A stretch of DNA of 64,000 nt, from contig MU008160.1 in NCBI GenBank assembly GCA_010909165.1, forward strand, positions 1,178,001 to 1,242,000, read 5' to 3'. Positions 1 through 64,000 of the stretch are shown in pieces. A program made the position numbers and the translations under genes. The notes under the pieces are model-generated. The model ran no database searches, was not told the DNA's origin, and saw only the letters and a program-made list of their open reading frames with translations. Position 1 is the first letter of the stretch. Each line of letters starts with the position of its first letter. Source of the stretch: Anthoceros angustus. Its lineage: Eukaryota; Plantae; Anthocerotophyta.

Positions 1-1039
1 GAAACAAGACTTTTGGCCACAAGATTAGTGGTGGGGACGCAGTGGGATGCCGTGGTGGAAGGATCCGCCTAACGGCTCGGTGGTTGGGTTTAGTAGACAG
101 CGCAAGCCAAGGAGCGCCCTTGTCGAGCCTAGCGTGCAGAAAAATGGGCCACCGTGAAGGCAAAGAAGCGGGAGGGCGTCTCAAAGGAGCGGAAGGCCGA
201 TGCCGTCCCCTCGAAATGTGAGTTGTGCATCAACGGCTTTGTCCAAGCTATCGGACCTACCAGTTTGAATCACGCCTTCAACTAGTTACCAAGCTCTAGG
301 GTCGGTGATGATAATGAGCTCTAAACGATGGCTTTTCTTTTCTCACTTGTGTGTGGTAGGAAAGCGGGCCACCGCCTGGCGCGGTGGAGAACAAGCGCCT
401 CCTCCGTGAGTGGAGGAGGCCTCCTCCCGATGCCGTGGAGGAGGAGCAGCCTCCTCTAATGCCGTGGAGGAGGAGCAGCTGCCGTGGAGGAGGAGCGGAT
501 GCTGCGGAGGAGTACCGCGCTAATCCCATGGCGGGCCTGTGGAAGAGCTCGTGCCGCTCGTGGAGAAGCGACCAATCGACTGCCTCAAGTCACCACCACC
601 TCCTCTTAGGTCTTCGCGGATGAGAGAACAAGGGCCACCGTGGCTTATGTGCACACGCAGACCTTTTGAGAAAGATGATAGGCAAGAAGGCAGCCAAGCT
701 CGCTTCCTCCCTTGTCCGTGACACTGGCTCAAAACTTACCGGACCTTCAATCCAGCACCGTCGTACTCCCATGCCACCTCCACCACTCCTACTCCTAACC
801 CTTCCGTCAATGTTGGTTCTCGCTTTGAAGAAGTGCAGCCGTGATGGAGCAGCCAAGAAGTGGAAAATCCATGGAGGAGGGAGATGGCGGAGATCCGCGA
901 ATTGCCAAGGAGAAATCGAATTAAAGGGAGACGCCCAAATGCACGACGTCATTCCACATCGGACATTCATCTAGAATCGTGTTCTTGGTTTTAGTTGAAA
1001 CCGACTCCTTGCTTTTACTTTCATAAGCTTGTCCAGTAG

Positions 1040-1430
1040 GTGTGTGGCCTTGACGACCGCCCAATGTTTCTCTTTTGGTCTCTCAAGCTCGAACAGTGCA
1101 AGTGTGGCCTTGATCCGATGTTTCTCTTTTGGTCTGTTGCCTAAAGCCACAAGTGTGTGGCCTTGATCAGATTTTTCTATTGGTCATCTGCCTAAACATG
1201 CAGTGTGTGGCCTTGACGCCGACGCCCGTGTTTCTTTTGGTCTCTCAAGCCTAAGTGTGTGGCCTTGATCGCCTGCGTGTTTTGGTCTCTCAAGTCTAAA
1301 TCGGTGTGTGGCCTTGATCGCCCATGTTTCTCTTTTGGTCTCGCAAGCCTAAAGCTGGCGTGTGTGGCCTTGATCGCCCATGTTTCTCCTTTGGTCTCTC
1401 AAGCCTAAACAGTGTGTGTGTTTCGTTGGT
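1040..1430. repeat. Degenerate ~50-bp tandem repeat (GTGTGTGGCCTTGATCGCCCATGTTTCTCTTTTGGTCTCTCAAGCCTAA), about 7-8 copies
   Basis: Repeated units visible directly. Confidence 0.85.
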
Positions 1431-1494
1431 CCGCTGCCTAAACATGTGTGTGTGTGTGGCCCGCTTGGCTAACTGACAAGGATGTACATGCCAC

Positions 1495-2110
1495 ATGCCC
1501 AGCAGCATGTGCTCAGACAAGCATGTGGCCTATACATGCCACTTACAGCCACATGCTCGCAGCATGTACAAGCATATTCGATGTTTTCCTTCTCATGTGT
1601 GTCGTTGGATTAAAGAAGATTCATACAGCTATGAAGTGCTCCAATTTCTTGAGGTGGGTAATGCGGCACTTCATGGATCCATTGATTGGCAACTCGGGAG
1701 AGAAACTAGAGACACAAGCAATTGTGGAGGCAGCCATTCAAGAGATGTTGGTGGGATTTGGAGCATGGCTCATGTGTGTGACCAAATGTTCAACACCATG
1801 TTGCGCAATTGGAAGAACAATCTTGCAAGATGCGCAAGACAATTTCTTGAGGGTAATCATCCACCTAAGTATAAGCCTCGTGATATCTCGGTGACCAGTG
1901 GGATCGCATTGTGGAGAATGAAAAGCCAAGGCCGGATGGAGATGTCCGCACAAAACGCATAGCAATGTTGAGGAAGTTGAACTCGGATGCCCACCGTATG
2001 CCCACTTTGGTAATGGTGGGTTTGTGAAGTTTACAAATCGGTTTTACCAACTCTTTGGTAGACGCCCCACGGAGCAAGAGAGAGGTCAGCAAGAAGGCCG
2101 GAAATTGGAT
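1495..2110 (+). pseudogene. Frameshifted CACTA ORF2 / Transposase_24 (Ptta/En/Spm)-like remnant
   Basis: MLRNWKNNLAR...MEMSAQNA, followed in another frame by HFGNGGFVKFTNRFYQLFGRRPTEQE, resembles the S-x-x-N...H-x-x-G...GR-x-P pattern of this family. The position inside a CACTA end fits. Confidence 0.45.
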
Positions 2111-3039
2111 AATAAAACTTGAAACATATTGACGGTGCCAATCTTCCTCATCCGGAGCGTTGGCTCCAACCCCAGAATAGGTGCCAAACAATTGTGGCGG
2201 GACCTCAAGGATGCTGGTTACAAAGATGATGATTTGGATGGTAAGATTTTGATTTGATGTCTTTGCAAGTTTTGATTGTCCTATTTTAACTCGCTTTTTG
2301 GATTTGCCATAGGGACACGGCATTGGAGCGCAAGCAAGTGGATGATGACGGCTGGTTTTGGACAATTTGGTGCCTAGATTGAAGCCCGGGTTAAGTGAGG
2401 ATCTTTCTCCTCTGTAGTTCTTATAGAAGATCTTTCAAGTCATTTGTTGTAACACCGGCTTCTTGGTAACATATTCGATTCTTGCAGAATCGGGTGGCCT
2501 CCGCCTCGGGTGGGAAGCCTTAACCTCCCAAGTGTGGTCGACCGGTGTGGAACGAAGCCATGATGAAGTACTTGTTGAAGTTGAACCACTCCATCTCGTG
2601 GAAGAGGTGGAAGAATTTGAAGAGGTTGAGGTATCCCTCTCTAAATGCAGGGAAAAGTTTTTCAGTCTCATGGCCTCTCATCGAACTGGACGACAGGAAC
2701 TTGAAGCTCAACGCCTTGCTGTGAAGCTAGGTCTGGACTACGCCAAAGAGCTCAAGTCATCAAGGGTGAAGAGCATGAAGAGGAAGGAAATGAGGCTTCA
2801 ACTCAAGTCCAATTTGAAGAGATCAAGGAGCGAGGAATTCTAGTTTGGTGCTTTCTTTTAGTTGCTCCTTAGAAACTCTTAGAAATTGATCATATCGCTT
2901 TTGTGGGAATGTCCCTTTGTGTGTGTCTGGGGAATGGCCCCAATGTTTGTGAGTGTGTGTGTCTGGGGAATGGCCCCATGTTTGTTTGTGGGAGTCTGTG
3001 TGGGAATGGCTTCTATGTTTGTGTGTTTATTTGTGTGTG

Positions 3040-3430
3040 TGTGTGAGTGTGTGTGTGTGAGTTTGCGAGCTGCAAGAGTGTGTGCGAGCAGTGAGCGGTG
3101 TGAGAGCCTATGAGCACTGTGAGAGCTTGTGAGCCTGTGAGCGTGAGCCTTGAAAATTGAGCCTTGAGCTGTGAGAGGGAGAGTCTGTGAGCCTGTGAAC
3201 CGTGAGAGCGGAGAGCTGTGAGCGCGAGCCTATGAGCTTGTGAGAGCGAGAGCGATAGCTTGTGAGCGAGAGCGAGAGCGAGCTTGTGAGAGCGAGAGCT
3301 TGTGAGGTCAGCGAGAGCTTGTGAGCTTGTGAGCGAGAGCTTGTGAGCTGTGAGCGGGCGAGCCTATGAGCGTGAGAGCTGAGCGCTGATTATGTGAGAG
3401 CCTGTGCGAGTTTGTGTGGGCGTGAGTTTG
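3040..3430. repeat. Low-complexity GTGAGC/GAGAGC repeat
   Basis: Visible directly. Confidence 0.85.
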
Positions 3431-3659
3431 TGTGAGTTGAATGTGTGGATTTGTGTGAGGATCTGTTCATTTTGGGGTTTAGAATCGCTTGCATTTGGTA
3501 GTAGCATTCCATTTCTCGTGTGTCCCACTAATGCACAACAAGGTGCAAGATACAAAATTTACAACAAAGGACGTAAAACACTTGTTGTAAATATGCCCCA
3601 TTTAAAGAAGCTGAAAATAGATATTTGTGTTATTAATAATATTTATTTTGTTTAAAAGT

Positions 3660-3661
<2 letters not shown>

Positions 3662-3691
<30 letters not shown>
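3662..3691. repeat. (TA)n microsatellite
   Basis: Visible directly. Confidence 0.95.
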
Positions 3692-3696
<5 letters not shown>

Positions 3697-5085
3697 TAAA
3701 AGTTTAAATGATGTAATTTTTGCAATTGGGATGTTGTAGATGGTTTTGTAAAAGTCGTTGTAAAGCGTTGTACCCAGACGTCAAACTTAGATGTTGTAAT
3801 TGCTTTTGCAATTGGGATGTTGTAGATGGTTTTGTAAAAGTCGTTGTAAAAGTATAGACGTCTCAAACTTAGATGTTGTAATTGCTAATTGGGATGTTGT
3901 AGATGGTTAAAAAGCGTTGTAATTTAAATGATGTAATTGCTTTTGCAATTGGGATGTTGTAGATGGTTTTGTAAAGCAGTCGTTGTAAAGCGCGTTGTAC
4001 CCAGACGTCTCAAACTTAGATGTTGTAATTGCTTTTGCAATTGGGATGTTGTAGATGGTTTTGTAAAACAGTCGTTGTAAAGCGTTGTACCCACAAGGCG
4101 TCTCAAACTTAGATGTTGTAATTGCTTTTGCAATTGGGATGTTGTAGATGGTTTTGTAAAGCAGTCGTAAAGCGCGTTGTACCCACAGACGTCTCAAACT
4201 TAGATGTTGTAATTGCTTTTGCAATTGGGATGTTGTAGATGGTTTTGTAAAGCAGTCGTTGTAAAGCGCGTACACCCAGACGTCTCAAACTTAGATGTTG
4301 TAATTGCTTTTGCAATTGGGATGTTGTAGATGGTTTTGTAAAGCAGTCGTTGTAAAGCGCGTTGTACCCACAAGGGCGTCTCAAACTTAGATGTTGTAAT
4401 TGCTTTTTCAATTGGGATGTTGTAGATGGTTTTGTAAAAGTCGTTGTAAAGCGCGTACACGACGTCTCAAACTTAGATGTTGTAATTGCTTTTGCAATTG
4501 GGATGTTGTAGATGGTTTTGTAAAGCAGTCGTTGTAAAGCGCGTTGTACCCACAGACGTCTCAAACTTAGATGTTGTAATTGCTTTTGCAATTGGGATGT
4601 TGTAGATGGTTTTGTAAAGCAGTCGTTGTAAAGCGTTGTACCCACAAGGGCGTCTCAAACTTAGATGTTGTAATTGCTTTTGCAATTGGGATGTTGTAGA
4701 TGGTTTTGTAAAGCAGTCGTAAAGCGCGTTGTACCCACAGGGCGTCTCAAACTTAGATGTTGTAATTCTTTTGCAATTGGGATGTTGTAGATGGTTTTGT
4801 AAAGCAGTCGTTGTAAAGCGCGCGTACCCACAACGTCTCAAACTTAGATGTTGTAATTCTTTTCAATTGGGATGTTGTAGATGGTTTTGTAAAGCAGTCG
4901 TTGTAAAGCGCGTTGTACCCACGAGGGCGTCTCAAACTTAGATGTTGTAATTCCTTTTGCAATTGGGATGTTGTAGATGGTTTTGTAAAGCAGTCGTTGT
5001 AAAGCGCGTTGTACCCACAGGGCGTCTCAAACTTAGATGTTGTAATTCCTTTTGCAATTGGGATGTTGTAAATGGTTTTGTAAAT
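3692..5085. repeat. ~90-bp tandem array (about 15 copies), CACTA subterminal repeats
   Basis: Unit AAACTTAGATGTTGTAATTGCTTTTGCAATTGGGATGTTGTAGATGGTTTTGTAAAGCAGTCGTTGTAAAGCGCGTTGTACCCACAGACGTCTC; the array ends about 280 bp before the CACTA TIR. Confidence 0.95.
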
Positions 5086-5359
5086 GGCACCACGTCATCA
5101 CATGGTGATGTGGCAATGAGGGCCATGTCATCAAATTATGCCATCATCACCGATGATGTGGCAATGAAGGCCATGTGGCAACAACATGCCATGTCATCAC
5201 TTGGTGATGTGGCGTGATGTGGCCACATCACACTTTAATGACATGGCACCGAACCGCCATGTCGCAATTTTACAACGCCATGAAGCTCTCGGTTTACAAC
5301 GGCGTTGTTGCGCTGCTTTACAACAGTAACACCTGCTGTAAAACCGCTAAAAACCCTCA

Positions 5360-5372
5360 TTTTCTTGTAGTG
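5360..5372 (-). repeat. CACTA terminal inverted repeat
   Basis: Reverse complement reads CACTACAAGAAAA. Confidence 0.8.
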
Positions 5373-5557
5373 CATCCAAAGAAAAAAAGAGCAAAAAATC
5401 TAAAAAAACCCCAAAAATATCTTCTTGGGATCTGTCTTTGCAGTGCTTCCCTTGCGAAGGCATACATGATCCCAACCGAAGTCATCTGCACAAACATGGT
5501 GTTCTTAGCAGCAAGCCACATCACTGATGCTATGACAAGGGATTTGAATCGCTGTCT

Positions 5558-5752
5558 TGTCTCAAATTGAGAATGGAGAGACTGTAATTCGGGTTCTATG
5601 TTTTGTATATCACGAAAAATTGTACAGGGTTATGCTCTAAGAGCATATGAGAGATCAAGTCTCGAAGAGACATGACTATTCACGAACGGGCACGACTACT
5701 GAGGTCCTAATCCCACGGTCAGCTTATCTGTATGTGTTCATACATGCTCACA
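5558..5752 (-). repeat. 3' LTR of the Copia element
   Basis: About 94% identical to 9341-9541 (about 12 substitutions and one 6-nt indel by eye). A short purine tract (AAGGGAGTG on the minus strand) adjoins it at about 5753-5762. Confidence 0.95.
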
Positions 5753-5947
5753 CACTCCCTTAAGCGCAAACGGGGATATTGGGAAATCATGAATGATCTG
5801 AAAGTCCCAATGCAGAGGTGAAGTGTGAATGCTTGATCTTGGCCAGAGGCTTGGTCAATATATCTGCCACTTGGTCCTTTGTAGGCACATAGGTGAGGTA
5901 TAATTCTCCGCTCTCGACCTTCGTTCGTAAGAAGTGATAACGAATTT

Positions 5948-6379
5948 CTATATGTTTGGATCGTTCATGAAATCCTTGGAGAGCAGAATGGCCGCTTGAT
6001 TATCACAACGGATTTCTATGGGTCCGTCATGTGGGTAGCCGAGATCTTTCAATAGCTGAACCAACCAGAGACCTTCCTTAGCAGCAACAGCTGCTGCAAT
6101 GTACTCCGATTCTGCAGAGCTTTGAGCTACGGAGGTCTGTTTCTTAGCTTTCCAGCTAACAGTACCCCCTGCCAATAAAAATACATAGCCACTTGTTGAC
6201 TTCCGTGAATCTGGATCACCGTCGTAGTCTGCATCCGTCCAACCTGTAAGTTTAGATTGGGCTCCTTGTCCACCTTGGTATCTAATTCCTTTACTCTTGG
6301 TACCTTGCACGTATCGAAGAATGCGCTTTATGGCGACCCAATGGGCTTGGCTAGCATTGGAGAGGAATTGAGATGTCAA
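5948..6379 (-). pseudogene. Copia RNase H domain (with RT C-terminal end)
   Basis: HWVAIKRILRYVQGT and LTGWTDADY...DSRKSTSGYVFLLAGGTVSWKAKKQTSVAQSSAESEY...CDNQAAI. Confidence 0.95.
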
Positions 6380-7410
6380 TGAGGTTGAAAGGGCTATGTG
6401 GGGCTGTGTATTCTGGTATGTGCCCGAAGACCCCCCCTGAACAAGAGGAAATGAAATCTATTCCATATGTTGGGGCTGTTGGCAGCCTTCAGCAGCTGGT
6501 ATTACCGGGGTACTTGAACGTGGAGGAGCCCTAACCGGTGTGTGGGAATTTGCTAAAGCCTTACGGAATGAAAGATGGGACCGAGTAGGGGTCTCAAGAT
6601 CCCTAGGGGGCCAAAGTGGCGGCTGTTGATGAAAGGGAGTTGAGGGACCACTAGAGAGCTGTTGGGGTGCAGAGCTAGAAGGTGGTCGTAAATTCACTTG
6701 AGAATGGGGAGAGCCAGCCATAACCGACCTGGCCTACGGCAAAGGCGGGGTTTGCATATGGGCAATAGAGCCGGGCTGTGGAGGTGATGTCGTGAGAGGC
6801 ATAAGACCTGGGGCAATTGGGCCTACTGGCTGAGTAGCAGGTGGTATATGTGCGGTGGGTCCTGCCACAGGTCTGACCTGCCAATCGAGGTCAAATTCAT
6901 CATAGTCAGATATAGCAGGATCTCCCGGAGTCTGTAAAGGTGGCGTTGGTGGTGCCAAAGGAGGAGAATCCGGAGCGAGTTGAGCAGGGGCTGTAGGTTT
7001 CTGAAGCAAGCCATCCTTGGGGATGTCAGGGAGGAAATCCGGAGCCGATATTCTCTCTGTATCTGGGTTAGAAGGTTGCACACGCCCTGAAGGCTGGATG
7101 AGGGAATTCTCATCACATACGACATTCCGACCTACAGAAATTCGGCGTATGGCTCGGTCCAGAAGTCTATAGTCTTTGCAAGCTTTAGCAAATTCCCACA
7201 CACCGGTTAGGGCTCCTCCACGTGTCAGTACCTGCATTACCAGCTTTCTCCTCGCCACCTCGCCTTGGGGCATGCTTCCTTGCAACAGGAGGAGATGACA
7301 GTGAACACCACAATAATGACCTGCACTTTCACCCGCAACCAGCAACAGGAATGAGTGATCAGGACAACCCTAACCAACCACAATGTTGTACATGTCATGT
7401 ACATTTTACC

Positions 7411-7923
7411 TGTTAGGGATTCTGTTTGCATGGGGCCGCAGAGGTCAGCATGCACTAATTCTAGGACACTCGTGGTGGTGCTGGCTGATCTAGGATAAGG
7501 TTGGGTGTGTTGCTTGCCCAACAAGCAGCCTTCACACAAAGGGAGATCATCCTGAAAACTGTGAGGTAATCCTTCAACCATATGTTTTGATTGCATCCTC
7601 TTTATGTCTTGGAAGTGTAGATGTGCTAATCTCAAGTGCCAGAGCTTGGTTAAAGAGCTGTGGTTGAGGTTAGCTGCCAAACTGACACATGTCGGCTTGG
7701 CAGGAGCAGGAATTCCAATACCTACTGGAAAGAGTCCCCCTTGACGAGGGCAATGGATAGTTTTGGCTTGACCTTTAGAGGTCGTAGTGTGTATAATATA
7801 TCCATATTGGTTGAAGGTAATTCTGCGGTTATGATTGCAGATGATTTGATTTACAGAAAGTAGATTTTTGGATAGCCCTGGGACATATAGAACATCCCTA
7901 ATATGAGCTGTAAAATCATGCAC
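7411..7923 (-). pseudogene. Copia GAG-pre-integrase region, truncated at the start of the integrase core
   Basis: VLYVPGLSKNLLSV, LWHLRLAHL, CEGCLLGKQH, LELVHADLCGPM. Confidence 0.9.
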
Positions 7924-7996
7924 TTGAATTTAAATAGTGCCCTTACACACAACCATGTGAGGAGAGTCATCTCCAATGAGTATGGGTAGGGGTACC

Positions 7997-8995
7997 TCAA
8001 ATGGGGAGTAGTCTAAGAACCATTCTTTGAGTGGCGATGTGTTCAGCTGCTCCAGAGTCAAGCGGCCAGTGATCTGGGAGGATTGAACTTGCAGCCAAGG
8101 CAGAGACAGCGGAAAATAGGTAAGCATTTTTGGAAGTGGTAGCGACAGCAGATGTGCTAGAGGTACTTCCTAGGGGGTTGTAAATTCCAGCGGCTTTGAC
8201 ACGCTGTTTCCTTCTGCAGTCCGGGGCTATGTGCCCTTTCTTGGAGCAATAGCGACAAATTTTGTCCCTGTGATTAGGGTTTGAAGGTGGTGGTCGGCTA
8301 GGTCCTGGAGCATATCCGGAATTCCTAGGTCCAGTTTTGAATCTAGGGGTCCTGCACCCACCTGCAAAGAGAGCTGAAGGAGGAGAGTTGTCTCCTGCAA
8401 TCAAGACATCTTCATTGCGAATTTTGATTAGAAGACTTGGTAAAGTCAGTGGTTTTTGTTTGGTAGCCTGGTTAGCTTGTGTAGACACAAATGACCTCCA
8501 GGATTTTGGGAGAGCCATCAGCAATTGTGTAACCTGCTGTTCCTCCTTTAGGTCAAGTCCTGTGGAGATGGCCTCGTCCAACGTCTTTTCCCAAGTTTCC
8601 AGGAGATCCGAGACCGGAGCTCCGTCCTTGAGTTTGATGGAGGCTAGCTTTTGAGCAGTGAGGAGTTGTGAGGGTAAGCTTACCTCCTGCAATGATGTTG
8701 CAAGCTTGTCCCACAGGGGTTTAGCATCGGCTTGTCGCCTGACGGTGGGTAGGATTCTGTCTCCTATGTGCAAGATGAGCTCCGCATGGGCAGAGGCATC
8801 CTTCACGATCCAGGCAGGTTCGTCTGCATGACCCTTGGCTGGTCTAGCTTCCGAGCCGTCCACCACAGGCCATAGCATCAATTTTTTGAGGAGAGATTCT
8901 ATCCTTATGGACCATGTCGCATAGTTCTGGTGAGTCAATTTTTCTATCTGATAATGTCTTGCTTGTGTGGGAGAAAGAGCACTAGAGCTAGCCAC
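7997..8995 (-). pseudogene. Copia gag with CCHC zinc knuckle and start of aspartic protease
   Basis: IEKLTHQNYATWSIRIE, CRYCSKKGHIAPDC, LDSGAAEH; frameshifted into the downstream pol region. Confidence 0.93.
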
Positions 8996-9328
8996 TAGAG
9001 CTAGCCATCTTGCTGCTTGGGAATATCAAAGGCCTGAACTACTTAAATATGATAGCTTGGATGATAGCATCTAACTTGTTAATGTGCCTTCTCAATTCTG
9101 TTGTTTGATTATGACTATTTATTGCAGCTTGTTCTAACTTCTGCATGGTCTGTCTCATTTCCTTGCATTGATGGCAAGGAGACCGAGGTGTAGCTATGAC
9201 CTGTTGCTGTAAGCAGATTCTCTGCAATTTTAGTCTGTTAATTTGTGCTATGAGGTTATGTTGCCTTTGTCTACAGAAGTGATTATAGCAAGCCATCGTA
9301 GGCTACCACAGTCATGGATCATATCCAA

Positions 9329-9340
9329 GCTCTGATACCA
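9329..9340 (-). promoter_or_regulatory. Primer-binding site complementary to tRNA-iMet
   Basis: TGGTATCAGAGC on the minus strand immediately inside the 5' LTR. Confidence 0.95.
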
Positions 9341-9541
9341 TGTCTCAAATTGAGAATGGAGAGATCTAGATTGTAATTCGGGTTCTGTGTATTGTGTATC
9401 ACGAAAAATCGTACAGGGTTATGCTCTGAGAGCATATGAGAGATCAAGCCTCGCAGAGACACGACTGTTCACGAACGGGCATGACTGCTGAGGTCCTAAT
9501 CCCACGGTCAGCTTATCTGTATGTGTTCATACATGCTCACA
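9341..9541 (-). repeat. 5' LTR of the Copia element
   Basis: Paired with 5558-5752; flanked by the PBS and the TSD. Confidence 0.95.
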
Positions 9542-10049
9542 TGTCTTACCCGATGTGACCCCTAACTGCCGGGTCGCGGAGTTGCGACAGGCGTCTACTG
9601 AGCGTCGGCTTCCACCGCTTGCAACTTGGGGGTTCATACATGCTCACATGTCTTACCCAATGTAACCCCTAACACGGTCGTCGGAGTTGCGAAGGCGTCA
9701 CGAAAGGCCACCGCCACCGCTTGAAACTTGGGGATGGAGTCTACTGCGAAGCCATTTGGCGTGCTTAGTCAGAGAAATCAGTGGCGGTGGCCCACGACAT
9801 TGGTGTACTTCATGGTCATGTCCCGCATTGCCATTAACATCCATGACGAGAGATCGTCTATACGGTCCAAGACCGGCCACCCGGGGTCCGCTGTTCGGGG
9901 CATTTTTGTCTTTTGGTTTGTATATGATTACACCTGTCTTGCTTGAAGTCGTCGCAGATGCTGTGGTTTGGTCGGATCAGCCCCCCACATCGAAGCGGTT
10001 TCGGTCTCGATCCGCCTAGTTTGCATTTTGCGTGTCGGATACCCTATGT

Positions 10050-10325
10050 CTGGAAGCGATAACCCTTGTTGGGTTTGGCGTCACCCGGGTTGCCCTTGTT
10101 GGGTCCCTTGTTGGTTGTTGCCCTTGTTGGGTTTGGCGTCACCCGGGTTGCCCTGACCCATGTTGGGTCCCTTGTTGGGTTTGGCGTCACCCGGGTTGCC
10201 CTGACCCATGTTGGGTCCCTTGTTGGGTTTGGCGTCACCTGGGTTGCCCTGACCCATGTTGGGTCCCTTGTTGGGTTTGGCGTCACCCGGGTTGCCCTTG
10301 TTGGGTCTGGCGTGACCCGGGTTGC
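10050..10325. repeat. ~45-bp minisatellite (CCCTTGTTGGGTTTGGCGTCACCCGGGTTGCCCTGACCCATGTTGGGT), about 6 copies
   Basis: Visible directly; lies upstream of a Copia gag remnant. Confidence 0.9.
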
Positions 10326-10539
10326 CGGTGGCATACAGAGGTATATACATATTCATATGGCAAATTGAGAGGGTATGGACTACATGGTCATGCCCGCTCT
10401 GCACGAGGGAGTCAACGGGCCCCGCACCTGGCCACCTGATTTTTACGGCTAGCCATTTGGCGTTGTTACAGCATCTTGGTGATTTGCAATGTCAGGAGGA
10501 TCAGGCGCGGGATTGGGAGCCAGTCCACCTGGTCCACAT

Positions 10540-11010
10540 CCATTTGTTTACCAACCCTCCTGTACAATCGAATATAAAGAACGCAATAGGTTCAATGGGA
10601 ATATATATCACGTGTGGAACATGCAAATGAGGTCCACTCTCGATGCTTGATACGATTGGGACATTGTGAGTGAACAGTACCAGGCGCCTACATCTGCTGC
10701 CACATAGGATGACAAAGATAAGTGGACGAATGCCAATAATGTCGCACGACATAAGCTGAACCTGTCTTCTATTCCTGTCAAGAGTTTGTATGTGGCTGAG
10801 AGCGGTGGTCAAGAGTGCCCATGTGGCTCGAGGTTTGAAACAGCGTTAGCCCAACTTTGGCATGCACGGCTAGGCCATGCCAACAAGGACAAACTTGTCA
10901 AGATGTCGAATACAAATGTTACAGACAGCCACCACCTAAATGTTTCAAGGAGTTACCATTATGTGATGCCTGTATCATTGTTGCCAAGCAGTGTCTGATT
11001 ACGCTGCTTT
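10540..11010 (+). mobile_element. Degenerate Copia remnant (gag N-terminus and GAG-pre-integrase fragments)
   Basis: KERNRFNGNIYHVWNMQMR (gag N-terminal NG-x-x-Y-x-x-W motif), then LWHARLGHAN and LCDAC..AKQ, with stops and deletions. Confidence 0.75.
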
Positions 11011-11039
11011 TCTACCTCGTTCTGTTGCTGGTTATAGGA

Positions 11040-11300
11040 AAAGCTGAGCCCACAACAGGAGATTGATTCCTGCGAGACTTGGGGGAATCTCATCACCAAG
11101 CACGCAAGCTTGAGAGCCGAAATCCGCACAGTTGCAGACTTTCCTCCTCCACGCGGAGGCCGGGAATTATGCTATCAGTCACTGCTAAGGAAGGTTCAGA
11201 GACCCCAACAACCGGATAGACGAAGAAGATCTGCACGCCTCCCAACGTGGCGGAAGAATTTGGCGGCGAAGACCTACTTAAATCGGAATTCAGGCATCCA
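11040..11300 (-). mobile_element. Probable pogo/Tc1-like DDE_1 transposase remnant, paralog of 29776-30060
   Basis: Clear nucleotide similarity to 29815-30100. The family assignment rests on the motif seen in the 29.8-kb copy. Confidence 0.4.
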
Positions 11301-11390
11301 AACTGCCGGAATGGATGAAGCAGCTGACTCTCTCCTTCTCCAGAGCAAGGCAGGGAGCTCCCAACAAGCCAGGCGCTTGCTGCGGCGGCC

Positions 11391-11693
11391 ATGGCTTCCG
11401 GGCTGGGTGTGTGGAGCTACATGGCGTAACGGGCTTGGGGGTGTTTGCTCTCTTGTTTACTATCATCAGGCAGAAGCGGAAGATGATGGAGATGGGTTTC
11501 GGGTCCGAGTCCGGTTCCAGCAAGGTCATGAAGGGCCAGCCTGGCTGTGTGACTGACCAGGTTCCCGTTTGGGCTGGTGGATGCAAGGCAAGGACGCCAC
11601 TGAATTCTTCTTGACAGCACGGGGAACAGGTGGAGCTTTCAGAATTGCCTGGTCTTTCTACGCTGCCGCGATAGGGTCATGGGCAATTTTCTC
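11391..11693 (+). pseudogene. 5' fragment (exons 1-2) of the Na+/solute symporter gene, joined to the start of a PPR gene
   Basis: MASGLGVWSY and GKDATEFFLTARGTGGAFRIAWSFYAAAIGSWAIFS match the 30.2-30.5 kb gene. It is followed by MALLLLQNVA at 11716, a paralog of the PPR start at 32784. Confidence 0.85.
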
Positions 11694-12102
11694 AGGAGGG
11701 AGCAGGAGGGACGGCATGGCGCTGTTGCTGTTGCAAAATGTGGCGTGCTTTTTGTATTCGGAGCAGCAGCAACGGTCAGTTTGTGACTGAAATTTGAAGC
11801 AAAGCTTAAGGGGCGCGGACGATGGCCTGACACTGCGCTCCCAGCCAGACGAAAGAATTCCGCAGAAAGCGAAACGGTGGGGAGATATGCCCTCGGACAC
11901 AAGTGGGTATACGACTTCACGCTCAAAACGTCCAGGTGCAGGAGCTGCTCTTGTCCAAGGCCATGAGTGATTTTGCTGCATCACATCTTGCCTGTTCAGC
12001 GGGATGGACTTCAGATTGGGCAAGCCACATCGGGGACCAAGGTGAAGACGGCATCGTCCGGCCTGTTTCTGGGGTTCATGAATTCGACCGCAGTCGCCTC
12101 GC

Positions 12103-13084
12103 ATGAGAGGCCGGGGCGGCATGGTGCTATGGCTGCGATTGCTGCTCCTGCTTCCTGGAGAAGCCTGCAAGACGATTTCCAGATCGTTTGCCACAGCTGC
12201 AGCGGCAACCAAGGTGGCAGCTGCCTTGCACAATCCTTGGGTGAGTGCCTTTTGCTGGTGTGAAGCTGGGCCAGGCACCAAGGATCAAGGTTAGGGTTCC
12301 CGGTGTTGCTGGCAAGGTGTAGGAGCAGGAGCAGCTGGATCTCTCCCTGAGGAGGTTATTTGAGGAGGGAAGGCTCAGTGATGTGGTTGAGGCGTTGGAC
12401 CTAGTGGTGCAGCGATCCTCGTTTGTTCCCCACACTCACTTCTATCGTGTTCTCGTGCATCTCAGACAGGGATTTGGATCTTGGCAAGCGTGTGCATGCC
12501 CTCTCCCTTAGAAGTGGGTATGAGTCGAACACGTTCCTGGCCAACCTCATCATTCGCATGTTTGCTTCTCATGGGAAGCTGGAGGAAGCATGCAGGTATT
12601 TTTAATGTGACTGCACCAGACATCTTTATGTGGCATTCCATCATCTCAGCCTTTGCTGAGCATGGCCAGTTCACCCAGGCTGTGCAACTGTATCGTTGGA
12701 GCGGACGTCGGGGTTAAACCCAACAACTATGTATATGTGGTCGTCGAAAGTGTGTTCTAGCGCAGCCGATTTGGCTTCTGAGAAGGAGGTTCATGCTGAT
12801 ATACTGCGAAGTGGCGCTGAGCTGGATGTATTCGTCAGTAGTTGTCTAGCAGACATGTATGCGAAATGTGGGGAGGTGGATGAGGCTCGCGGAGTTTTCA
12901 GCAGCTTGTCCCAAAGGAATGTGGTCACCTGGACAGTCATGATTTCAGGATATGCGGAGCGTGGGTTTGGTCAAGAAGCTCTGAGTCTTTATGTAAATAT
13001 GCTACAAGAGGGTGTGACTCCTGATGATTTCACGTTTGCCAGCGTTTTAGAAGCTTGTGGCCTTGTGAGAGATCGACATCGTGG
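12103..13084 (+). pseudogene. Partial copy of the 13866-15959 PPR pseudogene (duplication unit 1)
   Basis: Near-identical to 13866-14847; ends at the duplication junction. Confidence 0.85.
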
Positions 13085-13157
13085 GAAGCAGCTGACTCTC
13101 TCCTTCTCCAGAGCAAGGCAGGAGCTCCCAACAAGCCAGGCGCTTGCTGCGGCGGCC

Positions 13158-13460
13158 ATGGCTTCCGGGCTGGGTGTGTGGAGCTACATGGCGTAACGGG
13201 CTTGGGGGTGTTTGCTCTCTTGTTTACTATCATCAGGCAGAAGCGGAAGATGATGGAGATGGGTTTCGGGTCCGAGTCCGGTTCCAGCAAGGTCATGAAG
13301 GGCCAGCCTGGCTGTGTGACTGACCAGGTTCCCGTTTGGGCTGGTGGATGCAAGGCAAGGACGCCACTGAATTCTTCTTGACAGCACGGGGAACAGGTGG
13401 AGCTTTCAGAATTGCCTGGTCTTTCTACGCTGCCGCGATAGGGTCATGGGCAATTTTCTC
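13158..13460 (+). pseudogene. Second copy of the symporter 5' fragment plus PPR-start junction
   Basis: Duplicate of 11391-11693. Confidence 0.85.
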
Positions 13461-13865
13461 AGGAGGGAGCAGGAGGGACGGCATGGCGCTGTTGCTGTTG
13501 CAAAATGTGGCGTGCTTTTGTATTCGGAGCAGCAACGGTCAGTTTGTGACTGAAATTTGAAGCAAAGCTTAAGGGGCGCGGACGATGGCCTGACACTGCG
13601 CTCCCAGCCAGACGAAAGAATTCCGCAGAAAGCGAAACGGTGGGGAGATATGCCCTCGGACACAAGTGGGTATACGACTTCACGCTCAAAACGTCCAGGT
13701 GCAGGAGCTGCTCTTGTCCAAGGCCATGAGTGATTTTGCTGCATCACATCTTGCCTGTTCAGCGGGATGGACTTCAGATTGGGCAAGCCACATCGGGGAC
13801 CAAGGTGAAGACGGCATCGTCCGGCCTGTTTCTGGGGTTCATGAATTCGACCGCAGTCGCCTCGC

Positions 13866-15959
13866 ATGAGAGGCCGGGGCGGCATGGTGCTATGGCTGCG
13901 ATTGCTGCTCCTGCTTCCTGGAGAAGCCTGCAAGACGATTTCCAGATCGTTTGCCACAGCTGCAGCGGCAACCAAGGTGGCAGCTGCCTTGCACAATCCT
14001 TGGGTGAGTGCCTTTGCTGGTGTGAAGCTGGGCCAGGCACCAAGGATCAAGGTTAGGGTTCCAGTGTTGCTGGCAAGGTGTAGGAGCAGGAGCAGCTGGA
14101 TCTCTCCTGAGGAGGTTATTTGAGGAGGAAGGCTCAGTGATGTGGTTGAGGCGTTGGACCTAGTGGTGCAGCGATCCTCGTTTGTTCCCCACACTCACTT
14201 CTATCGTGTTCTCGTGCATCTCAGACAGGGATTTGGATCTTGGCAAGCGTGTGCATGCCCTCTCCCTTAGAAGTGGGTATGAGTCGAACACGTTCCTGGC
14301 CAACCTCATCATTCGCATGTTTGCTTCTCATGGGAAGCTGGAGGAAGCATGCAGGTATTTTTTAATGTGACTGCACCAGACATCTTTATGTGGCATTCCA
14401 TCATCTCAGCCTTTGCTGAGCATGGCCAGTTCACCCAGGCTGTGCAACTGTATCGTTGGAGCGGACGTCGGGGGTTAAACCCAACAACTATGTATATGTG
14501 GTCGTCCCGAAAGTGTGTTCTAGCGCAGCCGATTTGGCTTCTGAGAAGGAGGTTCATGCTGATATACTGCGAAGTGGCGCTGAGCTGGATGTATTCGTCA
14601 GTAGTTGTCTAGCAGACATGTATGCGAAATGTGGGGAGGTGGATGAGGCTCGCGGAGTTTTCAGCAGCTTGTCCCAAAGGAATGTGGTCACCTGGACAGT
14701 CATGATTTCAGGATATGCGGAGCGTGGGTTTGGTCAAGAAGCTCTGAGTCTTTATGTAAATATGCTACAAGAGGGTGTGACTCCTGATGATTTCACGTTT
14801 GCCAGCGTTTTAGAAGCTTGTGGCCTTGTGAGAGATCGACATCGTGGGAAGCAGCTTCATGTGCATATTCAAGAAAGCGGAGTGGTAGCGGATGTGGTTG
14901 TGGGTAATTACCTCATAGAGATGTATGCGAAGTGTGGAAGTGTGGAGGACGCTCAGAGAGTGTTAGACACAATGTCTCATAAAGATGTCGTAACCGTAAC
15001 GTGGAATGCCATGCCGACAGGATTTGTTGAGCATGGTCTTGGTAGGGAAACTTTTGGTCTTCATGCACGAATGCAACAGGAGGGCACCACACCCAGTCCT
15101 GCTACGCTTGCCTCCCTCCTACGAGCATGTGCTAGCACCCGAGACTTGTAACAGGGAATGGAGCTTCATGCTCAGATCAATAATTGGGGACTAGAAGGTG
15201 ATGTGGTTATCGGCAGCTGCTTGGTTGACACGTATGTCAAATGTAGGAGCTTGGAGGATGCACGGCGTGTGTTTGATGGGTTGCGCACCAGAGATGTGGT
15301 GCTGTGAACTGCCATGATAGCAGCATATGCTCAGAATGGCCTTGGTGAAGAAGCCCTCAGTTTGTATGCCAACATGCAAAAGCAGGGCCTCACTCCTGTA
15401 AATTATGTGACAGTCGTCTGCCTCCTTCAAGCATGTGCCAGTGTGGGCGCTCTGAATCAAGGTAAGCAGCTTCACGCAGAGATCAACGAACAAGGACTGG
15501 AGCCTGACTTGGTGATTGGCAACTGCCTGGAGAAGTTGCAAGCTTGCAAGCGCTAGGAAGAAGCTTGCAAAGGCGTGCATCGAAGTAGAAAACCAGGTGC
15601 ACCAGTTCAGAGTAGGAGAAGAAAGGGATGACATATCGTCCAAGCTCATGAGCGTGAACCCACGGCTGAAGGAGGAAGGAGGCCATGTGCCATCTGGTGA
15701 TGAAGGCAGTGTCAGAGGCGGAAAAGGAAGATGCCTTGTGTGGGCCTGCTGAGAAACCGGAATTGGCATGTGGTCTGCTGACAACCCCAGATGGCACACC
15801 CTTGCTGGTTACCAGGAAACTTCGGATCGCAACGATTGCCACAACGGCACCAAGAACTTGTCGAGGCTGGATGGTGTGTCGAGGCTGTGTGGTCAGAGGT
15901 GCACAACCTACGCACTGTTTTGTAGACGGCTCAATGTTCCTGTGGTGATAGGCGTTTGA
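13866..15959 (+). pseudogene. PLS-class PPR-DYW:KP pseudogene with a mitochondrial-like presequence
   Basis: Presequence MRGRGG...RSFATAAAA; P/L/S motifs (VFVSSCLADMYAKCG, VVTWTVMISGYA); KKLAKACIEV; CGPAEK in place of CGHAEK; ends CGDR. Frameshifts, stops and a deletion across P2-E2. Confidence 0.9.
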
Positions 15960-16139
15960 TAGTACATAGTTGAGGATAGGAGCTGTAGGTAGATAAAAAT
16001 ACTATACTTGAGGACTGAACAAGCAATTCAAGACAAGCTCTTGCTGCTTAATACTTGATTGGAGCCTGTGCAAATCAGTGCATCAGTTGGAAGGCCTGGG
16101 AGCCTCTGGATGGCAAGGATGTGACAAACGAATGCCTGT

Positions 16140-16385
16140 TAAGTTTGCAAGGGCATTTTTGGTGGGAACCTACCTGTCCAGCATAACTTTGAAGACATGT
16201 TACTCTCGTTTGCAAGGGCGTTTCTGGTGGGAAACCTACCTGTCCAGCATAACTTTGAAGACATGTTACTCTCGTTTGCAAGGGCGTTTCTGGTGGGAAA
16301 CCTACCTGTCCAGCATAACTTTGAAGACACGTTACACTTGTGTGCACGTTTTTGGTGGGAACCTACCAGTCCAGCATAACTTTGA
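16140..16385. repeat. ~62-bp tandem repeat, about 4 copies
   Basis: TTTGCAAGGGCGTTTCTGGTGGGAAACCTACCTGTCCAGCATAACTTTGAAGACATGTTACTCTCG units. Confidence 0.9.
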
Positions 16386-17049
16386 GTAGCTTCAGTTGCC
16401 ACCCACGACTTGTGAATATTTGTTTTGATGTCCCCGTTGTATCCCTGTTTCATTTTCAACAAAGACTCGTCAACAAGGAGTTGCTAGCAAAAGAACAGTT
16501 TGTCAACACAACTTGTAAACAAACGAAGACCAATCCCTGGAACGAGTAAAAGCATGCCAATGACATGGTAACATTTTTTTTTATTTACTTAGTGAACAAT
16601 GTAAAATAGTGGGAAACTGTCCCAGCGAGAACTTGAAAAACTTAACGAACATCACTCTCAACAGCCTCTTGGAAGTCCACCAACCAGAAGAGAAGAAGAG
16701 AAGATCCTCGTGAAAAATAGGGGGCTAGCATGCATGCCCCACCCAGGTTTTCAAGGACGTACAAACAGCCTGGGCTGCTGCTTACCAGCAAGCTTGAACT
16801 AAGGGCCATAAGGCAGCACAGGAGAAGCAAGGACACAGCAGCAAGGACAGAGCAGCATCAGTTTTGCCTTGGCAAGCTTGGCCTCCCTGCAGCGGGGGAA
16901 ATGGGTACTGTAACCTGCCGACCCATGGCAGTCCTGCAAGCTCTATGGGTCTGGAAGAGGGAACCTGAATGGGGAAGAAGAAGCAAGAGGGCAAACATTG
17001 AGCAGCACACATAAACACAGAATGTGTACAAGAGGGCAAGGCAAACCAA

Positions 17050-17292
17050 GGCAAAGAAGAGGAAGAAGGAAGAGGGAAGAAGAAGAGGAAGGGGGAAGCA
17101 GAAGAGAAAGAGGGAAGAAGAAGAGGAAAAGGGACGAAGAAGAGGAAAAGGGAAGAAGAAGAGGAAAAGGGAAGAAGAAGATGAAGAGGGAAGAAGAAGA
17201 TGAGGAGGGAAGAAGAAGATGAGGAGGGAAGAAGAAGAGGAAGAGGGAAGAGGAAGATGAAGAGGGGAGAAGAAGATGAAGAGGGAAGAACA
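17050..17292. repeat. Polypurine (GAA/GAGG) low-complexity tract just downstream of the LPCAT stop codon
   Basis: About 240 bp of almost pure purines on the + strand. Confidence 0.9.
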
Positions 17293-17297
17293 AGTTG

Positions 17298-18776
17298 TCA
17301 TTGATCCTTGTTTGCAGCAGGTATCCTGGCGATCCTTGGTGGCTTCACCAGGCGGCCGAAGAGGATGACCAGGATGGGCAGCACGGTCCCAGACCACCAC
17401 ATGCTGCGGTAAGCCTGGATCGTGTCGGACGCATCCAGCACCAAAAATCCAATGCAGGAGTAGTGCAGCACGAAGGAGGCGAATGAGGCTCCCAAAAGCC
17501 AGGCCGCAGCCCGTCCGAGGCGAGTCCGCGCCATGGCCAGCTGCCACTTGTAGATGACCCTGGCGCCAGCGATCATCAACGCCGTGTGCACGAAGAACAG
17601 AAGGTAGCCCGAATACAGCCCATGCCAAACAGCGCTCACCACCTGGGTGGCAAGCAACTGCAGGAACCCGGGCTTTCTCCCCCTGCCCACCAGCCGCTGA
17701 TACACGTAGACTCGCAGCCAGGTCCCCACATGGATGTTCCAGAAGAGCGGCAGCTCCGCCCCGCTGCCCACAAACTCCACCCTTGGGATGTCCACGTTCC
17801 TGGCCCGATCCCACTTGGGTCCCCCGGGCCCCAGCCCGCTGAATCCCAATCCGGACACGATCACTGCCGCCTCCGACAGGCTCCAGATGAAGTAGTACTT
17901 CCACCTTGCTGTGAATCCGCACATCCAGATGAAGCAGAACCGCTTCCAGACCGGCCAAACCTGGTAAGCCGGGCTGGAGAGAAACGCCAAGGGGAAGAGC
18001 GGGGACAGATACATGAAGAGCAGCATGCAAATGGCGGATCTGGCCACAGCCCGGAGCGTGGCCCCCCAGGGAGCGGGAACCGGCCCAGCCCACAATCCGT
18101 CCCGCTGCGTCCAGTCCTGGTAGTCTCGGTACTCGTACACGGGCCCCGCCAGGTGGGTTCCGCAGCAGAAGCAGAATCCGAGGTACTGGATCGGGGATGG
18201 CAAAGTGCGGATGATCCTCCTCTCCCGCTCCTTGTCCAGCTGCTGCTGAGGCAGCAATTTCTGCTCTTGTTGATTCAGCTGCTCTCGTTGCTGCTGCTCC
18301 TGGAGGTGGGCGATGGCGGATGGGGAGCCGTCCTGGTAGTTCATGGCGGCTGCGATCACCTTGAGGGTGAGGACCATGAGGGCGCCCGTGGCGTCAATGC
18401 CACCCTGCTTCCAGGCGTCCCCGCTCATGAAGCGTACATGACAGGCCAGGAGGAAGCCGAAGGCGAGGAGGAAGGTGAGGGAGCCGCAGCGGGGGCGGAA
18501 GAGGAGCATGGAGAGGTAGGAGGCGAGCACGGGGAGAGCGCAGAGCAGCACAGCCTGCCATCCGAAGGCCAGGTAGGTGAGGAGCAGGCCCGAGACGGCG
18601 GCGTAGGCGTGGCGGACGCCCGGGAGCGAGCCTGGCACCAGCCGCCATGCCCAGCTCGCCGGGAGCGTGGCCGCGAAGGCGATCAGGAAGCGCAACACGG
18701 GCACCGAGACCCCCAGCAGCTCCGAGGCTTGCGCCAGATCCACAGACCCAGAGCTGTTGTTGCTGTTGCTGCCCAT
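17298..18776 (-). CDS. LPCAT: MBOAT-family lysophospholipid acyltransferase (LPCAT/LPLAT), single exon
   Basis: GGIDATGALMVLTLK, GTHLAGP, ARWKYYFIWSLSEA, WDRARNVD, WNIHVGTWLR and SAVWHGLYSGY (catalytic His). First in-frame ATG at 18776; the ORF track opens at an upstream TTG. Confidence 0.93.
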   Translation of the reverse strand: MGSNSNNSSGSVDLAQASELLGVSVPVLRFLIAFAATLPASWAWRLVPGSLPGVRHAYAAVSGLLLTYLAFGWQAVLLCALPVLASYLSMLLFRPRCGSLTFLLAFGFLLACHVRFMSGDAWKQGGIDATGALMVLTLKVIAAAMNYQDGSPSAIAHLQEQQQREQLNQQEQKLLPQQQLDKERERRIIRTLPSPIQYLGFCFCCGTHLAGPVYEYRDYQDWTQRDGLWAGPVPAPWGATLRAVARSAICMLLFMYLSPLFPLAFLSSPAYQVWPVWKRFCFIWMCGFTARWKYYFIWSLSEAAVIVSGLGFSGLGPGGPKWDRARNVDIPRVEFVGSGAELPLFWNIHVGTWLRVYVYQRLVGRGRKPGFLQLLATQVVSAVWHGLYSGYLLFFVHTALMIAGARVIYKWQLAMARTRLGRAAAWLLGASFASFVLHYSCIGFLVLDASDTIQAYRSMWWSGTVLPILVILFGRLVKPPRIARIPAANKDQ

Positions 18777-19702
18777 AGCCGCCGCCGCTCCTGCTGCTGC
18801 TGCTCCTGTCTCCTCTGCGTCCGGAGCCGGCGCTCTGTGCTTCTTATTATGCGCTGTCTCCAGCTGCTGAATCCCGCCTGCTGATGTTGCCAAGTTTTCG
18901 TGTCTGGGACGGATTTAGAACTGTCCGCATCGGGTATAGCAGTTCCTCGACGAAGTCACGCCTGCTCCTCTTCATCCTCCCCGATGCTCGCTGTCGGGAG
19001 GCTCTTGCGGAAAACGGCGAAGACTTCTATAAGGGGAGGGGCTGACAGGCAGGCTTCAGTCCATGCATGCTTTTGATTTGATGGTCACGGATGTGCCTAG
19101 TGCTTGGCTTCACTGAGACTCGGTTGCCTCCTTTCAATCGGATCATGTCCGCCATGGTCTGCAACCACCGAATGCTCACGTTTATCGATGCTTCGTATGA
19201 CTGCCTATCCCCGCAAAGTCTCCACCCGTCTCTGCGCAATAGCTCCAGCACATCTGGCCCTGAAATTGAGATGCAACATCTCTGACTTCGTCACCCTAAA
19301 AGCAACTGCCTGTACGCGCACGATGGACTTCAACTACACCGCTAGTCAGCATCATGTACTCAGTGGACATGATCAGAAAGACAACGTAAAATGCCTTCCT
19401 ACTCTGCCTTTCAGTCCCAGCTCGAATAGCAAGCTCGTGACTTAGATTCCTAACAAAGGACACAAATCAAGTCAGGGAGCAGAGTTGGCCATATGGTCAA
19501 CAGTGACGAGTGATTTTGGTGTGACCAGATTGGATCAAGAGTTTAAAAGGACAGCTCGACACTGTGATGGAGTCTCTGATTACTCTGCTTTGTGAACAGC
19601 CTTGGTGCAACGCCTCTGATGGAGGTTATGATCTCCGGGGGGAGAGCAGTTGCACAGCTCAAGCGAACATGCCACACTTTCGTGCAAACGTACACTTACC
19701 GG

Positions 19703-22700
19703 TCAATGCCTATCCCCACACGAACAAAATCCATCCAGGAGACGGTGCACTTGGTGTGAATCTCGAACTATAATCTCTCGCTGTTCAAGGCGTGACATGA
19801 TCTTGGAGCTGCTGTGGCAGTCATGACACATTCGAAGGTTTTTAAGTACCTAGCAGAAGTGTGCCATCAGGAGTGTTCAGCAGTCCATCCGCCAAGGCCA
19901 GCTTCTCTGCATGGCCACACAAGGCATCTTCATTCTCCTGTTCGGACACTGCTCTCAGCACCGACTGTGTTTGCGGCACATGCCCACCTTGCTTCTTCAA
20001 CCTCATACATACACTCCTCAGCTTTGATGAGATGTCAGCCCTCTCCTCTCCCACAGTAAACTCGTGGACCTTGTTCTGCACTTCGATGCACACCTTTGCA
20101 GCCTTCTTCCAGGCACGTGCCGACTTTCTAAGCCTCTCGATTGTGCCCACGCCTTCCCACCTGCCAGCGTTCACGTACATGGAAACCAACAAAACATTAT
20201 GGTGAGGCATTTCCAGGTTCCAGTTCTGTAAGATGCTCGAAACATTGCCTTCCACCCTCTGCATCACCATGGTTCTTACAGGCACTCAGCAGTGACGTCC
20301 AGCCCACCACACGGTTCTGGAATGGCTTAGCCTGCAGAAACGACTTCGCTTCATCCAGATGTCCTGATTGCCCAAGAAGGTCCACCATGCAGTTGTAGTG
20401 ATCATCTGTGGGTACAATACCGTTGTCCTCCACCATCATTTTGAAGTACCGCTGGCCCTCCTCCACCAGACCGACGTGACAGCATGCCACAAGCATGCTG
20501 TCACGTCGGTCTGGTGGACTCATTAGGCTCCACGCCTTGCTGAGACATCTCATCAAAGCACTGCTTTGCCTTTTGACCATTGCCATGTTCGGCATAGCCA
20601 TTGAGCAGAGCACTCCATGTAACCACACCCCATACGGGCAACCTGTCAACTCCTCGGCGAGCTTCCTCGAGGCTCCCACACTTAGAATACATGTCCACCA
20701 GGCAGTTGCTGACCATTACATTAGCTTCCAATCCCTGTTCCTGAATCTCTGCACGAAGCTCCCTCCCATAATGCACCACTCCCACGCTGGAACATGCTTG
20801 AAGGAGGGACACAAATGTCAGGTGATTGGGGGTGGTGCCCTCCTGCTGCATACTGGCATAGAGAGCTATAGCTTCACGACCGAGCCCCTACTGAGTGTAT
20901 CCTGCGATCATGGCATTCCAAGTCACCACGTCTCTTATAGGCAATTTGGAAAACAAAGCACGAGCATCCTCCGGGCTTTCACCTTTGGCATACATGCCCA
21001 TCATGCTGATGCAAACAGAGACATCAGCTTCCAGGCACCTATCACGGATCTGTGCATGAAGCTGCTTCCCCCGATGCAATGCTCCCACACTGGCACATGC
21101 TTGAAGTAGGCAGAGAAATGTAATATGGTCGGCCGGAGTCAAGCCCATCATCTGCATCCTGTCATACAGATCAAGAACTTTCCTGCAATCATGGCATTCC
21201 AAGTCACCAAATCTTTCGTGGGCAATGAATCAAACACTTGGCGAGCATCACCTACACTCCCGCATTTAGAGTACATGTCCACCAGGCAGTTACCTGTAAC
21301 AACAACAGCTGCAAGCCCTTCCAGCTCAATCTGCATATGAAGCTGCTTCCCCTGGTGCAGGGCCCCAATACTGGCACACGCACACATATGTAACTCGATC
21401 ACCCAGGATCATGCTCTCTCTCTCATGGGTAGTCGGTCAAACACTCTGCGAGCATCCTCCACGCTGCCGCATTTTGGAATACATGTCCACCAAGCAATTG
21501 CCAACAAGTAAATCAGCATCTAGTCCTCTTTGCCGAATCTCTTTGTGAAGCTGCTTCCCTTGATGCAAAGCTTCCAAACTAGCACACGACTGGAGTGAGC
21601 ACACGAATGTTACCTTATTGACTTGAAAGCCATCAAGTTACATCCTATCGTACAGATGAAAAACTTCTTCACGAAGATCCTGCTAAGCATATCCAGCAAT
21701 CATAGCATTCCATTCCACCACCGTCTTGGTGGCCATTGCATCGAGAAACTGTGCGAGCCTCCTCCAACCTCCTGCATTTGGCATACATGTTCACCAGGCT
21801 GCTGCCAACGAAGCTACTAGACTTGGCATCACTGCCCAGAATATCAGCATGCACCTCCTTTCCTGCAACCAAGTCCGTGGCAGATCCGCACGCCTTCAGA
21901 ACTGCCACAAAGATGTGGTTGTCCGGCTTCAAGCCCGACTCCCGCATCTGCCTGTAAAAGGCGATGACCTCCGCAGGCCGTCCCAGCCGGGCATATGCCA
22001 GAATGATGGAAGACCACATGTAGACATTGGGTACCTCCACTTTCCCGAATACCTGCACTGCATTCTCCTGCTTGCGATGGGCAGCATACATCCCCAAAAT
22101 GTGGGTTGCCACGAATGCGTCGCTCTCGTACCCGCCATTCCTGGCAATGGAATGCACTTTCCTACCCAGCAGCAGGTCCTTCTCTCCCGAGCACCTCTTC
22201 AGCAAACGATACAGAACAGAGTCAGGCACGCGACATCCCCGCTGCACCAGGCCGTCCAACGCTTCCACAGCCTCGCTCAGCTCCCCATCCTCGCATCTCC
22301 TGCTCAGCCTCTCCACCATTGCCGCCCTTTCCCCATCCCCATCCCCTGCGCCTCCATCCCCCTTGGCCAGCTGCAAACCCCACCCATTCCGGCTTCAGCC
22401 GGCTGTTGAGCCACAGCACCCGCCTGGATACCTTGTGCCTGAAGTCGGGATAGCGGGGACTGGGCTTGTCCGCCCCGTTGTCCCACCGCTGCCTGGGATC
22501 CACGAAGAATTGGTGCCACAGCCGCTCCTCCCCGGTCTCTGCGGCACCAACAGCCTGCGGGGTATAAGGCCTGCACACTCCCGTCCCCGGAGCTCGGCGG
22601 CTGCAGCAGCTGACGCAACGTCGGCAGGGGAAGGGGACACGGCAGAATTTCTGCCAGTGCCATGGCCATGCCCACCACCGGGTTCCATCGTGATGGATGG

Positions 22701-22950
22701 AAAACAACAAAATCAAAGCGGATATCCAGTCCTCGTCGTCATCCGGGCGATGGAATTTCCTTCCCTCTTACCCCACATTGTTGGTGCTGATCGGAGGCTT
22801 GTACGCAGGTTGTTTGTGCGGTGCTTTGTTGGATGTTTGCTTAGGAAAGAGGTTTCAGAATTCTGTGTCTGTCCAGCTTTGACATCCGCGAATGCCAACA
22901 GGCGGGTTTTCCGAGTAGTCAGCAATTGGCAGCAAGGTACGGATCTTCTC
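19703..22950 (-). pseudogene. PLS-class PPR-DYW:KP (DRH) pseudogene
   Basis: P/L/S, P2-L2-S2 and E motifs over several frames; KKAAKVCIEV, CGHAEKLAL, LRMCHDCH and terminal CSCGDRH-stop. In-frame TAG/TAA codons and frameshifts. The 5' boundary is approximate. Confidence 0.9.
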
Positions 22951-23079
22951 CACCACCATTCATCTTGCCTGTTCAGCGGGATGGACTCCAGATAAGGCAA
23001 GCCACATCAGGGACCAAGGTGAAGACGGCACCGGCCAGCCTATTTCTGGGGTTCATGAATTGGACCCCACACGCCTCTC

Positions 23080-23411
23080 ATGAGAGGCCGGGGTGGCATG
23101 TTGCTACGGCTACGATTGCTGCTCCTGCGTCCTGGAGAAGGCTGTGAGACGCTTTCCAGATCGTTTGCCACAACTGCAGCGGCAACCAAGGTAACAGCTG
23201 CCTTGCACAATCCTTGGATGAGTGTCTTGGCTGGTGTGAAGCTGGGGCAGGCACCAAGGACCAAGGTTAGGGTTCCCGGAGATGCTGGCAAGGAGCAGGA
23301 GCAGGCGCAGCTGGATCTTTCCCTGAGGCGGTTATTTGAGGAGGGCTCAGTGATGTGACTGAGGCGTTGGACCTACAGGTGCAGCAATCCTCAATCGTTC
23401 CCCACACTCAC
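23080..23411 (+). pseudogene. 5' fragment (presequence and first motif) of a PPR gene paralogous to 13866, cut off by foreign sequence
   Basis: MRGRGGMLLRLRLLLL...RSFATTAAA aligns to 12103 and 13866; similarity stops at about 23411. Confidence 0.8.
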
Positions 23412-23993
23412 CATTTACTCTGCACGGTCCGTTCGCATACCCGACCACCATGCCGTTGGAACCCGGATTGAAATCGCAGTGGCACGCAGGAAGCGCCATC
23501 TTCCACCAACTCACCGGCGAAGCGCTTCCGATATCCTCCTGACTAGGCGAAATGACAAATAAATCGACGAACGTGGACACCACTGCCGTGAGAACGCGCG
23601 GAGAACGAATGTGAATTGGCATATATTCGCAAGCTTGCCAAGCCCGTGGAACTCAAGATTATGAGATGAGTTTACTATGAGTTTATCATGTGCCACACAA
23701 AGCGGAACGGAATGTTACAAAAAAACAAGCTGACCGATCATCGTGTAAAAGCAATTCGCTCTCAAATCCATCTCACCGTGCGTTAGAGCCTTAGTCACGG
23801 ACCCATAGTGTAAGCCTACATGACAAGTGGTTTCGGCTGCAGTGATGATTCTTCAAAAAAAACCCTAGACATTCCATAGCGGACGTGCCACAACAAGGGC
23901 TTCTATAGTATTACATGGGGTAGACACAACAAGGGCTACCATAATATATCATAGGGTGTATAGTCGCGGGTCTGATGCCCTCTAGTAGTTTGT

Positions 23994-24478
23994 TCACAAT
24001 GCGGGTCTGATGCCCTTTAGTAGTTTGTTCACAACTGCCTTGGTGTAGATGGGACTTCCCCTCTCTACTTTTTTTATAAAATCTCCATGTTCATAACATA
24101 ACATGGGACACCTAAAATATAATTTAGGGTTAGAACACGAGAGTATATTTTCTAGTAGTGTTATTTTATCAATTGTTGTGAGTACACTGATCAATAGATC
24201 TTGTGCCTTCTCGTTACAGGCAAGTTAAAGGTCAAGCTCAAATCATGCAGTGGATTTGGGAATTGTACAATGAACAATGCCCAGAAATCTCTTTGCCGCA
24301 AAACTCCTTTTCTTCTTGAGAACCAAATATCATAATCTCTTCCATTAAATCTATCTTTCTCTTTCAAGTTGTCACCATAATGATTGACCACAGTATTATC
24401 ATTGATATCATTTATAGGTGGATTACCTCGTAGACTAAAGGGAACATCTTGTTCCTCTTGGTCAACTTCTCCAGCCAT
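23994..24478 (-). mobile_element. Copia gag N-terminal remnant with an AT-rich leader upstream
   Basis: KEKDRFNGRDYDIWFSRRKGVLRQRDFW matches the Copia gag N-terminal motif and the 10.5-kb remnant. Confidence 0.65.
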
Positions 24479-25984
24479 TTTAAGTGATCTATAAAATTAG
24501 ACCTCACTTAAACAACCATTCTTCTTCTTTCGCATAATCGAAGAAGATAGACCTGCATTTGGGGCAATTCCATTGTGATTGAAATTCTATACTTGATTTC
24601 GTAAATTCTTTATTATTCATTGTAATTTGAAGTAGGTGAGAAAAATATGTGTTTGGATTTTTGCAGAATGTTTGAATAGAATGTTTGGATAATGAAATAT
24701 CGAGTTTATGAAAAATTTTGATTAGATTGCAAATTTTTTGTCTTAAAAATCCTAATTGAGTGTTTGTAGACTTATTTCTTGATCTAATGCAAGCAACAAT
24801 GTTTCATTTGCTAATGGCTAGTAGGTTAGAAATTGAAGAAAGCAATAAGCCAACCACGCAAACTAGGAATATTTTGAAGGGCTAATTCTAATGCCTTGAT
24901 GTGAATTGGACTAAAAACTTCAAGTAAATCACATCTAGCCAGGTTGGTCAACTTTCATTGATTTGCATTCTTAATAAGAATAGAGGCAATGAAATTTGTG
25001 ATGTAGATGGATAATCTAGCGGCTCCATTTTTGCTCCAGAAAATAGAGTCGTTATAGGGCGGGGATCCCATGCATGGGGTTCCTATAGTTACGGGCCCCA
25101 GAGACAAGTGAACGGTCTCTTGATGCCTCGCTCCACCAGCATCTACTCATTCTCTCTCCCTTTTCGTCTCTCTCTCCCTGATTTGGTGGATTTTTTCCTC
25201 TCCGTGATCCAACTTTCATGCTAGGGCTTCTTCGAGTGGTACCATGAAAAGGCTTACGTGCGCAATTCAGCCTTGTGTGATGTGAGAAGGGCACTTAGTG
25301 CGTCGAGCATCGCCTCGCCCTTGCAAGGCAACGCTGTCAAGGTATTTACAATACCATATCTTTCTTATTGCTTCTTAATTTCAGGACTTAATATCTGGTT
25401 ACCTAGCCTTCTTGCCCCTAGATGCGCACACTTGTGCGCGCACCTGAGGCAAGAAGCACACTTGGGTCTTCTTGCTCCCGCGTGCGTAAACAAGCTTGCG
25501 CAATGCCACAGTGAGCGTACAAACGTGCTTGCGCACTCATCTCGTTCTACCATGTTTTAACAGAAATGCTTGTATTGGACAAACGGTGGACATGGAGAAA
25601 TAGCGTGTAACTGGCGGTTCTGATTATCTTCACCCCTTCGAAATCGCGGTGCTCACCCATAGATGCGACACAGTGCGATCCAATGAACATGTAGGGTGTG
25701 GTACCGTGGGTTTGAACACCATTTTTAAATTGGCAAACATCATTAAAAAAATCTAAATAAAAATGTGCATTTTCGCACTTTTTACATTACATTGTAGCAA
25801 GACCATTACCATACCATATATCTCATGAGCTCCATGCCTTCTCATCTACTTTCTTTTCATGCCTTCCCATATACTCTCTCTTTGCGAAACACATATGTAA
25901 GCATACACCAATATCCGATTCCTCCATCCCGTTGGCGTCGAGCTCTTCGCAAATGCAGTGGACGATGGTTAACTAGCTTTTGCA

Positions 25985-26267
25985 AAAGCGCTACTTAGAC
26001 AAAAGCTTCCACAAATACGTAGCTTTCGATGTTTTTTGCAAGTGCAAAAGCTCGACTTAGACAGACTTAGACAAAAGCTTCCACAAATACGTAGCTTCCG
26101 ATGTTTTTTGCAAGTGCAAAAGTTCGACTTAGACAAAAGCTTCCACAAATACGTAGCTTCCGATGTTTTTTGCAAGTGCAAAAGCTCGACTTAGACAAAA
26201 GCTTCCACAAATACGTAGCTTCCGATGTTTTTTGCAAGTGCAAAAGCTCGACTTAGACAAAAGCTTC
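25985..26267. repeat. ~62-bp tandem repeat, about 4.5 copies
   Basis: AGACAAAAGCTTCCACAAATACGTAGCTTCCGATGTTTTTTGCAAGTGCAAAAGCTCGACTT units. Confidence 0.9.
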
Positions 26268-26559
26268 CGCAACAATCTTCATTCAAGATGTGACATCCAA
26301 ACATGATTTCATTGGAACCCCACATTTAAGCGTCCTTGAGACAAATCAGTGCTTGGTGGGGTGTCACCCGTCCCTAACTTCATGGTTCTGTGGGGCCACA
26401 TGTTGTAAACATGATGCCCTCGTCTCCACATTAGTGCCATATAGGGTTACTCCATCGTCTTTACCGTGTGTGGGCCCGATAGTTGTTATTGTCCCACGGG
26501 GTTATTCTAGTAAAAGCATCCTAATACAAGACTTTGATAGATACTTTGAAATATCTCCT

Positions 26560-28680
26560 GCAGGCCTTGTTAAGATTAGCCAAGAACGCTTTATGCTCCG
26601 AGGCGAGGGCTGTCATGTCGTCTTTTTCCTCGCTTTCCGAGGTTGGGCTCCGGGGGCTTCAAGCGTCCCTCCTGGAGAAACATTATGGGCAGGCGAAGTT
26701 GGCCCTCCTCCGGGACTCCTTCATTCCTAGGCCCACTTGGGCTCGTCTTCGGTCTTGCTCGGGGAAGGGGGCAGGTTCTTGGCTTCTGGTTCGACCCAGT
26801 ATTCAAGTGTTTCACATCGCACTAGCAACTTTTTCCACCGTGATGCACTGGGCTTGGTCCATCCTCTAGCTTGCTCTCTTTCAACTTGCACCGCGGGCCC
26901 CTCTTTATGACTCGGACGCACTTGGCTAGGTATTCCGCAGGTAGGCAGCGTATCACTACGCATGACGCCGTCCGGACGTCATGTTGTCTATTGCTAGGGA
27001 AGGCGGGTTCTTTCCATTTAGGGAGCGCCTTACACATTGCTCAATGGGGTTTCGCTTAGAGCTGATCTATTTTGACCCGGGGATTAGGTTTCAGCTTGCT
27101 TGATGCGTGTAATGATCCCACCCGAGATAGTGTCTCCACACATGTTATCCTTAACCCTCCGTTGGGCGGCGAGGGATGCGCGATGACTAGGGTAATGCCT
27201 TGTGTGACGACCACGCCTTTGTCCCCTGCCATCGAGACTCACGGAGCCATGGGCAAGGATTTCTATGTTCGTCAAGGCTTGCGCTAGGGCTTATCACACC
27301 GCAAGAATGGGGTTGGCCTCCTCCTTTCTTGTATTGTTGCTTTCTTCCGCAATCTTCATTCAAGATGTGACATCCAAACATGATTTCATTGGAACCCCAC
27401 ATTTAAGCGTCCTTGAGACAAATCAGTGCTTGGTGGGGTGTCACCCGTCCCTAACTTCATGGTTCTGTGGGGCCACATGTTGTAAACATGATGCCCTCGT
27501 CTCCACATTAGTGCCATATAGGGTTACTCCATCGTCTTTACCGTGTGTGGGCCCGATAGTTGTTATTGTCCCACGGGGTTATTCTAGTAAAAGCATCCTA
27601 ATACAAGACTTTGATAGATACTTTGAAATATCTCCTGCAGCCTTGTTAAGATTAGCCAAGAACGCTTTATGCTCGAGGCGAGGGTCGTCATCTTTTCCTC
27701 GCTCGAGGTTGGGCCCGGGCTTCAAGCGTCCCTCCGGAGAAACATTATGGGCAAAGCGGTTGGCCTCCTCCGGGACTCCTTCATTCCTAGGCCCACTTGG
27801 GCTCGTCTTCGGTCTTGCTCGGGGAAGGGGGCAGGTTCTTGGCTTCTGGTTCGACCCAGTATTCAAGTGTTTCACATCGCACTAGCAACTTTTTTCCACT
27901 GTGATGCACTTTCGCGTGGGCTTGGTCCATCCTCTAGCTTGCTCTCTTTCAACTTGCAGCTGCGGGGCCCCTCTTTATGACTCCGGGACGCACTTGGCTA
28001 GGTATTCCGCAGGTAGGCAGCGTATCACTACGCATGACGTCGTCCGGGACGTCATGTTGTCTATTGCTAGGGAAGGCGGGTTCTTTCCATTTAGGGAGCG
28101 CCCTTACACATTGCTCAATGGGGTTTCGCTTAGAGCTGATCTATTTTTGACCCGGGGGGATTAGGTTTCAGTTGCTTGATGCGGTGTAACAGATCCCACC
28201 CGAGATAGTGTCTCCACACATGTTATCCTTAACCCTCCAGGTTGGGCGGCGTAGGGATGCGCGATGACTAGGGTACTGTCTTGTGCAGGACGACCACGCC
28301 TTTGTCCCCCTTGCCATCGAGACTCACGGAGCCATGGGCAAGGATTTCTCTATGTTCGTCAAGGCTTGCGCTAGGGCTTATCACAGCCGCAAGAATGGGG
28401 TTGGCCTCCTCCTTTCTTGTATTGTTGCTTTCTTCCGGCAAAGAGTTTTCCATCGCTCTGCAGAGGGCGTTGCAGTATGTGACAAGAGCGAGCACGGAGA
28501 TGCTCTTCTTCGATAAGTTAGGCCTTTTCACATCCCTGACCACAAAGTTCTTTGGCTGGTTGGTAGTTTTGAAATGCATGATCGTGGGGGCTAGTCCCCA
28601 TGGCATGGTGCCCTTCGTTAGGTTTTTCCCTCTTTGTTTTATGGGGTGGATGAGTTTTCCCATCTCTTTTTTATAACAAA
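26560..28680 (+). mobile_element. 3' fragments of a non-LTR retrotransposon with restriction-like endonuclease (CRE/NeSL/R2-type), in a ~1.08-kb tandem duplication (about 26270-27345 and 27346-28436)
   Basis: ARLRSCSGKGAGSWL, zinc knuckle CSCG...GTHLAR, THD.VRDV, RADL, FVPLAIETHGAMG, IALQRA. Confidence 0.75.
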
Positions 28681-29679
28681 GTCTTATTTTCCTTTGAAAT
28701 ATCTATAAAGTGTACAAATTCACTAAAAAAAAGAAAGCTTTCGCAAAAAGGCGGCTTACGCAAAAGCTTTTGCTGCTTTTCACAAATGGGTCACATTAGC
28801 GCGCACACTTCCGTTCATGACTGCAAATTCAGTTCAACTCTACATCTCAACCAGCGCTCGATTGTTCGCTAACGGTTCAAGTGCTTGCCCTCGAATGTCA
28901 ACAAAACATGCCTAATGTGTCCCGAAAGCCTTAGATCCTAACTAGATATAACCCTTGCCATGGAAGGCCCACTGCTTTGAGCAGACTCAAGGTGTCCCTT
29001 GGGCCAACATATTGCTCGAATGCCCTTACAAATAAACCCTGGCTTGAATTGTAAGGGAGTTCCCTTTGTGGCATTCGAGTCGGTCATGCTTTACTACGTG
29101 AAAAAATTCCTCATTCCACCTCCACCTCAATTCAAGGATGAAGTGTTGGCCGCACCATTGCAGGTTTCTTTTGAGCTGTGGCAAGAGGATTATATCCCTC
29201 GGCTGGGATTCCAAGCTCGATAACCGGATCGCCCCGGCCAAAGACCTTAGAACATTGAAGCCTTAGATCCTAACTAGATATAAGCCTTACCGTGGCCCCC
29301 GGTGGGCAAAGGCGGGCCCTATCACCTGGCCATATGAGATTTACGCTCAGCCGTCCAACAGACTCTTGTCATAATGGTTTTTTGAGTTAGTAGTAGACTA
29401 CCAAGATAAAGAAAGTCATTGAATTCCACTGAGCTCCAGACCGTCCACCAGTCACCATCAGGGTCCCCGCGGACCACTGGGAACCTTGGTACATGTACAT
29501 GTACATACATCTATATGTACATCGGCTAGCAGCTCCACGATGATGACATCACAACCGCATATGATCACCAAGAGCACAGGATGACATGCATTGCCTTTTA
29601 ACATCCGTTCACTTTCCAAGTGAACGCATGTGAGACTCTGCTCTTCAGCAAGAGGGAATGCTGGGACGATGGGCTGGAA

Positions 29680-29790
29680 ACCATATCAGCTTTCATCGGA
29701 CTGGTTGTATGGAGACTTCAGTAATCTGACTTTCATCAGACTGTTTGTATGGAGACTTCAATAATTCGACTTTCATCAGACTGGTTGAAT
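29680..29790. repeat. ~40-bp tandem repeat, 3 copies
   Basis: TTTCATCAGACTGGTTGTATGGAGACTTCA units. Confidence 0.8.
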
Positions 29791-30060
29791 GGAGAATTTT
29801 ATAATTCGACAAACAGAAGCTGAGCCCACAACAGTAGATAAATTCCTTCGACACTCAGTGGACCTCATCACCAGGGATGCAAGCTTGAGAGCCGGAATCC
29901 GCACAGGTGCAGAGAATTTCCTGCTCCACTCGGAGGTAGGGGACTTTGCATTCAGCCACTGCTTAAAAGGAAGGTTCACAGATTCCAACATTTGGTACTG
30001 TATGTTCTTCTGTACGCCTCCCAACCTGGCGGAAGAATTTGGTGGCGAAGTGTCCATACT
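29776..30060 (-). mobile_element. Probable pogo/Tc1-like DDE_1 transposase remnant
   Basis: LGGVQKNIQYQMLESVNLPFKQWL resembles the PGG...QPLDVSVNKPFK motif of DDE_1; weak match. Confidence 0.4.
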
Positions 30061-30172
30061 TTAATCGGAATTCAGGCATACAAACTTCCGGTATGGATGA
30101 AGCAGCTGACTCTCTCCTTCTCCAGAGCAAGGCAGGGACCTCCCAGCAAGCCAGGCGCTTGCTGCGGCGGCC

Positions 30173-32439
30173 ATGGCTTCCGGGCTGGCTCTGTGGAGTT
30201 ACATTTTGTGCTCCGTGGCTGTCACGGGCTTCGGGGTGTTTGCTCTCTTGTTTGCTGTCATCAGGCAGAAGCGGAAGGTGACGGAGATTGGTTTCGGGTC
30301 CGGTTTCTGTTCCATGAAGGGCTGGCTGTGTGACTGACCAGGTTCCAGCTTGGGGCTGCTGGATGCAGGGCAAGGACACCACTGAATTCTTCTTGACAGC
30401 ACGGGGAACAGCTGGAGCGTCCTGGTCTTTCTACGCTGCAGCGATGGGGTCATGGGTCATTTTCTCCCTCCCATCCTACGCTTATGGATATGGTGAGTGG
30501 TTGAATGTGGTGGGTGTGCTGGGACTGGGCAAGCCTGCTCTTCTCTTTTATGATCAGCATTGACTCATGGCTCAACTGTAGAGCAGGGATTGTGGGGCTT
30601 GTGTTCTACGCAGTGGCTTGTGGCCTTCCCATTCTGCTGCAGGGTAGTCATTGGTGCACTGAGAAGTACTACTAGGATCCAATTCTGTGCATGCTGGAGG
30701 TTTCTTCACTCCTGAACTGTTCTTCAGAGATTTGGGGACGTGCTGATGGTATGGGTCACCCTCATCATGATGCTCAACATGGGTATTGGTCTCACTGCCG
30801 AGATGACAGCCGTAGGAGACCTTTTCAGTGATGTCATTGGGATCACTCGTGTACCCATTGTTGTCCTGATTGCCTTGATGTCCATGATTTACACGGCTGG
30901 TGGAGGGCTTTACGTGAGCATGATCACTGACCAGCTGCAGGCTGGCCTCACCCTTGTGCTCCTGGCAATTGTTATCGTGTTTGTGGCTGTCACCTTCAGG
31001 GAATCACTTCCTACACCATTACCCAAGTACCTCGGTGCCACCTACCCAGGTGAGTCGCAATCTGTGCGTGTGCTTGCTACCAAGGCTTGCTTTCTCGGCT
31101 GGGAAGTCTGTATGACCCCATCATATCGTGCTGACTGTGCACTGTGCAGGGTATGCTACGATTGCCACAATGCCAATCTCCCTGACATCAGCGTCGTTGT
31201 TCAGTGAGGCGATGTGGCAGCGCTGTTGGGCATCTGTGAGTGACCGAAACTTGAAGTGGGGTGCTTTCTGGGGAGCTTGGCAGGTAATTCACATATCCAA
31301 TGTTGGGGTTCAGAGAAGCTAATGTGGTTAAACAGGAACATTAAGGCGTATGCCCCGTGTACTAGGTGATTCTCGTGTGCTTCCTCTTTGGATTCGGTGG
31401 GTACATCGCAGCCTGGTCTGGGAAGTTTGTGCCTTCTGGACCAGATGACTATGGCAACACCATTTTCTTCAGATTGCTTACGAACAGCGATGGAGTCCAG
31501 GTATGGCACTGTCTCTTTGGTTAATGTCTGATGTCTGCACATGTTTTCAACATATACAGTGTGATTGTGCATTGCACAACCCCAGCTTATTTGTGTTCCA
31601 CTTGCAGGTAGAATGGGTCACTGTCGTCGTGGCTATTCTTGCAGTGATCCTGAGCGAATCAGCTCAAGATTCCCTACAAAATGCACTCACAAACTGCATT
31701 GCAGGCGTGTTTCTGCGCAACCACTCTGTTATGTGGAGCCGTCTGTTGATGGTTGTTCTAACAATACCATGCCTCGTGGTATCACTCAGGGTAGGTAAAC
31801 AGTGCCATTAATTGTTGGATCCGTTTGTGAACTGATGACAAACACTGACCCCTATCGTGTCCCTCTTTCCAGGGCTACAATATCAACAGCCTGTTCCTCA
31901 TCAGCAACATCGTGGCAGCCACATCCGCACTCCCCATCATCTCAGGGCTGTTCACCGGCTACTGGGCTGAGCGCATAGTGACACCCATCTCAACCCTTTG
32001 TGGTTGCTTGTCTGGACTCGTATCTGTGATTGTCTACGCAGCCATCCGCAGCAACGGGTGGGCGGTTAGCGTGTCCAAATCCTTGCATCTGGTAACTCTC
32101 CAAGCTCTACTCCCATACTTGCACTCACAACACATCGTCCCCAACTTCTGATGCTTGGCCTTCCTGCCACAGGTATTCTTCGATATGTATGACTGGCCAC
32201 CTTTTATTATCGCCCTGGTAGCCTCTGGTTCAGGACTTCTGGTTGCAGCAGCAATTGAGATCCCCACACGCATGTGCCTCGGAATCCCTTTGCAGCCCAG
32301 TGCACTTGCCAAGGCAGAGGCAGAGCTCTCTGACAGACCAGCTGGCATCTCTAATGAGGAGCTTCAAGGGTTGGCTGAAAGAACTTCCATCTTCAAGGAG
32401 GAGCCTGCATTAATTCCTTCCCCCTTCCAGCCAGCCTGA
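30173..32439 (+). CDS. Multi-exon Na+/solute symporter (SSF/SLC5-like); reading frame probably broken by an exon-3 deletion
   Basis: Exon 1 is 30173-30277 (GT-AG intron 30278-30368). Motifs TTEFFLTAR, GGLYVSMITDQLQ, FSEAMWQRCWAS, SAQDSLQNA; many hydrophobic segments. It lacks the FFGAHITRRLPNVMSFTDFVRK segment present in the 62.6-kb paralog. Confidence 0.75.
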
Positions 32440-32783
32440 AGTGAAAACCGTGAAGCTCAAATCTGAAAGGAAAACAGGACTTGGGACTCCATTTCGTCAC
32501 TTGCCGGCCCACGATGAGCCATGTTGTGGAGGAGCACGGTTTTTCTCTCGAGCTATGTGTGCGGTTGGAGTTACGGTCGTCTTCCCTGACGCCTGTTATT
32601 TAAGTACATTTTTTATTTCATGAGACAAATTTCTTTACTTCAAGACTGTTGTCAGGTCCTGATTTCTATCCGAAATAGATTTCCACACACAAACATGCAG
32701 GCGGAAATGTCGAGAATGCGGATCTGCCTACGTTTGATCTTCGCCGGGTGAGACCAGAGGGGGAAGCGAGCCGCAGGAACGGC

Positions 32784-35534
32784 ATGGCGCTGCTGCCTTT
32801 GCAAAATGTGGCTTTGTTTCTGGACTCGAAGCAGCAGCAGCGGCCAGTTAGTGAGCTGAATTTGAAGCAAAGCTTCAGGCGGGACGATGGCCTGTCACTG
32901 CCTGATGTCTCAGCTTCTGCTGAACACAATGATGAAGGAATTCTGCAGAAAGAGCAACGGTGGGGAGATCTGTTCTCAGACACAAGGAGGTATTCTGACT
33001 TCAGTCACAAGAAGTCCGGGAAGGACAGTCCGAGTCCCGGTTGGGTGGAGTCGCAGCTGGCCGGATGGGACGCTGGGGTGAGGGAGCCCTGGCTGTGTGA
33101 TGGAAATTGGGTTGAGATTTTGACGAAGTGTTGTGAGGAGGGGGAGTTGAAAGAGGGTGTGGAAGCATTGGAGCACCTGGTGAAGAGAGGGTGTAATGTC
33201 ACCCACATTTTCTTCTACCGTGTCCTGAAGAGGTGCGTTGGGCAGAAGGATGCGGCTCTTGGGAGCCGTGTCCATGCCCTTGCTTGCCAATGTGGGTACG
33301 AGTCGAATCCCTTTTTGGCCACCCTCATGGTTGGAATTTATGCTTCTCACGGGAGATTGAGGGAGGCAGTGGAGGTTTTTGACAAGGTGGTGGCTCCGGA
33401 CGCTCATTTGTGGGCCACCATTATTTTGGCGCATGCTAGGCATGGGCAGGTTGTGGAGGCCATGAAGTTGTATCGGTTGATGAGGGATTCCAGTGTGAAG
33501 CCAGACGACCATGTGTATGTGGCGGTTCTCAAGGCCTGTGCTGCTGCAGAGCATCTGGTATTCGGGAAGGAGGTGCACGCTGATATTCTGGCGAATGCTG
33601 GGAGGGGGAACATTTTCGTGGGGAACAGCCTCGTGAACATGTATGCTAAGTGTGGGAGCTTGGATGATGCCCGCAGAGTGTTTGACAGTCTGCCCGAGAG
33701 AGATGTTGTGACATGGACTGCCATGATCAAAGGGTATACGCAGCAGGGGCTGTGTCGACAGGCTCTGGCTGTCTATCATGATATGCAGCAGGAGGGTGTA
33801 GTTCTGGCTGATCATGTCACCTTTGTGTGCCTCCTTCAAGCATGTATTGGGCTTGGAGTTTTGGTGCAGGGGAAGGAGCTGCATGCTAGAATTCAGGAAA
33901 GGGGTCTGGAAGGTAATGTGTTTATTGGTAGCTGCTTGGTGGACATGTACGCAAAGTGTGGGAGCTTGGAGGATGCCCGCAGATTGTTCGACAGGCTGCC
34001 CACGAGAAGTGTGGTGGTGTGGAATGCTATGATTGCAGGATATGCTCATCATGGGCTTGGTGGACAAGCGCTTGACCTCTATGCAGGTATGCAACTGGAT
34101 GGCATGACTTTAGCTAATGCTGTTACTTTCATGAGCCTCCTGCAAGCTTGTGCCAGCTTCAGAGATCTGCACCAGGGGAAGCAGCTTCATGCTCAGATCC
34201 GGCAGAGAGGACTGGAAGCCGATTTACTGGTTGGGAATTGTCTGATCGACATGTATGCAAAATGTGGAAGCTTGGACGATGCTCGCAGTCTGTTCAACAG
34301 AATGCCAACAAGAGATGTAGTGACTTGGACCTCCATGATGGCAGGATATGTCCAGCAAGGGAAGGGCGTAGAAGCGCTCTCTCTCTATTCCAGTATGCAA
34401 CAGGAAGGCATCACTCCAGCCAATCAGGTTACCTTCGTGTGCCTTCTTCGAGCATGTGCCAGTGTCGGAGCTCTGCTTCACGGGAAGGAGCTACATGCAT
34501 GCATTCGAAAACAGGGATTGGACACGGATGCGCTTATTGGCAGCTGCCTTGTGGACATGTATGCAAAATGTGGCAGCTTGAACGATGCTCAGAGGGTATT
34601 TGATGGATTGCCCAGCAGAGATGTGGTGACATGGAGTGCCCTATTGAACGGCTATGCTGAACACAGCGATGGTCGAATGGCGATACAATGTTTCAAAGGG
34701 ATGCTCGATGATGGTGTCCAACCGGATGGTACCACTTTTATTTGCCTTCTTGTGGCATGCAGTCATGCAGGGCTGGTGCATGAAGGTCGGCAGTATTTTG
34801 ACATGATGAAAAACCTCGGCATTCAGCCTACTGCTCATCACTACAATTGCATGGTTGATCTTCTTGGGCGGTCAGGCCTTCTGGATGAGGCAGAACATAC
34901 TTTGCTTACCATGCCCTTCGAGAAAAATGTGGTGGGGTTGACGTCTTTGCTTAGCGCCTGCCGAAGCTACGGTGACGCGGAGCGAGGAAGATGGTGTTTT
35001 GATCGTCTTGTAGAAATGGAACCTGAGAATGCCACGGCATACGTTCTCTTGGGCAACATCTATGCCAGCAACGGCAGGTGGGATGATGTAGATAGAATAG
35101 AAAGCCTTCGAAGGTCCAAAGGTGCTAAGAAGAAGCCTGCAAAGGTCTGCATCGAGGTTAACAACCGGGTCCACGAGTTCACAGTGGGGGAGGAGAGGCT
35201 TGATATCTCCTCAAAGCTACGGAGCGTGGACAGAAAGCTGAAAGAGGAAGGAGGGCATATGCCACAGACAGAATTGGTCCTGAAGCCAGTTTCTGAGCTG
35301 GAGAAGGAAGATGCCCTGTGCGGGCATGCAGAGAAGCTGGCCCTGGCATACGGTCTCCTCAACACTCCTGAGGGCACTCCATTGCTGGTCACTAAAAACC
35401 TTCGCATGTGCAATGACTGCCACAGCAGCACCAAGATCATGTCACATCTCGAAAATCGAGACATCATAGTCAGAGATGCCCACCGAGTGCACCGTTTTGC
35501 TGAAGGCTCTTGTTCATGTGGAGATCGGCATTGA
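32784..35534 (+). CDS. Intact PLS-class PPR protein (about 18 motifs, E1, E2) with DYW:KP domain ending in DRH; candidate organellar U-to-C editing factor
   Basis: Uninterrupted single-exon ORF; KKKPAKVCIEV in place of the PG box; HAE (35325-35333); CNDC; terminal CSCGDRH. First ATG at 32784. Confidence 0.95.
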   Translation: MALLPLQNVALFLDSKQQQRPVSELNLKQSFRRDDGLSLPDVSASAEHNDEGILQKEQRWGDLFSDTRRYSDFSHKKSGKDSPSPGWVESQLAGWDAGVREPWLCDGNWVEILTKCCEEGELKEGVEALEHLVKRGCNVTHIFFYRVLKRCVGQKDAALGSRVHALACQCGYESNPFLATLMVGIYASHGRLREAVEVFDKVVAPDAHLWATIILAHARHGQVVEAMKLYRLMRDSSVKPDDHVYVAVLKACAAAEHLVFGKEVHADILANAGRGNIFVGNSLVNMYAKCGSLDDARRVFDSLPERDVVTWTAMIKGYTQQGLCRQALAVYHDMQQEGVVLADHVTFVCLLQACIGLGVLVQGKELHARIQERGLEGNVFIGSCLVDMYAKCGSLEDARRLFDRLPTRSVVVWNAMIAGYAHHGLGGQALDLYAGMQLDGMTLANAVTFMSLLQACASFRDLHQGKQLHAQIRQRGLEADLLVGNCLIDMYAKCGSLDDARSLFNRMPTRDVVTWTSMMAGYVQQGKGVEALSLYSSMQQEGITPANQVTFVCLLRACASVGALLHGKELHACIRKQGLDTDALIGSCLVDMYAKCGSLNDAQRVFDGLPSRDVVTWSALLNGYAEHSDGRMAIQCFKGMLDDGVQPDGTTFICLLVACSHAGLVHEGRQYFDMMKNLGIQPTAHHYNCMVDLLGRSGLLDEAEHTLLTMPFEKNVVGLTSLLSACRSYGDAERGRWCFDRLVEMEPENATAYVLLGNIYASNGRWDDVDRIESLRRSKGAKKKPAKVCIEVNNRVHEFTVGEERLDISSKLRSVDRKLKEEGGHMPQTELVLKPVSELEKEDALCGHAEKLALAYGLLNTPEGTPLLVTKNLRMCNDCHSSTKIMSHLENRDIIVRDAHRVHRFAEGSCSCGDRH

Positions 35535-35587
35535 CAATTAACCTGAATCGGGGACTCACACTCTAACCCAAGTGCACACAGACTTTG

Positions 35588-35760
35588 CCCCTCGAAGGAA
35601 GCTACTAGGACTTGATAGACTTCACTCACCCTAACCCCACTCTTTCCTTTCCCTAACCTGCAGCTTGTAGCCCCTCGAAGGAAGCTAGTAGGACTTGATA
35701 GACATCTTCGCTGACCCCTAACCCCGTTCTTTCCTTTCCCGAACCTGCAGCTTGTAGCCG
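35588..35760. repeat. ~85-bp direct repeat, 2 copies
   Basis: CCCTCGAAGGAAGCTA...CCTGCAGCTTGTAG occurs twice. Confidence 0.85.
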
Positions 35761-36071
35761 ACCTGCCAGCATGCAGATTGCAAGGTGCATTTCCAGTTGT
35801 AAACTCCAAAGCACCATGAACACAAGAGTGAGGGACGAAGGCCGTGAGGCATTCGTGCCCATTTTTGCACTTCCATATCCGTCGGTTCTGTGCAGTGTGT
35901 GAGAAATATCTGCCAACCTCTGAAGTCCTTTGCCGCTGTTTCCGAGTACATGTTCAGTGGCTGTTGCTAAGTTGCCACAGGTAAATCGAGTCCCTGAATA
36001 TCCTTGTATGTATCTACAGAAGGGCGGGCCTTCAAGTTGCGATGTCGGAGCCCTAAAAAGGCAGTGTCACC

Positions 36072-38210
36072 ATGCAGGGTGTCCTGGACACCTCGCAGGC
36101 TGCAAATGTGAGCTCGGGTGGCCCGATTATGTGGAGTACTGGCAAGGCGTGGCTGAGGAGCTGGAGAGCGCACACCACGGCCTTCTCGACCTGTTCCTGC
36201 CGCCGCTCGCAAGCTGGAATCGAATCGGCTGGGGAGCTGTTTCCGTGGGGCAACAGGAAGGCCCTGCTGCATTCGGTGCATTGCGATCCGGACTTCAGGC
36301 ACAGCGTCTCTGGCAACTCATGGGCCCGGGAGGTGCAGGCCAGCGTTTCAGGCCGGGGAGGAGACAGCGGCGCAGAAGCTTCCAGGAAGCATCTGGGCTC
36401 TGTGGGGAGAAACCTGGCGGAGGGTAGAAGGCTGCACACCGGGATCGGGAGAGCCGGTCTGGATGGGGACCAGGAGCTCGGGGGCGCGGTTGTGGGCATG
36501 CTTGTCAAGTGCGGGAGCGGGAGCGGCAGGGGGGCGTACAGGATTTCGGAGGCGGACTGGACAGGGCTCATTTCGGGGTACGCCAAGCAGGGCCAGAATC
36601 ATGACGCGGTGGACGCGTACGAGAAGATGCAAGAGGCTGGGGTGATGCCCACCTCGTTCACCTACTGTGCGGTGCTGAAGGCGTGTGCTGGGCTGAAGGA
36701 TTTAGGGCTGGGGAAGCAGGTGCACAGGGATGTGGTGCGGAATGGGTTCGAGGCGGACCCGTTTGTGGCGCCCGCTCTGGTGACCATGTATGCGAAGATC
36801 GGGAGCTTGGTGGATGCGTTGGAGGTGTTTAATGCGAGCCCGAAGGAGGGGAATGTGTTTTTGTGGAACACTATGATTGCTGGGTATCAGCAGCATGGGT
36901 ACGGGACGGAGGCGTTGCAGCTGTTTGGGAGGATGCAGGAGCAGGGGGTGGTGCCCAATAGGCATAGCTATGTGCATGTGCTGCGGGCGTGTACCAGCAT
37001 AGGAGCTGTGAGCGAGGGGAGGAGGGTGCATGAGGGGATTACGAGTACTGGGCTGCATTCTGATCCTATCGTAGGGGCTGCGTTGGTGGAGATGTATTCG
37101 CAGGCTGGGCAGATGGGGGATGCCAAGAAGGTGTTTGATGAGTTGCCTGCGAGGACGGTGGCCGCTTGGAATACCATGATCAGGGCCTTCGGTCAGAATG
37201 ATGACCCTATGAAGGCTTTGCAGTGCTTCTACGACTTGCAGAAGCAGGGGTTGAGGCCGGACGGGCAGACGTTCATTGCGCTGTTTGTGACGTGCAGCCA
37301 CCAAGGGCTGGTGAAGGAGGGAAGGAATTTCTTCAGGGTCATGACTGAGGAGTACGGCATAGCTCCCACACTTCAGCACTTCACCTGCATGGCAGACCTT
37401 CTGGGCAGGGCCGGCCACTTGAAGGAGGCGGAACATATGCTGAAGACCATGCCGTTTGTGCCCACTATCGTGGGCTGGACCTCCCTGCTCAGTGCCTGCA
37501 GCAGGTTTGGGGAGCTGGAGATCGGAAGGCGGTGCTTCGATAATGTGGTGAGGATGGATCCTAGCAATGCGTCTGGGTACCTGCTCATGTCCAGGCTCTA
37601 CACCGCCGTCGGGATGAAAGAGGAGGCATACAGGATAGACAGGCTGAGGAGATCTGCTGGTGCAAAGAACTATCCAGCGAGTGTCTTGATTCACGTCAAC
37701 GACGGAGTGCATGAGTTTCTGTCTGGCGGGGGATCCAAGAACCATCCCCTGTTCAGACAACTCCAGGAGAAGGTCATCAGCGTGACAGAGAACATGAAGC
37801 GTCTTGGGTTCGACGTGGGGGACTCCCCAGCGTATTCTCGACAGCCACCTCCAGAGCCCTCCTTCTCCGATTCGCCCTCTTCGCCCTCGTCGCCACTATC
37901 TGAAGCTGATCACAAGGCTGTGGCGGAGTACAACAGGGCCATGGGGCCCATAGTGGGGCGCAAGAAATCCAACAGGCTTAGGATGTGCGCGAGCTGCCAC
38001 CAGTGGGTCAAGGTCCTCTCCTTGACAGAAAAGCGGGAGGTCATCATGCGTGATGGATACCGCACCCACCACTTCAAAGACGGCATGTGTTCTTGTAAAG
38101 ATCACGACTACGGGACTATTCAGGGGACTGTTTTGGAGATGACTCATGATAGCTGCGCGCTCAACAAGAACGTGAGCAGCTACCGCTATTCATTTCAGGC
38201 TCCGCAGTGA
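36072..38210 (+). CDS. PLS-class PPR protein (about 9 motifs, E1, E2) with a divergent KP-like DYW domain lacking the HxE catalytic motif
   Basis: Intact ORF; KNYPASVLIHV; Pro/Ser-rich insertion; HKA in place of HxE; LRMCASCH; HHFKDGMCSCKDH; C-terminal extension of about 30 aa. Start codon uncertain. Confidence 0.9.
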   Translation: MQGVLDTSQAANVSSGGPIMWSTGKAWLRSWRAHTTAFSTCSCRRSQAGIESAGELFPWGNRKALLHSVHCDPDFRHSVSGNSWAREVQASVSGRGGDSGAEASRKHLGSVGRNLAEGRRLHTGIGRAGLDGDQELGGAVVGMLVKCGSGSGRGAYRISEADWTGLISGYAKQGQNHDAVDAYEKMQEAGVMPTSFTYCAVLKACAGLKDLGLGKQVHRDVVRNGFEADPFVAPALVTMYAKIGSLVDALEVFNASPKEGNVFLWNTMIAGYQQHGYGTEALQLFGRMQEQGVVPNRHSYVHVLRACTSIGAVSEGRRVHEGITSTGLHSDPIVGAALVEMYSQAGQMGDAKKVFDELPARTVAAWNTMIRAFGQNDDPMKALQCFYDLQKQGLRPDGQTFIALFVTCSHQGLVKEGRNFFRVMTEEYGIAPTLQHFTCMADLLGRAGHLKEAEHMLKTMPFVPTIVGWTSLLSACSRFGELEIGRRCFDNVVRMDPSNASGYLLMSRLYTAVGMKEEAYRIDRLRRSAGAKNYPASVLIHVNDGVHEFLSGGGSKNHPLFRQLQEKVISVTENMKRLGFDVGDSPAYSRQPPPEPSFSDSPSSPSSPLSEADHKAVAEYNRAMGPIVGRKKSNRLRMCASCHQWVKVLSLTEKREVIMRDGYRTHHFKDGMCSCKDHDYGTIQGTVLEMTHDSCALNKNVSSYRYSFQAPQ

Positions 38211-38968
38211 CCTCTGAAACACTAGTCTTGGCAAGGATGGTTTAGAATGCCTCAAATCCTGGCACAAATTGTGTTCTCGAACGTGTACAAATAAACATTC
38301 CTACCAAGCAGTGTTCTGCAGTGAACTGTGAGGAACGTGGCTTGGCAAGGGTGGTTCACAGAGTGCCTCATTTTCTCATCGCAGGGTCTGGCACCAAGTG
38401 TATGCCTGGTGTGCAAATATACCTGGAGCAAGCAATTGTTCCCTCATTCACCATTCACCCCTGATGTCTGCAAATAACATATGTAGCAGTCAGCTGTTCC
38501 TCCATTCACCTATTCACCTACTACCTATCCTCCATTCACCTAAACAAATGGCACCCTTAAAGTAGGTGTAACAACTAAAATAGGTGGATACATAAATTAT
38601 AATAAATAAATTAAACAATATTAACTTATTATCTTTACTCCAATTCTTGAAAGAAAACTTTGTAATAGGGTACCCTTTCATCTCAAGTTTTAATTTCTTG
38701 TGTATTGTAGGTATGTTTTTCTTGTTGTATTTGCTGATTGTAATAGTATAGCTTGTTCTGTTTGCAATCTTTCAATCATGTGAATTCAAGATGTACTAGT
38801 TAATCTATTTTTGTGATAAGATATTTTTATTTTATTTCTATAGGTAGTCTTAGGTATAGAATGGTTACACATGTTCTTCCTTTGAAAGCTCAATTCATTT
38901 AGAAATTATGAAAAAGTTAAGGTATCAATCTACATACCAAGAAATATTGACTCAAACTCCTAGAGTTG

Positions 38969-40387
38969 ATGACCTCGATGGCAATGTTTACATACTTTTT
39001 TCATATTCTGATTCTAGTAGTCATTATATGTACAAATGTACATGCTCTTGAAAGGTCTTTTGAGCATGGTGGTTCATCTTTGAATGAAAATGAAGTTCTC
39101 TTTGAAAGTGATGTAAAGGATATCTTTGATGCATGGATAACAACCTTTAAGAGAAACTATATCAAGAATCCAAAAGAAAAAAGAATCAAATTCAACATAT
39201 TTAAAGATAATTTCTGGTATGTCTACGAGCACAATATAAAACATGAAAAAACTTATTCTCTACGTTTGAATAAATTCGCTGATCTTACTAATGAAGAATT
39301 TAGGTTGCGTTTTGTTGGTCCACGATTGAATAGATCATTAAAAGCTTTTCAAAATCACACTAAAAGCTTTATGTATGAACACTCTAGCATACCAAAGTCA
39401 ATAGATTGGAGGGAAAGGGGAGCAGTAACTCCAGTTAAGGATCAAGGTCCTTGTGGAAGCTGTTGGGCCTTTTCCACAGTAGGTTCTGTAGAGGGAATAA
39501 ATCAGATAGTGACAAATGATCTCGTAAGTCTTTCAGAGCAAGAGCTTGTTGATTGTGACACTACTATCAACCAAGGGTGTAATGGGGGTCTTATGGACTA
39601 TGCATTTCAATTTATAGTTAAAAATGGTGGTCTTAGCACTGAGGAGGATTATCCTTATATTGGAGTTGATGGAAAATGTCAAACAAATGAAACCAATAAA
39701 CAATTGGTGACAATAGATGGTTACGAAGATGTACCATTAAATGATGAAACCGCTCTTTTAAAAGCTGTAGCTAATCAACCAGTAAGTGTAGCAATAGAAG
39801 CGGGAGGACGAGATTTTCAATTTTACTCTAGCGGAGTATTCACAGGGATTTGTGGAACAAATTTAGACCATGGGGTAACTGCTGTAGGGTATGGAACTGA
39901 TACTAGTGGGATGAATTTTTGGATTGTAAAAAATTCTTGGGGTAAAGATTGGGGAGAAAATGGATATATTAGGTTGGAACGTGACACCAGTACAAAATCT
40001 GGAATATGTGGTATTAATGTGGAGGCTTCCTATCCTGTGAAACAGAAGTCTCCTCCATTTTCAATTCGATCTTTAAGACTAAGTTCTTCTATACCATTTC
40101 GTGACCAAATTTGTGACACAAAACATACTTGTCCAGTAGGAAATACTTGTTGTTGCACACAACTTAGTGCGAATAGAACAAGTAAATGTAGTGCATGGGG
40201 TTGTTGTGCTTTAGAATTTGCTTCTTGTTGCGATGATCATATTCATTGTTGTCCACAAGCATACCCTGTTTGTGATGTAAAGGCTGGACTTTGTTTGAAA
40301 CCCTCTAGAAATCTAAGTGAAGGTGTTATGGTTTGGAGGAATACAAATCTAGATGAGCCCTTGTCAACTTTTAGCTGTCCTTTATGA
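38969..40387 (+). CDS. RD21: Papain-like cysteine protease (C1A) with I29 prodomain and granulin domain, RD21-like; intronless and AT-rich
   Basis: Signal peptide; ERFNIN-like EKRIKFNIFKDN; QGPCGSCWAFS (catalytic Cys); LDHGV (His); KNSWG (Asn); Cys-rich granulin WGCC...CCDDHIHCCPQAYPVC. Confidence 0.93.
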   Translation: MTSMAMFTYFFHILILVVIICTNVHALERSFEHGGSSLNENEVLFESDVKDIFDAWITTFKRNYIKNPKEKRIKFNIFKDNFWYVYEHNIKHEKTYSLRLNKFADLTNEEFRLRFVGPRLNRSLKAFQNHTKSFMYEHSSIPKSIDWRERGAVTPVKDQGPCGSCWAFSTVGSVEGINQIVTNDLVSLSEQELVDCDTTINQGCNGGLMDYAFQFIVKNGGLSTEEDYPYIGVDGKCQTNETNKQLVTIDGYEDVPLNDETALLKAVANQPVSVAIEAGGRDFQFYSSGVFTGICGTNLDHGVTAVGYGTDTSGMNFWIVKNSWGKDWGENGYIRLERDTSTKSGICGINVEASYPVKQKSPPFSIRSLRLSSSIPFRDQICDTKHTCPVGNTCCCTQLSANRTSKCSAWGCCALEFASCCDDHIHCCPQAYPVCDVKAGLCLKPSRNLSEGVMVWRNTNLDEPLSTFSCPL

Positions 40388-40639
40388 TTTTATGAGTAAA
40401 ATCATAAATTTAAGCAACCATTTTCATTTGGTATGAGAAAACCTTTAACCAATACAATAAGTTTATTTTAAAAATATTTTATATTCTTAATAAAATTTTA
40501 TATTCTATTTTTAAATCCCCTGCATTTTGGAGGTATTCATCTCGGGTGTAGAGGAGGGGGTTTTTCCCCTGCATGTGTCCTTAAGGTCGGCTAAGGGCCT
40601 TTTATCGTCTCTGGTCAAGTGGGCTTCAAGCCTCTCTCC

Positions 40640-41113
40640 TGAAGAAGCACTATAGGCAGTTGCACAGCAAGCTCTTCTTTTGGATTCTTCAATTGCTCAA
40701 CCCACTCAAGCTCGTCTCCGCTCGTATTCAGGAAAGGGAGTAGGTGCCTGGCTTCTGGCCTGACCTTGCATCTCAGCCTTCTCATTCGCACCGGCTTCTT
40801 GGCTTCTTTTTCTACCGCGATGAGGTTCTGCCTAGGCTTGGTCCAACCTCTGGCCTATTCTCTCACAAATAGCTTTCTTCCGGCAACAAATATCCATTGC
40901 TCTACAAAGGGTGTTGGCAAACGCAATTTTTAGAACAGCTTCGAACACAGGGAACGTAGCATCTTCAGCTCGGCGGTTAATAGGCCCTTCCTTATTCCAG
41001 ACTATGAGGTAGCTTTAGCGTAGACATTCGGGGGGCCTGGTCCCCCTTAGTATGGGCCCTTTAGGGGGTTGTTCCCTGTCACCCCAATGTAGATGGGACT
41101 TCCCATCTCTACA
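40640..41113 (+). mobile_element. 5'-truncated, internally deleted copy of the REL-type LINE family
   Basis: ARLRSYSGKGVGAWL and FFRQQISIALQR match 26.7-28.5 kb; ends in a hairpin at 41088-41113. Confidence 0.65.
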
Positions 41114-41469
41114 TATTTAGAAAATCTACACATTTTATTCTTATATATTTGAAATAGTTTTTTATATTATATTTGCATATAATATTTTGTTACAAAGGTG
41201 TACATATAGGTTGGTACCTAAAAAATATGTGAAGTTGTAGAGATAAGAATCAATCTATCTTAATAACGAAATGATATAAAATATTTTATATTGAGTTTAA
41301 AAATAGACCTAAAAAATTAATTTTATCCACTGAGGTTATTGAGTCTTTTTTTTTTTTGTGCATTAACGAGTCAATTAACGAGGGAGCCAGGTCTGTGAGG
41401 TCGTGAATCCTAAACTTCAACTTTTTGCGCAAGTAGGATCCTAGATTTTATTCAGAGTTGTGTGGAATG

Positions 41470-42125
41470 TTACGATGAATTTAGAAATGGTGCTTTTGAC
41501 CACTTTGGTTAGACAGTATTAGACTTTTTCAGGGGTGTGTTAAATGCTAGGAGGAATTTAGAAATGGTGATTTTGACCACTTTGGTTACACAGTAGTAGA
41601 CTTTATTCAGAGGTGTGTCGAATGTTAGGACGAATTTAGAAATGGTGCTTTTGACCACTTTGGTTACCAATACTGTGTCCTCATCCTGTGACATTACTAA
41701 TGTTTCTTTTGCATCTAACAATACTTTGTCCCCATACTCCAACATAAATAATATTTCCTTCATATTTAATGTGTCCCCTGCATCCTCTAACATTATTCAT
41801 GTTTTCTCGGCATCTACTTATATTGTATCCGAGGTTATGCTCTGACATCATCTATGTTGCATCTACAAATACTATGTCCCCATGCTCTAGATCTAACACC
41901 ATTAATGTTTCTTCTACATTTACCAACATTATGTCTACAAATAATGTGTCCTCATACTCTAGATTTAACACCATTAATGTTTTATCTATATCTAGCAACA
42001 TTATGTCCCTATCCACTAACCACATTAATGTTTCCTCCACCAACTTTTTGTCTCTATCTTGAAACTTTATAAATGTATCATTAATGTTTCCTCTACCAAC
42101 TTTGTGTTTGTATCTTGAGACTTTC
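41470..42125. repeat. AT-rich degenerate tandem repeats (about 78-bp unit x3, then about 70-bp degenerate units)
   Basis: GAATTTAGAAATGGTG...GACCACTTTGGTTA x3; TAACACCATTAATGTTT-type units follow. Confidence 0.75.
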
Positions 42126-42934
42126 ATTTACCAACTGTATGTTTTTGTCTTATCTTTTCACTATTTTAATCAAAAATATGTTTTTTTCTTTGATCCAAAG
42201 TATTGAGATTTCAGACTTAGGTAGATTCAATTTGAGTATTGAAACCTAAGGAGATTCAAGCTGGTGAAGTATAAATGGATTACATGCATACATACATAGA
42301 CATCTTTGGGAGTTATTTTATTTACTAAGTTTATTTTATGTTTTTAAAAATTTAATGTTATAAATTGAATAAACAACACCTCCTACGACGAAGGGAAGGG
42401 TGATACGTGGCAAACAACACACAACCTAAGATCACGTCAATCATTCCTGACACTTGACTACACGATCTAATATAGCAATCTCATACAAGATAAATATATA
42501 TTAGCAGGCCTTCAAGTGACCTGCCATACGTGTTTAGTGACGAATCCTAGATGACCCTCTACGTACTACATATCCATATTCTTATTCATACAATGTACAC
42601 ACTACCAGAGTCTACATACACAAAATACACACTAAAGTCATCAAACTACGAATGCCTTCTAGCTACTGACCTTGACTGAAGACGAAGCTCACATCTAGCT
42701 CTCTCCAAGCTCTCCACAATGCTATCGAAACAAAGAATGATGTATTCTTAAGAACTCGGCCATTTAAATCCCGCAAGCTCACCCTATTTGGACAACTGGT
42801 ATCCCAAACTTCTAGAGAGCACGCGCGGATACTCTATGGTAGTTAGTTTATGTAGGGTGGATATATGCTTTCTAAAGAGTAACGAAAGGACACATTGCAA
42901 GCTCTGCTTTAAGAAAGCATGCATCCGACCTCTT

Positions 42935-43235
42935 AGTGTGTGTCCAAATGGCTTAGGCCAAATGGACACACATTTATAAGAACGCCATTATTAAGCATCC
43001 CGCGCTTAGATCGGTACTTACATGGAGTGCCTAAAGGGAGTGGATGCCCTTGGTGCAAGTAGCTTGGGCACACCTTAGTACAAGTTGTTAAATACCAAGT
43101 TCCATGCGCTTAGATCGGTACTTAGATGGGGTGCCTAAATGGAGTGGATGCCCTTGATGCAAGTAGCTTGGGCACACTATGGTACAAGTTGTTAAGTACT
43201 AAGTCCCATGACAGGAAAATTCTGTCCAAGTGGAC
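42935..43235. repeat. Dispersed repeat (probable non-autonomous TE) with an internal ~105-bp duplication; second copy at about 51125-51300
   Basis: CCAAATGGCTTAGGCCAA...CTTAGATCGGTACTTAGATGGGGTGCCTAAA shared with 51.1 kb. Confidence 0.8.
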
Positions 43236-44159
43236 TAAAATATAATCTTCTTTTTTTCCTTCTTCTTAGTCCCGACTTCAATATGCAGCTAACATGGTAG
43301 CTTCTACACGAGTAATTTTTAATATCATTACTCATTGTTTTTTTTGATTTTTTATCTTTTCTAGAAGAAGACGAAGAAGAAGAAGTCTGTAACTAGAACC
43401 GTTACAAAATGCATTCTTTACATGTATATGCTCCGTTACAAAATGCATTCTTTACATGTATATGCTGGACTCTCATGCGAGTGACCCGGTTTTCAACTTT
43501 CAACCCAAACGAGAGATTCCTTGGTCAGCGGGTTTGGCATGCATCTAAGAGGTTATCAACCGGGACATACGGTGGATCGAGTCCCCCAATCACGTAATAT
43601 ACCATAAAATAAAACCTAAACTCTGACGAAGGTAACTAATGAACCTTATCTCACGAAGATAAGTGGACCTAAACCTTTTTTGGTGTGAATTATTGGATTA
43701 TTTGTTGGCTAAAACAACTCTGACCAATTACCATATCTCGAGGGACACAAGTTCCTAGATTCTTATTGAGCCAACTTCCATCCATACTAGGGAATTATTA
43801 TTAAATAGTAAATTAACAACCATGTTATCACAAGATAGCAGGAACTTGATATCCTTAACCAAAGAAGTATCCACTGTATTAATCAAGTAAACTATATATC
43901 ACTTATTTAAATTATGTATAGGTATTCTTCATTATGTAATTTTAATGTTTCAATTAAGGTGGTGAAGAGAGAGTGTCATGCTGGGATGTGCACGGGGCTT
44001 CGTACCACACGAGCTGTACGGCGAGCAGGCGCTTTTACTTCCTGATGAGATTTAGATATGTACTGTGAACTACCATTCTTCTTTACCCCGCATGTAAGCG
44101 ATCCTAGTCACCAGTCACCCCAGACGGACAACCAGCCCGTCCCTTTTGGGGTCTAGAAG

Positions 44160-44330
44160 TTGGACAACAAAACGTCCCCACAAAATTCCTACCTTCCCCA
44201 CAAATGAGAAACCGCACGGCAAACGTTAGAGAAAGAAAACCGCGCGGTCGTAAAAAGGTCCCCACAAGATTCCTACCTTCCCCACAAATGAAAAAGCGCA
44301 CGGTAAACTTGAGAACGAAAACCGCGCGGT
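44160..44330. repeat. ~82-bp direct repeat x2 upstream of pyruvate kinase
   Basis: CCCACAA.ATTCCTACCTTCCCCACAAATGA...AAAACCGCGCGGT occurs twice. Confidence 0.8.
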
Positions 44331-44638
44331 ACAGGATTAGGGCTCATGGCCCGAAATAGCACGTAGGTGAAAAGAGGTAAAAGCCCAATCTCAAGAAGAA
44401 GCATGTCACGCGACTGTGCACTCGGATGTCTTGGATGCCTCGGCAATGACCACCAGGGCAGCCCAAGCCTACCTGTAGCACATTTCCAAGCGCCTCCTTC
44501 ATTTGCAATAGGATCAGTGCAGAATAGAGTTGCTGCGCCTGCTTCAGGTTCCCAGCAAAGTGGGTCGCCTACTGATCCGGTATTTCTTCAAAGGTGAGCA
44601 GTCCCTTCCGTCGTACATCGAGCAAGACGCCATCCAGG

Positions 44639-46231
44639 ATGCATCCGGCGCACTTGCAGCTGCAAGGCCCGCTCCGCCTGGGCTCCATACTTGAGACCTC
44701 CGCCGTGAACCCTTACCCAGCCCTGACCAAGGTGATCGGCACCCTGGGCCCCAAATCCCGGTCGCTGGAGATCATCGAATCCCTGCTGAAAGCGGGCATG
44801 TCCGTGGCCCGCTTCGACTTCTCCTGGGGCAGCCATGAATATCACCAAGAAACCTTGGCCACGCTCAGAAAAGCCATCCACAACACGAAGCGCCCCTGCG
44901 CGGTGATGCTGGACACCATCGGGCCAGAGCTGCAGATCCTGAACAAAAAAGAAAAGCCTGTGTCCTTGAAGGCAGACGCCACGGTGACGCTCACGCCGGA
45001 CAGGAAACGTGAACCCTCCTCACAGATCCTTCCTGTCAACTACGATCACTTGGCCAAGTCGGTGAAGCCAGGGGACGTCATCTTCGTCGGGCAGTACCTC
45101 TTCACCGGGAGCGAAAACACATCCGTCTGGCTGGAAGTGGTGGAGACCAAAGGGAAGGAGGTGATCTGTAAGGCCAAGAACAGCGCAACCCTGGTGGGCA
45201 GCGTCTTCACAGCCTACGCCTCCCAGATCCACGTCACGCTGCCCACGCTGAGCGAAGGGGACAAGGAAACCATTCAAACCTGGGGCGTCCCCAACAACAT
45301 CGACTTCGTCTCCGTCTCCTACACCCGCCAGGCCGAGGACATCCGGGAAGCCAAAGCCCATCTTGCCAACCTGGGAGCCAGCCAGATCCAGGTGTACGCC
45401 AAGATAGAAACCGCCGATGGGCTCCGGCACTTCGACGAGATCCTCAAGGAGTGCGATGGCGTTATCCTGTCCCGGGGCAACCTGGGGATCGACCTGCCGC
45501 CGGAGAAGGTGTTTCTCGTCCAGAAAGCAGTGCTCCACCGATGCAACATGGCAGGTAAGGTGGCCGTGATCACCCGCGTCGTCGACTCCATGGTAGAGAT
45601 TCCCCGGCCGACCAGAGCCGAGGCCACGGACATCGCCAACGCCGTGCTGGACGGTGCGGACGGCATCCTGCTGGGAGCCGAAACCCTAAGAGGCCTGTAC
45701 CCTGTGCAGACCATCGCCACCGTGCAGCGCATTTGCGCTGAGGCGGAGAAGGTGTACAACCACAACGTGTACTACCGGCAGGCAGTGCTGGCTGCCGGAG
45801 AGCCCATGAACCATTTGGAATCCATCGCATCCTCCGCAGTGCGAGCTGCCACCACCACAAATGCTTGCATGATCGTGGTACTCTCCTACTCCGGCAAGGC
45901 GGCTCGCCTGGTGGCCAAGTACCGGCCGCCTGTGCCAATCCTGGTGCTGCTCATCCCCAAGCCTGAGACGCCCTCCCCTGCAGCCATAACCTTCAACGGG
46001 ACCTTCCAGTTCAGGCAGTGTATGGCAGTACGCGGCCTGATGCCACTGCAAGCCGAAGGGCAGAACCTTGCCCCACTCACCTCCGCCGACCTCTGCCTCA
46101 AAGCTGCCATTGAGCATGGGAGAGCGGCCGGTATAGTGAAATCCCATGCCAAGGTCGTGGTGTGCCAGAAAGCCGGGGACTCGTATGCCATGAAAATGGT
46201 TGATCTTGACAGCAACCAGGAAACATTCTAG
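44639..46231 (+). CDS. PK: Cytosolic pyruvate kinase (plant clade with ARFDFSWG / SRGNLGIDL), single coding exon
   Basis: [83 protein letters not shown] at 44639. Confidence 0.95.
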
Positions 46232-46533
46232 GTGAGTGTCAAAATTTCGATTCACAATTCACAAACAAACTCTTCCAGAGCTCCAGCGATGTCTCGCCAG
46301 CCCAAATAGGTAATATACATAATTCGCCCAGACTGTAGGGTCACTCAGCCCACAACATCACCCAGCGAAGCAGCAGATGGGACCTCCGATCTACCCCTGT
46401 GTGGACACATCAAGCTGTTCTGCTGCGAGCAATGTCCAGAACGTGGCATCCTTTGTTTCTTCTAGCTATACAGTTGGTACCGAACCTGGAACTCTTTTAA
46501 GAGCATTTGGCAATCTCTAAATATCTCAATACT

Positions 46534-48519
46534 TCATATTGCAGCGAAGTCGACTAAAGGCTGGTGCCTTGGCGACACGAAAGACTGTACATTGAACTTG
46601 AGCAGCTTGTCTCGCCCTCTGGTTGGTGGTGGAGATGTGTAAGTCTTGATTCCAATGAGCGTCACAAGGGTGTCGTGGACACGCCCATATAGCATCCTTT
46701 CACCATTCCAGTACTCCAAAGGTCTGGATCTGATCCTAGTGCTGCGCCTGAGACCATCCTTCCAAACTGTACCAGCACCTGCCAAGCTCTTTCTCTTGCT
46801 ATTTGCTGCTTCGGTTTGCCTTTTGCGTTTGGACTTGCCTTTGCAAAGCTCAGCATCTGTGTAGTCATGGTTCTGTTCAGTGGCTTGATTAGTATCCCCG
46901 GAGCCATCACCTTGAGTATTCACAGCCTGCCCTGACCCATTTGTCGCGTCATCGGCATCGTCATCGAGTGGTTCAACCAAATCACGGGCAGATTCAGGAG
47001 GCCTGCCGGATTCAGTTTCATGCTGTTCAGAGCTCTGGCCTTGTGTTTGCATGAAATCCCCAAGTAAATCCACGCTCTCTTGATCCTTGAGATGAGCAAC
47101 ATCTGCAGACTGGTATCCGACATCAATCCCCTCACAACCAGCTTGTCCTGACTTCACCTTTTCAGATCCTGTCGCCTCAGGGGCAGGTTCGGAGCTACCA
47201 TCGATAAAGTTCTTACTCGTAGCAGCATCTCCAACATCCTCGCCATTCTCCATCTGCATTTCCTGCAATCTTCTCAGGGAATCTGGAACAACACTCCCTT
47301 TGGGCCTTCCCAAGCAAGAAGTTCTTTGTTCCACCTCATCCAAAGTCTGCATAACGTCTCGTGTGTCGGGAGTCTTAAAACCAATCACTTCAGGGTCCGA
47401 ATTCGCCCCCGGTTGCTCCTCAATCGGCCCCTTCGTTTCACCCTGCTCAACTCTTGAATCTCGTGAACGTCCCGAAGCATCATCTGGCTCAATTCCTCCG
47501 TCCTCCCTTCTCAGCACATTTGGAGTACAAGGGGTTGCACTCTTCTGCTCATCTACAAGTGTTTCGGCTTCTAACCCTTCTGCGAATCTGCAGGTTCCAG
47601 CAACGGACTCCACATCTGAGGAACAGGCATCAAGTACCTCCTTGTCCAGTAACTCACTGAGTTCCATCATTTCTTTCATCAAGTCTGCTGGTCCGTCCTC
47701 GTCCTCTGCTTGCAATGTAGGGCTTACCGGAAACAGTACCCGTGGTGCTGCGGCCTCTTCCAGAACTGCATCCTCTTCGGGAACTACATCCTCCTCCAGA
47801 AGTACATCCTCCTTCCCCGTTTTAGATTCAACAGTTCCTTCCGCAAAGAGCACCTGGGGTGCTCGGACCTCGTCCACAATTTCCATGTCCCCCTCCTCAG
47901 GTCCAGCAATTGCTTCCGCTGCTGGCAAACTCACAGGAGCAGCCTGTCCCCCTCCTCCACCGCCATAGCTCAGGCCTTCGAAGCAAAACTGTCCAGAAGC
48001 CGAACCTTCCTCCTCTACAAGGTTCTCCTTATCCCAACCGGCGATTTCTTCAGCATCAACTTCATCCTCCAAGCAAATGTGAAAAGCAGTCTTTCCCGCA
48101 CTCCCCCGCCTTGCTTTGGTAGCGCTTCCTCGAGAACGCACTCTACGCTGTCCTTTTCCCCTTTCCCCTTTCTTGTCCATAAAATTCTCAATCTCCTGCA
48201 ACACGCTATACTTGCTACCACCTCCAAGCCAGCGCGTGGATGAGGCACACTTGGAAGCAACGCCTTTCTCAACTCCGCTGTCCTTCACCTTCTTCCGACG
48301 CATATAAGTTGCAGAGAACAGCGATCCTTGTACAGACGCAGCATCCGCTGGTGCCCGGGGGGAAGCTTGCTTCACCTCATCAAGCTCCCGGACCAGCTTG
48401 GCGTGACGCGGCATCAGGCGTGCCAAATCTTGCTCCTCCTCCTCTTCCTCCTCCTCGTCATCCTCCCAGCAGGAATTTCTTGGAAGGCTACTTCGCCTCT
48501 CCCTCGGCGCAGAGTGCAT
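46534..48519 (-). CDS. CENPC: Centromere protein C (inner kinetochore), single exon as seen
   Basis: C-terminal plant CENP-C motif [27 protein letters not shown]...LIGIK; acidic, disordered body. First in-frame ATG at 48519. Confidence 0.88.
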
Positions 48520-48890
48520 CCCTTCCTCCAAATTCCGCTCCAATGCCGCTGCGATTACCAGGTGACCATGCCTGGCCAAAGACTTCAGACAGGCCGCCTT
48601 CGTCGTCGCGACTGTGCAGTGGAGCCGGCCGTTGGAGCAAAATTTTTGAAAACGAGAAAAGAGTGCACGGGGTCCTCGGCTCCGCTTTATAGCCTTCCGT
48701 ACATCCCTTTTCCAAAATGCAAATATCTACAAAATATTCTATGCAGGTGCGTATTCACATATTCTGAAGGGAGAGAATTTCCACCACCGCAACCGGCTCC
48801 CAATAAGAGCATGTCAGGGTGTCTTCCGCCGAGCGCGTTACTTCACTCTTGCTTCCACTGAGACTGGAATGCGTCGCGTGCGAGTTGTTG

Positions 48891-50816
48891 ATGCCACCGA
48901 TGGCGGCCTTGGGAGAGACGGACGACCCGGCCGCGCCCCTGGCTTGGGGACTGGAGGTGGAGGCGGCGAGGGATAAGGATACGGTCGTGCCGGGCGCGGG
49001 CGACCGGTGGGCGGCTTTGCTGGCCGCCGTCTTGCGGCCTTGGCACTGGATCGTGGGGATTGCCAAGGAGGTGAATGCCAGTGTGGTGTTCGGAATCATG
49101 ATTGTGTATGGCGTCAGCCAAGGGTTTGGGGGAGCATACAACCGCGTGGTAGTGAGGTACTATTGGAAGGATGTACAGGGTGCAGCTCCCTGGCAGGTGC
49201 AATTCTACAAAGGGATCAACTTCCTCCCTTGGAATGTGAAGCCTTTGTATGGTTTCCTCACGGACGCCTTCCCGATGGCTGGGTATCACCGAAGACCTTA
49301 CTTCATTCTGCCAGGTTCCGAGCGTCTCTGGGTTGCATTTGCTGCGTAGGGACAGTGATGGGGAGTCGGTATGAGAGTAGCGTAGCTGAATTATCCGACA
49401 CCGGGATTATGTTTTCGTTTGCAGGTCTGTTGACCGTTGTAGCAGTTGCGGGTGTAGCGTTAGGAGGGAAGCTACATGATTACGTTGCTGTTATACTCTT
49501 CACAGCTGTCTCGTTAGCTGCTGCCATTGGAGATGTTACCATCGACGCTGAAGTGGCCAGGAAAACCCGTGAACATCCGGCTCTGGGGCCGGATATGCAA
49601 GCTCTGTGCTCTGGATGCTCTTCTGTGGGAAATCTGATCGGTTTTGCCTCCAGCGGGATGGTTGTTCATGCCCTTGGTTCCCAGGTCTGCAGACTTGTGT
49701 AGTTCCCAGAATCTGATATGGTTTTTGGATGGTTACAGGATGGAGAGTTGATGCACCTGCAGGTGCTGATCTAGTACCGTCCATTTCCATGTTGGCAGGG
49801 AGCATTCGGGCTTCTGTTCATTCCGGCTGCACTTTTTCTGATCCTTGGTGTCATCTTCTACGAGGAGCGTGACAGTTGCGGTTCACACCAGGTTTCTGTC
49901 CTAAACTACTTTTAGGCTCTATCTTATCTGATTCTCTCTGGTTGCAGATCTGAAGGACTCTTGTGTGTTTTAGGCGTGGGGGAACCTTCGGCAGGTTCTG
50001 CGAGAGATGTGGTCTACTCTTAGACAGCCCCAAGTCTGGAGGCCCGCTTTGTATATGTATCTCTCATGGGCATTGTGTCCTGTTATCTCAGAGGCAAAGT
50101 TCTATTGGTATACTGACACCACTGTCGGCCCTGGCTTCTCCCAGGTATCCTTTTGCGTAACTTATTTTCTGTCTCTCTGTCTCCCGGTAGTCACAATCTC
50201 ACTTTTTGCTGGCGAGCAGGACTTTATTGGCATTATGTATGCTGTTGGCTCTGTTGGAACCCTGGGTGCCTCCTTTGTCTACAACAAATACTTGCGGGAG
50301 TGCTCCTTCCGGAGCATGCTCAGATGGTCACAACTCCTTCTGGCAGCTGCTGGAATGCTGGACCTGCTGCTCATCTTCCGCATCAACCTCAGGATGCATT
50401 TACCGGACTCCTTCTTTGTTCTTCTTGATGAGAGCCTGACAGGGGCGCTTTACCGCCTCAAGTGGATGCCACTCCTAGTCATGTGCGCAAAGCTTTGTCC
50501 TCCTGGCATCGAGGGCACATTTTTTGCTTTCCTCATGTCAGTAGATAACATCGGCACGTTCTCGGCGGTGTCTAACGGCGGAATCTTGCTCAAACTTTGT
50601 CATGTGGTTCGCCAAGGCAGTGCTGCTGGGCCCGGTCAAACTGATTTTCGGCTTCTGTGGCTGGCAATTCTAATCCGCAATTTTATGCTGCTCCTGCCGT
50701 TGATGTTCCTATTTCTGGTACCAGATACCGGGCCCAGCGTGGAAATCGTTTGTCATGAACCAATTCTTCTGGAAAACGAGGCAGTCAGTAACACTACCGA
50801 ATCCTGCTTGGACTGA
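48891..50816 (+). CDS. Folate/biopterin transporter (BT1 family, MFS), 5 exons
   Basis: PWNVKPLYGFLTDAFP...YHRRPY, DVTIDA, PQVWRPALYMYLS, KWMPLLV...LCPPGIEGTFFA. GT-AG introns at about 49315-49424, 49685-49798, 49891-49973 and 50145-50219. Confidence 0.92.
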
Positions 50817-51124
50817 TGAATCCTGCAGGCCTGTCAGAGGTTTTCCCCTGTGCTCACTTGGTACAAGTACTGTGCTAGGCAGGGCATGAACGGGACATGG
50901 GACATCCCCATGGTGATTTTAGTCCGTGAGAAAAGGAGATACCGAGTGCCTTTGTGTGATTGTGTGGAAGAGAGGGCTCCTCTCAGCAGTGAAGGAACTG
51001 CTCAGCAGAGCCATGAATATGTGTAAGTACGGGGCCTCAGAAACCCCAAGTTAAGCAGAAGGCCGTACTCAGCCCCATCTCTGATTATTTGGACGTCTTT
51101 GCCAGACAAGGCTGTCTCATCCAA

Positions 51125-51300
51125 GTGGTCCAAATGGCTTAGGCCAAGTGGACACACATTTATAAGAACCTCGTGATTAAGCATCCTGAGCTTAGATCGG
51201 TACTTAGATGGGGTGCCTAAAGGGAGTGGATGCCCTTGGTGCAAGTAGCTTGGGCACGCCATGGTACAAGTTGTTAAGTACCAAGTTCCCATGACGGAAT
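51125..51300. repeat. Second copy of the 42.9-kb dispersed repeat, between convergent genes
   Basis: Direct sequence match. Confidence 0.8.
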
Positions 51301-51889
51301 TCTTCTTCTTCTTCTTCATTCCCTTGCCTAGCAGTCCATTGGTCTGCATCTGACTGTTATCTTGTGTGTCGCAACTGTGAGGTCCCGATTTCAAGTGTGT
51401 GCGTGTAACCATTTCTGCACACCGAGTTGTTCTGAACGTGCAGGCTTCCTTGCTGGAGGCGAGCAGTCAGGCTTCGGCCTGCCTTTCCTTGTCTCACATA
51501 GCAGCGTCATTGGTATTAGACAGCATCTGTATGTCCGTACGAGTGCAGGTATAGGAGGTAAAACAGGATATCAACCGCCTTAGGAGAGAAGACAGAAACC
51601 TAACCACAGTGTCACATCGCTGGCTAGGCCCGAAACCACCAGTCTTTGTGGTCAGCCCTGGAGCAGGCTTGACCCAGGATCTGTGCCCACAAACCACACT
51701 ACCTTCTCACAAGACGAGCATAATTTTGATCTTCTGATGTTCTTTGGTGTCCACCCTGGGGCGACCTGGTGTTGTATTGGCCGGGTCTTTCTGCGTGTGA
51801 GAGGGGATTCACTTCATTTCAAGGACCTTTATGTTACACGTCTAGAAGGATGTCCAGATTGTAAAGTGGGTGCAGCCGTACTCAGAATT

Positions 51890-54800
51890 TCAGATGGTAG
51901 CGCTGGAAGAAAGAGTTTCCAAGAGCCTAGGGCCCACAGTCGTGATGTCCCCTGCAGGAGAACCAAACCATGTGACGAGCATTGGAGCCTGGTATCTAAA
52001 GGGTAAAGCAAAGAATAAGTGCAACGCTGATGGCACAGGAATATGTTGTTAAACCAACCTGCCCCAAGAGTTAACAGAATTATGTCACTCTGTCCTGCAT
52101 TCCAGGTGGCTGCAACTTCCCAAGATAGCCTCTTCACGACGTCTTCCTGACACCCAAAGAATGCCGATGCTCAAATCCGTTCAAACTACTGCATCTCACA
52201 CAACGTTTGCAAAATGATGTGGCAGGTACCAGTTCTTGGATGTAGACGGCAGGGGGACCAATGATAGCAGCTGCCAAATTCTGCCCACTAATGTTCCACA
52301 AGTTCTCTTCACGAGCAGAATAGACCTGCATTTCCGGCCATGCAACAAACTCCTAGCATGAAATTCTGCAGGCAGTGCACGGATGTCTCTGGAAAGATCA
52401 TTAAGAGGGATAGGTATGTTTGGAAAATGCACACCTTTGTGATGATAACTCTGTCTGCAGCACTGAAGGCTGGAGCAAAATCTTCCAGCAACTTCGCCAG
52501 CCGGCTACAGGACAAGTCTGCCATCATGTCAGTCTCGCAAACATGGCTACCTTACAGTAAGCAGAACTTCTTTCACAACCGATGCCTGAGAATCTAGGAT
52601 GACAGCTCGAGACCTGTAAGTGTGAGGTTGAAACACCACCCAAATGGACTGCTGGTCAAATCTTTGTCTGGCTGCTTGAAGGACAGCACGGACTTCGGTA
52701 GGGTGATGAGCATAGTCATCAAAGATCTGGCATCTTCTTGCTGCACCAACAAACTCAAATCTGCGACGAACTCCTCCAAAGTCACCCAATATTCTGCTGG
52801 CTGCCTCTGCTGAATCCCTCATCACTTTCAATTGTGCTGTCCCATCACCAGCCCTCTTCTCCTGGACGGACAGTAAGGATACAGCAACGAGTACCTGGGA
52901 ACAAGATACATCAGAACTACTCCTACATGAGAAAGCTCTAAAGAAGGAGGGAAGTATCTGAGCTGGAGGAATTCGACTTTACTGCTAGGGAGTTCAACAC
53001 ATTATGAGTTCCTGGGATACGTAGGCTGACTCTTGCTATCGGCACACCATCATGCACCTGCCAGACAGAAGCAAGGTGCCGAGATTTTCAGAGGCTTCAT
53101 GTCATAGAATCGTAAAATTTGATGTACTTCAAACCAAATGCTTTACCGCAACATAATCTGATCCACCCCGCACATTCGGAGCGAGTAATAGGGCCTGCCA
53201 GTCATTTTCCTTGCCTAATCCGTAAGTGACAACTTGGTATGGTGCCTTCTTGTCAAGCCAAGATGCCCGGGTGTTCGGCATTGACTCACTGTTCTCCTCA
53301 AACGCTCTTGCCAGAGACTTCGATCCAGCACTGCAACCACCAAGTTTACAATCTATGAGGCCACTCGCATGCAGTGTGAGTCCATCACCCAAGCTCCATT
53401 TACCACTCAATGCTCGGCATCCATGGAAGAGTTCAGGCCGTCAGAAGGTGCAAAAGAGATGAACAGAACCTGTCACCACAAAGCACAAGGGTTCCTCCCT
53501 CTTTGATCCGCGACACAAACTTTCTAAAGACGTTTCTCACGGAAGCCTGGCACAAGCAAAAGTAACGTAGACATATCCACAAACTTTTGCACGTATTCCT
53601 GAAGAGCATCTGGGAGAGATGGTACCTCGTCTGGGAACATGTCCACATGTTCCCACTCAACGTTTGTCACTATCGCCATGGATGGATCAACCCCCAGGAA
53701 GCAACTGTCATATTCATCTGCCTGTACTCCAGTAATACAAGGTGTCAGCATTCGAATGCCATTGGCAAGCTGGGAACTGAACTCCTGAAGCAGTCAGAAA
53801 ACTAGGACAGGCTGTCCACTCCTGGAAAAGCAACAGCTGAGCCAGGTTCGGTCTTCAACAAACCTCTAGCACAAAACGCCGGCCCTGCCCCACAATAGCA
53901 TTTCCACCGCCAGGGAACTGAGGCACCTCTGCTCCAACAACAACTGTAATGTCCTCCCCCAAACCCCTAAGCACCGTGGCCAACATTGCCGTGGTGGTAG
54001 TCTTTCCTGCACCAACAAAGCCGTCCTTAGACCCTGTGCCTCAAAAATACGAAGCAATTTGGACAGAGAAGCACGGTCAAGTAATCCATACCATGAGAAC
54101 CAGCAACAGCAACCAGCTCATACCCCTGTGTGATTTTGGCAAGCCAGGCATCCCTCTTGAATCTGACACAAAACAGAGCCTGAGCGAGCTTCTAGAAGCA
54201 AACAGGAGGTGAGGTTACACCGCGATGCATGATCAAGCCTGCTGCCCCCGGACTCACATAGGCACGGCAAGGGCTTGAGCAGCTTGTAGCTCATCATTGT
54301 CCTGCGGTATTGCGCTGGACACCACCACTGCGTCAGGCTTGACAGCATCAGAGCCTTGGAGCAGGCTGGCAGAGTGGCCCACATACACCGTTGCACCTTC
54401 CTCTTGCAGGGCCTTCATGCGCTCGTTCCAGGTTGCATCAGACCCACTCACCCGCCACCCCTGCATTTCATGGTGCATATCATTTCAAGCTCCAGGCTGC
54501 CAGGGAAAAGCACTCTATGCTGACTGTGGATGAACCCATGGATGGTACCTGCTTCAGAGCAACCAATGCGAGAGCCGAAAGCCCAGTCCCTCCAATCCCA
54601 ATGAAATGGACTCCGCCTGGCTTGCCAGTCATACCTGCTCTGGCCGCTCCCCCTGCTGCCCGACGCCTACCCTCTGCCCTCCCCTTGAACCGCAGCTTCG
54701 TCACCAACGCTCTCCCAGGCCGCTCCTTGCTCCTGAGCATCCCACGCAACCCAGCCCATGGTCTTGGCAACACCGGCTGGCTGTGGCTAGCTCTGGGCAT
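51890..54800 (-). CDS. MURC: UDP-N-acetylmuramate--L-alanine ligase (plastid peptidoglycan synthesis), multi-exon
   Basis: [83 protein letters not shown]|DI. Stop at 51890. The start may lie further upstream. Confidence 0.93.
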
Positions 54801-55586
54801 CGCACCTCCTGTCTGCACCTGATGATGGATGCATGTTCCTAAACACATCTTCCCCATCTCACCCCAACCTCTCAACCCAGAATGAGCATAAATGTAGGCA
54901 CAGAGTTTGGATGCTGCATCCTGCACATCTCATCCAGACATCTCATCCAGCTCATAGTTCACGTGCTCTGATGCTTGACCCATGCCCATTACTCAAAATG
55001 GGTGTTTCCGGCAATGAGAAGTGCCACGACAAGGGCAATAAAAACTATTCCGGTCTATGCACTACCATGCCACGTTCCACTGTCCGACATGCCCACATTG
55101 CTCATGAGCACGTCTTGGATGAGTCAGGCACTGTCCAGGGGATTTGGCACTGATTGAATAGGAGTGGAAGTCAAGTAATTTCGGAGCAATTCTTGGGAGC
55201 TGCATCTCTGTCGTGAAGTGACACAAGGGAAGCTCCATTTTCGACTGGTGGTCCAGTTGAAAATCGACGAAGGTAAGTGTTCCGTCTGTCACCATAAGGC
55301 TTCGCGGCCAGGACAATCTTCGGCAGTACGAAGGATTAAGCCAGATGTTTTGAGTTGGATGTTGGAAGTGGATGTGCGAAGCTGCAAGCTCAGTGACCAA
55401 ATCCCGACCTTCCGCATACAGTATGTATATATTCAGTGTTTCTATGCTCGACTGAAGGGTGCACGTCCTCCCTTCATTGAAGAAGTGACATCTCCTCCCT
55501 TCATTGAAGAAGTTACATCCAGACTTGGGTTCATTGGAACTCCACAATGAAACGTCTGGAGACCGTGGGTGCCACTAATTCCCAAC

Positions 55587-57700
55587 ACCGTGGGTGCCAC
55601 TAATTCCCCTGGATACCATGGCGAGGTGCCGTCGCCTACGCCTAAGGAATTGGAGGTGGAGGTGGAGCAAACGGCTTCCCCTACAGGAAATGGAGAGGCT
55701 GGGTGCGGGGGAAAGGGGAGAGGTGGGCAGGGCTGGCAGGAGGGGGAGGGGGTCTCGGGTGCGCAGCTCCTTCAGACATGGATGCAGCTGCCTGCATCGC
55801 TGCGTTCATGATATCCATGAACATTGCTGCACTCGGGCTTCCACCTGCCTGCATGTTAGGGGCACTTGGGGGCATCCTCTCCATCATGCCCTCCACCTCC
55901 GTGCAGCGCAACCTTAGGTCGCGCACCTTGTCCACGACCTCCAGCAGCGTGGCCATGGCGCCACTCATGGCTGCATCGATAGCAACAAGAAATGAGCGAG
56001 TGGACGCCATAATGCCCTGAAACTCCTGGGGCGCAGGCTCCTGAAGGCCGCCTTGGGATGTGCCTGCCCCATTCCTGCTGGTGCTCGCACCAGCTGCTCC
56101 TCGCGGCCGGAGCACCGGAGTTCGCACCTCCGGCCTCGCCCCCCCATCCATCTTCCCCCCTGCCGGCTTGCGTCCGCCCCGGGGCTTGGGTTTGCCGCCG
56201 CCGCGGTTCGGCTGCATCCTCTTCTTCTTCCGCCCACACACGCCAGCTGCCTCCAGCTCCACAATGAGCTCGGCCAACTCTGCTCTCAGAGTGGCCGCCT
56301 CCTCCTCCCGCAGTTGCGCCTCCCCAAACGACGCTCAATCTTTTGACGGCGCTCCACATCAGTGTACCTGATGCGGACAAAATTGCCATCCGAGTCATAG
56401 ATGATTCGGTATGGCCTGCTCTCGTCCACGCCTTCAACACCTGCAACCCCCAACCCATCAAGCAGCTATTAGCATCGTTGTCAATCCCATCTGCAACCAA
56501 AGAGCAACCACAATTTGCCATTACCATCGGAGTCGTCCGAGATTTCGCACCCTTGCCCCTCCACACCTCCCTCGCCATTCAATTCCTCCACAGCCGCCTC
56601 CTCCCCCTCTGCGGCCGTTGTGGCATCCACCCCCTCTGGGAGGACCTCTGCCACTGCCTCCTTGCCCAGGCGCTGGCGCCAGTGCCAGCCTCGCCACCTC
56701 CGCCCTCCTCACCTCCTCCGACCGCGACTGGCGGAGGAACGGGCAGAGGAGGAGCTTCGCCCTCCCTCCCGGGCTGTGTTCGCCAGACCTTGTTGTGCCA
56801 GCGACCGCTTGCGAAGCCTGGCCCTATGCCCGCGCAGCTCCTCTGTCTCTTCTGCGGGCCTGTCGCCTGCATCCCGTGATTCCGCAGCTGCGTGAATCGG
56901 ATCGTCCCCACCGCCGTGCGCTGCCGCCGCCTCTGGCTCTCCATGCCGTTGCCCCCCCCAGCTCGCGGGTAGCAGACGCCCTCCTCGTGCTGAGGTGCAT
57001 TTGCCAGCCCAGTCGCAGGCATACGAAGATGGGCCGCCGGGGACGGCCACATTGAAACTCCTGGCGGATCCGAGAATTGCAGCCTGGCTGACGGCCGGTG
57101 CAGTCCGAAGTCGCTAACCTTGGTATGGACGCTGCCGGCCTCCGACCTGATTGCATGCGTGGACGTCGCCGGAGACCGCCCTTGCACCCTGGCTGCACGC
57201 ATCTGCGACGCAGTCGACAGCGCATGTCCAGACGCTCCAGCCGAATGCATGCGTGGTGGACAAGAATGCGGCTCGTATGCCCACGGTGATTGCGTGTATG
57301 CCTGGCTGCAGTTGACGGCGGCATCTGCGTCATGCATGTCTGGGGTAGCCTGGGTGCCAGCACCGCCATCTCCTTGTGATGGGCGCACGGATCGGGTGCT
57401 GACGGCCTCACGCGGTCCGCTAATGGCAGTCATGTTTGCGGGTTGCTTAACGTCCATGGCCCAGCAAGCAGCTGACCGCAGTTCAGGACGCCGATGAAAA
57501 TAGCTGTAGCTGCAACACACGAGTTCCACTATGGAAGCTGTGTGAAAAGGAGTTCCACGCTCATGGCATGTGCAGTGCCAATTGCAACCTCGCAGCCGCA
57601 ACTGTGATTGCAGTGTATGTAGAAGCGGCAAGCACGCCAACGCAGACACTGCAGCCCACAAATTTGTTGCTTGCCACAGCTGAAGTAGCCCTTGTGTTCC
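55587..57700 (-). other. Unassigned GC-rich, coding-like degenerate island (probable TE ORF remnant)
   Basis: Acidic, coiled-coil-like (EEEAATLRAELAELIVEL) and basic (GRKKKR...KPKPRGGRK) segments across shifted frames; no family motif recognised. Confidence 0.3.
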
Positions 57701-57946
57701 CGCCTATTCCCGCAATAGCACCTGGTTAGGAATTGTCCCAGTCATTATGTTTCCCGCGCATGGGTCCGCAACTACTGCCATTACCCTTAGGCGGCGCGAT
57801 GATGCCTCCTTGCCAGGACACAGCATTCATGATGCTGAGCACGGATATGGTTCAAAAATAATCATGGATTCTGCGCCCTCGTACACGCCTCCTCTTCGCA
57901 GTGGTGTGCGCCTCGTCAAGTAAGTGCACCCACATTGCCTTCCAGA

Positions 57947-58160
57947 GCCAGCTACATTAAAAAAATGGCACACCTTCAAACTCAACGCCACCGCCATGAG
58001 AGCTGTCACACGTGCTGACCATGCCTTGCCATCATTGTGGCCCGCTATGTCAGAGAGATCTCTGCTAGACGCTAATGGCAAGGCATGTTCACCACGTGTG
58101 ACAGCTCTCATGGCGGTGGCGTTGAGTTTGAAGGTGTGCCATTTTTTTAATGTAGCTGGC
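57947..58160. repeat. Perfect 68-bp inverted repeat (57947-58014 and 58093-58160), extendable to about 86 bp
   Basis: Arms checked base by base as reverse complements. Confidence 0.95.
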
Positions 58161-58439
58161 AGAGATCTCTGTGACATAGCTACAATGCAGCCAAGAAACT
58201 GCAGCCACGTTGCAGATCATTGGCGCGCTGCAGTGCAATCATGGAACACAGCGCCGCAGGCCGCAGCGATCGCCACATCCTTCGCCGGCAATCATGGAAC
58301 ACAGCGCTGCAGCGATCGCCACATCCTTCGCCCGGCAAGGTGCAGACCGTGATAACCGCAGTCTTGGTGGTGGGGCCGCGACGCAGCCTCTTTTAAAGGT
58401 ATTAAATTGCGACTGACCCTTCGCATCTAGGAAATATTA

Positions 58440-58865
58440 TATTGTTGCATAACACAACTCCTACCCCCTACCACACACTCCATCGCCTCGCAGCCCTCCC
58501 CGCTCCGCCCTGCCCCTTTCTCCAACCCCTTCTCTACCCCCTAAATCCCGTCACCGGTCCGCCGCCACACCTGTCCCCGCCGTTCCTGACACACCCAAAC
58601 CCCATGGCCGCTTTTCACCCTTTTCCCATTCCCATCCCCTACATTCCCCGCCCGCGCCCTCCCCTACGCGAACACACCCGCGCCCTTCCTAAAACCCCAT
58701 CCACCACCGTCAGCCGCCCCCATCCCCGGCCCCGCGCCACCCATGCACACACCCCAGCGCCCTCCCTAAAACCACCCACCCCACCCCTGTCGCCAGTCCG
58801 CCGCCCTCCGTCACCCGCCCGTTCCGTCACACCCAACCCCTACAAACTAGCAAACCCGCCCAGGC
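58440..58865. repeat. C-rich, G-poor low-complexity tract (G-rich on the minus strand)
   Basis: Visible composition skew. Confidence 0.85.
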
Positions 58866-59923
58866 CGCCAGGAAAAGCACTCTATGCTGACTGTGGATGA
58901 ACCCATGGATGGTACCTGCTTCAGAGCAACCAATGCGAGAGCCGAAAGCCCAGTCCCTCCAATCCCAATGAAATGGACTCCGCCTGGCTTGCCAGTCATA
59001 CCTGCTCTGGCCGCTCCCCCTGCTGCCCGACGCCTACCCTCTGCCCTCCCCTTGAACCGCAGCTTCGTCACCAACGCTCTCCCAGGCCGCTCCTTGCTCC
59101 TGAGCATCCCACACAACCCAGCCCATGGTCTTGGCAACACCGGCTGGCTGTGGCTAGCTCTGGGCATCGCACCTCCTGTCTGCACCTGATGATGGATGCA
59201 TGTTCCTAAACACATCTTCCCTATCTCACCCCAACCTCTCAACCCAGAATGAGCATAAATGTAGGCACAGAGTTTGGGTGTTGCATCCTGCACATCTCAT
59301 CCAGACATCTCATCCAGCTCGTAGTTCACGTGCTCTGACGCTTGACCCATGCCCATTACTCAAAATGGGTGTTTCCGGCAATGAGAAGTGCCACGACCAG
59401 GGCAATAAAAACTATTCCGGTCTATGCACTACCATGCCACGTTCCACTGTCCGACATGCCCACATTGCTCATGAGCACGTCTTGGATGAGTCAGGCACTG
59501 TCCAGGGGATTTGGCACTGATTGAATAGGAGTGGAAGTCAAGTAATTTCGGAGCAATTCTTGGGAGCTGCATCTCTGTCGTGAAGTGACACAAGGGAAGC
59601 TCCATTTTCGACTGGTGGTCCAGTTGAAAATCGACGAAGGTAAGTGTTCCGTCTGTCACCATAAGGCTTCGCGGCCATGACAATCTTCGGCAGTACGAAG
59701 GATTAAGCCAGATGTTTTGAGTTGGATGTTGGAAGTGGATGTGCGAAGCTGCAAGCTCAGTGACCAAATCCCGACCTTCCGAATACAGTATGTCTATATT
59801 CAGTGTTTCTATGCTCGACCGAAGGGTGCTGCACGTCCTCCCTTCATTGAAGAAGTGACATCCAGACTTGGGTTCATTGGAATTCCACAATGAAACGTCC
59901 GTGGGTGCCACTAATTTCCAACT
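58866..59923 (-). repeat. Direct duplicate of MurC exon 1 and upstream region (54499-55586)
   Basis: Near-identical. Exon 1 and its splice donor are intact, with one R-to-C change. The 55.5-kb copy carries an extra ~26-bp tandem duplication. Confidence 0.93.
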
Positions 59924-59924
59924 A

Positions 59925-60375
59925 AGCGTCTTTCGACGGGTGCCTTTCATTCCCAGCTCCAAGCGTCTTTGGGACGGATCAATACTGGGATGGGGTGCCA
60001 GTCATTCCCAGTTCCAAGCATCCTTGGGACGGTCCAGGGCTCGGATGGGTGTTATCCATTCCCCAGCTCCAAGCGTCCTTGGGACGGTCCAGGACTCGGA
60101 TGGGTGTTATCCATTCCCCAGCTCCAAGTGGCCTTCGGACGGATCAATATTCGGATGGGTGCCATCCATTCCCCAGCTCCAAGCGTCCTGCGGACAGATC
60201 AATACTCGGATGGGTGTCATCCATTCCCCAGCTCCAAGCATCCTTGGGACGGATGAATACTCGGAAGGGGTATCACTCATTCCGCAGTTCCAAGCGTCCT
60301 TCACACGGATGAGTACTTGGATGAGTGTCATGCATTCCCCAGCTCCAAGCGTCCTTGAGACGGATCCATACTCGA
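59925..60375. repeat. ~53-bp degenerate tandem repeat, about 8 copies
   Basis: CCATTCCCCAGCTCCAAGCGTCCTTGGGACGG...ACTCGGATGGGTG units. Confidence 0.9.
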
Positions 60376-61510
60376 ATGGGGTGTCACTTATTCCGCACTT
60401 CCAAAAAGTTTCCCGAAAGTTTGGTGGAGAACGTACTGCTGCTCCTTCCAGCCGTCAGCCAAGCTCGCTTTTGCACTGTGTGCAAGCCATGGAGGAAGCT
60501 CATCATGTCTTCCAGATTCCGGGACCAGACCGCGTCGATAGCATTGCGCTCGGGTTAGGCTATCGCTCTGTGCAGAGCCGTGAAAGCCTTCGATACCCCG
60601 GAGCGTTTCAAGGTGGCGAAGATGATATTCCTGGCGGATGTGGACGAGACAGACCTGATTCCAAGCGGGAATTGGTGCGCACAAGGTGGCCTCCTGGCGC
60701 TCATGGTGCACTGCTACAGCTCGACGCGCAACATTCGCATCTTCGTCTTCAACCCAGTGGAGGAAACACCCTGTCATGAGCTTCCTCCTCTCCCTGGGGT
60801 CATGTGGGTGACCTGACCATGGTGGGTGGATGGAGATTACAGCTTCCGCGTTGTCCTGTCGTTCCATACTGAGGATCTCGTTGAGGAAGCATTCTGCATC
60901 TTCTCCAGCTCTCCCAACGGAATCTCGCCCATGAACTGGAGCAGGGTTGTCATTTCGCAGTCGTCGGCTCATCAGCTGGTGGACATCGGCGCGGATTTGG
61001 GTAGGCGCCTGCGTCTGACCTCGAGCAGGCGGTTCATCTACGCTTTTGTGTGGTATCGGAAGGGGAATTGCACTTCCTATGCACCAGTGCGTTTGAGTGC
61101 AGAGGCCGAGTATATCAGGCCACTTCCACCTTTCCATCAGGCTACGACTGTGCAGTATCTTTCCACGCTATCACAGCCAGGCGATGCTGCTGGACTGCTC
61201 CATCTTCAAGTTGGATGAAGGCAGCACAGAGTGGACGCCTGTCTCCAGCCCACCGCAGGTGTTGGGGTCTAATTTGAGAGTGTTGGCCGCAGAGATTGTG
61301 GGCGACTCACTGTTGATGGTTGTTGTCGCTGTCCTAAGGAGAGTGGACGTCAGCGCTTATCACACAGTGTCTAACTTGTGGACCCGGGTTTGCCAAACCT
61401 ATTACAGGAAGGATTATCGTGAGGGACCAAATGCCTATTTGGCATCAGACAAACGTCCCAAGTTCATCGCACCCAGAAGTGCCTCTGTCCAAGGAATGCC
61501 ACAAGCTTGA
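60376..61510 (+). pseudogene. F-box protein pseudogene (F-box plus beta-propeller-like C-terminus)
   Basis: FPESLVENVLLLLPAVSQARFCTVCKPWRKLI; IFVFNPV...ELPPLP. Stops and frameshifts at about 60556, 60814 and 61216. Confidence 0.8.
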
Positions 61511-62539
61511 AGCACAGGCGTTCAGAGTACAGTTGAGGAAAACTTAGCCCTGAGAGGTCTGTTCTTGAGGCGTACTTTCATTGTAGTCTAGGTTTTTCCT
61601 TGGCTTTGTATCGTGTAAGTTTACACACCCACACAATCGGTAAATTGTGTGCACGATTCCAACCAACAGGATTGTGCAAACTTACAGGTCCATCGTCTGC
61701 AGCATCTGCGGGCTGCTGCTGCTCCATCCCACTTCTATGTAGCTGCCGAAGATGGGGCCCAGGAATGACAGAAAGAGCAGCAGCCCGATGAGTTTTCTTT
61801 TCGTGACGTCGTCCAACTTGGTGGCACTTCCTTTTTCATCAGCTGACCTTAGCAGCCCGAAATCAAGAATGACAATGCGTGGGAAAAGGTTGCAGGTGCC
61901 AATGCTACTTTCTCCAGGTGCAGGCCAGCCCTGGATTCTGAAGCATGTTGCCAGGTTCCCAGCACAGCTTAACTGCCCGATGTTGTGGGCACTGGCATTC
62001 ACCGTCCAGGTCAGTCCACCACCCCTGGCCTGGCTGCTGTGAAGGCTGTGGGTTAGGGCGCGAAGAGGGGACGCGTTTGTGACCGGCCTCGTCTTGTCCA
62101 TGCACCTCCAAATTACCTATACGTCCGTATGGTGGTAATACACGGTATGTACCTGGGCATTCTGCCATATTCTGTTGTTAGACTCATCTTCCGACAGCGG
62201 TCCGTAAACGATGGCCACATTATGGCAACCGGACCCGTTGTGGACCCAACAAATTGGTGTGTGTACAGGGATTCTACCAGGAGCTCCCGCTCACCTCATC
62301 TCAGGGAGTCAACCCCTGGCAAACAAAGCCTCCAGGTGCAGCAGCGTAAGGAGCCCAACACTTCTACTTCTGAGAAATGGTGTGGGTAGGGATGGGTTTT
62401 CCAGCGATGGTCGTTGCCAGGAACAGGAGCACTTGTGGCAACATATTTTTCTGGACCCTACCATGTGGTGGGATAATAGACGAGAGAAGGAGAGCTCCCG
62501 TTCGCCTGACTTCCGACTTCAGCATTAACTCATGGCTCA

Positions 62540-64000
62540 ACTGTGGGGCAGGGATTGTGGGGCTTGTGTGCTACGCCGTGGGTTGTGGCCTGCTCATTCT
62601 GTTGCAGGGTTTCTTCGGCGCCCACATCACCAGGAGGCTGCCGAACGTCATGTCCTTCACAGACTTCGTTAGGAAGGTGAGTTAGCGGTGTTTGGTGCAC
62701 TCGGAACTTGTTGTAGGATCCAATTCTTTACATGCTGGAGGATGCTGACTCCTGAACTGCTCTTCAGGGCTTTGGGGACGTGCTGATGTTGTGGGTCACC
62801 CTCGTCATGATGCTCACCATAGGTATAGATCTTACTGCCGAGATGACAGCCGTAGGAGACCTTTTCAGCGATGTCATTGGGACTACCCGTGTACCCCTCG
62901 TTGTCCTAATCGCCATGGTGTCTATGGTTTACACGGCTGGTGGAGGGCTTTACGTGAGCATGATCACAGATCAGCTGCAGGCTGGCCTCACCCTTGTACT
63001 CCTGGCAATTTTTATCGTGTTTGTGGCCGTCACCTTCAGGGAAGCACTTCCCACAAGTACCTCGGTGCCACCTACCCAGGTGAGTCACAATCTGTCTGTG
63101 TGTTTGCTGGCAAGGCTTGCTTCTTGGCAGGGAAGACTGTATAACCCATCACCTCGTGCTGATTGTGCAGGGTATGCCACGATTACCACTATGCCGATCT
63201 CCCTGATATCAACCTGGTTATTCAGTGAGGCGATATGGCAGCGCTGTTGGGCATCTGTCTGTGACCGAAAGTTGAAGCAGGGTGCTTTTTGGGGAGCTTG
63301 CCAGTTAATGTACATGTCCTCTGTATGTTAATCTGATGTTGGGGTTGAGAAAAGGCAATATGGTTAAGCAGGAGCTCTTAAAGGCTTATGCTCCGTGTAC
63401 TAGGTTATTCTTGTGTGCTTCCTTTCTGGATTGGGTGGGAACCTCGCAGCCTGGTCCGGGATTGTGCCTTCTGGACTAGATGACTACGGCAACACCATTT
63501 TCTTCTCTTCACATGGCTTACGAACAGTGAGGCAGTCCAGGTGTGGCACTGTCCCTGTCGTTACTATCTGATGTCTGTAGTCTCAACATATACCCTCTGT
63601 TTGTTTGCGTTGCACAACCCCAGCTTATTTGTGTTCTTCTTGCAGGTGGTATGGGTCACTATCCTCGTGGCTAATCTGACGGTGATCCTGAGCGAATCAG
63701 CTCAAGATTCTCTACAAAATGCTCTCACAAACTGCATTGCAGGTGTGTTTCTGCGAAACCAGTCTATTTGGTGCCGTCTGTTGATGGTTGTCCTAACGAT
63801 TCCATGCCTGGTGGTATCACTCGGGGCAGGCAAACAATGCCATCCCTTGTTGGATCTGTTTGTGAACTGATGACAAACACTGACTCCTATCGTGTTCATT
63901 TGCCCAGGGCTACAATATCAACAGCCTGTTCCTCATCAGCAACATCGTGCCAGCCACATCCGCACTCCCGACATGTCAGAGCTGTTCACCAGCTACTGGG
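62540..64000 (+). pseudogene. Na+/solute symporter paralog lacking adjacent exons 1-2; runs off the window
   Basis: Collinear with 30570-31980. A ~10-nt deletion near 63050 shifts the frame; no 5' exons visible upstream. Confidence 0.85.

Follow-up and report, generated by a model that had tools for sequence, protein, structure and literature searches.

RNA editing in plant organelles is catalysed by DYW domains, which also underlie programmable C-to-U and U-to-C editors. In OTP86 the active centre consists of H892, E894 and K915, and W960 is essential in vivo (PMC7611903), while U-to-C editing is abolished by changing either the Glu of the HAE motif or the CxxC (PMC9478123) and requires Lys88 (PMC11845758). 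DYW sequences that lack the deaminase signature are commonly dismissed as dead, and were filtered out ahead of editor design in one study (PMC9478123). Roles other than editing are known for some DYW-type PPR proteins, including PpPPR_43 in the splicing of cox1 intron 3 and CRR2 in rps7-ndhB cleavage (PMC9459714). A first point of comparison for the gene described here is the DRH subtype of the PPR-DYW:KP proteins, which act in U-to-C editing in hornworts, lycophytes and ferns. One example is encoded directly upstream (32748..35534) in the window, by which we mean the whole 64,000-nucleotide stretch of DNA that was analysed.

The gene downstream of this neighbour comprises 712 codons without an internal stop or frameshift (Table 1). 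That the ORF is intact had been claimed from the letters alone, and tblastn with the neighbouring PPR-DYW as query agrees, returning a single matching frame from 36408 to 38102. Pfam PPR, PPR_2 and PPR_1 match the protein with E-values of 1e-17 to 1e-42, and about 10 PPR motifs precede E1, E2 and a DYW-derived end. The tandem P (35 aa), L (35-36 aa) and S (31-32 aa) motifs close in P2-L2-S2, the arrangement that characterises the PLS class. Pfam E_motif scores 26.2 bits at aa 480-536, slightly below its cut-off of 27.3; the presence of E1 and E2 after S2 is supported by alignment with the neighbour's E1/E2 and with the E2 of 9kfx. The predicted product is thus a PLS-class PPR protein with a DYW-derived C-terminus. 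GC content over the ORF is 59%, its GC3 of 0.74 resembles that of other intact genes in the window, and the composition profile drops from 0.59 to 0.37 just downstream of an AATAAA hexamer. Other PPR-DYW copies in the window illustrate real decay, being frameshifted, stop-bearing and depleted of Cys residues.

Table 1. Position of the gene in the window and of the segments of its predicted product
Feature	Position	Strand	Basis
Whole ORF, 712 aa + stop	36072..38210	+	ORF list; Pfam PPR, PPR_2, E_motif, DYW_deaminase; tblastn
N-terminal region, ~103 aa, without PPR similarity	36072..36380	+	tblastn matches start only at 36408
PPR tract, aa 104-465: L, S, P-L-S, P-L-S, P2-L2-S2	36381..37466	+	family-alignment motif parse; Pfam PPR
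E1 + E2 motifs, aa 466-532	37467..37667	+	Pfam E_motif; neighbour's E1/E2; chain 9kfx_A
Domain N-terminal part, aa 533-583: NYPASVLIHV box, V-H-E-F, G-S-K-N-H-P, helix alpha-1	37668..37820	+	30/53 columns invariant
Pro/Ser-rich linker, variable, aa 584-628, at the place of the gating beta-finger and HxE helix	37821..37955	+	8/32 columns invariant
Domain C-terminal part, aa 629-680: N-R-L-R-M, C-A-S-C-H, H-Q-W-V-K, R-D-G-Y-R-T-H-H-F-K-D-G-M-C-S-C, K-D-H-D-Y	37956..38111	+	39/52 columns invariant
C-terminal extension, aa 681-712, past the usual DYW end	38112..38207	+	family alignment; weak constraint
AATAAA hexamer, 80 nt past the stop	38290..38295	+	consensus match only, read from the sequence

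Three homologues (P0001, P0002 and P0003) are 56-62% identical to the window protein and share both its losses and its retained residues; all three derive from one Logan genomic sample, and the family as defined here comprises four sequences. A word-indexed search with the C-terminal region found only these three, and in an exhaustive HMMER profile search of 1.84 billion representatives no clusters other than those of P0001 and P0003 fell below 1e-30, the next-best matches being generic DYW domains at no more than 81 bits. A full-length search gave no further match above 40% identity, the JGI metagenome scan revealed no further family members, and no flanking genes are common to the window and the homologous loci (L001-L003). 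As a guide to the source plant, a pyruvate kinase search was uninformative: its one close match, at 76% identity, came from that Logan sample too, and identity to land plants in general was about 61-66%. No paper was found that mentions SRR33208241, and the DRH-type neighbour is a hint of a hornwort. We found no conserved HxE-less DYW clade in the literature consulted, which did not include the classifications of Gutmann 2020 and Gerke 2020, so that an earlier mention is possible.

The N-terminal region is rich in Ser, Thr and Arg and poor in acidic residues, and could possibly be an organellar presequence for that reason; ahead of the first L motif it has no significant similarity to the N-terminus of P0003. 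Within the PPR tract, the motif parse shows mostly conserved 5th and final motif residues across all four family genes, and R(13,S2) is retained in the family. The first S motif of the window copy is 5 residues short through in-frame deletions. Several specificity positions are unusual, with Thr closing three of the six P/S motifs and one S motif carrying Pro as its 5th residue, and the PPR code yielded no RNA target prediction for the window protein because too many of its residue pairs are non-canonical.

The DYW-derived domain opens at 37668 (aa 533) with a PA-type box that lacks Pro-Gly. More specifically, this box reads Y-P-A-S-V against K-P-A-K-V in the neighbour, with Pro-Ala and no Gly in both and with Lys replaced by Tyr. 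At the place of the terminal DRH of KP proteins, the domain carries D-[RH]-D. A domain tree contains a split (98/85) between 43 PG-type rows and 18 rows made up of the family together with all HAE and HCE types. The family clade itself (100/100) has short internal branches above a stem roughly 2 substitutions per site long, for which long-branch effects are possible. The tree bears out the sequence-only reading of a KP-like domain, and the box, which that reading had placed nearer to KP than to PG, is suggestive of the same; the domain is grouped by its sequence with the KP-like rather than the PG-type DYW domains. Further features shared with DRH-subtype KP proteins are a PLS tract followed by E1, E2 and what is predicted to be a DYW fold, and the series C-x-x-C-H, H-x-F-K-D-G-x-C-S-C and G/K-D-R/H, yet identity over the domain is only about 32-36%.

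Unlike those proteins, the family has no HAE active-site motif, and the HxE(x)nCxxC signature is incomplete, with the CxxC present and the HxE gone. No H-x-E occurs in any plus-strand frame between 37600 and 38260, as had been reported before. H-K-A lies at 37911-37919 (aa 614-616), 25 residues ahead of C639 in C-A-S-C-H (37986-38000), and H-H...C-S-C follows at 38067-38096, positions and spacing that also hold as first described. The suggestion that H-K-A is a remnant of HxE finds no support in the homologues, in which H614 is M, E or K. Placement of the canonical H-x-E moreover depends on the alignment, MAFFT setting it opposite N-[KR]-[AS] and HMMER opposite A-D-[HMEK], and neither yields a conserved His or Glu.

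More than HxE has been lost. The active-centre Lys (K915 of OTP86 and Lys88 of KP domains, in K-N-L-R) is Asn in all four family members (N-R-L-R-M), and the terminal Trp has become Asp in a tripeptide that reads D-H-D in the window gene and D-R-D or S-H-D in its homologues. Canonical DYW domains end at this point, with the Trp packed on the Zn2 His, whereas 27-35 further residues follow across the family; the window protein has 33, in line with the roughly 30 counted earlier. The gating beta-finger is replaced by a disordered, low-complexity, Pro/Ser-rich linker that differs in length among the four genes, while helix alpha-1 is kept. The Pro/Ser-rich stretch proper spans about 37836-37900 and includes a 9-bp tandem repeat (37871-37894), and the linker also holds a short helix with a family-invariant Asn. 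SGGGSKNHP is no insert and aligns with the canonical G-D-x-S-H-P. Pfam DYW_deaminase (PF14432) scores 49.2 bits against a cut-off of 24 and covers only model positions 48-91 of 93 (aa 634-677), compared with positions 1-91 in the neighbouring KP protein.

Among the retained residues, C639, C642, H643, H666, C673 and C675 are invariant over 61 DYW domains, and the structural Zn2 ligands are all present, H643, H666, C673 and C675 being the equivalents of H924, H947, C954 and C956 that hold Zn2 in OTP86 (PMC7611903). The proposal that the domain kept its zinc ligands is accordingly confined to the CxxC pair and the structural site, because the catalytic-site His is not conserved at H614. Four of the five residues at the PPR-DYW interface of consPPR-DYW (R568, R591, R595, F596 and H598; PMC13324415) are kept in the family as R, R, R and H, whereas the F has become T. 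At positions where consPPR-DYW touches RNA around the edited nucleotide, R stands in place of N(9,E2), N in place of K(last,E2) and S in place of R(12,E1), so that the RNA may take another path near the old active site. Family-specific invariant polar residues comprise an Asn within the shortened helix, an Asp ahead of it and the H-Q-W that follows the CxxC. Judged by its residues, the domain is predicted to be a non-catalytic pseudo-deaminase.

It is highly improbable that the family still forms an enzyme with a rebuilt centre, whether a deaminase or transaminase working through other residues or a DYW-type endoribonuclease. The active-centre His, Glu and Lys, each essential in tested DYW domains (PMC9478123, PMC11845758, PMC7611903), have all been lost, even though the CxxC is invariant despite the loss of its His partner, so that a metal may still sit at the old active site, and the family's own invariant Asn, Asp and H-Q-W lie there. 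RNase activity has been reported in connection with DYW domains (PMC10318007, PMC9459714), but this nuclease activity is itself contested (PMC3239186, PMC10318007), and AF2 predicts the region with low confidence.

The AF2 model of the domain has a mean pLDDT of 71, and strand beta-3 is not formed. Confidence is high in the hairpin and helix alpha-1 (79-89) and in the C-terminal Zn2 module (88-91), and falls to 50-78 over the linker, with 50-60 in the finger region, and to 36-62 over the middle and the tail together, the tail itself staying below 50; the neighbouring canonical KP domain, used as a control with the same alignment, reached 96. The top six Foldseek matches are all DYW domains, the best being 9kfx, 7w86 and 7o4e/f, at target-normalised TM scores of 0.16-0.56, of which the highest is that of OTP86. 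The tail was also considered as a relocated HxE box. Such a box is clear in P0003, where the C-S-C is followed by an appended canonical HxE fragment. The idea was rejected for the window gene, whose tail has no significant similarity to that of P0003 and scores below 50 in the model. The tails of P0001 and P0002 likewise have no significant similarity to the HxE-fragment tail of P0003. The extensions of the window gene, P0001 and P0002 have in common a His that is followed three residues later by a Cys.

Synonymous divergence is saturated among the window gene and its three homologues. For dN, the PPR tract gives 0.23-0.33, compared with 0.07-0.22 for the N-terminal and 0.02-0.17 for the C-terminal part of the domain. 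Omega, where it can be computed, lies at about 0.04-0.17 and rises to about 0.6-0.7 in the linker for some pairs; these estimates rest on deep, saturated comparisons because they involve four sequences, three of them from one sample, and would not reveal a very recent death of the window copy. The C-terminal part (aa 629-680) is the most constrained and conserved segment of the protein. Counted at positions on which the remaining three genes agree, private changes number 17 in the PPR tract of the window gene, against 29, 17 and 23 in its homologues, and one in the C-terminal part of the domain, against 0, 0 and 5; the window branch is not accelerated. The earlier claim that the domain has been kept under selection is thus upheld, and on these sequences the retained DYW module appears to be under stronger purifying selection than the PPR tract. 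Since the catalytic residues are lost yet purifying selection is strong across four genes, the dead domain is best read from its sequence as a maintained pseudo-enzyme rather than a decaying relic. That three other genes have the same architecture and the same losses, under purifying selection, is more than chance.

These data bear on whether the window copy is a recently inactivated pseudogene, a decaying member of a once-functional family that has yet to acquire a stop codon, which we consider improbable. Its position in a cluster with frameshifted PPR-DYW copies would fit such a history, as would the in-frame deletions in its first S motif, the expansion of the 9-bp repeat in the linker and the absence of the exact protein from the protein collection. 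However, its 712 codons are open at 59% GC with a GC3 matching that of intact genes in the window, every family-invariant Cys and His is intact, and private substitutions at family-conserved sites are not in excess relative to the other three genes.

We posit that the gene probably encodes a functional PLS-class PPR RNA-binding protein, likely targeted to an organelle, in which the DYW domain has turned into a non-catalytic, zinc-stabilised module. A specific organellar RNA would still be threaded along the PPR tract into the tunnel formed by E1-E2 and the DYW domain, where base conversion would be impossible. A protein unable to convert the base would therefore act by occupancy, most likely in RNA stabilisation, in RNA processing such as splicing, or in the shielding of sites, with the dead domain serving as a structural cap or an interaction surface.

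Editing factors that work through a partner suggest a different role. E+ proteins act with DYW1, DYW2 or MEF8, and the Glu-less ADAT3 subunit acts with ADAT2. By analogy, the PPR tract of the window protein might select an editing site and its dead DYW module might recruit or complement an active DYW deaminase in trans, a specificity or adaptor function that we regard as less likely. In agreement with such a function, the family retains the elements by which real editors place the target nucleotide (PMC13324415), namely E1, E2, the PG-box-like hairpin and the residues that dock DYW onto PPR, and a C-terminal half more constrained than the PPR tract is what an interaction surface would be expected to display. 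Incomplete DYW domains can be trans-complemented, and DYW multimerisation is possible (PMC7611903). The PPR proteins known to be trans-complemented nevertheless lack the C-terminal half, which is the part that this family retains while having lost the middle, and the residues touching the phosphates at positions 0 and +2 have changed. The HxE fragment of P0003 hints at complementation as well, but that tail is missing from the window gene.

More broadly, the family could constitute a clade of pseudo-deaminase PPR proteins, so far undescribed and maintained by selection, that regulates organellar editing instead of performing it, a proposition we view as unlikely. If it were true, the proteins might, in a hyper-editing plant, shield particular sites from its many C-to-U and U-to-C editors, or form the non-catalytic half of a heteromeric editor, and P0003, with a canonical HxE helix appended after its zinc module, could represent complementation of an active site in cis.

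In the probable reading as a non-catalytic RNA-binding protein, the significance of the gene lies in the loss of the whole active centre, yet with tight constraint on the domain, its structural zinc site and the surface that docks onto the PPR tract. This suggests that two roles of DYW domains, catalysis on the one hand and architecture or interaction on the other, are separable. The family would accordingly offer a naturally "dead" DYW scaffold and, for plants with both C-to-U and U-to-C editing, a candidate component of RNA metabolism that is not catalytic. The RNA target of the gene, if it is expressed, would reveal the purpose of such a module.

Placed among known systems, the window protein resembles the E and E+ PPR proteins that are aided by short DYW proteins (CRR4 with DYW1; DYW2 and MEF8) in keeping E1, E2 and the PG-box part of the domain and in being, as far as its residues predict, a PLS-class PPR protein incapable of catalysing editing alone. 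It differs from E+ proteins, which stop after the PG-box part, short of the zinc-binding C-terminal half, in that its domain runs on past this point, and the family keeps that half with the middle lost. Elsewhere in the deaminase fold, ADAT3/Tad3 is a pseudo-deaminase that has kept its zinc-binding Cys residues but not the catalytic Glu, and that persists for its part in substrate binding or as a partner. It belongs to another clade of the fold, and unlike the family it has a full metal site and a known catalytic partner. The HMMER profile search found no kinship to PpPPR_43 or CRR2 closer than generic DYW similarity. In layout the window protein is nonetheless like both, sharing the full PLS-E1-E2-DYW arrangement with two proteins that serve RNA processing other than base conversion.

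The target gene, a PLS-class PPR protein, was described in the sequence-only reading as an intact ORF, and this holds: its 712 codons are free of stops and frameshifts, and the neighbouring PPR-DYW protein, used as a tblastn query, matches it in a single frame (36408 to 38102). Pfam detects an E motif and many PPR repeats, together with a DYW_deaminase match restricted to model positions 48–91 of 93 (aa 634–677). The landmarks described for its 3′ end are likewise present, namely the N-Y-P-A-S-V-L-I-H-V box, a Pro/Ser-rich stretch, H-K-A 25 residues upstream of C-A-S-C-H, H-H...C-S-C and additional residues (33) past the usual domain end, and no H-x-E occurs in any forward-strand frame. The Pro/Ser-rich stretch is partly built by a 9-bp tandem repeat, which in part accounts for a linker 11 residues different in length from those of its homologues.

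Using the C-terminal region as query, three homologous proteins (P0001, P0002 and P0003) were found with 56–62% identity over their full length and 56–73% across the C-terminal region, all encoded on genomic contigs of one Logan sample, SRR33208241. This sample, whose sequences include the nearest relative of the intronless pyruvate kinase in the window (76% identity), therefore represents a related organism rather than the same one. Common to the four genes are the N-Y-P-A-S-V-L-I box with G-S-K-x-H-P, N-R-L-R-M-C-x-S-C-H-Q-W-V-K, D-G-Y-R-T-H-H-F-K-D-G-x-C-S-C, and D-Y followed by an extension, and all lack HxE; on sequence comparison this HxE-less architecture is a shared property of the family and no accident. 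When 1.84 billion representatives were searched exhaustively with an HMMER profile, the P0001 and P0003 clusters alone fell below 1e-30, the remaining matches being generic DYW domains (≤81 bits); a full-length search gave no further sequence above 40% identity and a metagenome scan no family member.

Published functional residues were placed on the target by two alignments, one combining the family, the neighbour and 56 canonical DYW domains, the other setting the family against the solved consPPR-DYW chain 9kfx. Zn1 is bound by H892, C920 and C923, and the structural Zn2 by H924, H947, C954 and C956 (PMC7611903). The Zn1 His and catalytic Glu (OTP86 H892, E894) are lost in the family: the HxE register differs between the two alignments, with a conserved His or Glu in neither, and H614 of the target is M, E or K in its homologues. 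In all four genes the active-centre Lys (OTP86 K915, KP Lys88) is replaced by Asn and the terminal Trp (W960) by Asp, and a low-complexity variable linker stands in place of the gating beta-finger. Retained are the CxxC pair (C639, C642), R637, K647 and, by alignment in four of four genes, the Zn2 ligands H643, H666, C673 and C675. The earlier statement that the zinc ligands are kept is thus correct for CxxC and Zn2 and incorrect for the catalytic-site His. Because U-to-C editing is abolished by mutation of the HAE Glu or CxxC (PMC9478123) and requires Lys88 (PMC11845758), the target domain, as aligned, cannot be a canonical editor. Of the five residues by which the DYW domain is reported to dock on the PPR tract (PMC13324415), R568, R591, R595 and H598 are retained and F596 is Thr; R(13,S2) is retained too. 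The residues that touch the RNA backbone at +2 and at the nucleotide to be edited are changed (N(9,E2) to Arg, last E2 residue Lys to Asn).

An AF2 model of the target domain, built on a 61-sequence alignment, has a mean pLDDT of 71, with 80–91 in the hairpin, helix alpha-1 and the alpha-3/beta/Zn2 module, 50–78 in the linker, the shortened helix and the expected strand beta-3, and <50 in the tail. A Foldseek comparison with the PDB places DYW domains in all six top positions (9kfx, 7w86, 7o4e/f), and the control, the canonical KP domain of the neighbour modelled with the same sequences, reached pLDDT 96 and pTM 0.89 with every element formed. The segment scores, matches and control together indicate that in the predicted fold both ends are retained and the catalytic middle is remodelled. 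It is very improbable that this domain is a rebuilt enzyme or RNase.

With the four genes aligned by codon, dS is saturated (>~1.5 or not computable). dN is 0.02–0.17 in the C-terminal half of the domain, 0.07–0.22 in its N-terminal part and 0.23–0.33 in the PPR tract. The proposal that the domain is kept under selection is supported by omega of ~0.04–0.17 where computable, an estimate from four sequences only whose comparisons are deep and saturated, with values up to ~0.5–0.75 in linker and tail only. Where the other three genes agree, private changes of the target number 17 in the PPR tract (versus 29, 17 and 23) and 1 in the C-terminal half (versus 0, 0 and 5); the target copy is not accelerated. 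Its first S motif carries in-frame deletions, a caveat on selection that would suit a pseudogene of very recent origin; we consider such an origin unlikely, as the copy is not accelerated and is without the frameshifts, stops and missing Cys residues that mark decay in other PPR-DYW copies of the window.

Since PPR specificity positions are largely the same across the four genes, the RNA sites bound by the family are probably all of one kind, although its residue pairs are too unusual for any RNA target prediction. With the docking surface and S2 Arg retained, RNA would still be guided into the E1-E2/DYW tunnel, inside which no base conversion would be possible. Because these features are kept yet the tunnel appears unable to convert a base, we favour action by occupancy, and a selected non-catalytic protein that stabilises, processes or shields organellar RNA in this way is, on balance, the probable reading. 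An adaptor bringing in a deaminase in trans is conceivable but rather doubtful.

The window is plant nuclear DNA containing a copia gag, an MBOAT gene, a pyruvate kinase, a papain-type protease and several PPR genes. The neighbour, 538 bp upstream of the target on the same strand, is intact (K-P-A-K-V box, H-A-E, C-N-D-C-H, C-S-C-G-D-R-H) and only ~40% identical to it. Given two KP/DRH-type PPR-DYW pseudogenes, the locus is a PPR cluster with gene death ongoing. The papain protease is a striking compositional outlier, with GC3 of 0.23 versus 0.74–0.81 in the target, pyruvate kinase and MBOAT. The pyruvate kinase, which shares only ~61–66% identity with the ordinary cytosolic enzymes of plants, looks like a divergent paralogue common to both organisms and was probably retroposed. 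Separately, P0003 carries in frame past C-S-C a 21-residue canonical HxE box (F-C-G-H-S-E-R-L-A-I-V-F-G-M-L-S; tblastn E = 7e-6 against canonical DYW domains), downstream of the zinc module rather than upstream of CxxC and followed by no more DYW remnants; a scar of recombination, a chimeric assembly or an active-site helix that has moved would each be a possible explanation.

Table. Features of the window and of two contigs (L003, L004) of SRR33208241.
Feature	Position	Strand	Remark
Copia-type gag	8000-8995	-	
PPR-DYW pseudogene	11698-15933	+	KP/DRH type; heavily decayed, stops, lost Cys residues
MBOAT acyltransferase	17301-18893	-	single 531-codon ORF
PPR-DYW pseudogene	19706-22316	-	KP/DRH type; several frameshifts; H-A-E, CxxC, G-D-R-H legible
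Neighbour PPR-DYW gene	32748-35534	+	KP type, DRH subtype
Target ORF	36072-38210	+	
N-Y-P-A-S-V-L-I-H-V box	from 37668	+	
Linker tandem repeat	37871-37894		9-bp unit TTCGCCCTC, 2.7 copies; encodes S-P-S-S-P-S-S-P
H-K-A	37911-37919	+	
C-A-S-C-H	37986-38000	+	
H-H...C-S-C	38067-38096	+	
AT-rich island	38300-44400		GC 0.37
RD21-like papain protease	38966-40387	+	in AT-rich island; intronless; I29 propeptide, granulin domain
Pyruvate kinase	44594-46231	+	one uninterrupted ORF
ORF adjoining pyruvate kinase	46534-48579	-	681 codons; no Pfam match even at E = 1
BT1-family transporter fragment	50007-50816	+	
P0003 C-terminus	L003:2227-2373		HxE box
Pyruvate kinase	L004:2590-4236		also single-ORF

Signature-less DYW proteins are already known, having been removed by a filter as presumed dead (PMC9478123), as are non-editing DYW proteins, PpPPR_43 and CRR2 among them (PMC9459714); in the literature we searched, a conserved clade combining these particular losses and retentions was not described, although this negative is not certain. 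A maximum-likelihood tree built from 61 domains recovers the family as a 100/100 clade, its stem ~2 substitutions per site long and its internal branches short, and a 98/85 split groups it with all HAE (KP) and HCE types against 43 PG-type domains. The long stem and short crown fit a burst of change once catalysis was lost and a later return of constraint. Although the neighbouring KP gene is without G-x-x-S-H-P, a canonical motif that the target has, the PA-type box of the target agrees with a KP origin, as does its G/K-D-R/H where the DRH subtype ends, and together with the position in the tree they support the original reading of the domain as nearer to KP than to PG.
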